Shown here in pieces: positions 1 through 64,000 of a DNA stretch of 64,000 bases (position 1 is its first letter; each line of letters starts with the position of its first letter). The stretch lies in the IMG/VR virus record IMGVR_UViG_3300010883_000008, positions 2,668 through 66,667 of that record, one strand, 5' to 3'. The DNA is from a virus. Taxonomy: Duplodnaviria; Heunggongvirae; Uroviricota; Caudoviricetes. The notes beneath the pieces are model-generated. The model had not been told where the DNA came from. It saw only the letters and a list, made by a program, of their open reading frames with translations, and ran no database searches. The translations under genes were made by a program, and so were the position numbers.

Positions 1-382
1 CCCAGATTTCGAGCTTACTGTCACTGCTACTCATCGGATCTTCCTTTCTACTAATCTACTGACTTGGCTGCTGAGCTTACTGCTGCTGCTGCTGGGGAAT
101 CCCATACAGTTCTCGTTCCTAGCTATAATCATTTCCTTACTTTTATGCATATATGTCATGTAGGGGGGAGGGGCAAGAGCTATAAAAAATGCCCCCCGAC
201 TTCCGAACATTCTGAACGGAAGAAGAGAGGCGTCTCTGTATTTATGTACTAGGACCACAGAGTGAGGTAGCTAGTAGAAGGTGATGTGCCTTAGGCTGGT
301 TTTAATTAGACTCATCCAATTCGGGATAGTTGGAGGCTTATATAAGCCCATCCGGTATATGAACATCACAGCTTACTTCGGG

Positions 383-637
383 TCATTCGGGGAGCGTTTC
401 AGGCTCCTTACAACATTCCATGAGATCGAGCAACTCGTCAGGCATACACGCATGTGGCGTACTCGCCCGCACAACTAAGAGATCAATAGCCATTTCCTGT
501 AAGAATTCGGCATCAGGGGGAACCTCTGCCAATGTCAAACTTACTATCAAATAACCCGGGACCCGCATAGTCTGTTTCTCGGTGTCAGTAATCGTGACGG
601 TAATGCTATACATCAAAGTACTCCAAGCTGCCCCCAA
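383..637 (-). CDS. hypothetical protein (weak)
   Basis: 84-aa minus-strand ORF with protein-like composition (LQEMAIDLLVVRASTPHACMPDELLDLME). No recognisable motif. The left end of the window is poorly coding. Confidence 0.25.
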   Translation of the reverse strand: MGAAWSTLMYSITVTITDTEKQTMRVPGYLIVSLTLAEVPPDAEFLQEMAIDLLVVRASTPHACMPDELLDLMECCKEPETLPE

Positions 638-671
638 GACATCATGCCTCAGGGGAGCTAGAGTGATACGG

Positions 672-1274
672 TTAGCCTTGCGATCCGGTCAAGGCGTCCA
701 GTGCAGGATTGCCTGCGACCCCCCCGGGGGTATCTTTTTCAGGAGTAGCGGCTGGTGTGATACCAGCGTCCTTTTCCGAGGTAGGTTCGACCGAAGTAGA
801 CTCCCCCTCAGTGATAGTATCCCCTCCGGTCGCCGTCTCCATTGAAGGGTTTGGGACAAACGCGTCCTTGGGAATTGTTGCATCTTTGAGAGATGCTTCG
901 AGTTCCTTGATGCGTTTCAGGGCCTTGGCATGTGTCGCCTTGGTGACCCCATCTTTACCGGCCCCGCCACCCTTGAGCGATTTGGCGAGGGCTTTGCTTT
1001 TGTCCGAGAAGCGTATCGAACCTCCGGGCAGGACACGTTCCGCCCCGTCTTCCTTCTCGACACAGGCCACCGCGTCCATAGCAATTATCTGCTCCGCAAG
1101 GGTTTTGAACGAGGCATGGGCTTTTCGCAACCCCTCCTCACGTGTGTCACCATCTGATTCAATAGTGACGTTCAAGATGAACTTCGACATGTCCAGTTCT
1201 CCATAAATTGTGTTGGTACTGCCCCGGATGGGGTCAGATTCATCAAGGTTCAGTCCCTCATTTGTACGCTCCAT
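672..1274 (-). CDS. hypothetical Lys/Glu/Thr-rich protein
   Basis: 200-aa ORF with a basic lysine-rich centre (KALAKSLKGGGAGKDGVTKATHAKALKRIKELEASLK) and an acidic/Thr-Pro-rich tail. The overlapping plus-strand ORF looks like antisense. Confidence 0.45.
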   Translation of the reverse strand: MERTNEGLNLDESDPIRGSTNTIYGELDMSKFILNVTIESDGDTREEGLRKAHASFKTLAEQIIAMDAVACVEKEDGAERVLPGGSIRFSDKSKALAKSLKGGGAGKDGVTKATHAKALKRIKELEASLKDATIPKDAFVPNPSMETATGGDTITEGESTSVEPTSEKDAGITPAATPEKDTPGGVAGNPALDALTGSQG

Positions 1275-1362
1275 GTTGGTGAGTAACGCTTCGGGGTCAG
1301 GTTTCCCATCGAAGACCCCAGCATACCCCCGGATTCTTTACAAGTCAAGGCAGAGATTGAGT

Positions 1363-1836
1363 TTACTTTGGACGTTTATTGGCGAACTTTGCTCGTATCA
1401 GAGCCTTCCACAACAGCAGTACACCCACCCGTTTACTTGTATCTTTGACCGGCACCGTAAAGCTCAGTTGCAACACGTCCCCGAGAACGAGTTCTTCAAA
1501 CTTCATGGTTTGACACTCCATCAAGCCACCAATCGTATTATAGGTGACGTGGTAATGCTCGCCTGCAACGAAATGCTCAGGGGATGTAATGTTCACAACC
1601 TGTCTCATCATGCGTCTCCAGTGTATAAATGTCGGACCACACTCAGGCAAGCACCCGACCATTCTGGTGGGAGAGCCTCGTCCGGGATTATCGCCCCACT
1701 TTGAGGGAGTCGTGCTTTTTTCATGTCCCGCCGACATTATGCTTCTAAACCAGGGAGGCAGGACTCGAACCTGCAAGGATTCAAAGTTGGGCAACGTCAT
1801 TCTGACAACCCGGTTGACTGACCATGAATCAGTCAC
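1363..1836 (-). CDS. hypothetical protein, start uncertain
   Basis: 157-aa ORF. The C-terminal half is protein-like (FVAGEHYHVTYNTIGGLMECQTMKFEELVLGDVLQL). The N-terminal part overlaps the tRNA-like element at 1750-1776, so the true start is probably internal. Confidence 0.25.
   Translation of the reverse strand: MTDSWSVNRVVRMTLPNFESLQVRVLPPWFRSIMSAGHEKSTTPSKWGDNPGRGSPTRMVGCLPECGPTFIHWRRMMRQVVNITSPEHFVAGEHYHVTYNTIGGLMECQTMKFEELVLGDVLQLSFTVPVKDTSKRVGVLLLWKALIRAKFANKRPK
1750..1776 (-). other. tRNA 3'-half-like element (T-arm plus acceptor 3' strand) without a matching 5' acceptor strand
   Basis: The minus strand reads GCAGG-TTCGAGT-CCTGC (canonical T-stem/T-loop), then CTCCCTG plus G. No complementary CAGGGAG is found 60-90 nt upstream. 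So this is either a tRNA fragment, an att-core-like element, or a tRNA I cannot fold by eye. Confidence 0.3.
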
Positions 1837-2144
1837 TTCTATCCCACAACGAGGAGTTGGCCCCCCGCATGTCTACCGATTGCATCACTCCCCGAAAAAC
1901 TAAAGAAGGCGGGGCAGGACTTGCACCTACAAGGGGATCACGATCAATGCCGAGTAGCTATCTCGAACACCGGACTACCAGGGCCTAAAGGTAGTAATCC
2001 GTACCACTTTCCCCATAGGGTTCTACACCCTACGCGTTTACTAATTTCGCCACCCGCCCAGGTGGTCAATGAACGTAGCCTAATTTCTCCGGGGCCGTTG
2101 GCCGACACTACCGAAATCAGGGACTTTAATACCCTACGTTCAAG

Positions 2145-2218
2145 CCCTCAGGGTGGGTATCGAACCCACGCGACTGTCGGGGAATGACCCACGCCAGTTT
2201 GCTCCAAAGTCCCTGAGG
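2145..2218 (-). tRNA. tRNA-like gene (anticodon not resolved)
   Basis: The minus strand has a perfect 7-bp acceptor stem (CCTCAGG/CCTGAGG). It also has a canonical T-arm, GTGGG-TTCGATA-CCCAC, and discriminator G. Total length is 74 nt. The D and anticodon arms are non-canonical when folded by hand. Confidence 0.4.
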
Positions 2219-2284
2219 ATTGTAATCCGCACCACTGCCCGAAGGCCCTCCAAGAGGGATGCGGATCACCTACGTTAGTCGCCA

Positions 2285-2300
2285 GTGCAACTGATTGCAC
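2285..2300. repeat. palindrome family copy: GTGCAACTGATTGCAC
   Basis: Near-perfect 16-bp inverted repeat with half sites GTGCAA/TTGCAC. It lies in the non-coding tRNA-like region. Confidence 0.85.
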
Positions 2301-2480
2301 AAATTAACTAGCCAAGAAGGATTCGATTTCTCGACCCCACATTCGGTGACCGTTGCTCAACACCACGTAGGGGATCAACAACCCGTCTAGGCGTTCCGCT
2401 GCGATAACCTCGACCGTCGCCGTGGACTTACCCCACGAGACCTTACTACCAATTCCCAACAATAACATACCATCCCTTTC

Positions 2481-2801
2481 TCAAAAGATTTCCCATCGAT
2501 CATCGACACGATGATAGCCTATAACGTCGTAAACTTGCCAATTCTTCTGGTATTGACTTAACCATTTGAGGAACGTTCTTCTCTTTTGATAACGTTGCAC
2601 ACGGGTCACTTCCCGCGTTTTTCGTGACACCAGTTCGATCTTAAACATGAGGGTACTTTCATGATGTTTTCTCGAATCAGGTGCAGTTGTATTATGCCGA
2701 ACCTCGCGGACCCCCATCCACTCAAACGGTTCGGCACCTGTCGGAGACCTATTCACGACAGGCGAATTCTCGTAGACCCACACGGACGCTCTTGGGGTCA
2801 A
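2481..2801 (-). CDS. hypothetical protein
   Basis: 106-aa ORF. It overlaps the next gene by 53 nt, so the start is probably internal. Confidence 0.3.
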   Translation of the reverse strand: MTPRASVWVYENSPVVNRSPTGAEPFEWMGVREVRHNTTAPDSRKHHESTLMFKIELVSRKTREVTRVQRYQKRRTFLKWLSQYQKNWQVYDVIGYHRVDDRWEIF

Positions 2802-3159
2802 ACTTGTATTGTTTTTTGTCGCTTAGGCGACGGGCGATAATCGGGTATTTGGGGGCACTCCGATTAGCACCTACGATCTGGAAGGTGTGACCATCATACT
2901 CGAATACCCGATGCATGTCGTCAGCTTCCAGTCCCCACTGAGGGGCCAGTCTTTCAAAGTCGGTGACCGTGCGATCACGAACCTTACCACCTTCGCCCAC
3001 CACAGCGACCTCAAGTTGGAACGTACAGTTCTCCGTGGTGAATTTGCCCCGGCCTACCTTAATGGATAGCCCGAGAGCCAAAGCAGACTTTTCCAGTTCC
3101 GCTTCGATGTGATTTCGTAGTTTCGTTACGACCTCACTGTTTAATTCGTCAATTCTCAT
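2749..3159 (-). CDS. hypothetical protein
   Basis: 136-aa ORF. Composition is protein-like and the arrangement is compact with its neighbours. Confidence 0.45.
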   Translation of the reverse strand: MRIDELNSEVVTKLRNHIEAELEKSALALGLSIKVGRGKFTTENCTFQLEVAVVGEGGKVRDRTVTDFERLAPQWGLEADDMHRVFEYDGHTFQIVGANRSAPKYPIIARRLSDKKQYKFDPKSVRVGLREFACRE

Positions 3160-3161
3160 GA

Positions 3162-3377
3162 TTAGTATACCTCCACCGAGATTTCCGCCATTTCAGACAT
3201 GTCGATGACTTCGACAGGCATTCCGCCAAATTCTTTGGCAATCGCGTCGACTTCGTCCCCGGAGAATTCCGAGGCTTCGTCTCGCTGAGTTGTCCAGCGG
3301 AACCCAAAGTCTGTGGTAGCGACGTACCGGAGGGGCTGGTTTGTGATCAGTAGATACATAGTAGGTCTCCGTAGCAA
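3162..3377 (-). CDS. hypothetical small acidic protein
   Basis: 71-aa ORF. It follows the previous gene with a 2-nt gap. Confidence 0.4.
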   Translation of the reverse strand: MLRRPTMYLLITNQPLRYVATTDFGFRWTTQRDEASEFSGDEVDAIAKEFGGMPVEVIDMSEMAEISVEVY

Positions 3378-3428
3378 GGGGGGTATCGTTTTCCGATGAG
3401 TACAGTATCGCAGGTCAGCTTTTACGTG

Positions 3429-3611
3429 TCAAACATCACTGCTGACAGGTTTTTCAACCAACTCCCCGCGTAATACTCGAATCGACGGATCAGCATCGAT
3501 ACCTAACTTAATGGTGTTTCCTCGTACTTTAGTCACGGTCACTATTACGGGACCGAGGGGGGTCTCAATCATCAGGCTTTCGCCGGGCTTCCGAGATAAA
3601 ATTAACGCCAT
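3429..3611 (-). CDS. csrA: CsrA/RsmA-family post-transcriptional regulator homologue
   Basis: Internal Met start at 3611 with a GGAGGA Shine-Dalgarno sequence 7 nt upstream. The 60-aa product, MALILSRKPGESLMIE..VIVTVTKVRGNTIKLGIDADPSIRVLRGEL, aligns along its length with E. coli CsrA ([47 protein letters not shown]). Confidence 0.75.
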   Translation of the reverse strand: MALILSRKPGESLMIETPLGPVIVTVTKVRGNTIKLGIDADPSIRVLRGELVEKPVSSDV

Positions 3612-3724
3612 GTCCAATCCTCCATGAAAATTACAACTACGTAGGCAACAACACCTATCGTTAAAGCCCCTGTGACCCATAGCAGGGTCGGCAGGGGGAT
3701 GCTAAAGATGAATCCTTCCATCAT
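3602..3724 (-). CDS. small single-pass membrane protein
   Basis: Internal start MMEGFIFSIPLPTLLWVTGALTIGVVAYVVVIFMEDWTWR, one hydrophobic helix. ATGA start/stop overlap with the upstream gene and an AGGAGA Shine-Dalgarno sequence. Its 3' end overlaps the csrA start. Confidence 0.4.
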   Translation of the reverse strand: MMEGFIFSIPLPTLLWVTGALTIGVVAYVVVIFMEDWTWR

Positions 3725-4008
3725 CGATTCTCCTGAAGTTCCTTGAGTGCTTTTTCCAAGATCGCCACGTCCCGGGCTGCTCGTTCGGATACGTCCTTCA
3801 TATCCGGACGTTTGTCCGCAGACCAATTCTTGTAGTGATCCACCCAAAAGGCCAACTCATCGAGGCAGTCCCCGAAGCCTTCGTGAACAACTGCGAATTT
3901 GGCATGGCGGTTGCTGTCGTTCGGGAGCCGCCGAACCTTTAGTCCGGTGTCCTTGAAGAACGTCGTGTTACGAATCTTATCCGCGTGCATATTCCGCCAC
4001 TCCTTCAT
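3721..4008 (-). CDS. hypothetical protein
   Basis: 95-aa ORF with charged composition. Confidence 0.45.
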   Translation of the reverse strand: MKEWRNMHADKIRNTTFFKDTGLKVRRLPNDSNRHAKFAVVHEGFGDCLDELAFWVDHYKNWSADKRPDMKDVSERAARDVAILEKALKELQENR

Positions 4009-4288
4009 CCACCGATTTGCATCCGGTGGTCTGCATGTTGAAGTCGTCCATCTTGACGCCGACCGACATCAGCCAGATAGCTCGTAGCACCTTACGTCGA
4101 TGCGGGGAGGTATTGAACAGCTTGATGGTCGAGGGCTTTTCAAACCCCAGCTTCACACAGGCGTTTTGAATGTCGACTAGTTTGGGTTCGTTGTTAGCCA
4201 TAAGAAAGGTCTCCAGTTGGGGGTGTCGTTTGGCAATCGATTTGCCATATAAAGAGTATCGACGATTCCCTTCCAAAAGTCCAGTCAT
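3977..4288 (-). CDS. hypothetical protein
   Basis: 103-aa ORF. Confidence 0.4.
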   Translation of the reverse strand: MTGLLEGNRRYSLYGKSIAKRHPQLETFLMANNEPKLVDIQNACVKLGFEKPSTIKLFNTSPHRRKVLRAIWLMSVGVKMDDFNMQTTGCKSVDEGVAEYARG

Positions 4289-4306
4289 TTCTGGGGTATA
4301 AAATTA

Positions 4307-4525
4307 TTAGGATTCTGGCTCGATAATGGCCTCAGCCCAGTAATAGATAGCTACAGTTAACACGGGCGGATGACCATCCTCACTTGGGATGCAGTTCTCC
4401 GTGATGCTTTGGATGTTTGCCCGACCTACTCGATGTACGTATCTACGTACTCGATCCATAGTAGGGTTAGCATCCTCATCGTGGGTAGGGTCTTCCTCCG
4501 AGAATTCTTGTCGCCACAGGTTCAT
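4307..4525 (-). CDS. hypothetical protein
   Basis: 72-aa ORF. Confidence 0.35.
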   Translation of the reverse strand: MNLWRQEFSEEDPTHDEDANPTMDRVRRYVHRVGRANIQSITENCIPSEDGHPPVLTVAIYYWAEAIIEPES

Positions 4526-4615
4526 ATCAGTCTCCTAAAGTAAAAGGAGCCTTAGGACGAATCCCAAGGCTCCCCGCGAAGTTCCTCGTTACTCCCAGGT
4601 AACGCGGACTATGTA

Positions 4616-4927
4616 TCAGTCTTTCATCTTTTTGATTTGTTTGTTGTACTTCTCAGCCCAATCGTTGGGTTTTTCTTCCTCTTTGTCCCCGAGCAGTTCC
4701 CGGGGAGTCTTACCCTGTTCCGTGATCGTAGCGACCACCCCAAGACTTTTGCTCCGGGTTCCTCCGAGAACAACCGTTATGTAACCCTTCCTTTTGAGGT
4801 ACTGAACCGTTTGTTCTAAATCCGGGTCCCCGACCTTCAAGTCCAGATCCAGAGCAAGATCCCTGACTGCGATTGTGGACTCATCCGCATCGCGTATCAA
4901 CTTTAGTATTCGGTTCCATTGCAGCAT
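4616..4927 (-). CDS. hypothetical protein
   Basis: 103-aa ORF with a Lys-rich C terminus. Confidence 0.45.
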   Translation of the reverse strand: MLQWNRILKLIRDADESTIAVRDLALDLDLKVGDPDLEQTVQYLKRKGYITVVLGGTRSKSLGVVATITEQGKTPRELLGDKEEEKPNDWAEKYNKQIKKMKD

Positions 4928-4930
4928 GGC

Positions 4931-5269
4931 TTAATCCATAGGGCGAGAGAGTATGTCGTCAGGGGGTTCCTCCACCGAAACCCCGTAGTCCTCGATAGGG
5001 CTAGGAAGTACCAGGGGGCGAAGGGATACCCGTTCAGGTTTTGGCACCTTTACAGGCTCAGTTAAAAGGTAGCCTGAAACAGTGCGTAGGTAGGGGCGTT
5101 TCTTTATGATATAGAGACACTCCCAAGTACAATCCAGACTTCGTATAAAGTCGTCTGCTTCCATCGACGTACTAAAGATGTAGTCGTCAGGGGAACTCAG
5201 GGGGAGGAAGCTCCGCCATTCGGCCATCCGATGGGTAACTTCTATACGGCAGGGTCCGCGTCCGTGCAT
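4931..5269 (-). CDS. hypothetical protein
   Basis: 112-aa ORF. Confidence 0.4.
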   Translation of the reverse strand: MHGRGPCRIEVTHRMAEWRSFLPLSSPDDYIFSTSMEADDFIRSLDCTWECLYIIKKRPYLRTVSGYLLTEPVKVPKPERVSLRPLVLPSPIEDYGVSVEEPPDDILSRPMD

Positions 5270-5319
5270 GTCACTTCCCTAATAATGTATCGTGAACTCC
5301 CCCATCATACCACAAACTT

Positions 5320-5796
5320 CTACTGTTTCATATCCGAGATCTGCACGCCGGGCTTCCCCGATTTGGTTATGCGGGACGCTGAGATAGCCGCAGCGAGTGC
5401 TTTCTCTTCATCAGATCCACCCCCCGCGTCAACCAGCTTAAGTAAGGCATCCACTTTCGATCCCGATTCTTTGTATTCAATCGCAATCATGTGGCCTAGC
5501 AATTTGGTGTGGACCGACAACAACGCTCGAAGGGGATGTTCTTCGCCGGATTCCCGGGGGTAGCTTGCGTTCAGCTTCCGAACCAGTTTGATCATGTGCA
5601 TCTTCCCCGGCAGAGGGACGGTCCCTTTGGTTTTCGTGGACAGCACCAACTCGTTCATCAAGTTCACAAGGTCAGTCTCATCCTGAACAAGGTCGTTCAT
5701 TTGTTTCTTGGTCTTGACATAGGTTTTAGCCAAGCTGTCAACCAGAGCTTCTTGCGAAGTAAATTCTTCCTTAGTGACGGGGTTAACGTGGAGCAT
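5320..5796 (-). CDS. hypothetical protein
   Basis: 158-aa ORF. Confidence 0.45.
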   Translation of the reverse strand: MLHVNPVTKEEFTSQEALVDSLAKTYVKTKKQMNDLVQDETDLVNLMNELVLSTKTKGTVPLPGKMHMIKLVRKLNASYPRESGEEHPLRALLSVHTKLLGHMIAIEYKESGSKVDALLKLVDAGGGSDEEKALAAAISASRITKSGKPGVQISDMKQ

Positions 5797-6073
5797 TCTT
5801 ATTTTCCTCTTGAATAGTTCTCATTAGGTGAGCCGCAAACGACTTTTCGAGATCCCCCAAGGATTTCGCGTCTGAGGTCCAAACTTCTACGGTAGGGGAG
5901 TTTGGCCGAGTCTTATCATGTTCCCGAATCACGTGGAGTTTCTCCCCCTTCATGAACCGGTACATCTGGCCCGTCCGGCGATGCACGTCCTCGTTCATCG
6001 ATTTCACCGGAAATCCTAGATGGTCCTTTAACCATGCCACGAACATCGGTATCAAGCCTGCATCTAAGGTCAT
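5783..6073 (-). CDS. hypothetical protein (may be the 3' part of a frameshifted gene)
   Basis: 96-aa ORF overlapping ORF 5916-6284 by 158 nt in another frame. Its C-terminal part is protein-like. Confidence 0.35.
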   Translation of the reverse strand: MTLDAGLIPMFVAWLKDHLGFPVKSMNEDVHRRTGQMYRFMKGEKLHVIREHDKTRPNSPTVEVWTSDAKSLGDLEKSFAAHLMRTIQEENKNAPR

Positions 6074-6284
6074 CCAAGCGTTCCTTTAATATCACGGCGT
6101 CCAATTCTTCGCCGTTAGTTTCGCCACATAGGGCATTCTTTGCCAAGCGTACCAGTTCATAACTCAAGCTAGTACGAATCCCCGACTCCCGTTTTGCCGC
6201 GACAATTTCAAGCAAGTACTCAAGTACCCACTCGTCAGTCCGACGAAAGGTGATCTCCCGAGTTTGGTTCTTGCCCTTGGGCAC
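5916..6284 (-). CDS. hypothetical protein (N-terminal ~70 aa convincing, tail low-complexity)
   Basis: 122-aa ORF. Residues 1-70 (MPKGKNQTREITFRRTDEWVLEYLLEIVAAKRESG...) look genuine. The part overlapping ORF 5783-6073 turns Gly/Pro/Arg-rich. Confidence 0.35.
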   Translation of the reverse strand: MPKGKNQTREITFRRTDEWVLEYLLEIVAAKRESGIRTSLSYELVRLAKNALCGETNGEELDAVILKERLDDLRCRLDTDVRGMVKGPSRISGEIDERGRASPDGPDVPVHEGGETPRDSGT

Positions 6285-6444
6285 GGTGTCGCTCCAATCC
6301 GATTTTCAGTACTTCAACCGCAGCAGCACCTTGGGACAACGGAATGCCTTGGCGTTCCGCAATGTCCCGTAGTTGCTGGAGGGCATCGAAGATCCATAAA
6401 TCTTCCTTCGGCACCCAGATGGATAGTTTACGGCCTTTGATCAA
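6235..6444 (-). CDS. ribbon-helix-helix (CopG/Arc-like) DNA-binding protein, putative
   Basis: 69 aa. KLSIWVPKEDLWIFDALQQLRDIAERQGIPLSQGAAAVEVLKIGLE fits the RHH beta-strand, helix A, helix B pattern. It sits just upstream of the vWA/MoxR pair. Confidence 0.45.
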   Translation of the reverse strand: MIKGRKLSIWVPKEDLWIFDALQQLRDIAERQGIPLSQGAAAVEVLKIGLERHRAQGQEPNSGDHLSSD

Positions 6445-9263
6445 GATACACTCCGGATTACTTTCTGTAACAGTTTCCTCATGTCATTTACGAGTTGCCG
6501 TAAGTCGAGGAACTGTATGTAATGCTTGAACATGGACGACGATTTGAATCTCGTTATGGCTACCTGAACCACGTCCATTTCCTTTTCCAATTTCCGAACT
6601 TCGTCCCGAGTGGCACGGCGAGCAGTATCTCCACCATAGTCGTTGCCACAGGGGGCTCCGTCAGACAGCACCAGCATCAGACGATTCTCATTGTCGGTGT
6701 TCTCCTTGAACAGTCGACCGGCTTCCCGTATCGCCATGTGGTCATAGTTCTGACCACCGTCGCCGTACCCACCTATCGAGTAGACGTTCTTTTGTCGTTT
6801 GCCGTACAGGTACTTCATGTAGTTGTCGTCATGTCTGTTACACGAGGCATACGAGTAGATCTCAAGTTCGATCTTCGACACGTTAGCCAGAGCTTCGGCG
6901 AACAGGATAGCGATTTGCTTTGCCACCCCCGCTCGACCGTTCCAATCTTGGTAGGAACCCTTGCAGGTCCCCATCGATCCCGACTCATCCAAGAGCAGGC
7001 AGATTGCCAACCCTTTGGACGTGATCTTGGACGTGTTCTTGAACAGCCGTTTGGTGGAGCGGGCTCGTCCCAGTCGACGCCCGTCCAATCGACCCTCGAT
7101 CAGTTCTCGGTTGTCAACCAGTCTGTCCCCACGTCGGAAGGACAAGGCATTCTTGGTCCGGCCAATGAAGGGCTGTACCAATTTCTTCCCCGCCAAGTAG
7201 TCTCGTTTAGCGGACTCGTCCGGTCGTGGGTGAGATATGACAGTTCTTCGTCGAGTGTACTTGTCACACGGGCACGTTTCGGCCTCAACGAATTCCAGAC
7301 GTTCATCTTCGGCCTTAGCCAGTTCACAGGATTCCTCAAGATCCATCGTTCCCCCGTCAAAGGCTTCCATCATCCGAGCTAAGTCGATCAGCCCGAATCG
7401 TTCACCCTCACGGGATTTCTCCAAGGCGTCCGAGGCTTCCTTAAGGTCATCCAGCTTTTTCTCGTCCCGTTTGGCATCGGCCAACCGATCATCTTTCATG
7501 GCCTCCGTCAGATCGGAGAGATCCTTCAACTTTTCCAGGGCTTTCCGCATCCGTTCCCCCGTAGCTTCGATATCCTTTAGTAGAGCTTCCGTGTCGGTAT
7601 CGGTTTCCTTGGCGAGTCTGTGGTCATCCAGCCGCGTCAGGGTATCATCCATCTCGGCCTTCATCACATCGCCATCGTCCCGCCCGGCCAACTCCATCAG
7701 GAAGTCCCCGAAGTCTAGCTCGGGTTCGGGGAGTTCGGGTTCGCCTTCGCCTTCCGGCGTCGGGTGTTCCCCGCCCGTCGTTTCTTCCCCGCGTTCCGTT
7801 GTTTCTTCGTCAGACGTTTCGAGCGAGTCTTCTTTCGTTTCCCCGCTTCCGCCTGTAGTTGATGTTTCATCCGTTGGAAGTCCGTCACCCCCTGGCTCTC
7901 CGGGGCCACCCCCTCGTTCGGATCGACTGGGGTCGGAACCACCCCCGCCAGTTGCATCTGATCCTTCAGTTGATCTGCCGCTTCCGCCATCGTCAGAGGG
8001 TCCGGTGTCGACTCCATCGGTTTCTCCTTCTGGTGTCCCGGAGGAAGATCCACTGGGACCGTCCGGGGTACTTGATTTGCCATCGTCATCCCCGTCGCCT
8101 GCTCCGGGGTCATCGGAGGTTGGGGGCTCACCGGACCCATCGTCGCCAGCTTCGGGGGTTGACTCACTGTCCGACCCGTCTGAGTCCCCGTCACATTCAG
8201 CAGATCCACCTTCGGCGGATTCGTCGGAGGATTCGTCGGAGGTAGATTCTTCTCGTCCATCGTCAGGTTCCTTATCAGGTTCAGTGCAATCAGTTGCACT
8301 AGATTTTTCCTCGGCCCGTTTATCGGCCATTTCTTTTTTAACGTCCTCGATCATTTCGTCAACACGTTCATCGCCCAAGGCTTCACGCAACGCATCTTCA
8401 TCGTCCTTAGCAGCAAGTTTGTCGTAGATGTCCTGCATCCGGTTGAAGTACTCAACCAATCTGGCCCCCGCCATTTCCACGTCGTCCTCAGTCACCGGGG
8501 TGTGGGGTATGACACCCCGCAACTCGTCGAACGCACAGTCGCCTTTCACAGTCTTCCAAGTTTTCATCGCGGGGGATAAATGGTACGGGCACCGGATGGC
8601 TGTAAACATCAACGTGGTGAGTTTGTCTAGGTCCGTCAACTTGTCCCAGTTGGTCAACGATTCAAGGAATTTCTTGGCTTGGAAGATCACCCGTTTCGAC
8701 GCCTGTAGATACGGAGCATACCCCGGGCTGCGTTTACGGGCGAGGTTCTCGATGCGTTCGTCTTCAAGCAGGTTCTCCCACATGATCCGTTTGGGATCAG
8801 AGAGAGCTTTGGATTGCAGACGTAGGCCGAGCTTGCGAGTGGAGATTAGATGTTCCGTCTCATGGATACCTAACCCACAGTAGGCGTCCATCATTTCTTG
8901 ACCATCGGCCAAGTCATAGACGCTCGTGCCCAGGAAGATGAACGGTCCCTCCCATGGGTCCATTCTTTGCCATCCCGCCATGCCGGAAGCGGCTGTCCCG
9001 ATGGACGCCAGTTGGATGTTGGTCTTGGGGGGTGCCCCGTGGATCTTACAGATCGAAGCTACCGCATTGCGTATGCGGATAAGATCGAATACCTTTTGTT
9101 GAGCATCTTTGGCCTTGGTTCGGCCATAGCCCCACCCGCCTGAGGTCGAGGCGGATCGTAGAACTTCGTCCCGTTCAACTTCGGCGGCGGCGAGTTCCGA
9201 TATGAAGTCGTCTCCCTCAACCGTAAGTTCCAGGGGCTCGTATTCATGTGTCCAGTTTGGCAT
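6441..9263 (-). CDS. vWA-domain protein with N-terminal HExxH region and long acidic low-complexity linker (CobT-like / DUF2201-like MoxR partner)
   Basis: 940 aa. C-terminal von Willebrand A domain with MIDAS motif DESGS (LAICLLLDESGSMG). About 170 aa of D/E/S/G-rich sequence and a coiled coil. HETEH motif at about aa 150. Confidence 0.75.
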   Translation of the reverse strand: MPNWTHEYEPLELTVEGDDFISELAAAEVERDEVLRSASTSGGWGYGRTKAKDAQQKVFDLIRIRNAVASICKIHGAPPKTNIQLASIGTAASGMAGWQRMDPWEGPFIFLGTSVYDLADGQEMMDAYCGLGIHETEHLISTRKLGLRLQSKALSDPKRIMWENLLEDERIENLARKRSPGYAPYLQASKRVIFQAKKFLESLTNWDKLTDLDKLTTLMFTAIRCPYHLSPAMKTWKTVKGDCAFDELRGVIPHTPVTEDDVEMAGARLVEYFNRMQDIYDKLAAKDDEDALREALGDERVDEMIEDVKKEMADKRAEEKSSATDCTEPDKEPDDGREESTSDESSDESAEGGSAECDGDSDGSDSESTPEAGDDGSGEPPTSDDPGAGDGDDDGKSSTPDGPSGSSSGTPEGETDGVDTGPSDDGGSGRSTEGSDATGGGGSDPSRSERGGGPGEPGGDGLPTDETSTTGGSGETKEDSLETSDEETTERGEETTGGEHPTPEGEGEPELPEPELDFGDFLMELAGRDDGDVMKAEMDDTLTRLDDHRLAKETDTDTEALLKDIEATGERMRKALEKLKDLSDLTEAMKDDRLADAKRDEKKLDDLKEASDALEKSREGERFGLIDLARMMEAFDGGTMDLEESCELAKAEDERLEFVEAETCPCDKYTRRRTVISHPRPDESAKRDYLAGKKLVQPFIGRTKNALSFRRGDRLVDNRELIEGRLDGRRLGRARSTKRLFKNTSKITSKGLAICLLLDESGSMGTCKGSYQDWNGRAGVAKQIAILFAEALANVSKIELEIYSYASCNRHDDNYMKYLYGKRQKNVYSIGGYGDGGQNYDHMAIREAGRLFKENTDNENRLMLVLSDGAPCGNDYGGDTARRATRDEVRKLEKEMDVVQVAITRFKSSSMFKHYIQFLDLRQLVNDMRKLLQKVIRSVS
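8284..8299. repeat. palindrome family copy: GTGCAATCAGTTGCAC
   Basis: 16-bp inverted repeat inside the acidic region of the vWA gene. Confidence 0.85.
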
Positions 9264-9348
9264 AACACAGGTCTCCTAATTGGGGGTAGGTTCATTTCCA
9301 TACCCATACAATAACCGATATCCTCAGTCACCACAAGGGGTTACTCGA

Positions 9349-10932
9349 TTATCCAATGTCACCCTTCTGGATGATTTGGAGGACTTTCGTGCGATCCGAT
9401 TCTTCCCCACCCTCGTCCGAGAAGTGGCAGAGGATTGAACCCCTACAGGCTAAGTCGAACCGCATACCATCCGCGAGCTTGCGTCCCGTTGCCAACAGCA
9501 TTCTCGTAGATATGAACTCGGGGAATTCTTGGTCCCCGCGAGTCAGTTCCCGCTGTCGTACGGCGATCTTCACTAGTCGAACCGCGTCCACCCGTTTCAG
9601 ACCTTTGCATCGTCCCGTCAGGATGGTCACTTCGTTGGCCTCGGGTGGGAAGAACATCTCGATGATGGTGGAGAAGCGATCTTTCAACGCCTTATCCAAT
9701 GCTTCCGTTCCCGTGTACTCCATGCCGATGTTCGCCGTAGCGGTGATGGAAACTCCCTCACCCATGTTAACTATCGACGCGTCGTCATGCTCGTCCAAAG
9801 CGATGTACCGTTGGCTGTCCAACGCGGGCAGTAAGATATTGAATGCGGCTGGTACGGCACGGGTCAACTCATCCAACATGATGATGCTGTTCCCGAGATC
9901 CCCCCGGTAGGCTTGCACGAATCGGGCATCCGATACATACGTCCCCGCCTCATTCAGTCCTACGTTTCCGATCAGCGAGGTTCGAGGCTCACTCATGGCA
10001 CCGCAGTTGAAGGCCGCTAACTCACGTTCAACCGCACGTGATACAAAGTGTAGCACCTGTGATTTACCTGACCCCGAAGGTCCCACCAGAAGCAAGTTCT
10101 CCCCTGGTGTCAAGATGGTGTAGCAGATCTCTTCCCAATCGTCCTTGGACACGAAGAACTCCGAAGGATGGGGTCGACGTATCGTCTTGTAGAGCGGTGT
10201 CGGTCGATCAGCCGCAAGTTCCTCCATCCGGGCTTTGACCTCATCGGTGGCCGACTTGGCGATTTCCGCAGGTTCCCCGAAGCCCTCTACTGGGTCGACC
10301 GGATCGACCGGGCTGGTAGGGGTCGGTGGCAGGAATTCTTCGTCGGTCGTGTCCTCCGGGGCATCCCCCGGACGAACCGCACTCGCTCCAGCATCCCGAA
10401 CTTCGGGTGATGCCGATGCCTTCTTGAGTCGTAGGGACGCTTGGCATTCAGCATATATGCGAGCCGGATTGAATGGGCGTTCTTTGGCCTCCAGACATGA
10501 CGTGTCCGGGTCCTTGCCGTCCAATAGCCACAGCAGGTTATGTAAGGACACATCTCCGATCCGAGGGGACACAGCCCCTAGAGAGTTCTCACCCTTAGGC
10601 AAGTTCAGCACCACTGCGTAGGTGAGAGGGCTGGATGTTCGCCAGGGGATAACCCCATCTGAATCGATCTCGACGCCCCCGCCCTCGGTCCAAGTGTTCA
10701 GATCCGTTCGGACCACTCGCTCATGGTCGCACTTGGATTCAAACTTGTACATCGCACAGTCGCAAACTGTCGCGTCGGGCGTGATAGATACGTTGGTAAG
10801 CAGTCTGGCAGTATTGCTCACGATTTGGAATACCTCAAATTGGTTTTCGTCCACTTTGAAGCCAATTAAGATAGCCTTGTCCGCCATAACATGATCTCCT
10901 GAAATTGGGGGTTCGTTCGTTTCGTCCAACAA
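9349..10932 (-). CDS. MoxR-family AAA+ ATPase (CobS-like)
   Basis: 527 aa. Walker A LLLVGPSGSGKSQ and Walker B IIMLDELTR. It sits immediately downstream of the vWA partner, the usual MoxR/CobS genetic coupling. Confidence 0.75.
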   Translation of the reverse strand: MLDETNEPPISGDHVMADKAILIGFKVDENQFEVFQIVSNTARLLTNVSITPDATVCDCAMYKFESKCDHERVVRTDLNTWTEGGGVEIDSDGVIPWRTSSPLTYAVVLNLPKGENSLGAVSPRIGDVSLHNLLWLLDGKDPDTSCLEAKERPFNPARIYAECQASLRLKKASASPEVRDAGASAVRPGDAPEDTTDEEFLPPTPTSPVDPVDPVEGFGEPAEIAKSATDEVKARMEELAADRPTPLYKTIRRPHPSEFFVSKDDWEEICYTILTPGENLLLVGPSGSGKSQVLHFVSRAVERELAAFNCGAMSEPRTSLIGNVGLNEAGTYVSDARFVQAYRGDLGNSIIMLDELTRAVPAAFNILLPALDSQRYIALDEHDDASIVNMGEGVSITATANIGMEYTGTEALDKALKDRFSTIIEMFFPPEANEVTILTGRCKGLKRVDAVRLVKIAVRQRELTRGDQEFPEFISTRMLLATGRKLADGMRFDLACRGSILCHFSDEGGEESDRTKVLQIIQKGDIG

Positions 10933-10976
10933 GATAGAGTATCGGTCATTTTCTCAGAAAGATCCAGTCCACACTA

Positions 10977-11477
10977 CTACCCATTTTTCACGTCGTAGAA
11001 TAGCTCAACCATCATCTCCTTTTTGTCCATGAACGTCCGCGTAGCTGCGATCTTGTCGAAAGGTTTGGTCATCTTGTCCAGAATGGGCAGACTTATGCAT
11101 TGGATCGCAGTATCCGGAACCTCCGCTGCCACAAGTTCCCATGCCTTCGAGGACAGGGGTAAGGCATCTGCGGACGTGCGGACTAAGTCCTCCAGCATTC
11201 GCTTCATGTAGTCGGGGCCGACACCTCCGCCTTTCACCCAACTATAGTCCCCGTTGAGCATTTGCAAGTGCTTACACATTTTGGGAGAGTCCTTGGACTT
11301 CATCCACGCCATGCATGTACATTGGGACCCACCTGTGATCAGATACCGCTGTCGTTTGAATGCGGTCTTATCCGGGTCGGTCAGCTTCTCACAATGTATC
11401 CCAGCCGGAGCAGTCTGGAAGACGTAGATCGGAGGATTGAATACCTCGGTCAGTAGCTTCATGTAATGCGAGATCAT
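10977..11477 (-). CDS. SWIM zinc-finger protein, putative
   Basis: 166 aa. The CxCx(n)CxH motif is QCTCMAWMKSKDSPKMCKH. Confidence 0.45.
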   Translation of the reverse strand: MISHYMKLLTEVFNPPIYVFQTAPAGIHCEKLTDPDKTAFKRQRYLITGGSQCTCMAWMKSKDSPKMCKHLQMLNGDYSWVKGGGVGPDYMKRMLEDLVRTSADALPLSSKAWELVAAEVPDTAIQCISLPILDKMTKPFDKIAATRTFMDKKEMMVELFYDVKNG

Positions 11478-11560
11478 AGTCTGTGTCCATAGGTGTGATA
11501 ACTAAAACAGGGCCACTACCCCATGAGAGCAGCGACCCTGAACCAATCCCCCAAGGAAGG

Positions 11561-12568
11561 TTAACTCTCTGTGGTCGGGGCGACAACTACCGGGGTGACG
11601 ACTTCGGCTACCGGAGTAGGTTCAGGCGTTGGGGCAGCTTCGACGACGGGTTCCGGAGCAGCTTCTTCAACCGTTTCGCCCTTGGCCTCAGCATCCGCAG
11701 CTTTCATCTTGGTGTAGCGTTCCTCATCAATCGACTTGATTTCGAGTTTGACCCCGAAGGCCGCTTCCAAGTTTTTGACGCCAACTTCCAGTTTGCTCAA
11801 AGCCCCCGTAAGTCCCGACCCCGCCGAACTAGCCATGAAGTCCGCACAGATCAACTCCAGTGCGAAGTTGTCCTTATCGGACCCCGACATGGTCTTAGCC
11901 AACGTAACGGCCTCGTCCACGATGATGGCTTGGTCTTCGTGCAGGGCGAAGGCTCGTCGAACGATATCCGAAGGTTCCCCGTCGCTACCGGAGGCGAGAC
12001 CCTTCATTTCGCGAACCATTGCCTTGACTTCCGAAACCTTCATCGATTTCAGTTTGTCGAGGATCTCGACCCAGTTGTCTGCATCGATCACGTCTACGAC
12101 TTCTTTCGCCTTCGACCATTCCAGGCCCTTCAAGATGTCAGGGGACAGCCCCAACTCGACGCAGAACTTCTTGTAGATGTTGACCAAGTAGTACGCTTTG
12201 CGTTTCTTGAATCCGAGTTCGTGGAGAGCGTATTCCTCAAAGGATGCGTACTCGCGGGTGTCGTCACCGAATGTGCCGATGTAGGCTTTCCAGTAATCGT
12301 TGCTGTGGACTTCGTAGAGCATCTCGCCCTTGAGAACGTCCAAGCGATCCGGCATGTCGTTGGTCTTGAGCAGTACGTCACGTACCGCGTCTCGACGTTC
12401 CGGAAGGGGCATGTCTTTCGACATTTGAGGGAGACCTGAAAGGCCCCCAGCTAGGATGGTCATACCTTCACCACCGGTGACGATAAGAGCGGTAGTCTCA
12501 GGGGCGGCATCCGCCTCCGGAGGTGTGACAACTTCGGGTGGAGTGATTGTTGCAGCGGCGTCTGTCAT
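11561..12568 (-). CDS. hypothetical protein with acidic TPE-rich termini
   Basis: 335 aa, protein-like with conserved-looking core YALHELGFKKRKAYYLVNIYKKF. The overlapping 318-aa plus-strand ORF is Arg/Phe-rich antisense. AAGGAGA Shine-Dalgarno sequence upstream. Confidence 0.5.
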   Translation of the reverse strand: MTDAAATITPPEVVTPPEADAAPETTALIVTGGEGMTILAGGLSGLPQMSKDMPLPERRDAVRDVLLKTNDMPDRLDVLKGEMLYEVHSNDYWKAYIGTFGDDTREYASFEEYALHELGFKKRKAYYLVNIYKKFCVELGLSPDILKGLEWSKAKEVVDVIDADNWVEILDKLKSMKVSEVKAMVREMKGLASGSDGEPSDIVRRAFALHEDQAIIVDEAVTLAKTMSGSDKDNFALELICADFMASSAGSGLTGALSKLEVGVKNLEAAFGVKLEIKSIDEERYTKMKAADAEAKGETVEEAAPEPVVEAAPTPEPTPVAEVVTPVVVAPTTES

Positions 12569-12609
12569 GGTAAATCTCCTTGGGAGGGTGTAAAGGTTTC
12601 AATAGCGAT

Positions 12610-12638
12610 AGTATAGACCACCGCTGATAGTGTGTCAA
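12610..12638 (-). promoter_or_regulatory. sigma70-like promoter (TTGACA-17-TATACT) reading into gene 11561-12568
   Basis: The minus strand reads TTGACA (12633-12638), a 17-nt spacer, then TATACT (12610-12615). It lies in a 76-nt intergenic gap. Confidence 0.4.
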
Positions 12639-12644
12639 TTGGGG

Positions 12645-13205
12645 CTACTTGATTAAGGGCATCTCAGCATAACTTAGGGAAACGCATACAGGATCGTCCC
12701 CGAACATTTGGACGAAGCTGTGAACTCCAGCAGTGCAATCCCGTCCCGGTTGAAAGATGGCTTCGGTTTTGTTGACCTTCACGATGCGACCGAACCATGC
12801 ACCTTCCTTGAACCCTTGTCCGTCCGTGACATTAATAGAGCCAGGAAACGTGGCCTTTCCCCCGGCGATCCCCATCTGAATGGGACCGCACTCGGGGGCG
12901 TAGACTTTGGCAGCGGTTTCCGCCACCTGAGCGACGATCTCGATGAACGGGGTGGCTAACACGACGTTAGACAAAGCTGTCTCCCCCGTGGCCCCGTTTT
13001 CAACCTTCCAGACCAACAAGTGGACGAACGGCCATTGCTTCTCAGACAAGTCCTTCTTACGAGCGAATTGCTTGACTAGCGATGCGGGGAATTCCCCGGT
13101 TGCTTGTTCATCCTTGACTAGTTTCCCCAACACGCCAATCGCTTCCGCGTTGGTGTGGGGGGACGTAAAAGTTTTTCCTTTTACTTTGTATTCAGTCGAT
13201 GCCAT
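12645..13205 (-). CDS. hypothetical protein
   Basis: 186-aa ORF. Confidence 0.45.
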   Translation of the reverse strand: MASTEYKVKGKTFTSPHTNAEAIGVLGKLVKDEQATGEFPASLVKQFARKKDLSEKQWPFVHLLVWKVENGATGETALSNVVLATPFIEIVAQVAETAAKVYAPECGPIQMGIAGGKATFPGSINVTDGQGFKEGAWFGRIVKVNKTEAIFQPGRDCTAGVHSFVQMFGDDPVCVSLSYAEMPLIK

Positions 13206-13247
13206 GTTGATCTCCTCAGGTCAATGTTAGGTAAGGGTCACAGCTAC

Positions 13248-13904
13248 TTAGTCGGCGTCGGGCAGTCGGATATGGGTGATGGTCATCTCGATGTCATCGA
13301 TATCGATATCCAAGTCTTTGGCGATGCGTAGTTTCGCATCGTTAAGTTCCTGATCCGAGGGAGGTTCTTCTCCCCCCATCAAAGGTACGAGGTGTTCTTG
13401 GAAAGCCACTTCCATGGCAGCAGGATCAATGTCCTTCTTTTTGGTCCCCGGTTCCCCGTCCGCTTCCGAATCGCAGAACGGACAGTCACTTTCCCCGCAG
13501 GAACCAATCGGGGATTTTTCAGCTTTGCGAGGTTGTGCAATCGATTGCACTGGGATGTTGATCGGAGCTTTTCGCGGTTTGGGGTCGTTCCCCGTGATCT
13601 CGCGGTAGAATTGCATTGCCGTGGGGCGAGTCTGCAACATTCGCAACGCTGTGTTGATGCGTTCGTCAATAAGCAGCATCAAATCGAGGTCCTGGGGGGC
13701 ACGGATACCCGAGGCTAACAGTTCCTCGTATCGAGTGGAGTCTTCGTCCAGTCCTTCGATCAGGGAAGCTGTGTCCATTAGCCAGCCTGAGGCGAGTTCC
13801 GAATCGTGGGCTGACAGGGGTTCGTCAAACATGTTCATTTCTCCAGTGGGGTGACGTGTTTTTTCCAACGAAAGTAGTATCGACCATTCACTCGGGAATG
13901 TCAA
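13248..13904 (-). CDS. hypothetical protein
   Basis: 218-aa ORF. It contains a palindrome copy at 13535-13550. Confidence 0.45.
   Translation of the reverse strand: MTFPSEWSILLSLEKTRHPTGEMNMFDEPLSAHDSELASGWLMDTASLIEGLDEDSTRYEELLASGIRAPQDLDLMLLIDERINTALRMLQTRPTAMQFYREITGNDPKPRKAPINIPVQSIAQPRKAEKSPIGSCGESDCPFCDSEADGEPGTKKKDIDPAAMEVAFQEHLVPLMGGEEPPSDQELNDAKLRIAKDLDIDIDDIEMTITHIRLPDAD
13535..13550. repeat. palindrome family copy: GTGCAATCGATTGCAC (perfect)
   Basis: Perfect 16-bp palindrome inside the coding sequence. Confidence 0.9.
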
Positions 13905-14376
13905 GGTAAATTGGTAGGATCTCCTGCATTTTTAATAGGATGCCTTCCTCCGGATATCGGATCTTCCGGACGTGTAAATCGACCACCTGGGAGTCGTCCA
14001 AATAGGCCACTCCTTTAAGTGCATCCTTCACAGGTTTGCTTAGATTGTCGAGGTCTGGGACGGACGTGTAGAAATCCCACCCCAGTCGCTCCGCCCGAGT
14101 CTTCTGTTTTTTGGGCCATTTGAAACAGTAATATATAGTCAGGGATACGGGGCCTGTAGCGGGTTCTTTCCCCGCCCACAAAGACGCAACGTGAGCCCTT
14201 AATTTGCCCACATAAGCCTTCTTCTTTGGATCGGCGTGTACGCTCCCCGAAAAGCCCATGCGAGCGGATTGCTTGGCCTGGGGTCGGATGGGGAAATAGA
14301 CGTATCGAGTATCAACTACTTCGGCAGTCTCATTGATATGGTCAAGTAGAAAGGCTAAGTCATCGCGGCTCGTCAT
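13888..14376 (-). CDS. rusA: RusA-family Holliday junction resolvase
   Basis: 162 aa. PDLDNLSKPVKDALKGVAYLDDSQVVDLHVRK matches the RusA catalytic region DLDNL..K..DAL....DD.QV. Confidence 0.7.
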   Translation of the reverse strand: MTSRDDLAFLLDHINETAEVVDTRYVYFPIRPQAKQSARMGFSGSVHADPKKKAYVGKLRAHVASLWAGKEPATGPVSLTIYYCFKWPKKQKTRAERLGWDFYTSVPDLDNLSKPVKDALKGVAYLDDSQVVDLHVRKIRYPEEGILLKMQEILPIYLDIPE

Positions 14377-14738
14377 GAGTTTCCTCGGTAGTAATTGTAT
14401 AGGTAGACCCTGATCCGTTCCTCCATGAAGTCCGCTATATGTTTAGCGTTATTGGAGTACTCGTCTGTCACAGTAAACGCTACGGTGTGTTCGGTCCCAT
14501 CTATCTCAAATGAAACCAAAAAATCATAGGCCCTATCTCTGACATTCTGGTACATGCGTACCTCAGGGGTACTGAGCCTACGCAAGACTGCTTTGAATTC
14601 CTCGGGTAAGTACCTTATCGATTCGTCTTTCGGCACGAGCAGTACGTCTTTTAACGTTTTGCGGGTGTAGCTTGGTACGCCTTTTATCGGTACAGTTACT
14701 CCAGCAATCGTTGCCGTAGCGTCGTGACCCATACTCAT
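14373..14738 (-). CDS. hypothetical protein
   Basis: 121-aa ORF with a 4-nt overlap to its neighbour. Confidence 0.4.
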   Translation of the reverse strand: MSMGHDATATIAGVTVPIKGVPSYTRKTLKDVLLVPKDESIRYLPEEFKAVLRRLSTPEVRMYQNVRDRAYDFLVSFEIDGTEHTVAFTVTDEYSNNAKHIADFMEERIRVYLYNYYRGNS

Positions 14739-14755
14739 ATCCCGACCCCTTTTCG

Positions 14756-15934
14756 TTATGTCGTGAGCGACTCATCTTTAGGCTCCGCCGTCCATGTGGA
14801 CAGATCAAGTAGTTTTCTTCCCTCAGCCTCGGCCCGGGCCTTCCCGTCCGCGACATACTTCGGCCAATCGAGCTTCCGAGCGTTCATCCAGCAGGTTTCC
14901 CCGTGGGCACATTCTTTAGCTCGCTTGTCCGAAGGTAGCTTACACAGCATCATTGACTCAGGTAAAGACTCGTCCCGAATCGCTTCCCAGATTATCTGGG
15001 CCTTACGTTTCGCCAAGTCCCACCATTTTTGGTCGTACTCGTAGATGAAGGCTTTCGACGTGTAATCGTCTCGCTTCATGTACCAGAACATGGTCTTACC
15101 AATGCCAGTCATGGCTTGGTAAACGTTAGCCTGCATCTTGTAGTATTCAGCGATGGCATCGGGGTTATCAATCTTATCGTAGACGTAGTTCCCCGCCGTC
15201 TTCAACTCAAACAAAATCATCTCTTGATCCAGCCCACACCCCGCCAACTCTCTGTAGGCTTTGAGGGGGTCAGCTTTGTAGAGTTTCCTGTTCTCATAGA
15301 TCCATTTGATGCGGTTCTCACAGATCAGACCATCAGTGTGTCCCCCAATTCTCCATTGAGGGTCCCAGTGTTGGTACTCCACATATCGCCAAGTTAAATC
15401 GGTCTGATGCTGAATCTCATAGATAGACTTCTCAGGGTCCGGATGAAACCCGCGTTTGACCGTCTCAGGATGTACGGTCATCCCCCCAGGAGATAAATGC
15501 TCCTTATGGCAAACCCAATCTCCATGCAAGATCCCCATTGGACCCAACACTTTGTTCTGTACGTAATCATGGATCGAGGTGCCTGTACTCATCATGAACT
15601 GGGACTTCCAGTCAAACGAACGGTTAGCTTTAGGTTGCCAGTAGTTCAACACGAATTCTCGGGGGCAAGTGAAGTACAGACCACTCGCTCTCAGAGCTTT
15701 AGTATTGGATTCCTGATCGGGCCAATTGTCCATGAACGTTTTCATAGACTTTAGCACGTTCACGAACTCAGCCGGTGCCGCGTCCTTAGCTTTGAATGGA
15801 GTTAGCTTCTTCTCGGTAGGATGCTTTGCCGCATCGTCGTCATGGAAGCCTTCAAGTATATCAGTCAGCATCGGTAGGTAATCCTTTCGAGGGGTCCAGA
15901 TGTCCGTCTTGTTCCAGCCGTACCATTTCGGCAA
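14756..15934 (-). CDS. Cas4/RecB-like PD-(D/E)xK exonuclease with Fe-S cysteine cluster
   Basis: 392 aa. Motifs GGHTDGLI (D), ILFELKTAG (ExK) and YYKMQANVYQ (QxxxY). N-terminal Cys (YFTCP) plus C-terminal CKLPSDKRAKECAHGETC. Confidence 0.65.
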   Translation of the reverse strand: MPKWYGWNKTDIWTPRKDYLPMLTDILEGFHDDDAAKHPTEKKLTPFKAKDAAPAEFVNVLKSMKTFMDNWPDQESNTKALRASGLYFTCPREFVLNYWQPKANRSFDWKSQFMMSTGTSIHDYVQNKVLGPMGILHGDWVCHKEHLSPGGMTVHPETVKRGFHPDPEKSIYEIQHQTDLTWRYVEYQHWDPQWRIGGHTDGLICENRIKWIYENRKLYKADPLKAYRELAGCGLDQEMILFELKTAGNYVYDKIDNPDAIAEYYKMQANVYQAMTGIGKTMFWYMKRDDYTSKAFIYEYDQKWWDLAKRKAQIIWEAIRDESLPESMMLCKLPSDKRAKECAHGETCWMNARKLDWPKYVADGKARAEAEGRKLLDLSTWTAEPKDESLTT

Positions 15935-16277
15935 AAACTTCTAGAGGTATAGCCACCCACTTTGCGGGTGTGGTCGCCGCGATCTCGCCCTTGAGAGTGA
16001 GTACAAGACCGGGGAATAGCTGAGACTCGGCAGCGTGGTGGCAAACTTTAGCCAGTTCCTTGCCATCGACTTTAATCTCACCATGAATAGTCTCCTTGGA
16101 GTCGAGTAGGAATCTATCGAGTTTAATATCCGACTTCTTCCCCCCAAAGGCCCCCGATCCCGGCTGGCGTTGACCGCCCAACTCCTCGGCGAGTTCTTGC
16201 TCATGTCGATTCACCGTAGTCTTCTGGTTTTCCCGAGTTTTCTTACTGCCCAGTGCCGTGCCTATCTCCTTAGCCAT
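15861..16277 (-). CDS. hypothetical protein
   Basis: 138-aa ORF. Its start overlaps the previous gene. Confidence 0.4.
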   Translation of the reverse strand: MAKEIGTALGSKKTRENQKTTVNRHEQELAEELGGQRQPGSGAFGGKKSDIKLDRFLLDSKETIHGEIKVDGKELAKVCHHAAESQLFPGLVLTLKGEIAATTPAKWVAIPLEVFAEMVRLEQDGHLDPSKGLPTDAD

Positions 16278-16560
16278 CAGGCCACTCCCCTACTATAGGA
16301 CGGTCCCCTAACGTATCTCTAGTGCCTGGCGGCTGGGGCTGTTGAATCCCATAGAGTTCCGAGTCCTCTCCATAATCATTTTCTTCCTCTTCGCCCTCGT
16401 AAGGCCAGCCGTGTTTCCAGCCCACGATGAGATCGGCCAAAATCTTAAAGCTCCCCAGGATTGCAACAGTTACAAAAAACATAACTACGGACCAAAATAC
16501 TACTGCTGTCCAAATCATTAGACTATCACCCCGCAATGTGCATTGACTACTGAACGCCAT
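16270..16560 (-). CDS. membrane protein with acidic C terminus
   Basis: 96 aa. One long hydrophobic segment (IWTAVVFWSVVMFFVTVAILGSFKILADLIVGW), then EGEEEENDYGEDSE. Confidence 0.4.
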   Translation of the reverse strand: MAFSSQCTLRGDSLMIWTAVVFWSVVMFFVTVAILGSFKILADLIVGWKHGWPYEGEEEENDYGEDSELYGIQQPQPPGTRDTLGDRPIVGEWPDG

Positions 16561-17669
16561 GCCGAGCGGAAGAACACTTCGTTCGACTGCATCTCCTCAA
16601 CCATGGCTTTTTGTGTGGCAAAGAGCCGTGTACCAAATCTCCATTTGGATTTCTCTTTGGTCAGCAGATTGTGTTGCTTCATCCGTTCGATCAACGGGTC
16701 ATAGTTGTTGATCCAACCTTTTGGCCCCTTCTCGTTGTCCACTAGGTTCAGCCTGAACATATACTCGTGGTTGGGCGGATAGGTTTTGTTTTTCTTAAAG
16801 TGTCCCGCCAACTTGGCGATGGATTGGGGAGCCGCTTTGGTATCCTCGTATTTGGTCCCTTCGGTGTAGCCGATAATTGCGGCAGCAAATTTCTGAGCTT
16901 GGCCCCCAGGCATGGTCCGGGGATCTCCAAACATCGCAGCTTTCCCCACCTTGTATCGCCACTGCTGTAGGCAATACAGTGTCGGACCCCCCACGGGGCT
17001 CTGTTGTGTCATTTTGTTAAGTGAGGCAACCCACTTACGAAATGCTTTGTTAAGTAGCCGGGCTTGTAGGCCAACTTGGAAATCCTCAGCAGAGTCTTCC
17101 AATTCCTTGGAGGGGATCAATGCTGCAAGGGAGTCTATGACGACCAAGTCGAACATGTTCTCCCGAATCGCCATGTTCACCACGTCAATAGCTTGCTCGG
17201 CGTATTCCGGGTAAGCTACACAATGCCAATCGGAATCCCAACCGTTTTTCTCAGCCCATCCCATATCGAAAGTCCCTTCGGCATCCAGCCAGAGGCATCT
17301 TCCAGGGATGAACTTTGACTCCTCGCAAAAGTCCCGATGCTTATGGGTGTTGTGGTCGTACTGTTGTACCGACGCAGCCGCCCGTAAGGCTTTCAAAGTC
17401 TTTCCCGTAGATTCGTTCCCAACGTCCTCCACGATTCGACTGAAAGGCCAACCGCCTCCTGTTGCCAAATCGAGTTCGAGGATACCCGTTGAGAATCTTC
17501 GTAGTGTTCCCGTATCCCGCCCCTTCTCGGACGAGACCACCAGACTTCCACCAAAGGTGTCGTTAATTTTCGCCTTAAAGGCGTCCAACAGCGAATCGCC
17601 TTCGGCAACGTCCAGGGGCTCATCGTCGAGTACAGGGGGGATAACTTCCAGGGGGGCATCAGTCGACAT
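16518..17669 (-). CDS. RecA-like recombinase (Sak4/UvsX-like)
   Basis: 383 aa. LDLATGGGWPFSRIVEDVGNESTGKT resembles the RecA Walker A region [20 protein letters not shown]. Later DSLAAL resembles the RecA DSVAAL. Confidence 0.65.
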   Translation of the reverse strand: MSTDAPLEVIPPVLDDEPLDVAEGDSLLDAFKAKINDTFGGSLVVSSEKGRDTGTLRRFSTGILELDLATGGGWPFSRIVEDVGNESTGKTLKALRAAASVQQYDHNTHKHRDFCEESKFIPGRCLWLDAEGTFDMGWAEKNGWDSDWHCVAYPEYAEQAIDVVNMAIRENMFDLVVIDSLAALIPSKELEDSAEDFQVGLQARLLNKAFRKWVASLNKMTQQSPVGGPTLYCLQQWRYKVGKAAMFGDPRTMPGGQAQKFAAAIIGYTEGTKYEDTKAAPQSIAKLAGHFKKNKTYPPNHEYMFRLNLVDNEKGPKGWINNYDPLIERMKQHNLLTKEKSKWRFGTRLFATQKAMVEEMQSNEVFFRSAWRSVVNAHCGVIV

Positions 17670-17675
17670 AGGAAC

Positions 17676-18215
17676 CTAACTTGCGGGGCGTGAATCTCGA
17701 TATTTACGAATGCCCGCCACCTCAGTGTTTAGGCGACCATCCACGAATGCTTTGGCAGCAGTAAAGGCATCATCAATTTCTTCCACCACCGAAGGCAATT
17801 TTACACCAACAGTGAGGGAAACTGACTCGAAGTTGCCTAAGTTCAGAGTCATCTTGCAGTCGTAGGAAACCTCTGCCAAAGGTGTTCCTTCGGGGTACAT
17901 GGCAACGGCGACGATCTCCTCGGTTGAATCCGATTCGAGTACAGGCTTACCGTCAACGTACCGCTTTGTGATTTTGTCCCGCGTAATAGTAGTACGGGCA
18001 CCCACCTCAGGTTCCGGTCCCGGCTCACTGGCATCAGGGTCGACCTTTGTCGGTTCGGTCACAGTAGCCGGGGGGTCTCCCGCAGCAACTCCGGTAGTTT
18101 CCGTGATCTTCTTTTCCAAAGCAGCTTTTTCCGCAGCAAGCAGAGCGGCCTTTTTGGAGGCAACTTCACCAGGGGCGGGAGTAGCGTCTTCTGGGGGTTT
18201 GGCATCAGGTTCCAT
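17676..18215 (-). CDS. hypothetical protein (possible ssDNA-binding role by position)
   Basis: 179 aa with an Ala/Glu/Pro-rich N terminus. It lies between the recombinase and the helicase. No motif. Confidence 0.35.
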   Translation of the reverse strand: MEPDAKPPEDATPAPGEVASKKAALLAAEKAALEKKITETTGVAAGDPPATVTEPTKVDPDASEPGPEPEVGARTTITRDKITKRYVDGKPVLESDSTEEIVAVAMYPEGTPLAEVSYDCKMTLNLGNFESVSLTVGVKLPSVVEEIDDAFTAAKAFVDGRLNTEVAGIRKYRDSRPAS

Positions 18216-18217
18216 GA

Positions 18218-19603
18218 TTAGCTCCGCATTTCTTCAAACTCCAGATCATCGTAAATAGCTCGACGTTTGTTCGCCATAGCCACGCAGACTCCCATCTGGA
18301 ATACAGGGTCCACTATTAACAATTCTCGTTTGTCCCCGAGCCTTTGAATTCGACCCACGGTCTGTTCAACGTCGGATCGGGGAGTACCAAAGAATAACGT
18401 ATCGAGGGTGGGTATGTCTGTTCCTTCGGACATCATTCCGTAAGTAGCTAAGACAATGTCGCACTCTTTGGCCGCATGTAACTGACTTTTCGTTAGTCGC
18501 TTGTTTCGAGGTTTCCCCGAGGCTGTGACTCCGTTAGGGACTGCCCCCACGTATAGTCCCATAGACCCCGTGTATCCAGCACGTCTGATCCGTTCCTGCA
18601 CGTCAACGCATTGGCTCACTCGATCCGAGCATAGGAGTACTCGTCTCCCCGTGCCAGAAGCCGCAACGATTTGCTCAGCTAACCAGCAGTTAAAGGGGAC
18701 GTTCTGTGCAATGGAGTTCACCATCTGAGCCATCAGCAGGGTGTTGCCCCGCTTGAACATGTGATCCGTAAGTGAGGTCTTCCACACAGGTTGGACGTAC
18801 TTCCCCGACAATCGTTCGGCGGTCATCTTGTGAACGATCTCACCTACATGCCAGTCCCAAATGCAGTCCATCCCGTCCTTTCGTCGCCATGTAGCGGAGA
18901 CTCCTAGACGTAAGTGCATAGGTAGACTTCTCAACACGTACTCAAACGTGTCAGCGGGATACCGGTGTCCTTCATCAGTAATCACCATCCCGAACTCGTT
19001 GTGCATCTCCTGTAGCAATGCCGCAGAGTCCCGCCTAGCATAGAGAGTCTGAGCCATTGCGGTGACCATATGCTTGCCTCGATAGTCCCAGTTATTCCCT
19101 TGGATGTGTCCCCCGTCAGCCTCAGGCCAAAACGTGCGTAAAGTCTCGTGCCATTGCTCCGCAAGGTCGTTCTTGTGTACGAGTACTAAGACGGGTTTAT
19201 CTAACTTCGAGGCAATGTCTAATCCCATCAAGGTCTTCCCTGAACCACATGGGGCTGACAAAAGACCTCCTAACCATCCCTTCTCAAAGTGAGTTACTAG
19301 TGCTTCCCGGGCCTGTTTCTGCCCTGATCTGTACCCCCAACTTTCTGGGAACCTGAGCTTCGGCCAGGACCTTGAGGTTCGGACAGTTCTGGTTACTAGC
19401 TGAAATCGTTTTCCATAGCGTTGTAGGCCCCATCTTCTCGGTACGCCAATATGGCTCTCTGACATTTCCCAAGGTTCCAGAAGGCGACCTTCCCCCACAA
19501 CCGCATCGGACATGAGGCGAAGGTCCATCTGAATCCGGTCCCACTCGACATGTTCGAGAGGTAGCCAGAGAAGTCTATCGAGATATGCTGTTGGTTTTGT
19601 CAT
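18218..19603 (-). CDS. superfamily 2 DEAD/DEAH-box DNA helicase
   Basis: 461 aa. Motif I LSAPCGSGKTLMG, motif II VITDEGHRY, with the helicase C-terminal region. Confidence 0.7.
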   Translation of the reverse strand: MTKPTAYLDRLLWLPLEHVEWDRIQMDLRLMSDAVVGEGRLLEPWEMSESHIGVPRRWGLQRYGKRFQLVTRTVRTSRSWPKLRFPESWGYRSGQKQAREALVTHFEKGWLGGLLSAPCGSGKTLMGLDIASKLDKPVLVLVHKNDLAEQWHETLRTFWPEADGGHIQGNNWDYRGKHMVTAMAQTLYARRDSAALLQEMHNEFGMVITDEGHRYPADTFEYVLRSLPMHLRLGVSATWRRKDGMDCIWDWHVGEIVHKMTAERLSGKYVQPVWKTSLTDHMFKRGNTLLMAQMVNSIAQNVPFNCWLAEQIVAASGTGRRVLLCSDRVSQCVDVQERIRRAGYTGSMGLYVGAVPNGVTASGKPRNKRLTKSQLHAAKECDIVLATYGMMSEGTDIPTLDTLFFGTPRSDVEQTVGRIQRLGDKRELLIVDPVFQMGVCVAMANKRRAIYDDLEFEEMRS

Positions 19604-19609
19604 GATCTA

Positions 19610-19626
19610 GTGCAATCCAGTTGCAC
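19610..19626. repeat. palindrome family copy (17-bp variant): GTGCAATCCAGTTGCAC
   Basis: Lies 6 nt upstream of the helicase ATG, in a 61-nt intergenic gap. No Shine-Dalgarno sequence is visible between it and the start codon. Confidence 0.8.
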
Positions 19627-19664
19627 AAACTCAAGTTAAGGTGATCTGGGAGTCCATCCCCCAG

Positions 19665-20312
19665 TTACTTTAAGAACGTGTAATGTGAGTTTGGATGCTC
19701 TTGAGCGTCGTAAGCTCGTAGCATCCCCGAAGTTTCAAGTTGTTTGTTCAGCACGACCGGAGGATTCTTACCGTTGTAGCTTATGCATGAGGGGTCAAAT
19801 ATATGGAAGGACAAGATCCTATCCCCGCCTGGGACAGACCCATACCAATCTCTCTTATTATCGAACAGGTTGACTGAGGTATTTGCCGACCGATGACACT
19901 GATTACAGGATACCCGATCCACGTGGAAAAGCTGTCGATACCCTCTTGGGAAAATGCCCCCTGCTGCGGAGATCACGGGCTGTTTTCCCGAATCCCTCCA
20001 GACCCCCCCGAGGGCACTCTTAAATTTACGGGATAGGAGCCTCTTAACAAGCCGGTCGGGGTACTGCGGAAGTAGCTCCACGGTTCCTTTGATGTTGAGT
20101 TCTTGTCGATCACGATGGTAGGTATCGTGCATCTTACCGGTGTGTAAGACAGGAACGTCTGTAATTCGGGCGGCTTCGTCGTCATATCCTAATTCTTTCA
20201 ATGCAGTAGTTAACTCGGTGTGTGTAGTGAAAGGACGGAACAGATCCACAGACCATTCCCCCGTCTCTCGGGTCCTCACATGACGTAAAGAAACGCTAAC
20301 AGTAGTAGCCAA
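19665..20312 (-). CDS. HNH-like endonuclease, putative
   Basis: 215 aa. FHVDRVSCNQCHRSANTSVN is a Cys/His/Asn cluster of the HNH type. G+C is slightly lower than the flanks. Confidence 0.4.
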   Translation of the reverse strand: MATTVSVSLRHVRTRETGEWSVDLFRPFTTHTELTTALKELGYDDEAARITDVPVLHTGKMHDTYHRDRQELNIKGTVELLPQYPDRLVKRLLSRKFKSALGGVWRDSGKQPVISAAGGIFPRGYRQLFHVDRVSCNQCHRSANTSVNLFDNKRDWYGSVPGGDRILSFHIFDPSCISYNGKNPPVVLNKQLETSGMLRAYDAQEHPNSHYTFLK

Positions 20313-20322
20313 CCAGACTTAA

Positions 20323-20844
20323 TCATTTGTAAACCTCCGAAAAAGAAAAAGATATATCGCCTTCATATTTTTTTTGAATGTGAATAGCGGCAATACCGTT
20401 TCCCATTCCCCATCCCAACTTACTTCCTGTTGCATAGTGTCGTATCTCTTTGATACCGCCATATTCATATATACTTCTAATTAATCCGTCGCTAAGAAAA
20501 AACTTCCAAGTTGGCATAAGCCAAACACTATTATCAGATAAAGTTAGTCCGTGCAAAATAAATTTTCTATACTTTGAAAATGGTGGATTTGTTATTATCC
20601 AATCAACCTTCTCATTGTAATTATAGAAATCTTTTCCCATAGAAATCTCACAAAAGGGTGAGCCTTCGGGCAAAAATTTATGTATATTGCCGATACCATA
20701 ACATGGTTCTAAAACTTTACCTTCGGGTTCAAACCACTTTATCATATCTTTTGCTACGATTTCGGGAGTCCAAGTTTCATCACCGCTCATTTGTAGTGGT
20801 CCTGGGATAGTTGAATAATTGCATCCACCACCGTTATTTCGCAA
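20323..20844 (-). CDS. N6-adenine DNA methyltransferase (gamma-class order, motif I before NPPF), orphan
   Basis: 173 aa. Motif I-like EPCYGIGNI, then ITNPPF. The whole ORF is visibly AT-rich (roughly 36% G+C by eye, the rest of the window about 55%). Confidence 0.6.
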   Translation of the reverse strand: MRNNGGGCNYSTIPGPLQMSGDETWTPEIVAKDMIKWFEPEGKVLEPCYGIGNIHKFLPEGSPFCEISMGKDFYNYNEKVDWIITNPPFSKYRKFILHGLTLSDNSVWLMPTWKFFLSDGLIRSIYEYGGIKEIRHYATGSKLGWGMGNGIAAIHIQKKYEGDISFSFSEVYK

Positions 20845-22756
20845 GTCCCCACGCGTCTACAATCAGAGGCTCAGTCCTGACAGGGACACGTAACTGTACA
20901 GTGTTTTCCATTACTTCCTGCATGGTCGCCGCGTGACGTGCGACGTGTTCTTCGGGAGCCTCGAAGATGATTTCATCATGCACAAAGTTCGACGGGAATA
21001 CCGTCTTCAACCATTCACCTTCCTCGATCCATTGTTCCCGGAGCTTAACCATGGACAACTGGATCAAGTTACAAGCTGATGCCTGAACCGGAAAGTTGAT
21101 GAACATGTTCAGTGAGTGCTTGAACGATTTGGCAATGTCCGACTTCGGAATACGCCGCTTCCGTCCAAAGATATCGGTGCAGACCCCCGACATTTTGAGG
21201 GCTTGCTCCATACGGATGTGCCAAGATCGGACGCCTTTGTACGCGTCGAAGAACTCGTTAATGACTTCCTGCCATTTCCGCATCGACAACTCAGGGTATT
21301 CCATGTGCATTCGTCGAGCGGTGGCTAGGTAGATCAGAGCGAAGTTCGCCATCTTACCGTTTTGCCGGTTCCCGCCGAGTGCTGGGATATTGTCCGTGGT
21401 CATCTGGTGAAGGTCCAGCCCGTGCCAAAAGGCGTCCAACTCCGGGTTTTTCAACAGATCCTCATTCTCCGCCACACCACATGCCGGACAAGAGTGCAGT
21501 ATCTTAGCAGATTGCCCTACGGTCCCACAGGCTCCACATTGGTAGTCAAGATAGGCTTTAAGGAACAAAGGATCTTGGGTGGTATGGGCACACACTCGTA
21601 ACTCAATCTGCGACAGGTCAGAAACGATCAGCTTCCGACCGGGGGCGGGTACTATGTTGTTACGAATGTTTAGGTGAGCGAATGCCTTCTCCCCCAGGGC
21701 GTTCTTGCGTTCATGTAACCATGCAGGAACATTCTGGAAGTTCGGCTTTTCACATCGAGTTCTCCCCGTCGAGGATACAAGCCAAAACGTGCAGTGTACT
21801 CGACCATTAGGGTCATCTATTGCCCATCGAGTGATAGGCTCAACGTAGGTGTTGATCATCTTGTGAGCAGTCCGGAACGTCCGGATGTCATCGCAAACTG
21901 GGTACTTCACCGCAAGCGTGTCCATCTGCTTGGCACCAACCGCGAGTCGCTTACCCGAGTCAGTCATGGGTATGCCCGCAGTATCGTACCCTAATTCCTC
22001 GAATAGTCGTCGAGCTACTTGGTCCCCGCTATTGAGGTTCAAAGGTCCAATCTCGTGGAAGATCTTATTTTTGATGTCCTCCCGAAGTTTTTGGAATCCC
22101 CGAAGCAGTTTCCGGGCTCCCGCAATCGACCAGCCAACACCGCAAGTCTCCATGTCCGCGAATAGCTTGGAGGAAGGCATCAGGATTTTCCAAAACAGCG
22201 GGCTCAATCCATCGGCTTCCAACCGAGGTTTGAGGAACTTCCACAGAAAGAACTCTTGTTGAGCATCGTCCGTAGCATATTCCGCAAACTCCTTCGAGTC
22301 CCCTCCGAAACCCCAGGCAGTCATGAAGTCCATCATCTGGACCCCGAAACCGTCACGCATAATCTTCTTGAGTCCCAACTCCCCCGGGCGACGGTTGTCG
22401 TCTAGAAGGTTGGTCGCAATCATCGGATCGCAGTAGTTCTTGGGGTATTCTACCGAGGTGATTACCCCCGCAGTCACGAGACCTTGCAAGTCGTACTTGC
22501 CGTTGAATGCCACCGCCTCCGACTCAGACGAAAAAAGCGTCTTGATGATTTTGGTATAAACCTCAGGACGCGGTTCGTAGAATGACGTGGTAGCTTTGTC
22601 CCCGGTTCCCGTCGCAAAACTGACCCCACCTAATTTGAAGTCTTTATCATGCAACGAGTCGTCAGGGTTATGCTCAATATCGAATGCATAACAGCCGTTC
22701 TGTATCGCATCTGATATAAATCCGTCAATGTCGACGGAGTGATGAACTGTAGGCAT
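20834..22756 (-). CDS. family A DNA polymerase
   Basis: 640 aa. Motif A DLSQIELRVCAH, motif B RQNGKMANFALIY, motif C VHDEIIFE. AGGAAGGA Shine-Dalgarno sequence upstream. Confidence 0.85.
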   Translation of the reverse strand: MPTVHHSVDIDGFISDAIQNGCYAFDIEHNPDDSLHDKDFKLGGVSFATGTGDKATTSFYEPRPEVYTKIIKTLFSSESEAVAFNGKYDLQGLVTAGVITSVEYPKNYCDPMIATNLLDDNRRPGELGLKKIMRDGFGVQMMDFMTAWGFGGDSKEFAEYATDDAQQEFFLWKFLKPRLEADGLSPLFWKILMPSSKLFADMETCGVGWSIAGARKLLRGFQKLREDIKNKIFHEIGPLNLNSGDQVARRLFEELGYDTAGIPMTDSGKRLAVGAKQMDTLAVKYPVCDDIRTFRTAHKMINTYVEPITRWAIDDPNGRVHCTFWLVSSTGRTRCEKPNFQNVPAWLHERKNALGEKAFAHLNIRNNIVPAPGRKLIVSDLSQIELRVCAHTTQDPLFLKAYLDYQCGACGTVGQSAKILHSCPACGVAENEDLLKNPELDAFWHGLDLHQMTTDNIPALGGNRQNGKMANFALIYLATARRMHMEYPELSMRKWQEVINEFFDAYKGVRSWHIRMEQALKMSGVCTDIFGRKRRIPKSDIAKSFKHSLNMFINFPVQASACNLIQLSMVKLREQWIEEGEWLKTVFPSNFVHDEIIFEAPEEHVARHAATMQEVMENTVQLRVPVRTEPLIVDAWGLAK

Positions 22757-22897
22757 AGGTTAAGATCCTTCCTTGGGGATAAAAATTCTGAGGTGGGGAA
22801 TTGAACCCAGCGTGGCCCTTAGTGGGGGATATTCCCAAGGCTTAACGCAGCAGTTACCGCTACCCGCGTCCCAGCACGGATGACACCTCATTACGCA

Positions 22898-23722
22898 TTA
22901 GTAGGAGATCTTAGATCCAGTACCTTCGGGTCGACCCGCAGCTACATCCCCACCACTTTCGGCCATCAGTCGATCATACATGATCTTCATCTTAGCCGGA
23001 TCAGGTTTCACCAACTTGCCAAGGTCAAGCTGACCATTGGGTTTGATGAACTCCTTGTTGGGGTCGTTGGCAAATCCGTAGTCACTCAGGTTGACCATCT
23101 TGATGAATTCGTAATCTTCCCCGACCGAAGCGGACTTATCCGTAGGTGGTCGGAAGATCTTGAACATGGCACCTGAAAGAGTCTCCCCGGCATCCTTGCG
23201 GGACAAGTACTTCCGCTTGATGATTTCCGAGGTGTCCTTCTTAGCTACAAGTAGTCGACGTTCGTTCTTACGAACCGCACCTTTGCTATCGGTGAATTCC
23301 GACAAGTCAATGACGGTGAAGTACCGAGCTTTGTAGCGTCGGAACTTACCCTTATGGATATTGGAGAACTTGCACCCAGGGCACTCAACACCAAGAGGTT
23401 CTAGGCAAGTACACCAGTTACGCCAACTTCCGCCGATCTGTCCAGAGTGTTCCCATAAGACCGGAGCCTCGTGACCATCGGTTGCAAAGATGACAATCTT
23501 TTCAGCACCTTTGGGAATCCAGAGACGGAGATTGTTCCCCTGATTGGGGTTAACATCACCCTCCATGTCGGTATCAAAACCGGAGCCTAGCATCCAACTT
23601 TCGTCGTCAGCAGCAGCGGGGGAGGGAGTGGGGCTTGGAGTATGCCCAGCAGTTGCGGCACTTTCCGCAGCGGGAACGCTACCTGCGTCGATAGCTTCCC
23701 ATGGAGGTCGTTCGTCAGCCAT
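22898..23722 (-). CDS. zinc-ribbon protein (possible ssDNA-binding protein by position)
   Basis: 274 aa with an Ala/Pro-rich N terminus. CTCLEPLGVECPGCKF is a four-Cys ribbon. It lies between the primase and the polymerase. Confidence 0.35.
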   Translation of the reverse strand: MADERPPWEAIDAGSVPAAESAATAGHTPSPTPSPAAADDESWMLGSGFDTDMEGDVNPNQGNNLRLWIPKGAEKIVIFATDGHEAPVLWEHSGQIGGSWRNWCTCLEPLGVECPGCKFSNIHKGKFRRYKARYFTVIDLSEFTDSKGAVRKNERRLLVAKKDTSEIIKRKYLSRKDAGETLSGAMFKIFRPPTDKSASVGEDYEFIKMVNLSDYGFANDPNKEFIKPNGQLDLGKLVKPDPAKMKIMYDRLMAESGGDVAAGRPEGTGSKISY

Positions 23723-23734
23723 TGTAGTGGCTCC

Positions 23735-24718
23735 TTAACAGAATGGTTTTACAAAGGACTCAAATTGGGGTCTATTCATATCCCCTAAGTCCACACTAAT
23801 GGGAGGCGTGAGACGACGAAGTGTACAAACCCCACCGAGGCGTGTCTTCGCTCGTTCCCAGCCCGTGTTCCCAGCCGAATCGTTATCATAGCAAAATACT
23901 ATGGTAGCGTCAAGCGAGGCTAATTGGTCCGCTTGGTACTCCGAAAGGTCGGCGTGCCAAGTACATACGCTGTCAAATCCTAAGTCCCAGCCCCAGGAGA
24001 CCGTCTTTGAAATATCGAAGTAACCTTCACTGACGAGGACTTTAGGATGACCTTGGCAATGATTGAGTCCTCCGAGAGATTTCCCCGCTGCGAACCCGAA
24101 GTAGTTATAGTACTTCGGGGTAACGTCACGGGTAAGACCTCGGCCAACGGCTCCGTAGAGGTTCCCACCCCCATCGAAAACGGGGAAGACGACTCGATTC
24201 TGACGGGGATCGTACCGCAAGTCAAATCGTAAAACATTCTCAGGCTCCATGTTACGTTCGTCAAACAGATAGGTAGAACTAGCCAAATGGCCGGTAGCTA
24301 AGGGGAATCTCTCGTACGACATCATGTCAGGGTTGAGAACAATAGGCTTGTCCACCGCCACGTCATAGACCCAGTCATCGAGACTTTCTCGGACCCCCGC
24401 CAACGTACTGAGCAGTGAGGGCTTGTCATCAATGAGTAGGTCCATAGACAACTTCCGCAATTCGTCGTTGTCAGTCAACTCAGCGTAGGAGTCTACTAGG
24501 TCAGCCAGCTTCCCCTGTTCCCCGCAAGCAAAGCACTTGAATAGGGAGGGGGTCTTGTCCACCACAATCGAACACCCCGGACGTGCATCGCTTCCGCCAT
24601 CATGCAACCAAGGAGCTAACGGACAATGTATCAGAACTTGCCCCTTGGAGTTAGCCTGCAAGTGAGTAGTGTCTACCCCCAACCGACTTAGTACGAGCTT
24701 CAAGCCATTCAGATTCAT
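23735..24718 (-). CDS. DNA primase, CHC2 zinc finger plus TOPRIM
   Basis: 327 aa. HCPLAPWLHDGGSDARPGCS...FKCFACGEQG (CHC2-type). TOPRIM residues VLVSEGYFD and IVFCYDNDSAGNTG. Confidence 0.65.
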   Translation of the reverse strand: MNLNGLKLVLSRLGVDTTHLQANSKGQVLIHCPLAPWLHDGGSDARPGCSIVVDKTPSLFKCFACGEQGKLADLVDSYAELTDNDELRKLSMDLLIDDKPSLLSTLAGVRESLDDWVYDVAVDKPIVLNPDMMSYERFPLATGHLASSTYLFDERNMEPENVLRFDLRYDPRQNRVVFPVFDGGGNLYGAVGRGLTRDVTPKYYNYFGFAAGKSLGGLNHCQGHPKVLVSEGYFDISKTVSWGWDLGFDSVCTWHADLSEYQADQLASLDATIVFCYDNDSAGNTGWERAKTRLGGVCTLRRLTPPISVDLGDMNRPQFESFVKPFC

Positions 24719-25323
24719 ACTGTATCCTCAGTTAATAGGTCCCCGGCGTCCCGCCTTGCATGGTGGTATCCTACGTACCAATCGATCCAGTTCCGTTCGG
24801 CCTCCTCGTAGTCATAGGGGTTTCCTTCTTCCCCGGCGTTTATCTTGATTTCAGTCATACGTTTCTGGTGCTTTCGGGTCGCCGCGTAATGCGTCCGTCC
24901 CAGCATATAGGGAGCAGCGGCTTCATCATCCTGGTATTTCCGGGCTGCGACGAAATACATCTCGCAACGACTTTTTGGATCGGAGTGGTATGCTTTGTAA
25001 ATTTGGCTGCGTACGGATTGTTCGCCCAGTGCAACTGATTGCACGCGAGGCGTCATCTTCGTCCGTTTTACCTTCACGGAAACCGTAGGGGATTCCGAGT
25101 TGCTCGTTGTAGAAGGTTTCTTCGAGGAAATCTCTTTCGGTAGCAGCCCCAATAGCTGCTCCGACAGACTCAGCGAGTTTTCGGAAGGCTTCGTCGCGAA
25201 GGGATTCGATGAGGGATTTACTGATTTGGACGGAGGGGGAGTACTTTCTACTGTCGTAGACATAGTTGCGGGGTCTGTGGCTTGCAGCAAGCGAGCAATC
25301 GTCTCCGATGGCGTTTCCGACAT
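24715..25323 (-). CDS. hypothetical protein with Ser/Thr/Pro-rich N terminus
   Basis: 202-aa ORF. It contains a palindrome copy at 25029-25044. Confidence 0.4.
   Translation of the reverse strand: MSETPSETIARLLQATDPATMSTTVESTPPPSKSVNPSSNPFATKPSENSLSLSEQLLGLLPKEISSKKPSTTSNSESPTVSVKVKRTKMTPRVQSVALGEQSVRSQIYKAYHSDPKSRCEMYFVAARKYQDDEAAAPYMLGRTHYAATRKHQKRMTEIKINAGEEGNPYDYEEAERNWIDWYVGYHHARRDAGDLLTEDTV
25029..25044. repeat. palindrome family copy: GTGCAACTGATTGCAC
   Basis: 16-bp inverted repeat identical to the copy at 2285. Confidence 0.85.
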
Positions 25324-25349
25324 ATGAGCCCTCCAAGATTTTCAAAGCA

Positions 25350-26258
25350 CTAATCATGGTACAATACTTTGGTTGAACTTAGTAAACGGTGTAATTTTGG
25401 GTTAGCCCCATTATAGCCCAGGTCCCGACGTTGCTGAGTTATAAAATTGTGGTGCCTTTTGGAGTGCTTATCTGGGAGTCCAAAGAAGGGAGTAACTGCA
25501 TACCGGGGGGCCTCTATTTCCGGGAAGCCTGTATACAACCGAGCATCGTGAATAAACACGGACCCTACGGGCACAGCTACTTTAATAGCCTTCTTCTCGT
25601 CCTTTCCCGGTATCAAGTGCGTGTCAGGAATCAGCGACACCTCGTCCTCTTCAACGAACGCCAAAACCCTCACCACTGAGTAAGGGGCATCGTTATCCCA
25701 GCACTCTCCCGTACAGTCTTCCTTACGGTCCACAGAATGTCGGCCCAACTTCGTCGTGGAATTGACCAGAACATCGCAGTGCTGCATGAACATGAAGTCT
25801 TCGCCCAACTCCGAGACCAACGCACCCAGTAACTTAGGGTGCATTACTGCCTCAGCTAACCGGTACGATTTGTTCAAGGCATCGGTAACCGCAGCGGACT
25901 TGGGGAAGTCCGCGTCCTCAATACCGAGCATGTCTTTGATAGCCAACTCAAGATTGAGTAAGTTCTCAGCCCCAAAGACAGAGTCAATTACGCAATAGCC
26001 ATCTTTCACTAGGTCAGTCATTCTTCTTCCTTTGTCGATAACGACACCCCGGGAGGCATCATCAATATCTTGCTGTCGGGAAAGGTCACTGTGAGAGCGT
26101 GAATTATCTGCTCGTGTACCAGCTTCGGGAGAGGTCTCTCCATATGGACACAAACTACATCGCCCCTTTTCACGGATTCGGCGGGGACTACAGACACATT
26201 TAGTTCTAAGTTCATTAGGCATCCTCCAACATAACCTCACCAGACCCGAAGAGATCAT
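25350..26258 (-). CDS. PhyH-like 2OG-Fe(II) dioxygenase, putative, with N-terminal Cys cluster
   Basis: 302 aa. HCDVLVN (HxD) and a later VFIHDARLY His. N-terminal CVCSPRRIREKGRCSLCPY. Confidence 0.35.
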   Translation of the reverse strand: MISSGLVRLCWRMPNELRTKCVCSPRRIREKGRCSLCPYGETSPEAGTRADNSRSHSDLSRQQDIDDASRGVVIDKGRRMTDLVKDGYCVIDSVFGAENLLNLELAIKDMLGIEDADFPKSAAVTDALNKSYRLAEAVMHPKLLGALVSELGEDFMFMQHCDVLVNSTTKLGRHSVDRKEDCTGECWDNDAPYSVVRVLAFVEEDEVSLIPDTHLIPGKDEKKAIKVAVPVGSVFIHDARLYTGFPEIEAPRYAVTPFFGLPDKHSKRHHNFITQQRRDLGYNGANPKLHRLLSSTKVLYHD

Positions 26259-27540
26259 CCTCCACAGGTATAGATCCCGTTTCCAGGGCTCCCAACTCGG
26301 AGAAGTCCATCCGGTTCAGATCCCACGATATCGTGAACTCGCTATGCATTGCATCGCCAGTTGCATCACGTGTCTTAAGTTGATGAATTTCTAACGACTT
26401 CGTCAGTCGTAGATCCTCATCGGCGTATAGTCCGATTACGTTGTCTGGGTTGATTACCCATTCCTTACCATACCGGACACCCCAAGCATGCATCTTGGAG
26501 TCACCTTTCTTTCTTTTCCCGGTTTCGTTGGCGTCACCTTGTTGAGTGGTAACCACCCAAGGGACTTGAGTCACCTCAGCCGCGATCTGTAGGTCGTTAA
26601 CGATCTCAACCGTATTCGCCCACTCACCGGCACCACCCCCGCCCCGGGAACTGAATCGATAACCTCCATCGATGAACACGATATCAGGCTTGTAATCCAT
26701 GACCATGAACAACACGTCAGAGACTCGTTGTACCATCTTCTTGTCGGCTAGGATGATGTCGCCCACGCCTTCCCTATCCTTGAGAATACGTCGTCGCCAT
26801 TCGTCTTCGGTTTCGGGCTCCATATCGCCACCCCGCAGTCGACCGTAAGGGACTTTGTATCGAATAGCTTCGATCCGTTTCCCGATCCGAGGAATGTCCA
26901 TCTCAAGTGTGACCATGAGAACCTTTTTCCCGAGATCTAACGCGTGATCCGCACAATAGCAACAAAACCACGATTTACCTGTGTTCTGCATAGCAGTGAT
27001 AACATTCAGGGTCCCATCACACCAGCCCCCTATGTTCACGTTTAGTCTTTCCCAGGGAGTGGGGAGTCCAATCAGGCCCCCCGCTTCTTTCAAGTCATCG
27101 TAGGCTTTGATTCGGTCGGGACCGGATTCCCGGAAGCTGGTAGGAGTCTCAACCTTTGCCCGAGATCTCAAAGCTAACGAGGCATCGCCCATCAGTTTCA
27201 AGGCTTCATCAGGATTTCGGGCCTCAATCTGTTTGGCAATCGCCGTAGCGGTTTGCTCCAGTCGTTTAGCTAACGACCGTTCCCGCACCAAGTTAGCGAC
27301 GTAATCCGCAGGCTTGTCCTCAATCGGAAGGTCGACCCCGGTCGACTCGGCGACCATGTCCCTATCCGGCCAAGAGCCGTGTTCTCGGAAATACTCAATC
27401 ACCCACGTCAGCGAGGTTCGAGCGTCCCCTAGAACATCCGTCTCATCCAACGAGTGCTTGGGTAGCAACGAGATATCGTCCCCGCTTATCAGAACGGATA
27501 CTAATCTCTTGCCAATATAGTCAGATACAGCCACTACCAA
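26215..27540 (-). CDS. DnaB-like replicative helicase (RecA-fold hexameric helicase)
   Basis: 441 aa. Walker A-like ITAMQNTGKSWF and Walker B DIVFIDGGY. N-terminal DnaB-like helical domain. Confidence 0.6.
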   Translation of the reverse strand: MVVAVSDYIGKRLVSVLISGDDISLLPKHSLDETDVLGDARTSLTWVIEYFREHGSWPDRDMVAESTGVDLPIEDKPADYVANLVRERSLAKRLEQTATAIAKQIEARNPDEALKLMGDASLALRSRAKVETPTSFRESGPDRIKAYDDLKEAGGLIGLPTPWERLNVNIGGWCDGTLNVITAMQNTGKSWFCCYCADHALDLGKKVLMVTLEMDIPRIGKRIEAIRYKVPYGRLRGGDMEPETEDEWRRRILKDREGVGDIILADKKMVQRVSDVLFMVMDYKPDIVFIDGGYRFSSRGGGGAGEWANTVEIVNDLQIAAEVTQVPWVVTTQQGDANETGKRKKGDSKMHAWGVRYGKEWVINPDNVIGLYADEDLRLTKSLEIHQLKTRDATGDAMHSEFTISWDLNRMDFSELGALETGSIPVEDDLFGSGEVMLEDA

Positions 27541-28178
27541 CCCCTGGAAGATCTAGGTTTACGTTTGTCTTTTGGGGCAGCTTTAGGTGTGCCCCTCAGG
27601 TCATCCCCTGGTACGTGCATTTGCCAGAACACCGACTCATGCAGAATAGAGGCTAAGGAATGTGTACGGCCTTGGACCGTCGTGGGGTCGTAGTTACTCG
27701 TGATAATTGTGGCCTTCTTCTTGTCCACCCGATCCCGGATTACTTCCTCAAGATGAGCTTCCTTGAATTTGGCATTCTCCCGGATGATAACTTCGTCGAT
27801 TATCAGCAAAGGAACTAGGGCCGCACGCTCCGCACAGGTCACCCTGCCGTCGAAGTCCGTGCCCTCCATGCATTCATTGATCAGGGTCTCATGCCGCACC
27901 CAATAGCCAATCAGCCCGAATTGGGCCGCTCGCTTTGCAATCAAAGCTGCCATGGACGTTTTGCCTGTCCCGTTCGGTCCATATAAGAACAGTCCCCGAC
28001 CCGAGTCTATATGGTTGGGGGCGTCTTTCCAAAATTCGAGGAACCCGTGTTTATGGGGACCTTCGGGTATTTTGGTAATTGTGGCTGACCAATACTTTTC
28101 AGGCAAGCAGATGACGTGGAAGATCCTCCTCCAATCATCGTTAGTTAATCGTGTCAGTTGGTCTACGAATTTTGCCAT
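27534..28178 (-). CDS. DnaC/IstB-like AAA+ helicase loader
   Basis: 214 aa. LFLYGPNGTGKTSMAALIAK (Walker A) and LLIIDEVII (Walker B). Confidence 0.65.
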   Translation of the reverse strand: MAKFVDQLTRLTNDDWRRIFHVICLPEKYWSATITKIPEGPHKHGFLEFWKDAPNHIDSGRGLFLYGPNGTGKTSMAALIAKRAAQFGLIGYWVRHETLINECMEGTDFDGRVTCAERAALVPLLIIDEVIIRENAKFKEAHLEEVIRDRVDKKKATIITSNYDPTTVQGRTHSLASILHESVFWQMHVPGDDLRGTPKAAPKDKRKPRSSRGW

Positions 28179-29362
28179 TAGCTCCGTCCTCGATCCGCAG
28201 TGGACTCTTCACGTTTTTTCGGTACAGTCCCCGTTTCGTGCCAATGCTTTAGAGCATGGGCAAACTTCTCAGAGTTCAGCAGTAGGTAATCTGGCACCAT
28301 AACGTCCATCGCATCTGAAAACTCGTCCCATCGGGCGAACAGGTAAGTCACAAGTTTAACACACAATTCTCGGTCGTTATCAAGGTAACTCACAAACCGG
28401 GAGAACACTGCCATCTTGGCCGCATATACTCGTCGGCGTTCCGCGTCCGTCAGGCTGGCCCAGTCATCGTCTACATAGGCAAGACTTGTTGGGCGGTATC
28501 CCCACCGGTCTTGGAACGTCTTATCAAAGAGCGTCATTATATCCCGTATCGGCAGAGCAGTAGGCTTCATGGTTTCCGCGTACTTGTTCCAACCCATAAA
28601 CCTAACGATTGCCATCTCAGACCATAGCTTCTTAGACCCCAAGCTATTCCACGTGAATACCCCATGTTCCACGATCTTCTCAGCTACCAATCGATCCCAG
28701 TTGGCAAAGGCCCACCTCATGGCATCCAAAGCCGCTGTGATGTCCCCGCCTGCATACTCCAGCATTCGATCAGCATAGGTACGAATGCTAGACTTTGGAC
28801 TCACGCCTTCCGGGTCCTTTGGGGGTACTCCGAAAGTATCTGTGTGTTCTTGGATGAAACATCGTCGAAGTCGAGCTATATCCTCAGGGCACACCACTTG
28901 AGCTTTGATGCATTTAGTGACAACTTGACGTTGTAATTCCTTAGGCAGTGCCGACCCCGCCCGGGCCTCCTTCGCAGCCATGTGTTCCTGAGAGGATTCC
29001 AAGTGTTTCATCACGCTTTGACTGGGACTCAGCCCCCGAGGGGGTTCGGGTATAGGAACCTCCAGATACCATTGCTCCGGAGTTCCCAACTCCCACAAAG
29101 GTTCCCCCGCAGTAGGAACACGTTTGATAACTCGACGGGTAACAAGCTCCGTCAGGAACATGAAAGCGGACTCAGGTGATATCCCGAGCCGCTTGGCAAG
29201 ATAGACCGAGGTAATCCCCGATGTCCGCTGCCCCGTAGTTTGCCCTAACTGAGCGGCTGGAGTATGGCCGAACTCGATATCCGCCCTAAGCAACGCGTAA
29301 GGCAGGAGTAGTCGAGGGGGCAGAGCTACATACTCAGGGGCAAAGAATAGGTTAGGATTCAT
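28178..29362 (-). CDS. putative replication initiation / primosomal protein with HTH
   Basis: 394 aa. HTH-like SVYLAKRLGISPESAFMFLTELVTRRVI. It sits immediately upstream of the loader and helicase genes. Confidence 0.4.
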   Translation of the reverse strand: MNPNLFFAPEYVALPPRLLLPYALLRADIEFGHTPAAQLGQTTGQRTSGITSVYLAKRLGISPESAFMFLTELVTRRVIKRVPTAGEPLWELGTPEQWYLEVPIPEPPRGLSPSQSVMKHLESSQEHMAAKEARAGSALPKELQRQVVTKCIKAQVVCPEDIARLRRCFIQEHTDTFGVPPKDPEGVSPKSSIRTYADRMLEYAGGDITAALDAMRWAFANWDRLVAEKIVEHGVFTWNSLGSKKLWSEMAIVRFMGWNKYAETMKPTALPIRDIMTLFDKTFQDRWGYRPTSLAYVDDDWASLTDAERRRVYAAKMAVFSRFVSYLDNDRELCVKLVTYLFARWDEFSDAMDVMVPDYLLLNSEKFAHALKHWHETGTVPKKREESTADRGRS

Positions 29363-29368
29363 AGCTAC

Positions 29369-29866
29369 TCAAAAGGGGATAAACGCATCGGCTAGTCGGG
29401 TGACGGACTTACGTAAGTCGGCTTCTCCCAAATTGTTCAATACGACTATATCGCACATGTCGCGGGTAATCGTGTTCGACGCCACTGATTCTGGAGGTAG
29501 TCGAGTATCCGCCTCCACCCAGATAGACAAATCAAATAAATCTTGCTTTTCAGCCGCAGAGAGTTCTTCATGGTTCCGTATTCCCACATACATATCAAAC
29601 TTGCCAAAGATGGCCTTTGATAGTCGTGCCTTATCGTACAAGTTGAATTCGCAGATGGCATCATACCATTCCGCTCGGTGATTTGCTCGATCCTCAAAGC
29701 ATTCTTGAGGGGTCGCGTACCCGTACTTTTCCCGCAACTGCTCGAAGATGAATTCCTCACAAGCAAACATGCTGGAGGATTGAAAGGTTAAGCCCATCAC
29801 CCCTTGTAGGTGTTCGGCGACAGTGTCTTTACCATGGCGTCCATGTCCACAGATCATTAACTTCAT
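29369..29866 (-). CDS. deoxynucleoside monophosphate kinase (T4 gp1-like)
   Basis: 165 aa. The N terminus MKLMICGHGRHGKDTVAEHL mirrors T4 Dnk MKLIFLSGVKRSGKDTTADFI. Confidence 0.6.
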   Translation of the reverse strand: MKLMICGHGRHGKDTVAEHLQGVMGLTFQSSSMFACEEFIFEQLREKYGYATPQECFEDRANHRAEWYDAICEFNLYDKARLSKAIFGKFDMYVGIRNHEELSAAEKQDLFDLSIWVEADTRLPPESVASNTITRDMCDIVVLNNLGEADLRKSVTRLADAFIPF

Positions 29867-30450
29867 GGTCGAAGGTCCTTATCGTGATCGTCAAAGAATA
29901 GGTTAGCTAACTCGGGCCGCATGGCGTCCGATAGCCTAGCTAAGGGAATGTTAGCAAACCCCAAATTTCCCCAAGCCCAAGTAGCGTAGTCTCGCATCAA
30001 CACCTTAGCCTCAGTGTGACACACGAGATTATCGACGTGCTTGATGAGATTCCAGTCTACTTCGGTAGGTAGATTCAGAGCTTGGAAGATCGTAGATTTG
30101 ATTTTGGTCTCAAGGGCACAATACTCAGGCATGTGTCTTTTGATCGGGCGGCACATGTCTCCGACATAGGCTTCCCCGGCATCGTGCCAAAGAGCGGCTA
30201 AGATGCAATCCTTTGAGCCTCCCAGTTTCTCCACTTCCCAAGCAACGTAGACTGAGTGCTGGGCGACCGAGTAGAACTTCTTGACGTGTCCCCCGAATCG
30301 GCAGATATTAGAGAGAGCATGAATTATGTCTTCCCGAACCACCAACTCAGGCTTGGGATCGAACACATCAAACATCACCCCGCTATGGGTAGAAATGGCA
30401 CCTTTACCTTTGGTGTAGATGCCCACGTCGTTAGGTATAGATTCGTCCAT
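29863..30450 (-). CDS. HD-domain phosphohydrolase (YfbR-like 5'-deoxynucleotidase)
   Basis: 195 aa. YSVAQHSVYVA ... ALWHDAGEAYVGD gives the H...HD...D metal ligands. Confidence 0.65.
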   Translation of the reverse strand: MDESIPNDVGIYTKGKGAISTHSGVMFDVFDPKPELVVREDIIHALSNICRFGGHVKKFYSVAQHSVYVAWEVEKLGGSKDCILAALWHDAGEAYVGDMCRPIKRHMPEYCALETKIKSTIFQALNLPTEVDWNLIKHVDNLVCHTEAKVLMRDYATWAWGNLGFANIPLARLSDAMRPELANLFFDDHDKDLRP

Positions 30451-30459
30451 GTTAAGTTC

Positions 30460-31650
30460 CTACTTCTTAGATAGTTTGGCTTCTAAGGATTGGACGATCT
30501 GTCCAATGTTAATAGTGCTTCGGCGATGTTCCCCGAATTCCTTGTGAAGTGTTATCGAGCAGATGTCCCGCTTACTTCGGAACCCGTTCGTGTGAGAGTA
30601 CTGGTCCCGGGGAATTAGGGTCCGGAAACTTTCGATCACCTGCCCGCCAACGTCTACACGTTTTTGGTGGTGGATATGTCCAGTATACCAGTAGCGATGC
30701 TCACACCGACCGCACTCAATACGTTTATCTTCGGCCATGACTTTGTATAATTGTTCAGGTTTGCACTTATGACCGTGATGTACTCCAATGAAGTTGTTAC
30801 CGAACTCATGCCAGTGGAACCCATCAGGGCTCGTGTCAATAGTCACCCGGGGCTCATTCTCGTAAGCCGTCTCCATGGTTAGTCCCAAAAGCTGACTGGT
30901 TTGCTCGTCGTGGTTACCTATGGAGTTGATAACCCGAACCAGTTGGTGTTTCTGTAGGGCAGCTTCGATCATTCGCCGCATCAGACGGATACCCACCCGA
31001 GCTACTTTGGCCCAGCGAGTGTCAACGTCCAAAGAGTGCCCACTAGCTGCGGTCACATTGGCGGGAGTATCCGTATGGAACCAGTCTCCCAAATTGCAAA
31101 TCAGGGCTTCTTCCGTGTCGGGGGTTGCGGCCAAAACTTTCAAGAACCCTTCGGTCATTAAAGCCTCGGCAATGTCCAAATCCCAGTCAGCTTGTACTTC
31201 TTCATGCCAGCAATACAGCCCAATGTGTGCGTCACCTATGGGATAAACCGCCAATTCTTCCGAAGTCGAGTTTTGTGCAATCAGTTGCACTGGGGGGAGG
31301 GGAGTTAGTTCCTGACTGATCCCCGTGGCGAGATCCACAGCGAATTCTTTGAGTCGGTCAGAGTCGACGCTTGATTTGACCCACTGGAGTTTTTGCTCCC
31401 CGTCCGGGCCATAGAGGGTGGAGACTCCTTTTACAAAGTGAGATTCGGGTACTACCTTCGTCATGTCATGGTCAGGACTCCATCCCTGTAGCGAGGCCCT
31501 ACGGCGTACTCGTGAAAGAGTTTTAGTCACCGTATTCCGAGGGAGCTTTAATTTTCTAGCAATCTCAGCCTGTGAAGTTTCCCCCGACTCAAATAGTTCT
31601 ACAATCTTACGTTGAATATCCGTGTTGCAAAAGTCAACTAGTTTGGGCAT
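30460..31650 (-). CDS. HTH domain fused to calcineurin-like metallophosphoesterase (SbcD/Mre11-like motifs)
   Basis: 396 aa. N-terminal HTH (SQAEIARKLKLPRNTVTKTLSRV). Then GDAHIG, GDWFH, GNHDE, GVHHGH, GHIHH. Confidence 0.6.
   Translation of the reverse strand: MPKLVDFCNTDIQRKIVELFESGETSQAEIARKLKLPRNTVTKTLSRVRRRASLQGWSPDHDMTKVVPESHFVKGVSTLYGPDGEQKLQWVKSSVDSDRLKEFAVDLATGISQELTPLPPVQLIAQNSTSEELAVYPIGDAHIGLYCWHEEVQADWDLDIAEALMTEGFLKVLAATPDTEEALICNLGDWFHTDTPANVTAASGHSLDVDTRWAKVARVGIRLMRRMIEAALQKHQLVRVINSIGNHDEQTSQLLGLTMETAYENEPRVTIDTSPDGFHWHEFGNNFIGVHHGHKCKPEQLYKVMAEDKRIECGRCEHRYWYTGHIHHQKRVDVGGQVIESFRTLIPRDQYSHTNGFRSKRDICSITLHKEFGEHRRSTINIGQIVQSLEAKLSKK
31275..31290. repeat. palindrome family copy: GTGCAATCAGTTGCAC
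   Basis: 16-bp inverted repeat inside the phosphoesterase gene. Confidence 0.85.
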
Positions 31651-31670
31651 GGTAACCCTCCAACTAAACC

Positions 31671-32318
31671 CTATTCAGCTTCCGTGATGACATCTGCAAT
31701 ATCAGTCATGTGTAACAGACTCAACCCAGTTGCAAAATCGGCTAAGGACAACCGTATGACCTTGATGCCGAAATGTCTCAGTTCCTCGCGTAATTGGGTA
31801 CTCAGATCTTCCCGACACTTTTTAGAATCGGCCAGTAGTTCACTGTAGTTATTATCGCAGATTACTTTGGAGATAGCAACTAGTGCAAAATCGTGCGAAG
31901 TGTCGTCATAGTCGTGGGTCTCGCATAAAAGTGCCCTTACGTCATGGATCTCATAGATCAGGACTCCCCGAAGGTGGAGCGGTTTATTGTCTCGGGTCGT
32001 GAGTTTCTGCTTAGGCAGATAGGTGGTCTGTCGCTTGATGGGGACGATTGTGGGAACATGGGTCACTAAGGGCCAGTACCAATGGATGCCTGTCAGCCTC
32101 CACCAGTTATCCCACCTACTCCAAAGAACGGGACGGAAAAGACCTTGAAGAAACATCCATCTAGGCCACCACATCCCGTTTGTATGGGTGAGTACTTTCA
32201 CATCCGCACCCCGAGTCCATTTGACCCCGGCTTGCGTAGAGTTAACTACCTCGAAATGAGGCAGAAACAAGACTATAAATTCAAATAGCCTTGTCAAGAC
32301 TGGAAACAATTCACCCAT
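31671..32318 (-). CDS. SPFH/band-7 (stomatin/HflK-like) domain membrane protein, putative
   Basis: 215 aa. N-terminal hydrophobic segment. GVKWTRG...GIHWYWPLV...TTRDNKPLHLRGVLIYEIHD...REDLSTQLREELRHFGIKVIRLSLADF follows the SPFH pattern. Confidence 0.45.
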   Translation of the reverse strand: MGELFPVLTRLFEFIVLFLPHFEVVNSTQAGVKWTRGADVKVLTHTNGMWWPRWMFLQGLFRPVLWSRWDNWWRLTGIHWYWPLVTHVPTIVPIKRQTTYLPKQKLTTRDNKPLHLRGVLIYEIHDVRALLCETHDYDDTSHDFALVAISKVICDNNYSELLADSKKCREDLSTQLREELRHFGIKVIRLSLADFATGLSLLHMTDIADVITEAE

Positions 32319-34255
32319 TATCCCACCTTAGTTTTAGTTAACTTGATCTCCGTCAATTGGGCAGTTATGTCAAATACTGGCATCAGAGCTACAGTGTTAC
32401 TCACCTCATCTGGAGTGAAAGTTAAAGGACTAATTCCTGACGCGTGTACGCCCGAATCTCGAATCTCTAAGTTCACATCCCCGTTAAGGTAGACGTTCTC
32501 AATCTCGATGGTGTAAGTATCCCCTATAGTTAGAGATAACTCTTGTGTGGCCTCAGTACTACCAAGCAAGGTCAATCCGTCCCCGGGGTTAGCCCTAGAA
32601 CCTAACGGGATCGTCCAAGGGACCGACTCAGTGGATTTAGGTACAGGATCTCGCAAGAGATTCGTAGGCGACGTGAACGTAGTCGAACCTATGTCCTCCA
32701 TCGAGTGAACGATTAGAGACATCTTAGCTTTTGGCCCCGGACTATAGTTGACTTTGATGTCCGTCAGCAGACCTGTGATCACGTCACCCTCAGGAGTGGT
32801 AAATGTAATCTTCTGACCCACATCCAAGCAAGTTACATAAGCACTCTCAACATCCCAGGCCTTACGGGCCATTTTCCATTCCTGAAAAGCTCGCACAGCA
32901 ACGTTGTAGGCAATCTCCCGATCAGGGATGTAAGTGTTCTCAATCTCCTCAGGAAGTATGCCCATCTCCGCTTGTAGATCCGGGTCATTAACGATAACCG
33001 CAAGTTGGTATTCAACCTTCTCCATTGCCGAAGCCGAAGGTGAACCTCCACCTTTACCGCCGCCACCTTGGCCCCCCGGACCACCTCCGGCATGCCCGGC
33101 CCCTCGACCGACACCCGCACCCATCTGACGCATGACAGCTTTGATCTGTTCAACGTCCTCTTTACCATGGGCGGCTTGGTGTTTCTCACCCAAGTTGTGG
33201 GCGTTCGCCAACTCAGGGTCTTGGGGGTTATCCAGAGCTTTGGCCGATACAGTTACTTCGTAGTCACCCTTCTGATAATGTGCCGAGTCATCATTGGGGT
33301 CGCCGTTAGTCATCCTTACCCCAGTCTCCCCCGAATTACCGTACATCAGTTCTTCGGTGTAGTCGGCGGGACCTGCATACTCACCGGCCCCTGTGATAAC
33401 AACGTCCAAGGCGTTCACCCTATCGTCGTTGATCTCCTTAAGCAGAATAGCGATCACCTTACGAGGTAAAGCATTGCCGATACAATGCTTCATTTTGGCC
33501 TTCTTCCCCTTCTTCTTAGTGTTCTTGGGGTTACTTTGACCACCTTGGGATTGTTGCTCTTTCTTCCCCCCAAGTTTGTCCTTCCATTCCCAGCAGCCCC
33601 GGACTTGGTATCGAGTAGGGCCTGATTGAATATCACGCTTCCGATTAGCAGACAGGACCGCCTCAGGGGGAAGAACCACGTCCACAGCAGAGTTATGGTC
33701 CTTCCAATCCTGAGTAACTAGGATACCGTTGCGATTGATGAAGAGATCCTGGCAAGCCGCCTGGGCAATCTTCATCATTTCTTGCATCATGTTCGTGCCG
33801 TTAGCGGGACCACATACTGTCTTAGTTGTGGGGGCAAACGCAGTCAAAGCCGGACTCAAGCCCCCCATCTCATGAGCAATGAGTTCCAGGGCATCCTTAG
33901 CGTTAGCCAAAGGCCCAGTAATGACAGGCTTCTTAGCTAGTCGAGACGCATACGAGTTGATGGAGAGTTGGACTTCATCATTCGAGAGTTCATCCTTCTC
34001 ATTGAAGTTCACAACCAGTCCGAAGACCCAACTGATCACCCCGTTAAAGCAGGACTCCACAATACCTTGGGATTCAAGGACCGAAGCGTCCAACTTGACC
34101 TGAAAAGGTTGCCACAAGAAGTTCTCGGGTTCCCACAGCCCATCCTCATTGGTGAGAACTACCGAAGCACTGTAGGACGACCGCATTGAAACGGTGACGT
34201 TCCAACTTACTAAGTTGTTAACCAGAGTCGAGGGGTAGGGTCCGTTACTAGCCAT
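32318..34255 (-). CDS. large Gly-rich protein, probable virion/structural component
   Basis: 645 aa. Gly run GAGHAGGGPGGQGGGGKGGG and Lys patch KNTKKKGKKAKMKH. No enzymatic motif recognised. Confidence 0.45.
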   Translation of the reverse strand: MASNGPYPSTLVNNLVSWNVTVSMRSSYSASVVLTNEDGLWEPENFLWQPFQVKLDASVLESQGIVESCFNGVISWVFGLVVNFNEKDELSNDEVQLSINSYASRLAKKPVITGPLANAKDALELIAHEMGGLSPALTAFAPTTKTVCGPANGTNMMQEMMKIAQAACQDLFINRNGILVTQDWKDHNSAVDVVLPPEAVLSANRKRDIQSGPTRYQVRGCWEWKDKLGGKKEQQSQGGQSNPKNTKKKGKKAKMKHCIGNALPRKVIAILLKEINDDRVNALDVVITGAGEYAGPADYTEELMYGNSGETGVRMTNGDPNDDSAHYQKGDYEVTVSAKALDNPQDPELANAHNLGEKHQAAHGKEDVEQIKAVMRQMGAGVGRGAGHAGGGPGGQGGGGKGGGSPSASAMEKVEYQLAVIVNDPDLQAEMGILPEEIENTYIPDREIAYNVAVRAFQEWKMARKAWDVESAYVTCLDVGQKITFTTPEGDVITGLLTDIKVNYSPGPKAKMSLIVHSMEDIGSTTFTSPTNLLRDPVPKSTESVPWTIPLGSRANPGDGLTLLGSTEATQELSLTIGDTYTIEIENVYLNGDVNLEIRDSGVHASGISPLTFTPDEVSNTVALMPVFDITAQLTEIKLTKTKVG

Positions 34256-36026
34256 CAGTATCTAATATCCCTTGAGGTATGTGTGAGGCGTCATGGCCTA
34301 GCTGCCAAACTTCGTGCAGCATCCCGCCATGTATTCGCTCTCGTATCAGTTCTTCAAGGTCATGCCTTCGAGTATGGGTCTGATTCACCAAAGTGGTGAA
34401 GTCTTCCGCAGATTGTACTGGGATGTTCCAATCGCCTGAGGGCTCGTTCCACAACAAGATCCACTTGTACTCCCCGAGACGAGCTTGAAATTCATCTACG
34501 AAAGATTGCCCCGTACCCGCAGCATCCGCCTCAGCATAGATCAAGTCTCGGACCCCAGTTAGAATCAGTATATCAGCTTTGGGCCAAGTATCAAGCAAGT
34601 CTTGTTCCCGTAGGTTCAATTTTGCGAGCATCCCCGCCTTTTCGATAGCTTTGGCGTTGGGTTCCAGCCCCGTGATGTCTAACCCATGTTCCGAGCAAGC
34701 CTTAACGAGTTCCCCCGAGAAGCTCCCCACCTCAAGGATTTTAGGGTCATCCTCCAATCGTTTCAACACCTCAGGAAGGATCTCCATGGATGCCTTAAAG
34801 TGCATCGCAGGTTTGTACCCCCATCGGGACTCTAGCCAACAGGTCTCCGGAGGATTAGCCGCACAGATTTCAGTGACCGCTTTCTCCCACAGATCCATAA
34901 CAGGGTCAATACTGAAAGTATCCGTCACGTGACGTTGAGCCTTTTCCGTAGCAGTCTTGATCCGTTCAGGGTCCTCAAAGAACCACTGGGTTGTGGCGAC
35001 CATCTGATTCACATCCGGCACCTGCCAAAGCGTTCCCAAACGTTCTTCTTTGAACGCAGGGTTGATTAGCATTGGACAATGCTCCGAGCCCATTAGCTCA
35101 GGCATCGTTGTGGTGTTGTTGAGAATCTGGAGTACTCCCAAGGCCGCAGCCTCAATCGTAGGCACCCCGAATCCTTCACCTTGTGAGGTAGTCAGACGAA
35201 CATCCGACATCTGCATCAGTTCCCCGACCTCCTCGTGTTCCAGTCCCCGACTCCAGTCGAATCCCGTAAAGGTCACATCTTCCCGAACGTCGTACATACG
35301 AGCTACTTTGGACAAATCGTACCCGTCCTGCCCACTGGGACCCTTTTGATGCATTATGGTGTGTGCAATCAAATGCACATCCTTATCCGGCCATGCTTTC
35401 TTTAATTGCCGGATGTAGTCGAAGGTCGCGTCCCACCGCTTGTGCCAAATGTTCCTGTCGCAGTTCAAGACTAAAAAGGTGTCGTCATGCAGAGGAACGT
35501 GGAGCTTCTTAGCCCATTTCCGCCGCAGGGCGTGCTTATCCACTTCAACATTGAGCTTGAACTTCTCAGGGTCCAGCATGTGAGGAATGACCCAATCCGA
35601 AGGGGCCTGTTTCTCCCACATAGTTTGAGCATATTCCGACAGATGAATTACCCGGTCTTTAGGCACCTCCAGAAAATAATCTCGACCATTCCAGGGGAGT
35701 TCGCTACCTTCCCACGGAAGCCAGAACAGTACAGGGATGTTTCTGGGGGCAAACTTTAGAGCCGACATGTCCAGGCATTGTTGAGTGTGATAGAAGACTA
35801 TGACACAGTCCGGTCGAATCTTCTCCAACTCACGGTCAATTACCGCGACCTTATCTAGTTCACGTATATGCCAACAGACAAGGTCATCTTCCTCGAAGGT
35901 GGGGGGGTTATTCGCCAGGATATAAACTTGATGGCCCCGGTCTCGGAATCCCCGAGCCAGCATACCCATCTGCATACCAAATCCTGAGGGTAAGTTAGGA
36001 CTTTCCCCGATCAGCACGATTCTCAT
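34248..36026 (-). CDS. bifunctional glycosyltransferase (GT4-like) plus class I SAM methyltransferase
   Basis: 592 aa. GT-B signature TSQGEGFGVPTIEAAALGV. C-terminal MTase motif I ILEVGSFSGELVKACSEHGLDITGLE. Confidence 0.65.
   Translation of the reverse strand: MRIVLIGESPNLPSGFGMQMGMLARGFRDRGHQVYILANNPPTFEEDDLVCWHIRELDKVAVIDRELEKIRPDCVIVFYHTQQCLDMSALKFAPRNIPVLFWLPWEGSELPWNGRDYFLEVPKDRVIHLSEYAQTMWEKQAPSDWVIPHMLDPEKFKLNVEVDKHALRRKWAKKLHVPLHDDTFLVLNCDRNIWHKRWDATFDYIRQLKKAWPDKDVHLIAHTIMHQKGPSGQDGYDLSKVARMYDVREDVTFTGFDWSRGLEHEEVGELMQMSDVRLTTSQGEGFGVPTIEAAALGVLQILNNTTTMPELMGSEHCPMLINPAFKEERLGTLWQVPDVNQMVATTQWFFEDPERIKTATEKAQRHVTDTFSIDPVMDLWEKAVTEICAANPPETCWLESRWGYKPAMHFKASMEILPEVLKRLEDDPKILEVGSFSGELVKACSEHGLDITGLEPNAKAIEKAGMLAKLNLREQDLLDTWPKADILILTGVRDLIYAEADAAGTGQSFVDEFQARLGEYKWILLWNEPSGDWNIPVQSAEDFTTLVNQTHTRRHDLEELIRERIHGGMLHEVWQLGHDASHIPQGILDTDG
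35363..35378. repeat. degenerate palindrome family copy: GTGCAATCAAATGCAC
   Basis: One half site is altered (ATGCAC). It lies inside the GT-MT gene. Confidence 0.5.
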
Positions 36027-36044
36027 CTACTCATACTCCAAAGG

Positions 36045-36704
36045 TCATGAAATTTTGCGTAAAAATCCATCCGGATTGTAAGTTATTATGTACTTTTCCC
36101 GAGATTTGTCTATTTTGAAATGGTCATCTTCCAAAAGAAATTTGTCAATGCCCCCAAGAGGCCCTCCTCGGGACTTCGGCTTCCCCTTAATAAAGGAGGT
36201 AGCCCCATCTTCTACAATAAAGTAGCACCCTTCAGTCACCAAAGGGGACCACCGAACTAAATCGTCATACACGCCTTGTATGGAGTGATCCGCGTCTTGA
36301 ATGACCATAACTCGATCAGTAGGACGTATCCACTGTAGCACCCTAGAAATAGCCGCCTGATCTGTAGTGTTACCCACAACATGACGAACGTTGGGGTGCT
36401 TAATAGCACACGCTCGATGATCAACTCCGATAACCAGCCCCATAGGATGCTTCGCTTGCATAACGTCGGCTAGGTACATAGTTGACCCTCCGCGATACGT
36501 ACCCAACTCAATAATGATTGACGGGTTAGTCTCGTGAATGATCTCTTGATACACCTGCAAATCTAGGGGACTCTTGATCATTTCGACCCCCCTCCAATGC
36601 ATCTTGGACTTGTGGCGTTTACTACCGTTTACAGGGCACCCCAAAACGTGTTGTTGATGCCACAGTAACCACTCATCCAAATTCATATTCTCGTAAAACG
36701 TCAC
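36045..36704 (-). CDS. TylF/macrocin-type sugar O-methyltransferase (class I SAM MTase)
   Basis: 219 aa. IIELGTYRGGSTMYLADV resembles the TylF family motif (IVETGVYRGGS). Lower G+C towards the 3' end. Confidence 0.6.
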   Translation of the reverse strand: MTFYENMNLDEWLLWHQQHVLGCPVNGSKRHKSKMHWRGVEMIKSPLDLQVYQEIIHETNPSIIIELGTYRGGSTMYLADVMQAKHPMGLVIGVDHRACAIKHPNVRHVVGNTTDQAAISRVLQWIRPTDRVMVIQDADHSIQGVYDDLVRWSPLVTEGCYFIVEDGATSFIKGKPKSRGGPLGGIDKFLLEDDHFKIDKSREKYIITYNPDGFLRKIS

Positions 36705-37471
36705 GGAGTTCTCCTAGGTTTTGGAACTTGCACAGTAGATAGCTCTTTGGGAAATTTCGCAAAGTAATCAGTGTCGGGGGGCAACATACCTTCGTCCGAC
36801 AGCATCTCACGATGAACATCCGAAAACGGAGGGAAGCCTCGCAGATGATGCATGTACGAGTAGAATCTTTGGGAGTGGTGATCCTGACCCCCATACGAGA
36901 GTTGATGAACTACCTTAGCATTGCTCGTAGGCTTACCTCGATGGAGTTGCCTCATATCGAATGCAATAATATCTCCGGGGTTAGCCCTCAAAGTAACTAC
37001 CTTCCCAGGTTGTACCAACTTGGGATTTAGGTCCTTGTAATACGAGCCTGGGATAATCTGTAGAGGTTCGTTGGTAGCCTCAAAATACATGATGACTTTG
37101 AGACACCGGTACTCGACCTCGGGGTTCCAATCTCGGCCTCTACCGAAAACCTTGTTAGAACAGTCTCGATGCCAGTTACTCCGAAACTTTTCAATTTGCG
37201 GGCGGATGTTGTGAATGCTCCAAACTTTAGGCCCAATGCATTGGTGAACCACATCTAAAATCTCAGAACGTACACTAAGCCTATCCAACGCGGACTCAGC
37301 CCCGAAGTGGATCTTAAGGGCGGCCAATTCACGAATGCGGGCACCTAAGTAGAGGGCTTCTTCCTTGGGAATAACTCCCGGAAACAACTCAAAATGTTGG
37401 GCCTTATACGTCATTTTTCTTCCACACAGAGCCTTCCGGATGGTGGCACCCGTATTGCTCGGTCTCCTCAA
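36701..37471 (-). CDS. phytanoyl-CoA dioxygenase (PhyH) family 2OG-Fe(II) oxygenase
   Basis: 256 aa. NWHRDCS (HxD), distal MRQLHRGKPTSN His, IIAFD strand. Confidence 0.6.
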   Translation of the reverse strand: MRRPSNTGATIRKALCGRKMTYKAQHFELFPGVIPKEEALYLGARIRELAALKIHFGAESALDRLSVRSEILDVVHQCIGPKVWSIHNIRPQIEKFRSNWHRDCSNKVFGRGRDWNPEVEYRCLKVIMYFEATNEPLQIIPGSYYKDLNPKLVQPGKVVTLRANPGDIIAFDMRQLHRGKPTSNAKVVHQLSYGGQDHHSQRFYSYMHHLRGFPPFSDVHREMLSDEGMLPPDTDYFAKFPKELSTVQVPKPRRTP

Positions 37472-37766
37472 ATCTGGCTAGGTTTATGAACTTCCGCTCG
37501 GCACTTACGTTACATTTGCAGATTCCACAATGAGCCTCAATGCCTTTCCCTTTCGAGTAGTAGCATTTAGCACACAGCCGGACTCGGGTCTCGAACCGTT
37601 CCCGGGTGACCCCTTTGCCAAAGGCCAGAGCCATGGCTACGGATAGGATCTTCCCGAAAACTGATTCGTTAAACCATCGTCCCACAGGGGCAGCCCAACC
37701 TTTATCGTTCAAACACGAAGCTCTCGATATCGTGATCGCCCGGAAAAATGTCCATATTGACTTCAC
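37404..37766 (-). CDS. small Cys-rich protein (weak)
   Basis: 120 aa. CAKCYYSKGKGIEAHCGICKCN...GCHH. It overlaps the PhyH gene by 68 nt. Confidence 0.3.
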   Translation of the reverse strand: MKSIWTFFRAITISRASCLNDKGWAAPVGRWFNESVFGKILSVAMALAFGKGVTRERFETRVRLCAKCYYSKGKGIEAHCGICKCNVSAERKFINLARFEETEQYGCHHPEGSVWKKNDV

Positions 37767-39078
37767 CGAATTTCATCCTCTCCCAGTATCCCGTATTCAT
37801 ATGGATGCCATGCATACCTATGTATCGGGAGCGGTTAACTATAGGAGTCAAACGACCCCAACCCGCTTGGTAGAAGCCTACCATTGTAGCGGCATCCTGT
37901 CCGGTTGGAGGTTGTCCAAAATACTTGAGTCGTGCCCGGGTGGTGGGGGCTCCCTCAGGCAGTAAGCGGTGACCCAGAACTTTCGGAGGGTCCTTCATAC
38001 TACGTCGGAACCAGTCCACGATAGACCGGTGGGGTCTCTTATTATAATCGCCCCCGAGGAACAGGTCTTGGAATGAGAACATGAACTTGTTCATCGAGTT
38101 CCAAGACTTCTTCGACATCATGTAAGCCCACCAATTGTCATAAGTGGTGCGTACTTTATGGCGATTTTTCGTCTTCCATTCGGTGGGTTCTTTGCATTTG
38201 ATCCACCCTTGAACCGCCCCGCAGTTGTCATAGTTAGCCTCGCCCCAAGTCATGAGGTTACGGCAATACTGCATGTAGTTCGGAGCTACGACCAAGTCGT
38301 CCTCGAAGAACCACCCATAGTCGAAGCCTAACTCGTCAAAGATCTGACGACGGGCGTCAATGATATTACGCCCACACCCGAGGTTGCGATCTCGCTGAAT
38401 AACATAGAGCTTGGGGAAGAGTTTTTGAGCCACGTTAATCTGAGCGTCAGTTACCCGTTGATCCTCGTACTTGTCGAGAAACAGGAACCAAGGCAATGTC
38501 TGGGATTCGGGGTTTTGTGCAATTGATTGCACAACCTCCGTGAAGTAGTCCGTACGGTTCCACCCTAGAATCACCCCGGCTTCCGACTTACCTACTTCTT
38601 GTTTGGGCAGATCGGACAGTTGGATTTCTTGTGCGAGCGACCACCTTTCCTCTTTCGACCAGTCTTTTTGGCGGGGGAGGGGGTCAAGATAGCGGAAATC
38701 GGCTGGAGCCGATTTGGATCGAATGCTGCGAAAATAGGCTGACGGGTCAGCCATTTCCTCCCACTGTTTGTGCCCATCCAGGGGATAAGGTCGTAGCATG
38801 ATAGTGCTTCGAGTTTTGCGGTCCCGGCCCTTCCAGACCCCGTCCTTCTGAATGGTTAGGATGACGATGGGAACTCGGTCAGCCCCCATCAGCCGCATTA
38901 TAAAGACAGCCCGTCCCGCGTCCTCCGTAATCGACCAGTGAGCAATCTCGTGGTCGTCAATGGTGCCTCCTTCTTTAAGGACAACATCCCTAACATCTCC
39001 GGTCCCCGCCACGAATTGAAATTTCTCGACTTCGTGTACTGCTGTAGTTAGTGCAGAGATGTAATCTACAATCGCCAT
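37702..39078 (-). CDS. glycosyltransferase family 2-like (GT-A fold)
   Basis: 458 aa. RDRNLGCGRNIIDARRQIFDELGFDYGWFFEDDLVV resembles the GT2 xRNxG..ARN.G......DDD core. Confidence 0.55.
   Translation of the reverse strand: MAIVDYISALTTAVHEVEKFQFVAGTGDVRDVVLKEGGTIDDHEIAHWSITEDAGRAVFIMRLMGADRVPIVILTIQKDGVWKGRDRKTRSTIMLRPYPLDGHKQWEEMADPSAYFRSIRSKSAPADFRYLDPLPRQKDWSKEERWSLAQEIQLSDLPKQEVGKSEAGVILGWNRTDYFTEVVQSIAQNPESQTLPWFLFLDKYEDQRVTDAQINVAQKLFPKLYVIQRDRNLGCGRNIIDARRQIFDELGFDYGWFFEDDLVVAPNYMQYCRNLMTWGEANYDNCGAVQGWIKCKEPTEWKTKNRHKVRTTYDNWWAYMMSKKSWNSMNKFMFSFQDLFLGGDYNKRPHRSIVDWFRRSMKDPPKVLGHRLLPEGAPTTRARLKYFGQPPTGQDAATMVGFYQAGWGRLTPIVNRSRYIGMHGIHMNTGYWERMKFGEVNMDIFPGDHDIESFVFER
38517..38532. repeat. 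palindrome family copy: GTGCAATTGATTGCAC
   Basis: 16-bp inverted repeat inside the GT2 gene. Confidence 0.85.
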
Positions 39079-39126
39079 GTTTATTTACTCCGTAAGTAGG
39101 TTCACAAGGTCAATATACCATAGTAT

Positions 39127-39552
39127 CTAAGGGAGGGCTATGAACCCCTCCTCGGGTTCCACATCCTGCCAAAGGCCCATCCATCGGGCGTGTTCTTTTT
39201 GGCCTCTAGGTTTCCCCAGTCTAGCCTGTAGTCGTTTCAAGTACAGATCAGTTAGTTCTAGCCCTCCAAAACGTTTTACCTGACGATCCCAAGGGCCTAT
39301 CCAAAAGTCCCGGTCTGATCTGCGGAGGTTCAAGTAGTCTATGACCACCGTCTCTTGTCCCGAGTCAAACAGGCACTCCACAAACAGTCGAGCAGTTGCC
39401 AACACCATAGGCTCCGCCGTAGGTATCTTACCCGCAGTATTCGTCAGCCTTTTCCGTAGGCTATCCATGCAGACAACCACGTGCCCTGAATTTCGGGACC
39501 ACGTGGTCTTGCCTGTATGAGGGTATCCCATCGTGAGGATCAGCTTAAGCAT
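39127..39552 (-). CDS. P-loop kinase (polynucleotide/nucleotide kinase-like)
   Basis: 141 aa. Walker A MGYPHTGKTTW and Walker B VVIDYLN. Confidence 0.5.
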   Translation of the reverse strand: MLKLILTMGYPHTGKTTWSRNSGHVVVCMDSLRKRLTNTAGKIPTAEPMVLATARLFVECLFDSGQETVVIDYLNLRRSDRDFWIGPWDRQVKRFGGLELTDLYLKRLQARLGKPRGQKEHARWMGLWQDVEPEEGFIALP

Positions 39553-42482
39553 TAGGGAGGGGTAGGTCCTCCTGCGACGTTGCAGACTACCGTACCGATG
39601 GGGTCTGATCCGTTAACGCCTTGCCAGTTGGATGCGTTGTCCGGGGACACTATCCCATAAGGCATTTCATCCGACTCATAGAGGACAGTACTGTTTTCCA
39701 AGATCTGCCATCTGATCCCCGTGAGGACCACTGTAAAGGTGGGGTCGTCATCTCCAGTATATATGCCTCCAGATTCTACGTATTCTTGACTAGTCCCCGA
39801 TTCCCCGAAGCTACCAACAAAGATGGTGGCACATAAGGCTTCTGCGGCTTGAGCAACTGCATAGCAGTCTACGTTACAAGCACACGGGCCTAAGTCTACT
39901 TCCGCATCCCAAGTGGTTGCGGCACCCGCAGTAATAGAGATCAAATCTCCGCAGGCATTTTTACCTACCGTCATGGTCTGCCCGGCTAAAGTGATCGTTA
40001 GACCGCAATAGTCCATAGCAGCGGTGAGTCCGGTGACTGCGAAGAAGCTAGTGTTGCTGTCCTCAACCATATCGGTAGCCAACCCACAGGGGCCTTGTGT
40101 GGTCAACCCGCACCCAGCTAAGTCCCCCGGAGCTACAGCCAATCCGCAAGCTCCGTCAGTCGTTAAACCGCAGCCTGCCAGAGCCGTGTTATCCACATGC
40201 AAAGTGTCCCCTACGGCAATCAAACCACATCCGGGCTCCGGAGTGATGTTGTATATCACCTGTAGCCCAATGTTCTGAGTGATGTAATTGCTCGTCGTGT
40301 AGCACGTGATATGCTGATGATAGTGCTGGTGCTGATGAATGTGACTATGCCCATGGTAATGCTCATGAGTGTGGTAGTGAGCATGGCTATGAGAATAGTT
40401 CTGAGTGAGATCTACGTTCGTAGTGTAATTCAGGTTCGTAGTACTGTAACAAGTCTTATGGTAATGAGCATGAAAGTGGTTGCTGATTTCCTGCGTCGTG
40501 TTGTAGTTAGTTGTTGAACTCGTATAGCAAGTAATGTGCTGGTGGTAATGCTGGTGGTTGTGCGTGTGGTTATTTACATGGTAATGGCTGTGCGTGTGGT
40601 AATGAGCGTGATGATGCTCATACGACAGGTTGATGTCGATGTTATTAGTGACGTAACTTGTACCGGTTACGTAGCAGTGCAGCTTACATCCATCCCCGAC
40701 TAAATTCATCCCCGCCAAGTCTGAGGCATTGACCGAGATTGAATCTCCCGAGTACAGACCACAGCCTACGCTAACGGATAGCTTACACCCGTAGTCTGAG
40801 ACAAGTCCGTCCCCCGCCAAGTCTTCCCCGACGACAGAGACATCGGCACCCACGTAAATACCACAGCCTCCGACTACATCCAAAGTGCAATCATACCCCG
40901 CCGTAAGTCCCTCGCCCGCGAGTGCCGCGTTATCAACCTCAAGAGCCCCGCCGTAGGTCTTAAGGCCACAACCTGTATTGATGTACAACTGACACCCGTC
41001 GTAACCTCCCCCCACCGAGAGCCCGTCACCGGCTAAGGCTTGACCGTCAACTCCGATAGTGCAATCCCCGCTGACTTTCAGCCCACAACCTGCCAGCGTG
41101 TAGGCATCCACTTCAAGCTGGTTGCCATACAGTTGAAGACCACAGCCAAAGTCTACGTAAAGGCCGCACTGATCCGACCGTAATCCGGGTCCCGCAAGAG
41201 CCTTGGTATCAATGTTGAGTTCCCCACCTTCACAGGTTAGGCAGTCTCCATAGTTGATATACTGACAATCCCAGGGGATAGGTAGAGGAATTCTCGCTTC
41301 AAATCCCACCCGAGTAACCGTCTCACCTATCTTCATCGAGGGCATAGTTAAATTAGTAGAACACTTATCTTCCGTCAATTCGGCCTCAGATTTACGGGTG
41401 AATCCAAAGGACTGGTTCTTTTGAGATTGACTAACCGTCTTGACCTTAATGACCGGCCCAAATGCGAAGAACTTGTCCCCGTAAGACGAGATCCCCGTCC
41501 CACTAGCAAAGGTGCCCCTCCAGGCGTCTTCCACCGTCATGAAGTCCGATTGATCAAGAACTTCGGTACGAGCGTAAGGGATCGAAGTTTGCGTACTGTC
41601 AGACTTAACGTATCCCCAAGGTTTGTACTGAGCATGTCCGAAATCACAGTCGACTTCGACTTCCTTTTCTTTACAACACGTAAAGAATTCGCCGGACTCA
41701 ATGTGGAAAAACGTCAGACACAGGCATACTGTGAAGTCCTGACTGAAATTACAGTTTGTGGATACCCCAATGGCTTTCTTAGTAGCGTCAAAGGGTTTCA
41801 TCTTGACAGTAGGTTTTAACTGAAATACGTCGTCTTCTGGGTTTTGTTTTAGTTTCCATTCAACCTTGAACAACGCCACTACAGGTACATCGTCTTCCGT
41901 CTTACATTTCCACGACCACAACCCCGCAAAGAGCGAAGTCTCACAGCATAGCATCGTGTCAGGACCATTGATCTTTATGGCAACGTCAAACTCGTCGCAC
42001 ATGTTGTGGAGTTGAATGACTTTCGCGGGGTCGGCTTGTCCCGATTTGCCACCCTTACCCGTCTGTTTTTTAGGGCACTTGTATTTGACCGTTCGAGCCT
42101 CAGACGCATCCGAGACACACCCCGCCTCGTCGTAAGCCATTACTCGCCAATGGAGATCATCCCCGTTCTCGATGTCATCGATGATCTTCATCTCATAGGA
42201 AGTAGCCGTAGTGATTACGGCCTTAAGAGTAGGTCCTTGAAACGATGAATTTCGAGACCACTGCAAGACATACTTAGTAGCTCCCGACACCGCATCCCAA
42301 GAGAGCGTGATCCCTGAGCCACCCCCATCGGCTACCGCGTAGTTATTCGGGCAATGTTCTGACTCGTGTTCCGGGTAGTCAAGGATGGGGGTCTCAAGCG
42401 TACAGTCACGCATCCAATCCACTGCGGGTTGCAGTGGAAAAGTGTAGATATCTTGGACGAGGAAATCGGTAGTGTTATACAT
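39552..42482 (-). CDS. tail fibre / receptor-binding protein with FN3-like, Cys-Gly repeat and His/Tyr-rich repeat regions
   Basis: 976 aa. FN3-like SWDAVSGATKYVLQWSRNS. Repeated LAGxGL..GCGL units. Three tandem His-rich units (HAHYHTHSHYHVNNHTHNHQHYHQHITCYT). Confidence 0.6.
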   Translation of the reverse strand: MYNTTDFLVQDIYTFPLQPAVDWMRDCTLETPILDYPEHESEHCPNNYAVADGGGSGITLSWDAVSGATKYVLQWSRNSSFQGPTLKAVITTATSYEMKIIDDIENGDDLHWRVMAYDEAGCVSDASEARTVKYKCPKKQTGKGGKSGQADPAKVIQLHNMCDEFDVAIKINGPDTMLCCETSLFAGLWSWKCKTEDDVPVVALFKVEWKLKQNPEDDVFQLKPTVKMKPFDATKKAIGVSTNCNFSQDFTVCLCLTFFHIESGEFFTCCKEKEVEVDCDFGHAQYKPWGYVKSDSTQTSIPYARTEVLDQSDFMTVEDAWRGTFASGTGISSYGDKFFAFGPVIKVKTVSQSQKNQSFGFTRKSEAELTEDKCSTNLTMPSMKIGETVTRVGFEARIPLPIPWDCQYINYGDCLTCEGGELNIDTKALAGPGLRSDQCGLYVDFGCGLQLYGNQLEVDAYTLAGCGLKVSGDCTIGVDGQALAGDGLSVGGGYDGCQLYINTGCGLKTYGGALEVDNAALAGEGLTAGYDCTLDVVGGCGIYVGADVSVVGEDLAGDGLVSDYGCKLSVSVGCGLYSGDSISVNASDLAGMNLVGDGCKLHCYVTGTSYVTNNIDINLSYEHHHAHYHTHSHYHVNNHTHNHQHYHQHITCYTSSTTNYNTTQEISNHFHAHYHKTCYSTTNLNYTTNVDLTQNYSHSHAHYHTHEHYHGHSHIHQHQHYHQHITCYTTSNYITQNIGLQVIYNITPEPGCGLIAVGDTLHVDNTALAGCGLTTDGACGLAVAPGDLAGCGLTTQGPCGLATDMVEDSNTSFFAVTGLTAAMDYCGLTITLAGQTMTVGKNACGDLISITAGAATTWDAEVDLGPCACNVDCYAVAQAAEALCATIFVGSFGESGTSQEYVESGGIYTGDDDPTFTVVLTGIRWQILENSTVLYESDEMPYGIVSPDNASNWQGVNGSDPIGTVVCNVAGGPTPP
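40270..40700. repeat. tandem coding repeats (about 3 units) encoding His/Tyr-rich HxHxH segments
   Basis: Repetitive DNA with units such as atggtaatg / gtgctggtg. Composition is visibly AT-richer than the surrounding gene. Confidence 0.6.
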
Positions 42483-42488
42483 AAATGC

Positions 42489-42872
42489 TTAACATGTTGG
42501 TGCAATTGATTGCACAACCCTCATTACCTGAAACTGACCGCCGAAGGTAAATAGCTTGGAGCGTACCTGAGGTTTATCCAGACTGGTGAAGTACACGTCG
42601 TACTCGTCCCCCCAGTATCCCACAAACCGGTATAGGGGGGAAGGGTCAGCTACGTAGAAATCGTGGAGCGTCTGGAATTCCGTAGGCCACGCACTTTCCA
42701 GCGAGAAAGGAATAGTTCCCTCCCCATGGATAATCTCGATAGCAGCAGATTGTACCACAACTGCATTGGCAGTTCTAGTAGTTGATCTACGCTTCGTAGG
42801 AACGTAAGGCTGGTAAGAGAAGTGGATTGGAAGATCCACTCCCTCAAACGTAGCTATGTTAGTAGTCGCCAT
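42489..42872 (-). CDS. tail protein (distal tail/assembly), by position
   Basis: 127 aa between the tape measure gene and the fibre gene. Confidence 0.4.
   Translation of the reverse strand: MATTNIATFEGVDLPIHFSYQPYVPTKRRSTTRTANAVVVQSAAIEIIHGEGTIPFSLESAWPTEFQTLHDFYVADPSPLYRFVGYWGDEYDVYFTSLDKPQVRSKLFTFGGQFQVMRVVQSIAPTC
42500..42515. repeat. palindrome family copy: GTGCAATTGATTGCAC
   Basis: Lies 18 nt upstream of the fibre ATG, overlapping the last codons of the upstream gene. Confidence 0.85.
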
Positions 42873-42874
42873 GA

Positions 42875-45800
42875 CTAAACCCCTGTCCCGTTATTAAATG
42901 CTTCCCCGATACCCTCACCCACAACCCGTGTCACGTCGTCAATATCTACGTTGTTATTCACGTCCATGTTGACCTGTCGGTTGTCGTTGAAGTCTCCCCC
43001 GATTCCGGGTGCAGGATCAATTACGGCTGCGGCATTCGCAAATCCATTCACATCTGGACCTCCGGGCATTGCGGCATCGAGTCGAGGACCTCCCCCAAAT
43101 CCATCCGCCGCCATACCTACAAGTAAGGTTGCTTGATCCAACATATCTTGTATAGCATTCAGTACTTGAGGAATGCCCAAGCGAATACCTGCGGCAAGTC
43201 GCATCATCCAAGTCTGCCCGGCAATTTCAAAGTCCGCACCGATAGCCTCAACCAGAACCTTAAACTTGGTTCTAGCCGCAGCCATATTGCGTTCCATCTC
43301 ACCGACAGCTTGTCCCGCCCCGTTGGCCGCAAGTCCCAATTCCCGAGCAGCTTCGCCCTCAAGGCCAGCTTCACCCGCACGTTTAGCAGCCACACCCTTC
43401 ATCAGGCGTAGTCGAGCCTCTTCGATTTTGATTTCTTGTCGCAATCGAACGTCATCAGGTTTTCCTTCGTTCAGGTTCTTAAAAGCCCGTGCCCGTAGTC
43501 GAGCGACCTTTTCTTCCTGAATGATGGTGTCCCGAGCCGCAGCAAAGGCTCTACGTTCCTGGGTGTCCCGCACGAATGCGATAGCTTGGTAAAGCATCAG
43601 CATATCTTGTAGGGATCGAACCTGACCCGTAAGTTGTTTGGTCACCGACTCTTCGATCTTAACTTCACGTTCAGCCGCACCAATCACCTTACCTTTGGCC
43701 CCGAAAACTTCGTCCTCAGCCTTACGCATAATGTCTTGAGCCCGGCGACGATCAATAGCCCGCTTCTCACCCACGATACGTTGAGCATGAGCCAATTCTT
43801 TTTTACCCGAAGCCTTAGCCGCAGCTAGGATTTCTTGGTTCTTCTCCTCTTCAACTTTAAGGAGTTTCTGAGCTTCCAGTTGAGCCCCTCGGAGCTTATC
43901 CCCCCGGAGCTTAGCGTCGTCGATACGAGCATCTCGAATCAACTCTTCCCGCTTTTTGTGTTCTTCCTTAATCAAGGCGTTCAATTCATTGCGTTGAGCA
44001 ATCTCAATTTGCCTCTTAAGGTTTTCCTCGTCCTTAAGTTGAGACAGTCGACGATTGACCGCCTCAAGACGCTCTTTAGCTTTCGCCGCAGATTCCTCAA
44101 GAGGTTTGATTGCATTGAGGAATTCAATCTCTGTTTTGAGAGCCGCAATACGTCGCTCCGACATGGCAATCTGTTGCCCCCGAACGCCCTTTATCTCAGC
44201 AAGTTCCCCCGCCAATCCGTCAAGCTCTTTCTTTTGAAGTTCCTCTCGTACTTTCGCCATCTCTTTGTCAGTATCCGCCAACGTACGTTGAGCCTCCGCC
44301 CGGGCATCCATCATTTTGGCTAGTTTGAGATCCATTTGCCACGTGCGTTGAAGAGTCTCCTGATTTTCATCCATCACTTTTGTGTGGAGTTCAAGAGCCT
44401 TGGTAGCCATGTCAACTTCCGCACGGTTAGTACGTCGAATCGCCTCCAGTTCCCGGACGCTTTGACCTAGAGCCTGCGTTTTGACAATCTCTTGCTCAGT
44501 GAGGGCCAAATTGTGTTCAGCTTCCGTCAAACCTGCGGCCAATTCAGCCCCGACATCAGCATGGGCCTTCTTTAGATCCGCCAACTCACGAAGTTGTTGA
44601 GCCCCTAGAGTCTTACCAAGGTTCGCCAAGTCCAGAAGTTTTTGTGCTGACGCGATTCGTTCGCCGTTGGCCTTAGCTCGTAACTTCTGATCTGCAACAT
44701 AGGCAGTATTCGACGCGTTCTGGGCAGCTTGAGCCGCAGCCAAAGCATCCGCTGCATCCTGAATAGCTTGGGTATCTTCCTCCGCAGCCTCTTTGATCAA
44801 TCCGAACCACTTCAGGGCTCCAACACCAAACTTCATGATTCCTAATGTCACCGCGTTTAACCCGACCAGAAACCATGTAACTGCGGTTATTAACTTGGTG
44901 ATCAGCATTAGTACAAACATTAAGACCTGCCCGATTGCCCCCCCTAACTGCCCAAACATAGGTCCAGTTTCCGACAGCGAGTCGAACATCTGGAGAATCG
45001 TACCAATCAACCATTCAAGAGCAACTTGCAACTCAGCAAAAGCAGGTTTTAAGAAGGCGTCGTATCCCGACTTAATTCCTGCCCATGTTCCCATGATGAC
45101 AGCTTTGATCGCGTTAAACACGTTCATTGCTGTAGCTTTGATTCGCTCCCACATTTTCACTACGGCATTGAACACGGGGAGGGCTATCAAAGCAATGACC
45201 GCAATGACTGCCAACCAAGGTCCCATAAACGCACTTACGATAGTACCACCTACCGACAGGAGAACCGAACCTAAAGTTCCCAGCATCGTAACTAAGGGAC
45301 CTAAGATCTGTAAAAACATCCCTGTAGGCAGAGCGATAGCACCTAAAGCCACCGAAGCTGCGGTGATTGCTCCCCCAATCTTAAGTATAGAGTTGACCAT
45401 AGGTTGGTTAGCTTCAACCCAAGCCTTGAAGTCTACTATGTTGAGACGTACTTCTTGTCCCAATTTGGCTAATGCCGCAGCAAAGGAATCGGTCTCCTTA
45501 ATATCCCCGATCAGGGTGATGATCAAGTCCTGCAAAGCTGACTTGAGTTTCAGGAGGGTCCCGGTAAGGTTGTCCTCCATAGTTTCCATCATCAATTGAG
45601 CGGCTAACGCAGCCGCCTCGTTCTTCGCGGTAAACTCAGCGACCTTCTCGGAACCTTGGTTCATTAAGGCAAGGAAGGATCGACCGCCTCGAACACCGAA
45701 GATCTGCATAGCATCGCCAGCAGACAAACTGACAGCTTCGAGCTTTTGCAGAATGTCCACAAGGGAGTTAGCCTTGGGATCAACGTCAGCTAAGGTCAGA

Positions 45801-46570
45801 CCGTAGCGACCTAATACTTTAGTGGTTCGAGTCGTTCCCCGAGCCAAGCTATCCATAATACGAGACAGCGACGTACCGGCTGTAGTGCCTTTGATACCCG
45901 CGTTCGCAAGAACACCCAGCACCGCCGTAACTTCTTCCAGAGACGCACCCAAGGCCGCTGCGGTTGGAGAGGCAAACGACAGGGCAAAGCCTAACTGACC
46001 CACTTGGGTGTTAGCATTGGTCGCCGTAACTGCCAGAACGTCCACAACTCGGCCTAAGGACTGAGCTTCCAGACGGAAGGCTCGCATAACGTCCGCAGAG
46101 ATTTCTGCGGCTCGGGCGAGATCCATGGTGCCGATAGCTGCCAGCGACAGAGTAGCTGACAAACCCGCCGCAGCTTCCTTAGCTGAGAAACCGGCACGAA
46201 CGAGGAATGTAGAGGCTTGAGCCACCTGTACGGCAGTGAACCGAGTATCTTGGCCCAACTGACGTACGGTAGTCTGTAGATTTTTGAAGTCTTCCACGGA
46301 GTTACCCGCAGAGTCCGAGGCTTGTTCAACGATAGCCTGGACAGCGTCCATCTGACGTTCAAAGTCAGCCGCAACTTTGATAGCGGGAATGAACGCGATA
46401 CTTAGAGCAGCACCGATGCCGATAGCGGCTCGGGCAAACGTGGTCATTCGAGTACCGACTGAGGTAACAGCCATACCGAATCGTCTGACCACATTCTCTG
46501 CTGTGACCATGCCAACGACGAAAGATCGTACGTCTGCGACGATTCGGAGTATCGCTGTTCCTAGATTCAT
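42875..46570 (-). CDS. tail tape measure protein
   Basis: 1231 aa. N-terminal helical domain, multiple transmembrane helices and an extended coiled-coil region rich in A/E/K/L/R. Confidence 0.8.
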   Translation of the reverse strand: MNLGTAILRIVADVRSFVVGMVTAENVVRRFGMAVTSVGTRMTTFARAAIGIGAALSIAFIPAIKVAADFERQMDAVQAIVEQASDSAGNSVEDFKNLQTTVRQLGQDTRFTAVQVAQASTFLVRAGFSAKEAAAGLSATLSLAAIGTMDLARAAEISADVMRAFRLEAQSLGRVVDVLAVTATNANTQVGQLGFALSFASPTAAALGASLEEVTAVLGVLANAGIKGTTAGTSLSRIMDSLARGTTRTTKVLGRYGLTLADVDPKANSLVDILQKLEAVSLSAGDAMQIFGVRGGRSFLALMNQGSEKVAEFTAKNEAAALAAQLMMETMEDNLTGTLLKLKSALQDLIITLIGDIKETDSFAAALAKLGQEVRLNIVDFKAWVEANQPMVNSILKIGGAITAASVALGAIALPTGMFLQILGPLVTMLGTLGSVLLSVGGTIVSAFMGPWLAVIAVIALIALPVFNAVVKMWERIKATAMNVFNAIKAVIMGTWAGIKSGYDAFLKPAFAELQVALEWLIGTILQMFDSLSETGPMFGQLGGAIGQVLMFVLMLITKLITAVTWFLVGLNAVTLGIMKFGVGALKWFGLIKEAAEEDTQAIQDAADALAAAQAAQNASNTAYVADQKLRAKANGERIASAQKLLDLANLGKTLGAQQLRELADLKKAHADVGAELAAGLTEAEHNLALTEQEIVKTQALGQSVRELEAIRRTNRAEVDMATKALELHTKVMDENQETLQRTWQMDLKLAKMMDARAEAQRTLADTDKEMAKVREELQKKELDGLAGELAEIKGVRGQQIAMSERRIAALKTEIEFLNAIKPLEESAAKAKERLEAVNRRLSQLKDEENLKRQIEIAQRNELNALIKEEHKKREELIRDARIDDAKLRGDKLRGAQLEAQKLLKVEEEKNQEILAAAKASGKKELAHAQRIVGEKRAIDRRRAQDIMRKAEDEVFGAKGKVIGAAEREVKIEESVTKQLTGQVRSLQDMLMLYQAIAFVRDTQERRAFAAARDTIIQEEKVARLRARAFKNLNEGKPDDVRLRQEIKIEEARLRLMKGVAAKRAGEAGLEGEAARELGLAANGAGQAVGEMERNMAAARTKFKVLVEAIGADFEIAGQTWMMRLAAGIRLGIPQVLNAIQDMLDQATLLVGMAADGFGGGPRLDAAMPGGPDVNGFANAAAVIDPAPGIGGDFNDNRQVNMDVNNNVDIDDVTRVVGEGIGEAFNNGTGV

Positions 46571-46869
46571 TACTCACGCTTCCGTTTGCTATATGCGAAT
46601 CCCTTGGGCACAGAGTCCTCACCTCCGACCCGTGATCGCTTACCCCGAGTGCGTAACGGATTGTCTTGCGAAGGCTTTAAGGTGTCCAGATAGCGTTCGT
46701 AGTCGTTCTTCTTCGCGTGGTTAGCAACGCGAATCAGGTTAGCCTGGATGGCCCTATTGAGATAGGTGCGTTCCGCAATTGCCGAACCCAGCGACTTGAT
46801 CTGAAAGTATGTATGCGAAACGATCTTGGCGACTGACCACCCGTACTCTCCCGCAAACATGTCGATCAA
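46570..46869 (-). CDS. tail assembly chaperone (second ORF, possible frameshift extension)
   Basis: 99 aa. Immediately 5' of the tape measure gene, in a different frame from the preceding 165-aa ORF (classic G/GT arrangement). Confidence 0.4.
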   Translation of the reverse strand: MIDMFAGEYGWSVAKIVSHTYFQIKSLGSAIAERTYLNRAIQANLIRVANHAKKNDYERYLDTLKPSQDNPLRTRGKRSRVGGEDSVPKGFAYSKRKRE

Positions 46870-46874
46870 GTTTG

Positions 46875-47372
46875 CTAAGGCGTCTCGGTCAGGTTCTTTA
46901 ACCTTTTTCCGAGCCCGCCGAGAACGCTTGGCGGGACCAGATGTGTAAAAAGCTCGCGGATCTCATCCCAGTTGGTCACTTTCTTGAAAGCAACCGCCCA
47001 CCGCATCCAGTCAGCCAAACCTACCTTAGCTAGTTCGGAGGTAGGTACATCCATGGAGGCGGCACCTACATCTTTCACAGCTTCGAGTAGAGCGGGCTCC
47101 TTCATCATGCGAATGAGAAAGTCATACCCTTGTTTGCCCTCATCGACGGGGTCGTCGGAGGCATCGGTCTGTTTGCGAGACCCTTTGGCGTCAGCAGTTT
47201 CTTCCGCACCCGTCACAGCCTGTAGAACGGCAATCAAAGATGGCCCAAGTTGGACTATCCCTTCAAGGGACAATTCTCTTACGAGAACCGTGTTCCCTTT
47301 GAACTGAATCGATTCCCCTAAGTTGAGCATACGGGCGGAGGTGTCTTCGGTCTTGGGTGCAGTTGCACTCAT
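46875..47372 (-). CDS. tail assembly chaperone (first ORF)
   Basis: 165 aa, acidic. Sits two genes upstream of the tape measure gene. Confidence 0.4.
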   Translation of the reverse strand: MSATAPKTEDTSARMLNLGESIQFKGNTVLVRELSLEGIVQLGPSLIAVLQAVTGAEETADAKGSRKQTDASDDPVDEGKQGYDFLIRMMKEPALLEAVKDVGAASMDVPTSELAKVGLADWMRWAVAFKKVTNWDEIRELFTHLVPPSVLGGLGKRLKNLTETP

Positions 47373-47656
47373 GATTTATTACTCTTTCGTCGTGTACCAA
47401 GTGAAGTATGTAACAGATCCCGCAACTGGCCTTGCCGTTGGCAGAACTTTCCGGGTTCTACCGTGGTTTTACCATTCGCATGATCTATTTGAAGTTGTGC
47501 GAATTCAGTCTCAGATAAAGGTAGCGTAAACGCGAAGTATACGGTACTACCACCACCTTGACTTTTTCCATCCAACTTCGTTAACTCGACCCCGTCCTGC
47601 GACCACAAAAATGCGGCTAGGTTGAGATCTTTTGTACGAAAATCGACAGTATTCAT
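47369..47656 (-). CDS. hypothetical tail-module protein
   Basis: 95-aa ORF with a 4-nt overlap. Confidence 0.4.
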   Translation of the reverse strand: MNTVDFRTKDLNLAAFLWSQDGVELTKLDGKSQGGGSTVYFAFTLPLSETEFAQLQIDHANGKTTVEPGKFCQRQGQLRDLLHTSLGTRRKSNKS

Positions 47657-47698
47657 CTACTCGGCTCCATCCAAAGGTGAGGGTAAAGTCCCGATGCT

Positions 47699-48076
47699 TT
47701 ACACAGTGTCGGCGTAAGGTCGTTCAACTGTGATATTGCCCGTGCTGCTGATGCTTGTCAGAGCAGTCAAAACTACTTCCGCAGCCTTGTCTTCAAACTT
47801 GAAATCGAAGTTTTGGAAACCATCTCCGATTCCCGGGTGAGCATCCTCACCAAGAACGGTAGTGTCCAAGTTCGTGTCCAAGTCCGCTCGTTCTGCAACG
47901 ATCCATTGCTGGATCGCATCGCACAGCACAGAGCGAATCATCTTGCCCTGCGTCAGAAGGTTAGCCGCGTCCGTAATCGTGAATCTCACGATATTGGATA
48001 TGGTAGCCCCACTGAAATCAGTTGCGGGCTGGGACTTCACAACGGTAAAATCGCCGTATTGAAGCGTGTTACCCAT
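47699..48076 (-). CDS. hypothetical tail-module protein
   Basis: 125 aa. GGAG Shine-Dalgarno sequence upstream. A palindrome copy lies 32 nt upstream of the ATG. Confidence 0.4.
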   Translation of the reverse strand: MGNTLQYGDFTVVKSQPATDFSGATISNIVRFTITDAANLLTQGKMIRSVLCDAIQQWIVAERADLDTNLDTTVLGEDAHPGIGDGFQNFDFKFEDKAAEVVLTALTSISSTGNITVERPYADTV

Positions 48077-48104
48077 GAGATCAATTCTCCGTACTAAAGT
48101 GAAT

Positions 48105-48126
48105 CCAGTGCAATCGATTGCACTGG
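48105..48126. repeat. palindrome family copy, extended perfect 22-bp form: CCAGTGCAATCGATTGCACTGG
   Basis: Perfect 22-bp palindrome in a 51-nt intergenic gap. Confidence 0.9.
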
Positions 48127-48127
48127 T

Positions 48128-48370
48128 TTATGAAAAAGTCACGCCTTCACGAATCAAACGCAGCGACATGCTACGAAGACGACGACGGCTGACCCAAACC
48201 ATGTTCAGATTACTTTTGAGGTAGCTGACCGCTGCTGCCATCGTATCCGCTGCCCGATTGGGCTGGTTACGAAAGTTATCAGTGATCGTCTCCTCAGAAG
48301 ACGCAACAGTAGTACCTGCGGCAACAGCCGCCGACACATCTGATTTGCTAACGAAAGCTCGTTTCGCCAT
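48128..48370 (-). CDS. hypothetical protein
   Basis: 80-aa ORF. Confidence 0.35.
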   Translation of the reverse strand: MAKRAFVSKSDVSAAVAAGTTVASSEETITDNFRNQPNRAADTMAAAVSYLKSNLNMVWVSRRRLRSMSLRLIREGVTFS

Positions 48371-48423
48371 GATTATATCTCCTTCGGAGTAGTGTACCCG
48401 ACAACCTTAGCCCCGTCAAGGGT

Positions 48424-48912
48424 TTAGCTGTCGACGATGGTGCCAAACGTACCGTTGGCTAGTTTCAAGACTTCAAATTCGACTTCAAAAGCCGTCTCTT
48501 CATCCCGCTGCATGTTGTACTCACGCGATCCCATAGCGATACACTTGGTGAACGTGAAAGTACGAGTACCACATCCGGGGGATTGACCCACTAGGATAAT
48601 GGCTAATTCTTCGACCCAGCAGGCATTGTTATACCCGATAGTCAAAGTCGATCCGCCACCCGTCAGGTTAGACGCGGGCTGCATAAAGGCTTGACGCATA
48701 CGTTCAAGCGTGACTTCCAATAGCGTAGTCTGTACAAAGACAGACTCGTCCGTACGAGCTTTTCGCACCGTACCGACTGCTTGATCAGCTTTGATTGCGA
48801 GGAACTCGGGTTCGTAACGAACCACGACGCCGCCTTTTGTAAAGCCTACGTCCGAGCCACCAATCGAAACATCAGCAGCACCTACGATGATGTTGTCGGC
48901 ATTTCCAGCCAT
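48424..48912 (-). CDS. major tail (tube) protein, putative
   Basis: 162 aa. Composition is beta-rich with Gly/Thr/Val. Position is upstream of the chaperone and tape measure genes. Confidence 0.5.
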   Translation of the reverse strand: MAGNADNIIVGAADVSIGGSDVGFTKGGVVVRYEPEFLAIKADQAVGTVRKARTDESVFVQTTLLEVTLERMRQAFMQPASNLTGGGSTLTIGYNNACWVEELAIILVGQSPGCGTRTFTFTKCIAMGSREYNMQRDEETAFEVEFEVLKLANGTFGTIVDS

Positions 48913-48927
48913 GATTTGTATTCTCCG

Positions 48928-49428
48928 TTAAGGGCAGGGTTTGTTTACCCAGATCACTTCTGCATCGACCCACAAGGTCCAAAGGTCATTATCTTCGTCG
49001 TAACGACTACCTACCCTACTCTTTCGTGTGGTCGACTTGCAGGAGATATTTGAATCTGAGAAATCCAAGTAGCTGCGATTGGGGGAATTCGCAACTTCCT
49101 GTTCGGGAACCAGCAGATTATCAAGTCTATCAGCAATCTTGTTAGCTGTCAACTCCCCGGACGATTTTGTCTTTGCCGAACAGTAAAACCGTACACGGGT
49201 TTTCTGCAAATGTCCAACATAGCCCCCTTCAATTTTGGGGACACTCCGGAAAAGCCATACGCCCAGATAGCGTTGCTTCTCTTTGTTGTTAGGAAGGTGG
49301 CGACCAATTCGGAAGTCTCGGTCAGAGGTGTATCCTGTTAAGACCTTGAGACCGTCCGCACCTGTATCGGCTCGTAACGTGGTTACGATAGCTCCCAGTA
49401 AATGCATGTCGCTTACGGCTTGAGCCAT
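48928..49428 (-). CDS. tail terminator / neck protein, by position
   Basis: 166 aa between the tube gene and the head-tail joining genes. Confidence 0.4.
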   Translation of the reverse strand: MAQAVSDMHLLGAIVTTLRADTGADGLKVLTGYTSDRDFRIGRHLPNNKEKQRYLGVWLFRSVPKIEGGYVGHLQKTRVRFYCSAKTKSSGELTANKIADRLDNLLVPEQEVANSPNRSYLDFSDSNISCKSTTRKSRVGSRYDEDNDLWTLWVDAEVIWVNKPCP

Positions 49429-49429
49429 G

Positions 49430-49993
49430 TTAGATACCCATCATTCTTAGTTTGAACTTAGCCAATGTAGCTTGAACGAACTGTTTTTTGGTAGCCTCGA
49501 ACTGGGGCATAATAAAGGGATGCGGAACCGTACCGTTCTCCTCAATACTATCCTGAATGGACGCGGCTACCCTACGTGCGGTAGGTTCGTCCACCCCGTT
49601 CTTAACCATAACCCAGTCAACTAGTCTCTCATAGTCCGGAGAATGCGGGTCGGCCCCTTGCTCAACAGCCAAAGCATAGTCAACTTCGGACCCCATCAAC
49701 AAAGTAGCCCCGCCTCGGGTAGTTTGTCCGGCCTCCACAAACAGACTGTTGTACAGTTCCTCGGTGAAGACCATCTTTCCATCAACTACGGCTTCCTGCA
49801 TAGCGGGTAGGAAGATATCGTTTCCGGTCTCCTCCATAACGTCGGACATGAGTACGGTAGCTCCGCCTGCCATAAGGCGTAGTCGACGTATGATCCGGTC
49901 TCGGCCATCGAGCCTTATGGACATTCCAAAATTAGATGCCACTATGCGGCCTCCCCGTCGTCCCCGTGTACGTCCTCTAATTCTATGAAGCAC
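49430..49993 (-). CDS. head-tail joining (head closure-like) protein, by position
   Basis: 187 aa with an Arg-rich N terminus. Confidence 0.4.
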   Translation of the reverse strand: MLHRIRGRTRGRRGGRIVASNFGMSIRLDGRDRIIRRLRLMAGGATVLMSDVMEETGNDIFLPAMQEAVVDGKMVFTEELYNSLFVEAGQTTRGGATLLMGSEVDYALAVEQGADPHSPDYERLVDWVMVKNGVDEPTARRVAASIQDSIEENGTVPHPFIMPQFEATKKQFVQATLAKFKLRMMGI

Positions 49994-50598
49994 ATAGTGT
50001 GATGGTGATTACCAACTACGTCTATTTGAGGCTTGACCCAGATAATGCGAAACGTCTGAATCGGACCAAGCGTTCCGAGAGTTGGCCCGCCACTCCAGCG
50101 ATCCCATACAGCGAAAGGAGAACAATCTCTATCGAGTAGAAAACTGTTACTCCCCAGAGTTCCCGCGAAATCCCAGCTAGGGCTTGAATACTGGAACGTG
50201 TTAGTGGGCGTATCTGAGTCATCAACGTAATACCCTAAATCATAGTCCCAGAACATGTCGACGGCTCCCGCCGCGAATTCTAGAGGGAAGTATTCACCCT
50301 CACCCAGGACACCTACGACATTAGGAAACTGCCCGAAGGGTAGCTCCACAAAGTCGTTCTTGTCCAAGTTAGCAACAGGTTCCCCAGTCATCTTGTACAT
50401 ATTCTTAGCCGAGGGTCCCGCGAACGCGACCTCAGCGTGATCCGAGAGTTCCAATGTCGTCAAACGACAGGCGTACTCGGAATATACCACGTTTCTGTTA
50501 CTGGGAATGATCCCCCCGAAACCATCGTCTGCATCAGTGTGACGAACAATGGTAACTTCGTGAGTCAGCCCAAACAGGGGTACTGAAAAATGTGCCAT
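49942..50598 (-). CDS. head-tail adaptor-like protein, by position
   Basis: 218 aa. A palindrome copy sits 10 nt upstream of its ATG with no visible Shine-Dalgarno sequence. Confidence 0.4.
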   Translation of the reverse strand: MAHFSVPLFGLTHEVTIVRHTDADDGFGGIIPSNRNVVYSEYACRLTTLELSDHAEVAFAGPSAKNMYKMTGEPVANLDKNDFVELPFGQFPNVVGVLGEGEYFPLEFAAGAVDMFWDYDLGYYVDDSDTPTNTFQYSSPSWDFAGTLGSNSFLLDRDCSPFAVWDRWSGGPTLGTLGPIQTFRIIWVKPQIDVVGNHHHTMCFIELEDVHGDDGEAA

Positions 50599-50607
50599 GC
50601 TGGATCA

Positions 50608-50623
50608 GTGCAATCAATTGCAC
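50608..50623. repeat. palindrome family copy: GTGCAATCAATTGCAC
   Basis: Lies in a 29-nt intergenic gap. Confidence 0.85.
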
Positions 50624-50627
50624 AACC

Positions 50628-51344
50628 TTAAATGCGGAAAAATGTACCTAACCCGTTGTCATGCGTTCCCCGCTTATCCGGAACAGCCATGAACAGACTG
50701 GAGTAATTGATGTGATCTTCCAACAATCGATCAACAGCTACGAATCCGGTTCGTCCCCCGAACGCATCCGAGCCTTTGAAGGTTACAGTAAAGTCATTCC
50801 AGACAGCTTGTTTCACGTCAGTGTTAGCCATCTTAGCCGCACCGGGAATCAGAGCTTCCATAGTCAGTAAGATGGTGGCCTTTTTGATTGCCGGAGGAAC
50901 CGCCGCTCGACCCCAAGTTCCTTCCACATGAATGTTCTTTTGACCCCGGGGCCAGATACCTCCCCGACCGAAGCGAACTCGGGGACGATCATGGTCATGA
51001 CCTAGATCCATATCGACCCAATAATCGTACTTGATGAAATCGTCGTTCTCCGTGTAGGTCCGTAAAACCGTAGTCCCATCGATGTCGATCTCCTTGAGGG
51101 AGGTGATCGTCAAAAGTCTGTAGGAGGTGTCCGGGGGGAAGAACAACTTATGTAACCCGTTGCCATCAAACTGGTTAGTTTCCGTCTTCTCATAGAAACA
51201 GTCACCCGTGATAGAGTCAATCACGGCCTCTACTTCCTCAAGGCGGTCCTCAATTTCAGGATCGGTGTACTTGTAGAAGTTTTTGACTACGGTGCCCGCA
51301 ATCTTGTATTCGCGGATATTATCGGCTGTAGCGTAATTAGGCAT
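50628..51344 (-). CDS. head-tail connector (gp6-like), putative
   Basis: 238 aa. Position is immediately after the head genes. Confidence 0.4.
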   Translation of the reverse strand: MPNYATADNIREYKIAGTVVKNFYKYTDPEIEDRLEEVEAVIDSITGDCFYEKTETNQFDGNGLHKLFFPPDTSYRLLTITSLKEIDIDGTTVLRTYTENDDFIKYDYWVDMDLGHDHDRPRVRFGRGGIWPRGQKNIHVEGTWGRAAVPPAIKKATILLTMEALIPGAAKMANTDVKQAVWNDFTVTFKGSDAFGGRTGFVAVDRLLEDHINYSSLFMAVPDKRGTHDNGLGTFFRI

Positions 51345-51541
51345 TATCCAAACCTCGGGGGATTGCGTTCGGCTTCAAGTTCTGTGGCTCGGTCCACAGC
51401 GGATTCAGCATCAGCTTCAAGGTTAGATTCCATTATAGCATACTTGGCAGGATCGTTCCAAGTAGCTTCCTCTTGAGCTTCCATAGCAACTTCCGCAGCA
51501 CACTCCAATAGGGCACACTTGCCAGTCTTTAGAATTCCCAC
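51344..51541 (-). CDS. small acidic protein (GTG start)
   Basis: 65 aa. The start codon is GTG. Confidence 0.3.
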   Translation of the reverse strand: MGILKTGKCALLECAAEVAMEAQEEATWNDPAKYAIMESNLEADAESAVDRATELEAERNPPRFG

Positions 51542-51569
51542 GTAATTGCTCCCAAGTTAGAGTTTGATT

Positions 51570-51585
51570 GGGCAATTGGTTGCAC
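51570..51585. repeat. degenerate palindrome family copy: GGGCAATTGGTTGCAC
   Basis: Two mismatches to the consensus. It lies in a 43-nt intergenic gap. Confidence 0.45.
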
Positions 51586-51872
51586 TAGACAGATTTTGTA
51601 ACTACACCGAACGTGATATCCGCGTCCCCGCCGTCACCCTTAACAGTAACCTTTCGGATACCAATAGGGTTCAACCGAAAGATAATACTCTCCCCCGCGA
51701 CGAGGGGGAAGAATTCTCCCGCATCGTGAAGTCCTGGGATGTTAATCAAAGCCGGGAATCCCGAGCCTGAGGTAACACCCACCTTAAATTCTGTACAACC
51801 TGCGGTGATTCCCGTAGGTTCGTAAATGTCTGTACCTCCAACAGGTACGGTAGCTGATCCGGCAGATGCCAT
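51585..51872 (-). CDS. hypothetical head-associated protein
   Basis: 95 aa, Gly/Thr/Val-rich. Confidence 0.4.
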   Translation of the reverse strand: MASAGSATVPVGGTDIYEPTGITAGCTEFKVGVTSGSGFPALINIPGLHDAGEFFPLVAGESIIFRLNPIGIRKVTVKGDGGDADITFGVVTKSV

Positions 51873-51885
51873 GATTATATCCTAA

Positions 51886-52197
51886 TTAGGGTCGGGGAAT
51901 TTCGGGTACGTCTAGTTCGGGGTTATCTTGCTGTAATTGGGAGGCCCAATTCTGGTGTTCGTGTCTATACCATCGATCCACTTGGAGATTACGAATAGTA
52001 GCCTCCAAAAGAGTGATTCGTTTGTCCTGTGCTGCCGCGTTATGGTTTAGGCGTACAGTCTCTTCCATCAGAGCTTCAATTTTTGAAAGCCGACCTTGCA
52101 TTGTGTAAGCCCAAGGAACTCCTGCCAAAAGTATTGCTACCCCCAACCCTATAAGTGCCGTGAGTATATCTATCCGACTTCTGCCCGGGTTAGTCAT
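51886..52197 (-). CDS. membrane-anchored coiled-coil protein
   Basis: 103 aa. N-terminal helix ILTALIGLGVAILLAGVPWAY, then a heptad-like region. Confidence 0.4.
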   Translation of the reverse strand: MTNPGRSRIDILTALIGLGVAILLAGVPWAYTMQGRLSKIEALMEETVRLNHNAAAQDKRITLLEATIRNLQVDRWYRHEHQNWASQLQQDNPELDVPEIPRP

Positions 52198-52198
52198 G

Positions 52199-53368
52199 TT
52201 AGTTTCCTAGAAGTATCTCACGTATAGCTCGTCGCATTTCTTCGACGTTGCCCATAGCCACGCGGGCGGAACGGAAGGTGGAGGTCACTAGTAGGTGGGT
52301 CTCTTCCAAGATAATCACCCCTTTAGGGGAATCGCTAGGTCCAATATAGTCTCCATAGGTTTTGAAGTCAAAGTGGTCCCCGAGTTGTATCTCAAGTTCC
52401 GAAGTCTCCCCGCGTACCAGTATCAAAGGTCGCTCAGGCGGAGTTATGTCCCCGATTGCTCCGTCTCCCGTAGGGAGGGGTAAAGCGTCGAGTACTTTAG
52501 CCACGGTCACTGCGGCCATGCACTTGAATCCTGTTAAGTCGTCCACACGTAGGCTCCGTGTGGGCACCAAACCTGCGGTGGCATCGAATGCGTGAATACC
52601 GTGCAACGTCGGGTACTGGGCGATTACGTCGTCTGGGTGGGTAACTGAGAACAGCACGTGTCCCGGCACCCCTAACATCCCCGCCATGTGAGCAAAGCCT
52701 GAATCGTTGCCTATGAAGTAGCGACAATTCGAGAGCATCGACAACTGGATGGGAAGGGCCTCAGATTCGTCACTCGCTTTGTGTGAATGTTCGTGAATAA
52801 ACCCGTACTCGTCCGAAGTGCCCAACCAGAGGATACTGGCTCCCCCGACAATCAACCGTTTAGCTACCTCTTCAAATCGAGAGATCGGCCAACGTCGATT
52901 AGGGTTACTCGCTCCGGGGTGAATAGCCACCATGGGGCGACCTTCAAACAGAGTGGGTTGATAGGTCAGTGTAAACTGAGCGGGCCGAATGCTTAGACCA
53001 ATGTGGTCCCCGAACAGCTTGTAGTATTCTCCCTCACGTATTGTTCGGGATGTTGCAATCGCTCCCGAGAAGTCCAGCATGATGTCGAACTTTGATCGGA
53101 CTTGGGCATCGTTTAGTCGTTGGCCCTCCTCAACATAGTCGACCCCTCGAACCAGTCCCATCAAAGCTCCTTGATGGGGCATGACGGACGCCGTGATCTC
53201 ACAGTGATGAAGAGTCTTTAAGGCTTGAGCTACCCCGCCGATCCCCATCAAAACGTCCCCGACTCCCCCGGTATAGTGAAGACAAATCTTCTGACCTTTC
53301 CACGACTCCGGTAGAGTGCGTCGAGGTTCTTTAGGAGCAGCGGCTAAAACTGTGAAAGGTAAAGTCAT
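52199..53368 (-). CDS. glycosyltransferase family 9 (ADP-heptose:LPS heptosyltransferase-like)
   Basis: 389 aa. RYFIGNDSGFAHMAGMLGVPGHVLFSVTHPDD matches the GT9 C-terminal signature GNDSG..H.A.A.G.P...LFG.T.P. Confidence 0.6.
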   Translation of the reverse strand: MTLPFTVLAAAPKEPRRTLPESWKGQKICLHYTGGVGDVLMGIGGVAQALKTLHHCEITASVMPHQGALMGLVRGVDYVEEGQRLNDAQVRSKFDIMLDFSGAIATSRTIREGEYYKLFGDHIGLSIRPAQFTLTYQPTLFEGRPMVAIHPGASNPNRRWPISRFEEVAKRLIVGGASILWLGTSDEYGFIHEHSHKASDESEALPIQLSMLSNCRYFIGNDSGFAHMAGMLGVPGHVLFSVTHPDDVIAQYPTLHGIHAFDATAGLVPTRSLRVDDLTGFKCMAAVTVAKVLDALPLPTGDGAIGDITPPERPLILVRGETSELEIQLGDHFDFKTYGDYIGPSDSPKGVIILEETHLLVTSTFRSARVAMGNVEEMRRAIREILLGN

Positions 53369-53384
53369 GCTAGGTTCCTTAGGT

Positions 53385-53423
53385 ATAGAAAAAGGCCCGA
53401 CTGGCGATTATACCAGCCGAGCC
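53385..53423 (-). terminator. rho-independent terminator downstream of the major capsid gene
   Basis: Minus-strand RNA forms an 11-bp stem (GGCUCGGCUGG/CCAGUCGGGCC, 2 G-U pairs), an 8-nt loop, then UUUUUCUAU. The plus-strand version has C-A and A-C mismatches. Confidence 0.6.
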
Positions 53424-53461
53424 TTGTGTTCACAACTCATTCAGCTTAAGCGTTTGAAGGC

Positions 53462-54481
53462 TTAGCCGGTGTAGTCGGCACCTGACATCGCGACGTTTTT
53501 CGCCAAGATAACCAAGTCTTCGTTCTCAACTTCGCAGTCGATTCGGAAGTGGATAGTGACTTCCCACATATCCTGACGAGGTTTGCGGTCCCACTCGATG
53601 GTGATCTCGCGTTGGACGAAGTAGATCAGGTTGCTCGGAGGAGTCAACCAAACTTCGCTACCATCCGTACCCGCCGAGCCGTAGCTCAAATCTTCGGGCA
53701 TCAGGTAGATTTCTTCCCAAGGAACACCCCAGATGTTAGGGGCAGTACCTTCCGCCATCGAAGCATCGCCTCGGGCGGTTTCTCGGTCGGACCAGTCAAG
53801 CATCAGCTTGTCAGAAGGACCGGAAGGCAAGAGGAACCGGTACTCGGGTTTCGCGACTCGGTATCGCGAAGGAATCTTCCGCTTCATCTCGTAGTAGAGC
53901 AACTTCGAGGGAGCCGCACCCGCAGCATCGATTTGCTGAGCCGCAGGAACTCGATCCTTGAGGATCTTCGAGAAACCATCGTTCACGCCAAGCAAGTTGT
54001 TCTCGTCGGATTGAGCATCGCCAGTAGGCAAAGATGAGTCACCTTCGATCAACGCCAACTCGGTGTCGATAGAGATCCGCTTGCTGAACATGTTCAACAG
54101 CTTGTTACGGACAGCGGATTTCTCGATGTTGTCTTCGAGGAAATCGGTCTTGAGGTCGAACGCCGAACGATACTTCTCGGTATCGTACGTGACGATCCGC
54201 TCAGTCGGGTTGCGAGTACTCGCTTTGGAGGTCGTGTGGGCACCTTCCGTAACGATATTTCCAAGATCCAATTTGTTGATCTCACCCTTGGGGTGGTCAA
54301 CTTTCTTTGTGCGAATCATTTTCAACAGCTTCGACGTATTGACAACAAGGTCAATAAACGCATCGGCTTGCTGACGATTCAACACACTATTCGGCAAGGA
54401 AGTGTCGTCAATAGCAGACTTGCTAATGAGTTCTTCCAAAGGTAGTTTGACAGCAACGTCCATGGTATTTTCTCTCTTCAA
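53462..54481 (-). CDS. major capsid protein (HK97-fold), putative
   Basis: 339 aa. Sits between the scaffold/protease gene and the tail module. Strong terminator downstream. Confidence 0.6.
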   Translation of the reverse strand: MKRENTMDVAVKLPLEELISKSAIDDTSLPNSVLNRQQADAFIDLVVNTSKLLKMIRTKKVDHPKGEINKLDLGNIVTEGAHTTSKASTRNPTERIVTYDTEKYRSAFDLKTDFLEDNIEKSAVRNKLLNMFSKRISIDTELALIEGDSSLPTGDAQSDENNLLGVNDGFSKILKDRVPAAQQIDAAGAAPSKLLYYEMKRKIPSRYRVAKPEYRFLLPSGPSDKLMLDWSDRETARGDASMAEGTAPNIWGVPWEEIYLMPEDLSYGSAGTDGSEVWLTPPSNLIYFVQREITIEWDRKPRQDMWEVTIHFRIDCEVENEDLVILAKNVAMSGADYTG

Positions 54482-54538
54482 GAAGACTAGGTGTTTTCAC
54501 GATTCCGGGCTGGTGGGTTCCTCAGAAATCGACTCAGA

Positions 54539-55618
54539 TTAGAAGGGCCAGAGACCACTTCCATTAAAGACGGCATTCGGGTCAGCAGCTTCGTCAGCGG
54601 CCTTCTTCTCGATAGCAATCTTTTCGTCGCGGTCCTCTACCACAGGAGTGGACTTTGCCACAGCCGTAGCCGATTTCTGGACATCTTCGACTTGCTTGGA
54701 CACAGCCAATAGGCCCGTCGCAAGCTGGTTCAACGTGTCGTTGACACTTGCCAAGTCGGCAGTCTTTGCAGTTTCCGTTTTCCCGGTTTCCGTTTCCGTA
54801 GTCTCATCGGTGTTGTCACCGTCAGGCTTAACCGCTTTGGGCTCTGCCAGTACGGCCAGTGTTTCAGCGGACTTTTGAGTCACTTCCGCTAGAGTTTTCA
54901 TGGTATCAGTGAGAGCTTCAAACGTCGGCTTGAGGCCATCAACAACAGCCGTGGCAGTAGCCGCAGCTACTTGATCCAAAGCGTTAGCTTGTTCGGTTTT
55001 CTTCTCGGCTTCGGCGGTTTTAGCAGCGTCAGCTTTTTTCGCGTCTTCGGCGGTTTTAGCAGCAGCATCGGCAACAGCTTTATCCGCAGCTTTTTTTACA
55101 TCGTCCTTAGTGAGGGATGTATCGGCCATTTCGTTCTCCTCGGAATTAAGTGTAGCGGAGGCAACCGCCTGTTTTGCAACGTCAGTGAGTTCTTGGAGCC
55201 AAGTGATCTGCCCCGGGCCGGATGTATCTTGCGTGACACCGGCCACGAAGAACACGCCTGAGTTCATTTTAGCTCGAACAAAAGTCTCAGCCCGAAACTT
55301 ACGTTCATTCTGGACACACACCCACGTAGAGTCGGCATCTCGAATATGTTCGTGTTGTAGTTTGCGTGACTTGAGATACTCGACGGCTTCTCCCTCAGAC
55401 GAAAAATGCGTTTTGTCTAACATCACATGCGAGAGGATCATAGGATCTCCATCGGCAGATTTTGCTACGACAAACGTCGAGGAGGGATTATCTGGAACAT
55501 TGACCAAGCTGATCTCATAGAGATCGATGTTGGTTAGCATCCGTTGGACGCCAGTTTCTACAGCCTTATACTCTACACGGACAAGTCCTCGCCAAGAGAA
55601 GGCTTGTAACTTGCCCAA
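54539..55618 (-). CDS. prohead protease / scaffold fusion, putative
   Basis: 359 aa. N-terminal approximately 150 aa globular domain. C-terminal approximately 170 aa Ala/Lys/Glu/Thr-rich coiled coil typical of scaffolding proteins. Confidence 0.45.
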   Translation of the reverse strand: MGKLQAFSWRGLVRVEYKAVETGVQRMLTNIDLYEISLVNVPDNPSSTFVVAKSADGDPMILSHVMLDKTHFSSEGEAVEYLKSRKLQHEHIRDADSTWVCVQNERKFRAETFVRAKMNSGVFFVAGVTQDTSGPGQITWLQELTDVAKQAVASATLNSEENEMADTSLTKDDVKKAADKAVADAAAKTAEDAKKADAAKTAEAEKKTEQANALDQVAAATATAVVDGLKPTFEALTDTMKTLAEVTQKSAETLAVLAEPKAVKPDGDNTDETTETETGKTETAKTADLASVNDTLNQLATGLLAVSKQVEDVQKSATAVAKSTPVVEDRDEKIAIEKKAADEAADPNAVFNGSGLWPF

Positions 55619-55746
55619 TTCAACTTCTCGCCAAACGTCGTCCTCCGTTACTTTCGCAACGATGAACAGTCCTCGGTCGCCCGCCTTTAGAGCAGGGACC
55701 TTTTGTTTGGGAAATGTATCAACTTGATCGCCCGTTTGGGCGTCAA

Positions 55747-56043
55747 CTATTCCCAGTCCTCATCGCTGCCGATGTCGGCCAACTTAGCGACGAAAAGCTG
55801 TTCGGGAACACCCACACTAATCTCGTTATCCATCGGGTCTTTCCAGAACCGGTGGTTAACTAGCAGCGTTGGAGCCGCCATGAACTGCTCAATGTTGAAT
55901 TCTTCGGGAGCAACAAGATCCTTGCTGCGGTCGATGGATTCAACCGAGGCGAAACCCTTAACTCGCTGCTCAGTACCCGTAACTAGGATGACTGGGGCAG
56001 CAAGATTCAGAAGTTCTCGCGTAGTTCCGATTTTTGTGGGCAT
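55747..56043 (-). CDS. hypothetical head-module protein
   Basis: 98-aa ORF. Confidence 0.35.
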   Translation of the reverse strand: MPTKIGTTRELLNLAAPVILVTGTEQRVKGFASVESIDRSKDLVAPEEFNIEQFMAAPTLLVNHRFWKDPMDNEISVGVPEQLFVAKLADIGSDEDWE

Positions 56044-56062
56044 GGTTATTCCTTAATCATCA

Positions 56063-56091
56063 AATCTTACACAATCTGAAAAACTTGTCAA
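56063..56091 (-). promoter_or_regulatory. sigma70-like promoter candidate (TTGACA-17-AAGATT with upstream TG)
   Basis: Perfect -35 on the minus strand (56086-56091). The -10 is weak. The palindrome copy at 56111-56132 is centred about 65 nt upstream of the predicted transcription start. Confidence 0.3.
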
Positions 56092-56110
56092 GTCGAAGGT
56101 CTAGTTTCAG

Positions 56111-56132
56111 CCAGTGCAATCGATTGCACAAG
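56111..56132. repeat. palindrome family copy, 22-mer: CCAGTGCAATCGATTGCACAAG
   Basis: Identical 22-mer to the copy at 62880-62901. It lies in an 89-nt intergenic gap. Confidence 0.9.
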
Positions 56133-57053
56133 CTAAAAGCCGAAAGCGTCCGTCAATCCGGAACTTAAATACGGCCCACTGGAACCCTCCCAAGGATCTA
56201 ACATGTCGAGGTCTATGAGGTTGAAAGTCATACTGCATCGGCAGTTGACCGATAATACTCCGTCCCCCGGGTGCATCTGACCTGAGGGGAAAGGTTCATA
56301 GATAGGGACGTAACCCGCTATGGAGTTATCCACATGTTGAAATCTTACCCGATTATCTCCAACTGTCAACCACGACTTTGACCTAATCCCTGACCGGAAC
56401 CCTTGGTCAAACAGTCCCGAGTTAACCCCCGACTGTATCTCAGTTAGAGCAAGTTTCTTAGATTGCCGCAAGGGGATATTCTTGGCCGAGGCCAAAACTG
56501 TGGCGACTTCTTCCGGAGTTTCCCCCCGAAAGTACAGCCTGTCAACGATCAGGCGTCGAGCATCCTCAACCACTGTGGAGGTCACCCGGCGACCAAACTT
56601 GAGAGTCCGTGACTGCATATGAAACAGTAACGTAGGATCGCGTAGCTCAAAAGCTGTTTTTCCCGAGGTCTCACCCGGTCGCATCGTGAAAAGATGCAAG
56701 CCTGTGATAGCCCCCATGCGATAGGCTTCGGGATGTATCTTACTATGCACCCCCATCGTCCGGGTTTCAAACGATGAATTCTCTTGGGCCGTAAAGACTT
56801 CCGAGGCGATAGCATTCACATTTGCATGAGCGAGTGCCCTGCGTTCTCGGCGGGGCATCGAGGCATGCCTATGATGAAAGGCGTGACGAGCTATCCGTTG
56901 AAGATAACCCCCACTCCTCATCTGATCCGACAACTCCCGAAACCAATCCGCCTGAATGCGTTGATACGCCCGAGCCGCCTGGAGTTCCAAGTTCATTCGG
57001 TTTAGGCTGGAGGCTAGTCGAAGTTGGAATTCTTCCTGCACATCGAGGGACAT
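56133..57053 (-). CDS. minor head / head morphogenesis protein, by position
   Basis: 306 aa, immediately downstream of the portal gene. Confidence 0.4.
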   Translation of the reverse strand: MSLDVQEEFQLRLASSLNRMNLELQAARAYQRIQADWFRELSDQMRSGGYLQRIARHAFHHRHASMPRRERRALAHANVNAIASEVFTAQENSSFETRTMGVHSKIHPEAYRMGAITGLHLFTMRPGETSGKTAFELRDPTLLFHMQSRTLKFGRRVTSTVVEDARRLIVDRLYFRGETPEEVATVLASAKNIPLRQSKKLALTEIQSGVNSGLFDQGFRSGIRSKSWLTVGDNRVRFQHVDNSIAGYVPIYEPFPSGQMHPGDGVLSVNCRCSMTFNLIDLDMLDPWEGSSGPYLSSGLTDAFGF

Positions 57054-57055
57054 GC

Positions 57056-58993
57056 TTAGCCTTTCTTAGGTTTAGGCTTGCCCAGTTTTCCAGCCCCGCC
57101 ACCCGTGGGACCTTGCCGTCGACCCTCTTGAGCTTTAGCGGATGCTTGAGCTTTCGCACCCTTATCCTTCACACCTTGAGCGGCATTAGCTCCTTCATCC
57201 TTTACACCCTGCATGGTTTTATCCATGACGGACTGTTGTTTCAGACCTTCGATTTCGTCCTCCATCGCCTGGATGTTTTCGGACTTCATTTCGTCAATCT
57301 CGTCAAGGAAGATTAGACCCCCAGTGGTGTTGAGGAATGGGCGATCTCCGCCTTCCACCGCGTCCCCAAGTTGTCCACGCTTCTTAGCTTGATTGATCGA
57401 CAGTAATCCTTTGTCCACATACGCGATCAAGATATCTTTCTCCGCCGTGCGGTCCCGGATATCTAGGGGTGTATGGTGCATAGCAACCAACTTGACACCC
57501 AGACCTAAGCGGAACAGTCTATTGATGCACCCATCCCACCGTCGTTGGCATGGAGATACTATGCGATCTTTGTAGATTTCCGCTTGGCTCAAACCCTTAC
57601 CCGAGCCGAGTTCGCTAGACTCCGAGATACCGATGATAGCTGGACTGACACCGTGGGAGGTCATGATACCTTGGGCACCCGACTTACGGGTTTCAAGGAA
57701 TGAGCCTTCACGTTGGTCCGCGTCCAGTTTCTCAAACCGTACGGTCACTTCTCCCCGCAAAGCAGGCACGGGAATGATAAGCGTCTTATGCGGTTTACCT
57801 TTCACGTGAGTCGAGAAGTATTCCGCGATCATTCGCTTAACAGGATCAGCGACCTTAGCACCTTCGATGATGACAGCATATCGAGGGACTGTATTATGCT
57901 CAAAGTATTGCAGCAAGAAATCACGAATCTGTACGTTAGCTAGGAGGTGTCCCAAGGCGGGAACTATGTCCGGCATTCCGTAGTAGATCGTATTCGAGTG
58001 CAGCTTAGGTATGTAGACGATCTCGTTGGCAGATTGGTTGAAGTCTTTTGTAGGCTTGCCCGTCTCCCGATGGATCATCTTCCAATCGATCTTGGAGTTA
58101 GACATATCCAGTTCCCCATCCGTTAGGGGACTATAGGGGCGGAACCCACCGGGTTCTTCTTTGTCCACAACCTGGATTTTGTTCCCGAACAGTTGGTAGT
58201 ATCGGAATTTGGTTGGCGACAGGATCTCGACAAAGCCTTTCCAGCCTTTCAAAACCCGTAACCGGGAGGCGGGTAGGTGATTGATTTTACGGACTTTACC
58301 GTCTCGTGATCGGATGATCTCAACGACCCCCCAACCGATACTTTCGTAGTCCATACAGGCTTTAGACAGAACACCTTCAAACCCAATGATTGGGTGGCTA
58401 TCCTGAATGAAGTTTCGGATAAGCCCGATCTCCTCAGCCGCAGCTTTTTGTTGGGCGGTTTTATCGGTCTCTTTGTTACTTTGAGTGGGATCGTGATCCG
58501 TACCATCCTCAGATTGGACAGCTTCGATTTTGTATTCCCGACCGACCGAGTCAGTTACCTTGGTCTGGACGCATCGATAGTGAGTTTCCTCAACCTCCAA
58601 AAAGGCCGACAGGATCTCAGGGGGGTATGGGGGAGGTACAACCTTGATAGCACTTAGACCCAAATCCTCATCCGGGTCCACGTCCCGAAGCTCCTTCTTG
58701 CTTTGAGTCGAACCGTCAATGGACTTAGCCACTACTTCGAGTTCAGGGTGGGGAGCCTTATGCGGAGAATCCGCGTCAAGAGCAATGCGGTCTGAATCAA
58801 AGCATCGCATGGACATCTTGGCAATATCTGCCATGATATCGTCCGAGGATACAACCGTATCTTCGGCCCCCGCAATGAACACCTCTTCAATAGTAGGGAT
58901 CTCCTTGTCAGGGGAGTCCGCAAACTTCTCCATCATAGCCACAATAGGGTGGTCTTCTGACAGGCGTTCTACATCATCTTTGTCGTGAGCCAT
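57056..58993 (-). CDS. portal protein
   Basis: 645 aa, immediately downstream of the large terminase gene. Gly/Lys-rich C-terminal tail. Confidence 0.6.
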   Translation of the reverse strand: MAHDKDDVERLSEDHPIVAMMEKFADSPDKEIPTIEEVFIAGAEDTVVSSDDIMADIAKMSMRCFDSDRIALDADSPHKAPHPELEVVAKSIDGSTQSKKELRDVDPDEDLGLSAIKVVPPPYPPEILSAFLEVEETHYRCVQTKVTDSVGREYKIEAVQSEDGTDHDPTQSNKETDKTAQQKAAAEEIGLIRNFIQDSHPIIGFEGVLSKACMDYESIGWGVVEIIRSRDGKVRKINHLPASRLRVLKGWKGFVEILSPTKFRYYQLFGNKIQVVDKEEPGGFRPYSPLTDGELDMSNSKIDWKMIHRETGKPTKDFNQSANEIVYIPKLHSNTIYYGMPDIVPALGHLLANVQIRDFLLQYFEHNTVPRYAVIIEGAKVADPVKRMIAEYFSTHVKGKPHKTLIIPVPALRGEVTVRFEKLDADQREGSFLETRKSGAQGIMTSHGVSPAIIGISESSELGSGKGLSQAEIYKDRIVSPCQRRWDGCINRLFRLGLGVKLVAMHHTPLDIRDRTAEKDILIAYVDKGLLSINQAKKRGQLGDAVEGGDRPFLNTTGGLIFLDEIDEMKSENIQAMEDEIEGLKQQSVMDKTMQGVKDEGANAAQGVKDKGAKAQASAKAQEGRRQGPTGGGAGKLGKPKPKKG

Positions 58994-60697
58994 TTATCCG
59001 ATCCAAACATCTGAGATTTCGGTCTCTAGAATGATTTGATGTGCGAGCAGATCATACGAGTCGGCGTGACGTTGGTGATCTTTGCACTTCGACCATTCAA
59101 ATTTAAGGTTGCCCTTAGTATCCTCAACGACTTTACGGACAGGTCCGCACATTTCTGCCGTCCACTGTCCTTCAAGTATCGAGTTATAATTTTCGGGAAG
59201 TATTACTTTCCCTCGTCGTAGTGCCGCAAACGACCGGTCTAGACATTCAGTTCGATCCACGTTAATGATTCGATCTCGAACGTCATAATTCTTCCGGCGA
59301 TCTGCACCCTCTCCGCGATAGCGGCAAAGCCACACAGCACAAGGGGCAGTTTCTTGGAAGTCCTGAACGAGTGTGATCTCCGGCATAGAGTCCACAACCG
59401 CGTACTCTACATTGTACCGTTCGATCAGATCGTTAACTTCGTCAAGTTCTTTAAGTTTCCCAACGTAAATCAGCCTCCGAACCCCGCGAGGTTCCAACGC
59501 CGATATCCTAACGTCGAAAACACCCCCTATGTCCATTCCCAGCGAGCAGGGACCGTCATGACGATCATCTTCGATGTGGGCACAGGTATCCTTAATTACA
59601 AGGTTATACCCTTCTTCGACCGATCTGTCAAGAAGTTCAGTCGTAACCTTATTTCCGGATGCATTATAGGGGAGCCCTAAGTACGAGTTATAGAACACCT
59701 GCATCAAGGCAGGGTCCGTAACTGCATCAAGGAACTTTTGCCACATCTCCGACACCGAGTTGATCGGGGAGCAAAGCATCGAGATATGGTAGCCTTCGAT
59801 GTCACAATCTGGGACTAACGCCCGCCATTCCCCGCGAGGACTAGCCCGCTCCAACTCGCCCCCGCAGTCGGGGCAGATGCATTTCACTTCACGTCGACAT
59901 CCGGGTTCCCAATCTTTGTCCCGCAATCGATAGTCTACGATGTTACCATCCCTATCGGTGATATCTTCTACGACTACTTTGAACCAGTCAAGGTCGTGAT
60001 AGTTGTCACAGGCTAGGCAGGGAACGAACCACTTACGTTGATCGGACTTTTGATAGAAAGCATTGATACCCTTGCCCGAAAGTTTCGGGTTGCCCAGGTA
60101 TCGTTTGAACTGGTATCGAGAAGCTCGCAACCGGTCCAACGCGTATTCTACGTTCTCTTGGTCGCATTCGTCCACTTCTTCTACGAAGATGCAATCTGCG
60201 GGGAATTCCTTAAAGTCGGCAAGGACGTTCGACCCCACATACTTAATGACGCCTTTTCCAAAAGACTTAATCGCCACAGAGTCAAAGAACCCTTCGCCCA
60301 CAATTCGCTTGTATTCGGGGATGGTTGCACAGGGTCGGTTGACTCGGTTCTGGACATAGGTAGTACGCATCTCATATTTGGGTAGGACAAAGAAGACTGA
60401 GAGTCCCGCCATTGCACAGGATAGCTGATCAATTACAGCCCACTCAGACTTGAACGATTGTACCGAACCTTGTAGCACGATTACCCTAGCCGTAGAGTTA
60501 TACAACTCCTTGATATGCGGGTAGTGCGTAAAGTCCATCTTCTCACCACGCGTATTCTGGTGGTGATTCAATGCGAAGTCTTGCCGGATTTCCCGGATCT
60601 TCATCAACTTCTCATAGACCATCAACTCACGGCGGTCAGAAAACGGAAGTAGATCGGAGGGTTCTCCGCCTTCGGCAAGTTCCAGTTCGTCAGGCAT
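58994..60697 (-). CDS. terminase large subunit
   Basis: 567 aa. N-terminal ATPase (QGSVQSFKS, FVEEVDECD) and C-terminal nuclease-like region. Flanked by HTH small-terminase-like and portal genes. Confidence 0.7.
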   Translation of the reverse strand: MPDELELAEGGEPSDLLPFSDRRELMVYEKLMKIREIRQDFALNHHQNTRGEKMDFTHYPHIKELYNSTARVIVLQGSVQSFKSEWAVIDQLSCAMAGLSVFFVLPKYEMRTTYVQNRVNRPCATIPEYKRIVGEGFFDSVAIKSFGKGVIKYVGSNVLADFKEFPADCIFVEEVDECDQENVEYALDRLRASRYQFKRYLGNPKLSGKGINAFYQKSDQRKWFVPCLACDNYHDLDWFKVVVEDITDRDGNIVDYRLRDKDWEPGCRREVKCICPDCGGELERASPRGEWRALVPDCDIEGYHISMLCSPINSVSEMWQKFLDAVTDPALMQVFYNSYLGLPYNASGNKVTTELLDRSVEEGYNLVIKDTCAHIEDDRHDGPCSLGMDIGGVFDVRISALEPRGVRRLIYVGKLKELDEVNDLIERYNVEYAVVDSMPEITLVQDFQETAPCAVWLCRYRGEGADRRKNYDVRDRIINVDRTECLDRSFAALRRGKVILPENYNSILEGQWTAEMCGPVRKVVEDTKGNLKFEWSKCKDHQRHADSYDLLAHQIILETEISDVWIG

Positions 60698-61335
60698 TAG
60701 ATTCTACGTCCTCGTTTGATTAACTCGTTGATGTCCTTGAGGATTTCCTCTTCCGACCGATCATCCGGGTGCTTCTCAACAACTTCTGCGGAGTCGTCAC
60801 CTTTAAGGGTGTGGAAGATTTTCTCGGCTTCCTTAGGAATAATGCCCGTATCCTTCATCAGGTCCACAGCCAATTTCTCAGCTTTCAAGGCCCCTTCCAG
60901 CATACGTTGCTTGTTTTGATCGTTGCCCTTAGAGGCTTCCCGGGTGATAGCTCCCGTATCGGGGTCTACCGTAGCGGCCCCTGCCCCGGATTGGTTAGCC
61001 TCAAACATGAAGATATCTCGACACCGTCGCATGAAGATTAGCGACTCTGCGATGATATCCGCAGCAGGCTTGTTCTCCATGCCTTGGCGGTGGATTTTAA
61101 CGCCTTGATCCAGCAGTCGGTAAACAGTACTACTAGAGACTCCGTAGAAAGCCGCGATGCTTTTAACTGGCATACCGTTCATACGGTTCATCCAGACAGC
61201 TTCACATTTCTCCTCGGTAGTCATCGTACTTAGACGTTTACCGTAGACCTTCTCATCTTCCGAAGGTGTATCTACCTCCGGATCACGAGGGGTCGAAGTA
61301 TCGTCTAACGATTCCAGAATATCGAGTATGCCCAT
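60697..61335 (-). CDS. terminase small subunit-like HTH protein
   Basis: 212 aa. HTH MPVKSIAAFYGVSSSTVYRLLDQG. Sits directly upstream of the large terminase gene. Confidence 0.5.
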   Translation of the reverse strand: MGILDILESLDDTSTPRDPEVDTPSEDEKVYGKRLSTMTTEEKCEAVWMNRMNGMPVKSIAAFYGVSSSTVYRLLDQGVKIHRQGMENKPAADIIAESLIFMRRCRDIFMFEANQSGAGAATVDPDTGAITREASKGNDQNKQRMLEGALKAEKLAVDLMKDTGIIPKEAEKIFHTLKGDDSAEVVEKHPDDRSEEEILKDINELIKRGRRI

Positions 61336-61360
61336 ATCTTAACCTCCAAGGGTACACAGG

Positions 61361-62107
61361 TTAGGATACGGCGGGTTCGATAATAGTCTTGAAGAAATCA
61401 GTAACGTTCCCACCATCCGTTCGGACCTTGTCACTGATTTTACGTACGAGCTTGGATAGATCGTCGTCACACAAGACCATCATATGAGTCTTCCCCTTAT
61501 AAGAGAAGATCATATAGCCTTGATCGAGAGTGTCCCCGAAAGACGAGAAGATCTCGTTGATTACGTCACTCAGCCCGTCAATAATGTGCTTGTCGCGGTC
61601 AACTTCGGCCATCAGTCCATCGAGGAACGATTTGTCTTTAGGATCAGCCCGCTCAATAAGTTGCTTATCCATAAGAGTTTCATTCTCGAAACCCATTAGT
61701 CGAGCCATCTCTTCCCGAGGTATCACCCCCGAGAGACCTTCGACCAAGTCCGTAAATTTCCGCTTATCTAATTCGCCCGAGAGCATGTTCTTACGCATGG
61801 TCTGGGTTTTTTGTTTTACTTCGTCCCAATCCTTGATGATGCAGGGTAGTTGAGGTTGGCCCTCAGCTACAGATACCCGCCAACGATGCTCACCGCTGAT
61901 AATCCGGTAGTGATCCCCATCCGGCCAGTCTTCTTCATGAGCATCCGTCAATAGGGGACAGACTACAAGGGCGTGATCAAAACCCTCTTGCACAATCTCG
62001 TCCGCGAGCATGTTAAATACTTCGTCAGATTGACTGTTAGGGTTCCAAGGATTCGCATGTAAATGCGACACTGGGATAAGTACAGGTTCGAGTATCTCAA
62101 AGGGCAT
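61361..62107 (-). CDS. ParB-like nuclease domain protein with HTH
   Basis: 248 aa. Box I LIPVSHLHANPWNPN and box II IISGEHRWRVSVAEG (ParB GERRxRA). HTH-like IPREEMARLMGFENETLMDKQL. Confidence 0.6.
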   Translation of the reverse strand: MPFEILEPVLIPVSHLHANPWNPNSQSDEVFNMLADEIVQEGFDHALVVCPLLTDAHEEDWPDGDHYRIISGEHRWRVSVAEGQPQLPCIIKDWDEVKQKTQTMRKNMLSGELDKRKFTDLVEGLSGVIPREEMARLMGFENETLMDKQLIERADPKDKSFLDGLMAEVDRDKHIIDGLSDVINEIFSSFGDTLDQGYMIFSYKGKTHMMVLCDDDLSKLVRKISDKVRTDGGNVTDFFKTIIEPAVS

Positions 62108-62109
62108 GT

Positions 62110-63477
62110 TTAGCTCCGCTTTTTGTATAGATTTGCTGACCCAATAACCGGATCAGCATTCTCCACCAACCAGCGATGAAGGTTTCTGTGGGCACCAATC
62201 AGTATAACGTAGTTTCCGAAACCTGCATCATACTTCTTTGCCGCCAAATCTGCAAACTCTTTGAGAGTGAACTGTTCCGGCAACTCGGCGACCACCGCCG
62301 TAAACTTGTCGTCCCATTCTCGGAACGGAGTCCACGAACCTGCGATGTCCTCATTCATTATAGCGAGATACCCCGCTGCTGCAACTCCAATGTCGTGTTC
62401 CTCCACGAACTCAGCAACGATGGGAGCTACCATCTTACGAGCCTCGTCGTAATTCTCGAAACAATACTTGAGCAGGGCAAGCAATTCCGACTGACTGGAG
62501 TAGAAAAACGGGTAGTCTTTCCCCACCAGAGCATATGCCCAACTTAAGTTAGGTAGGAGTAGCGGGTTGCCCGTACAGAACTGCTCGGAAAGACCAAACG
62601 AAAAGCCCTCATCCTCGGACATGGAAACAGACACATGACACTGATTCATCAGCTTCAAGTAGTCCATATACGGGAGAGGTTCAAGGTATTGAACCTTCTC
62701 GAATTTATCCAAGTCCCGACGAGTCGCCGAACTGTTGGGATAGACGGACTTGATTTCCACGTCCAGCCCCATCCGGAAAATATCCTCGTAGGCCCCCAAA
62801 ACTTCCTTCCACCGTTTATTCGAGTTGAATCTCGCAGCAAAAAGCATCGTGAATTTGTCAAACTTGGAAACTTCCGGGTCCAGTGCAATCGATTGCACAA
62901 GTTCACAAGGGACTCCCTGGGACCGGATAAGTCCCGTATCCATTATGGACTGGGTGGAAGACGCCGACAAATACCGTCGAGCTTCCGTAATGGCAAACCC
63001 TTTTTCCCGAGCCGTGGGGAAGAACGTTCGACACTCTGACCATGAGACCGCACGTAGCTTAGTCTCCACCGAATTGTCGTTGGAGATAGGTGTCTGCACC
63101 CAGTACTCAGCGATAAACACGGGTATGTTAAGGGCTTCCGACATCTTGAACATGCGTTTGATGTTCGCCGCAATCACGTTCTTGGACGTGATAACCGCGT
63201 CTACTTGATACTTCCCATTGACCGGATTAAACAGAGCGTATAGCTCCGAACCAATGTACCCTTGAGCAGCCGAATAGGGATGCCAATGATCAAGGTAGAT
63301 ATACCTCACATTCGGGAGCTTACAATCGTCAGGGATTTCCGCATCTTTATTGATGGGGATAAAGCAGGTTATCTCGGGCCATTGCCGAGCGAACTGCATC
63401 CATGTCACAAAGTCGGACTCCCGCCATACGGTCTTGCGGGTAGATATCAGGGGTAGAATCAGCAGCTTAGTGATCAT
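62110..63477 (-). CDS. glycosyltransferase (GT-B fold, GT4-like), putative
   Basis: 455 aa. MSEDEGFSFGLSEQFCTGNPLL resembles the GT-B signature. It contains the palindrome copy at 62880-62901. Confidence 0.5.
   Translation of the reverse strand: MITKLLILPLISTRKTVWRESDFVTWMQFARQWPEITCFIPINKDAEIPDDCKLPNVRYIYLDHWHPYSAAQGYIGSELYALFNPVNGKYQVDAVITSKNVIAANIKRMFKMSEALNIPVFIAEYWVQTPISNDNSVETKLRAVSWSECRTFFPTAREKGFAITEARRYLSASSTQSIMDTGLIRSQGVPCELVQSIALDPEVSKFDKFTMLFAARFNSNKRWKEVLGAYEDIFRMGLDVEIKSVYPNSSATRRDLDKFEKVQYLEPLPYMDYLKLMNQCHVSVSMSEDEGFSFGLSEQFCTGNPLLLPNLSWAYALVGKDYPFFYSSQSELLALLKYCFENYDEARKMVAPIVAEFVEEHDIGVAAAGYLAIMNEDIAGSWTPFREWDDKFTAVVAELPEQFTLKEFADLAAKKYDAGFGNYVILIGAHRNLHRWLVENADPVIGSANLYKKRS
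62880..62901. repeat. palindrome family copy, 22-mer: CCAGTGCAATCGATTGCACAAG
   Basis: Identical 22-mer to the copy at 56111-56132. Confidence 0.9.
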
Positions 63478-64000
63478 ATCATCTGTAGGTCGAAGTTACC
63501 CGACTTACTTTCCTGTAGTTGTAGATAGGACTCAACGATATCTGGGGTCAGATTGTAATCGTGCGACCGAGCAAGGGAGAAGTGAGTATCATATTTGTAG
63601 CTGTCAGTGCCTAGTTCGTGCATGGGTTGGGACAAGACCGAGATAATATACCCGTCGAAATCCACGTCTTGACAGAACTCAAGAGTCTGTTGGTATTCTT
63701 CTGGGGTAGTGTCTCCCCCAAGCATCAAGTAGGCCCCGACTTTGATGCCCGCATCTCGCATGATTTCGGTAGCGGTGGCTACCCCGTCTGCAACTTGGTT
63801 CTTTTTCATGCCCTTGTTGAATTGTCGACCGACGTTCTCCACGCCGATCTTGACATAGTCCACCCCAATACTGGCACATATCGGACCCAACTCAGGACTC
63901 TTGTTGATCAGCACCGCCCGACCTTCCGCCGTAAAGCGTAAGTCTTCCATACGTTGCCGCTTCAACTCTTGATCCAGATTCCGAAGACGCGGAGCGTTCC
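63474..64000 (-). CDS. radical SAM enzyme, C-terminal part (gene continues beyond the window edge)
   Basis: The reading frame is open to position 64000. VKIGVENVGRQFNKGMKKNQVADGVATATEIMRDAGIKVGAYLMLGGDTTPEEYQQTLEFCQ matches the C-terminal half of radical SAM domains. Confidence 0.45.
   Translation of the reverse strand, partial: NAPRLRNLDQELKRQRMEDLRFTAEGRAVLINKSPELGPICASIGVDYVKIGVENVGRQFNKGMKKNQVADGVATATEIMRDAGIKVGAYLMLGGDTTPEEYQQTLEFCQDVDFDGYIISVLSQPMHELGTDSYKYDTHFSLARSHDYNLTPDIVESYLQLQESKSGNFDLQMI

Follow-up and report, generated by a model that had tools for sequence, protein, structure and literature searches.

A phage-restricted glycosyltransferase of the GT9 fold encoded beside the major capsid gene, with a possible role in virion-protein glycosylation

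The window considered here is a 64,000-nucleotide stretch of a Caudoviricetes genome (IMG/VR record IMGVR_UViG_3300010883_000008, positions 2,668 to 66,667) and it contains, directly after the major capsid gene, a gene for a glycosyltransferase of the GT9 fold. The best explanation for this gene, which we put forward tentatively, is that its product is expressed late and attaches sugar to a virion protein, most likely that of the capsid. Around a hundred relatives have been found, only in phages and mostly in the same position, and hence the sugars are probably attached to the virus particle and not to the host LPS. The protein represents a subfamily in which the acceptor domain is trimmed and non-basic, the nucleotide-sugar domain is intact and a C-terminal domain of about 95 amino acids has been appended.

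Position within the head module

The GT9-like open reading frame occupies exactly positions 52199..53368 of the minus strand (Table 1). It had been described in the original prediction as lying between the capsid and neck genes, an arrangement that is borne out, with the capsid gene immediately upstream and the adaptor and Neck1 genes downstream. The major capsid protein, encoded directly upstream of the GT9-like gene, is 50–73% identical in the relatives, and the homolog of the scaffold or protease-like gene in one related locus (L009) gives a faint match to Peptidase_S78. Between the GT9-like gene and the adaptor are three small open reading frames of 103, 95 and 65 aa. The first gives a weak Rz-like spanin match (E 9e-4) and has no homolog in the related loci. 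The second, p95, matched no PHROG or Pfam family.

Table 1. Features of the head module, the GT9-like gene and the other sugar enzymes of the window
Feature	Position	Strand	Basis or remark
GT9-fold glycosyltransferase gene	52199..53368	(-)	ATG start, 389 aa
N-terminal GGVGD motif, residues 34-38	53255..53269	(-)	D38 aligned to D13 of WaaC and WaaF
HPGASNPNRRW motif, residues 150-160	52889..52921	(-)	phosphate-binding loop of the nucleotide-sugar domain; alignments to WaaF 1psw and WaaC
Signature GNDSGFAHMAGMLGVPGHVLFSVTHP (GNDSGFAH...) of the original prediction, residues 220-245	52634..52711	(-)	D222/S223/G224/H227 correspond to WaaC D261/T262/G263/H266 in the alignment
Family-specific appended C-terminal region, residues ~297-389, ~95 aa	52202..52480	(-)	DSSP of the model, pLDDT 76-91
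Terminator-like hairpin	53387..53425	(-)	14-bp stem, 8 G-C pairs, 6-nt loop, then TTTTT
Major capsid protein gene, HK97-type, candidate acceptor	53462..54481	(-)	phrog_1623, E 5.8e-62
Scaffold or prohead-protease-like gene, upstream of the capsid gene	54539..55618	(-)	conserved position, 27-43% identity in relatives
103-aa ORF, ATG two bases past the GT9-like stop codon	51886..52197	(-)	hydrophobic segment and coiled coil by eye
p95, 95-aa conserved small head-module protein, alternative candidate acceptor or decoration protein	51585..51872	(-)	26-52% identical in most related loci
Head-tail adaptor gene, downstream edge of the variable head-module slot	50628..51344	(-)	phrog_442, E 3e-14; conserved in relatives
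Neck1/tail-completion gene	49430-49993		phrog_5
CmcI / rhamnosyl O-methyltransferase family protein	36045..36704	(-)	PF04989, E 2.4e-37
GT4 glycosyltransferase fused to a methyltransferase-like domain	34248..36026	(-)	PF00534, E 2.2e-10, aa 181-356
Third glycosyltransferase-like gene, upstream of the terminase genes	62110..63477	(-)	phrog_30253 'glycosyltransferase', E 4.2e-20; weak PF13524 match

In 16 of the 18 non-redundant lineages the gene is part of the head module, and in 13 of the 18 the end of the capsid gene is within 260 nt upstream of it. This head-module position is maintained across 31–47% identity, and a 988-aa fusion of GT9 and GT4 is likewise placed after the capsid gene. What else occupies the slot from capsid to adaptor differs among the relatives. 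Homing endonucleases also occupy the post-capsid position, and the slot may simply tolerate insertions. Furthermore, all of the sampled phages fall within one capsid clade and the synteny could therefore partly reflect common descent as opposed to functional coupling. The GT9-like gene is dispensable within this clade, and three relatives whose capsid proteins are 50–65% identical gave no GT9-like match within 1.4–5 kb of downstream sequence. A 408-aa open reading frame in the slot of the GT9-negative locus L042 was considered as a divergent GT9 protein and rejected, as hhalign returned a probability of 0.05% and the product is a LAGLIDADG homing endonuclease.

The 93-nt gap that separates the capsid and GT9-like genes harbours a terminator-like hairpin. 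Its centroid structure has an energy of -24.7 kcal/mol and the z-score against shuffled sequences is modest (-1.96). A GC-rich hairpin followed by a T-run is found at the same place in the relatives, with different sequences, and it is this conservation, not the energy alone, that lends the element its weight. The hairpin is probably an attenuator, and a promoter-like site overlaps it upstream of the GT9-like gene. No terminator-like site is found directly after the GT9-like gene, the nearest being some 435 nt downstream within the p95 reading frame. With no terminator at this point and with the next open reading frame starting two bases past the stop codon, the gene does not constitute an independent moron unit.

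Capsid or another virion acceptor

A capsid acceptor might be expected from the position of the gene, and direct adjacency in 13 of the 18 lineages speaks in its favour. In 23 capsid proteins from GT9-positive and GT9-negative relatives, no Ser/Thr-rich tail, indel or other feature was detected that goes with the presence of the gene. The capsid proteins are equally conserved in the two groups, and both the C-terminal SGxDYTG and a TTSKASTR loop are conserved in each.

It is therefore worth considering an acceptor elsewhere on the virion, such as the tail fibre, the tail tube, whose protein is encoded at 48424-48912, or p95, with the capsid adjacency being historical, although we regard this as unlikely. 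Such an acceptor would fit the absence of a covarying capsid feature and also some of the less typical gene orders. In L026, one of the two lineages that have the gene outside the head module, it comes after a tail-fibre-like gene (phrog_16641, E 2e-16), whilst in two loci (L031 and L043) a weakly BclA_C-like protein precedes it and the distance to the capsid gene is 2.9 kb. Tail-tube subunits, too, carry glycans in mycobacteriophages (PMC12619734). Nothing positive speaks for any particular alternative acceptor, however, and p95 is also present in one related locus that is GT9-negative.

Fold and active site

The original prediction had identified a GT9 C-terminal signature in the protein, and the assignment is upheld by Pfam PF01075 (Glyco_transf_9), whose score of 50.6 bits (cutoff 22; E 2.1e-13) is far above chance. 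This match spans residues 130–247 only of the 389-aa protein, and outside it the assignment comes from structure and the family alignment. The precomputed PF01075 annotation is present in 49 of 50 full-length homologs. The AF2 model of the protein (pLDDT 92.2) has a GT-B fold with two Rossmann domains, and by structure comparison of this model the nearest solved structures are GT9 enzymes, to which only 236–264 residues of the protein align. As to fold and superfamily, the GT9 assignment is correct, and none of the catalytic motifs is disrupted.

D13, K192 and D261 of WaaC are important catalytic or donor-binding residues. In the alignment, D38, R158, D186, D222, S223, G224 and H227 of the phage protein correspond to D13, K192, E222, D261, T262, G263 and H266 of WaaC, respectively, and these seven positions are invariant or nearly so among 24 homologs that share 29–59% identity. 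D38, R158 and D222 are invariant throughout, and the replacement of K192 by R158 is a conservative change. D38, with its match to WaaC D13, is the putative catalytic base. Further invariant positions in the 24 family members are G35 and G37 in the first motif, H150, N155, N157 and W160 in the second, and G220 and F225, together with D222, S223, G224 and H227, in the third. The protein is apparently an active enzyme, as judged from these motifs. The gene call in the source database (P0001) begins at M41, a start with which the GGVGD motif would be lost.

Comparison with the LPS heptosyltransferases

Among the closest known enzymes are WaaF (RfaF; PDB 1psw) and WaaC (RfaC; PDB 2h1h) of CAZy family GT9. 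The phage protein has in common with them the N-terminal GD motif, the PGA..(K/R)RWP loop and the (N/V)D(S/T)GxxH motif, and probably also inverting chemistry with an ADP- or NDP-sugar donor. It differs in having Arg in place of K192 and in its gene location, which is the phage head module and not the LPS core cluster of a cellular genome. The acceptor domain is also different. In the phage protein this N-terminal domain is only about 110 aa in length, with a neutral to acidic pI of 6.55 (family mean 7.2), whereas the equivalent domains of WaaF and WaaC are 165–170 aa and strongly basic (pI 9.75 and 9.94). Several of the WaaC/WaaF loops, amounting to some 55 aa, are deleted. At the other end of the protein, WaaF and WaaC stop near residue 296 in the alignment and lack the appended C-terminal region, which consists of a linker, a small alpha/beta domain and a conserved terminal helix, PE..RRAIRE, in which R383 is invariant. 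Some relatives of about 290–320 aa also lack this region.

These differences bear on the possibility that the enzyme remodels the host envelope by adding a sugar to the LPS core or to another envelope glycolipid or polysaccharide, thereby blocking superinfection or preventing progeny from re-adsorbing to lysing cells. This was the alternative offered in the original prediction, and it is now disfavoured; we consider it quite unlikely. It draws on the fact that, TibC excepted, the characterised close structural neighbours all act on the LPS core, and it is the usual annotation of phage and prophage GT9 genes (PMC10747093, PMC10449497). The promoter-like site over the upstream hairpin loosely recalls a moron, and dispensability within the capsid clade would also suit such a role. 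Against this, the scores fall far below the equivalog cutoffs (TIGR02195 for WaaF, 40 bits vs 134.6; PRK10916, 31.8 vs 569; TIGR02193 for WaaC, 28.3 vs 185.3), and these, along with the short non-basic acceptor domain and the extra C-terminal domain, indicate that the protein is not a WaaC/WaaF ortholog. The gene, moreover, is embedded in the late structural gene string, has kept its head-module position at low sequence identity and, as described above, is not organised as a free-standing moron. The statement in the original prediction that family-9 enzymes also transfer Kdo has to be corrected, since Kdo transferases belong to family GT30 and not to GT9.

The distribution of the family likewise argues against an envelope function. 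An exhaustive profile search recovered 109 representatives at E<=1e-30. The 185,579 bacterial and archaeal species genomes scanned yielded no member, the hits being only partial matches of no more than 34% identity to generic GT9 C-domains in unrelated MAGs. The family is restricted to phages. The lack of a copy in bacterial genomes means that there is no sign of prophage carriage, and no integrase was found among window ORFs of at least 300 aa. A tblastn search of 50,697 phage records returned five weak matches, all to Campylobacter phage records, Salmonella genome records and one record labelled Escherichia phage, with no mycobacteriophage among them. The terminase and capsid proteins of the nearest cultured phages are only 21–29% identical, and tRNAs, which were sought in the window as a clue to the host, are absent from it.

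Other sugar enzymes and gene fusions

The window carries a glycosyltransferase set of its own, made up of the GT9-like protein, the GT4–methyltransferase fusion, the phrog_30253 glycosyltransferase and a CmcI-type sugar O-methyltransferase. The methyltransferase-like part of the GT4 fusion (aa 415–477) scores 22.9 bits against PF13489, which is below the cutoff of 27. In some relatives the GT9-like core is itself fused to GT4 or GT2 domains, and GT8- or GT2-like genes are found in the same head module in relatives. A Rosetta-stone link from the GT4 part of the GT9–GT4 fusions to the GT4–methyltransferase or to the third glycosyltransferase of the window was rejected, as BLASTP found no similarity. 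The fusion argument thus stands only in its general form, namely that the core is fused to other glycosyltransferases.

The original prediction that a virion protein is glycosylated is strengthened by the position of the gene in 16 of 18 lineages, by the hairpin, by the GT4 and GT2 fusions and by the further sugar enzymes, but no capsid feature tracks with the gene and the function remains a proposed one.

Sugars can also be added to phage DNA, and transfer to modified bases for restriction evasion, in the manner of the T4 beta-glucosyltransferase and of more recent phage GT-B enzymes, has to be weighed; we consider it highly improbable. Phage GT-B enzymes that place unusual sugars on DNA do exist, with a Kdo adduct deduced from its mass and with the size of the pocket suggesting heptose (bioRxiv 10.1101/2023.12.21.572611), and in one lineage (L034) the GT9-like gene is located between DNA-polymerase exonuclease fragments. 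However, the DNA-directed GT-B enzymes have a positively charged groove between the Rossmann folds (bioRxiv 10.1101/2023.12.21.572611), whereas the phage GT9-like protein is acidic overall, with a pI of 5.96. Its best structural matches are GT9 enzymes, and the T4 enzyme is not among the matches listed (the best 50–60). Searches of the larger window ORFs against Pfam and PHROGs gave no hydroxymethylase, TET/JBP-type or 5hmC/5hmU pathway gene, and the gene belongs to the head module, not a nucleotide-metabolism module, in 16 of 18 lineages.

A GT9 fold can also serve structurally, as in PnsB1, a subunit of chloroplast NDH. That the phage protein is an exapted, non-catalytic assembly chaperone, scaffold accessory or capsid decoration protein, as its head-module location and the possible use of the C-terminal domain as a docking module might suggest, is very improbable given that an otherwise divergent family (29–59% identity) shows little or no variation at the positions for donor binding and catalysis, that the core is fused to other glycosyltransferase domains in relatives, that the upstream hairpin suggests a dose lower than that of the capsid protein and that relatives sharing this capsid type can do without the gene.

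Proposed mechanism

The scheme that we infer for glycosylation of the virion covers enzymatic activity, late expression, donor sugar, acceptor and biological benefit. Transcription of the gene would take place late, together with the head genes, and would depend on reading through the post-capsid hairpin, which would give abundant capsid message and a lower dose of enzyme. The product is predicted to be a cytoplasmic GT-B enzyme of CAZy family 9 that is catalytically competent. Under the standard GT9 scheme transfer would be inverting, with the Asp of the GD motif (D38) serving as the base. The donor would be a nucleotide sugar, for which ADP-heptose, the family default, is a putative candidate. 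The ORFs scanned in the window included none for the synthesis of ADP-heptose, so the donor would have to come from the host. The acceptor would be a virion protein, the likeliest being the major capsid protein or another protein of the head surface. The other phage glycosyltransferases and sugar methyltransferases may then extend or modify the glycan, resulting in a glycan-coated particle.

A more specific proposal, and one that is doubtful, is that a phage-only branch of GT9 has turned into a capsid-directed protein glycosyltransferase whose C-terminal domain docks onto the HK97-fold capsid protein or the procapsid. Under this proposal the heads of widespread uncultured aquatic phages, with genomes of about 100 kb, would be coated with heptose-initiated and partly methylated glycans. 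Virion glycosylation would in that case be frequent far outside the actinobacteriophages, and a viral structural protein would for the first time be the acceptor of a GT9 enzyme.

Relationship to known protein glycosylation systems

TibC is encoded beside the gene for its own substrate, and the iron-finger of the BAHT family to which TibC and Aah belong contains four Cys residues. As a protein heptosyltransferase with the GT9 fold, TibC (with Aah; PDB 4rap, 4rb4) offers a likeness to the phage protein in both fold and the logic of placing an enzyme next to its substrate, as in the model proposed for the phage. The two are only 14–15% identical, though, and the acceptor of the BAHT enzymes is an autotransporter whereas here it would be a phage structural protein. 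The BAHT enzymes form dodecameric rings, and the phage protein was modelled as a monomer. The phage family also lacks a conserved multi-Cys iron-finger, the iron-binding Cys cluster of TibC/Aah being taken from PDB titles that describe the proteins as 'iron-containing'. It has no invariant Cys, and Cys is present in at least 50% of family members at two positions only, 29 (58%) and 56 (71%). The C-terminal domain of the phage protein looks family-specific in comparison with WaaC and WaaF.

Other GT9-fold proteins of uncultured phages are present in UniProt/BFVD, including A0A6J5SVC1 ('Aah/TibC') and A0A6J7WHE7 ('RfaF'). These have a GT9-like fold (Foldseek E 1e-11 to 1e-9) and some are multidomain proteins of about 900–1000 aa, like the fusions of the present family. 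At only 14–18% identity they are not members of it.

To our knowledge, a few mycobacteriophages account for essentially all demonstrated cases of virion glycosylation among tailed phages, and in them the modification alters antibody recognition. This precedent, which the original prediction had invoked, is real. In Che8 (gp108-110), Corndog (gp38) and Myrna, according to passages in PMC12363180 and PMC12619734 that cite Freeman et al. 2023, phage glycosyltransferases glycosylate capsid and tail-tube subunits and coat the particle. Several glycosyltransferases per phage are present in those systems, as in the window. The differences are that tblastn of the GT9-like protein matched none of them, that the phage protein has the GT9 fold and is usually encoded directly beside the capsid gene, that the hosts here are uncultured, with some samples being marine, and that glycosylation is demonstrated in the mycobacteriophages and inferred here.

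Significance

Phage GT9 genes are routinely labelled as auxiliary metabolic genes for an 'LPS heptosyltransferase', and the present family is a caution against that label. If the proposed function is true, the protein acceptors of the GT9 fold would come to include a second kind beside the autotransporters. The family would also provide a compact enzyme-plus-substrate pair for glyco-engineering. As E. coli supplies ADP-heptose, the hypothesis is testable without the native host. With around a hundred sequence clusters among uncultured environmental phages, a conserved capsid-adjacent glycosyltransferase family would point to sugar-coated phage particles being common in nature. Such a coat could affect adsorption, the stickiness and decay of particles, grazing and immune recognition by the host or by animals.

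Genomic setting of the GT9-like gene

All 64 kb of the window are read on the minus strand, and the arrangement resembles that of a tailed-phage genome. The original prediction located the GT9-like gene correctly; the ORF has an ATG start and encodes 389 aa. The peptide quoted in that prediction corresponds to residues 220–245, and the gene does lie, as stated there, between capsid and neck, the order being capsid, GT9-like gene, adaptor and Neck1. Alignments indicate that the upstream ATG (53368) is the right start, because homologs align from about residue 14 and a start at M41, where the source-database gene call P0001 (349 aa) begins, would delete the segment at 53248–53368 and with it the conserved GGxGD catalytic motif.

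Features of the window, all on the minus strand
Feature	Position	Remarks
Small terminase/HTH		Precedes the large terminase
Large terminase	58994–60697	
Portal	57056–58993	
MuF-like protein		Next after portal in reading order
Scaffold-like gene	54539–55618	
Major capsid gene	53462–54481	phrog_1623, E 6e-62
GT9-like gene	52199–53368	
Three small ORFs		Between GT9-like gene and head-tail adaptor; include the two ORFs listed next
103-aa ORF	51886–52197	
p95 ORF	51585–51872	95 aa, Gly/Thr/Val-rich
Head-tail adaptor	50628–51344	
Neck1/tail completion	49430–49993	
Tail-tube-like protein with Ig domain		Downstream of neck gene
Tape measure		1231 aa; with tail genes
CmcI/rhamnosyl-O-methyltransferase family protein	36045–36704	PF04989, E 2.4e-37
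GT4 fused to methyltransferase-like domain	34248–36026	592 aa
SPFH/Band-7 family protein	31671–32318	E 1e-16
Protein with N-terminus matching sigma-70 region 4	30460–31650	396 aa; adjoins SPFH/Band-7 gene
MoxR/CbbQ-type AAA+ ATPase	9349–10932	527 aa; in high-GC region
DnaB, primase, PolA and RecA-like genes		Replication module; downstream of tail genes
Third GT-like gene	62110–63477	455 aa; phrog_30253, E 4e-20
Radical-SAM-like ORF	63474–63965	PF04055, 24.1 bits, below cutoff of 29.5; adjoins third GT

The TTG listed as the start of the capsid ORF (54481) probably lies six codons upstream of the true one, because the proteins of relatives begin at a methionine matching residue 7. By eye, the 103-aa ORF seems to have an N-terminal hydrophobic segment and a coiled coil; its match to Rz-like spanins is weak (E 9e-4) and no homolog was found in any related locus. 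The p95 protein matched no Pfam or PHROG family and is kept, at 26–52% identity, by the majority of related head modules, one of them GT9-negative; it may decorate the head or serve as an accessory to the connector. Elsewhere, GC content is raised at 6441–13000 (minus strand; 0.54–0.57, against about 0.51 in the rest of the window), a region that also holds a 940-aa ORF unmatched in Pfam and PHROG, and falls to 0.43 in the kilobase at 20001–21000. The SPFH/Band-7 and sigma-70 region 4-like pair lies between a sugar-modification cluster and the replication genes.

Protein family and predicted active site

The protein matches the GT9 family (PF01075) over residues 130–247 only, at 50.6 bits against a Pfam cutoff of 22, and a Foldseek structure search also supports the assignment. 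The family was aligned with Salmonella WaaF and WaaC, the lipopolysaccharide (LPS) heptosyltransferases, and WaaC numbering was verified on the WaaC sequence itself. In this alignment D38 corresponds to WaaC D13, A153/S154 to T187/T188, R158 to K192, D186 to E222 and D222/S223/G224/H227 to D261/T262/G263/H266, WaaC positions that matter for catalysis. They are invariant or nearly so across 24 homologs sharing just 29–59% identity with the window protein, a pattern that reads as the signature of an enzyme selected for activity. The idea that the GT9 fold has been exapted for a non-catalytic role is contradicted by these invariant positions and is very improbable.

The protein is nevertheless neither a WaaF nor a WaaC ortholog, scoring 40 and 28.3 bits against equivalog cutoffs of 134.6 and 185.3, respectively. 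In both of those enzymes the N-terminal domain binds Kdo2-lipid A. The corresponding acceptor domain here spans about 110 aa rather than 165–170, with several loops deleted, and has a pI of 6.6 (family mean 7.2) compared with 9.75 and 9.94 in WaaF and WaaC. Moreover, about 95 extra residues follow the canonical crossover helices (278–295), forming a small alpha/beta domain and then a conserved terminal helix, PE..RRAIRE, in which R383 is invariant. Conservation along the protein is lowest in this appended region (mean 22% identity to the window protein), and some relatives of about 290–320 aa lack it. An enzyme of the TibC/Aah type, the autotransporter protein O-heptosyltransferases, was also rejected, as the family has no conserved Cys cluster of the TibC kind.

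Distribution and position in relatives

A word-indexed search returned 50 homologs, all metagenomic and many on contigs of 40–105 kb, and a profile search run exhaustively over 1.84 billion representatives gave 109 at E<=1e-30. The family appears to be phage-restricted, since a pattern scan covering one genome from each of 185,579 species of bacteria and archaea found no member (only partial matches, at most 34% identical, to the generic nucleotide-sugar domain), BFVD held only distant GT9-fold phage proteins (14–18% identity), and tblastn against 50,697 phage records found no deposited phage carrying a member.

Genomic contexts were gathered by exact protein look-up, a profile scan of IMG/VR and a capsid-first scan, and collapsed at 90% identity to 18 lineages besides the window. 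In 13 of these the capsid gene (50–73% identical) ends at most 260 nt upstream of the GT9-like match. In locus L055 a 74-aa ORF comes between the capsid gene and, downstream of it, a 988-aa GT9-GT4 fusion, and in the single lineage L031/L043 2.9 kb of small genes come after the capsid gene, the GT9-like gene still lying before the adaptor. One intervening L043 protein (6381–7142) has a weak, below-cutoff BclA_C-like match (E 1e-3); BclA is a heavily glycosylated exosporium fibre protein. The two exceptions are L026, where the gene follows a tail-fibre-like gene, and L034, where a member of 34% identity is flanked, within the region 2975–5937, by ORFs matching phrog_403 and phrog_192, both 'DNA polymerase exonuclease subunit' families. 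The latter looks like an insertion splitting the polymerase gene region, so the gene may be able to move as a cassette.

The GT9-like protein diverges much faster (31–47% identity) than the capsid protein (50–73%), and the rest of the slot before the adaptor is fluid, with extra GT8- or GT2-like genes in relatives. The gene is not obligatory: three relatives of the same capsid type (50–65% identical) have no GT9-like match in the 1.4–5 kb of downstream sequence available. The slot after the capsid gene is also a recurrent site of LAGLIDADG homing endonucleases: in L007 one (7209–7868) separates the capsid gene from the GT9-like gene, and in L042 another (6111–7337) takes the place of the latter. 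LAGLIDADG/Hom_end domains in a GT9-GT2 fusion, P0124, suggest an intein, and the L007 and L047 capsid ORFs stop early, which suggests that an intron or intein interrupts that gene.

Expression signals

Between the capsid stop and the GT9-like gene lie 93 nt, in which a GC-rich hairpin with a 14-bp stem precedes a TTTTT run. A hairpin and T-run are kept at the same place in relatives whose gap is at least 60 nt, despite unrelated sequences, which speaks for a conserved attenuator or terminator. Immediately after the GT9-like gene there is no terminator-like site; the closest is about 435 nt further on, within the p95 ORF. The ATG of the 103-aa ORF lies two bases after the stop codon of the GT9-like gene. 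Together these signals suggest that the gene is part of the late head-to-neck string and that its product is probably produced in smaller amounts than the capsid protein, as would be expected of an enzyme more than of a structural protein needed in stoichiometric amounts or of a moron with its own expression. A promoter-like site at 53407–53435 (minus strand; TTGTGA, 17-nt spacer, TATAAT, extended -10 TG) overlaps the hairpin, with TATAAT in its loop; the overlap may be fortuitous, or terminator and promoter may be coupled.

Probable acceptor and associated sugar enzymes

The best-supported reading is of a late-expressed, active GT9-fold transferase that would modify a virion protein, presumably to the benefit of the phage, with ADP-heptose as donor by family default. 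The capsid is the most likely acceptor because adjacency to its gene persists. This choice is weakened by the homing endonucleases that share the slot and by the two lineages that place the gene elsewhere; no capsid sequence feature was found to track with the gene, and the synteny must be partly inherited, because the sampled phages are all of one capsid clade. Another virion protein, such as the tail fibre, tail tube or p95, is a less probable acceptor. Slightly less probable again is remodelling of host LPS or envelope, in line with the annotation of phage GT9 genes, where mentioned, as LPS-modifying auxiliary or 'defence' genes (PMC10449497, PMC10747093); the acceptor domain, sub-threshold equivalog scores, operon structure and absence of the family from the cellular genomes scanned all disfavour it. 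Glycosylation of DNA is highly unlikely, given that the protein is acidic, that no base-modification partners were found among the larger window ORFs scanned and that the proteins nearest to it in structure are GT9 enzymes, not T4 beta-GT.

Other phages carry this core joined to further transferase domains (GT9-GT4, GT2-GT4-GT9-GT4 and GT9-GT2), implying that it may perform one step of a multi-sugar assembly. The window's own sugar-modification cluster (34248–37471, minus strand) directly follows the tail genes and comprises the CmcI-type gene, the GT4-methyltransferase gene and an adjacent 256-aa ORF without a family; methylated sugars would be unusual on a phage particle. The third GT and radical-SAM-like ORF come shortly before a ParB-like gene and the terminase genes. 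Neither the GT4-methyltransferase nor the third GT shows specific similarity to the GT4 domains of the fusions.

A virion-protein acceptor follows the same logic as TibC, a GT9-fold protein heptosyltransferase, and as the glycosylation of mycobacteriophage virions (Freeman et al. 2023, summarised in PMC12363180 and PMC12619734). Phage-encoded virion glycosylation and protein-directed GT9 enzymes are thus already known; in a full-text literature search no account of a GT9-type gene kept beside a phage capsid gene was found. What is new is an apparently phage-restricted GT9 subfamily with its own domain architecture, a characteristic genomic position and a putative function.
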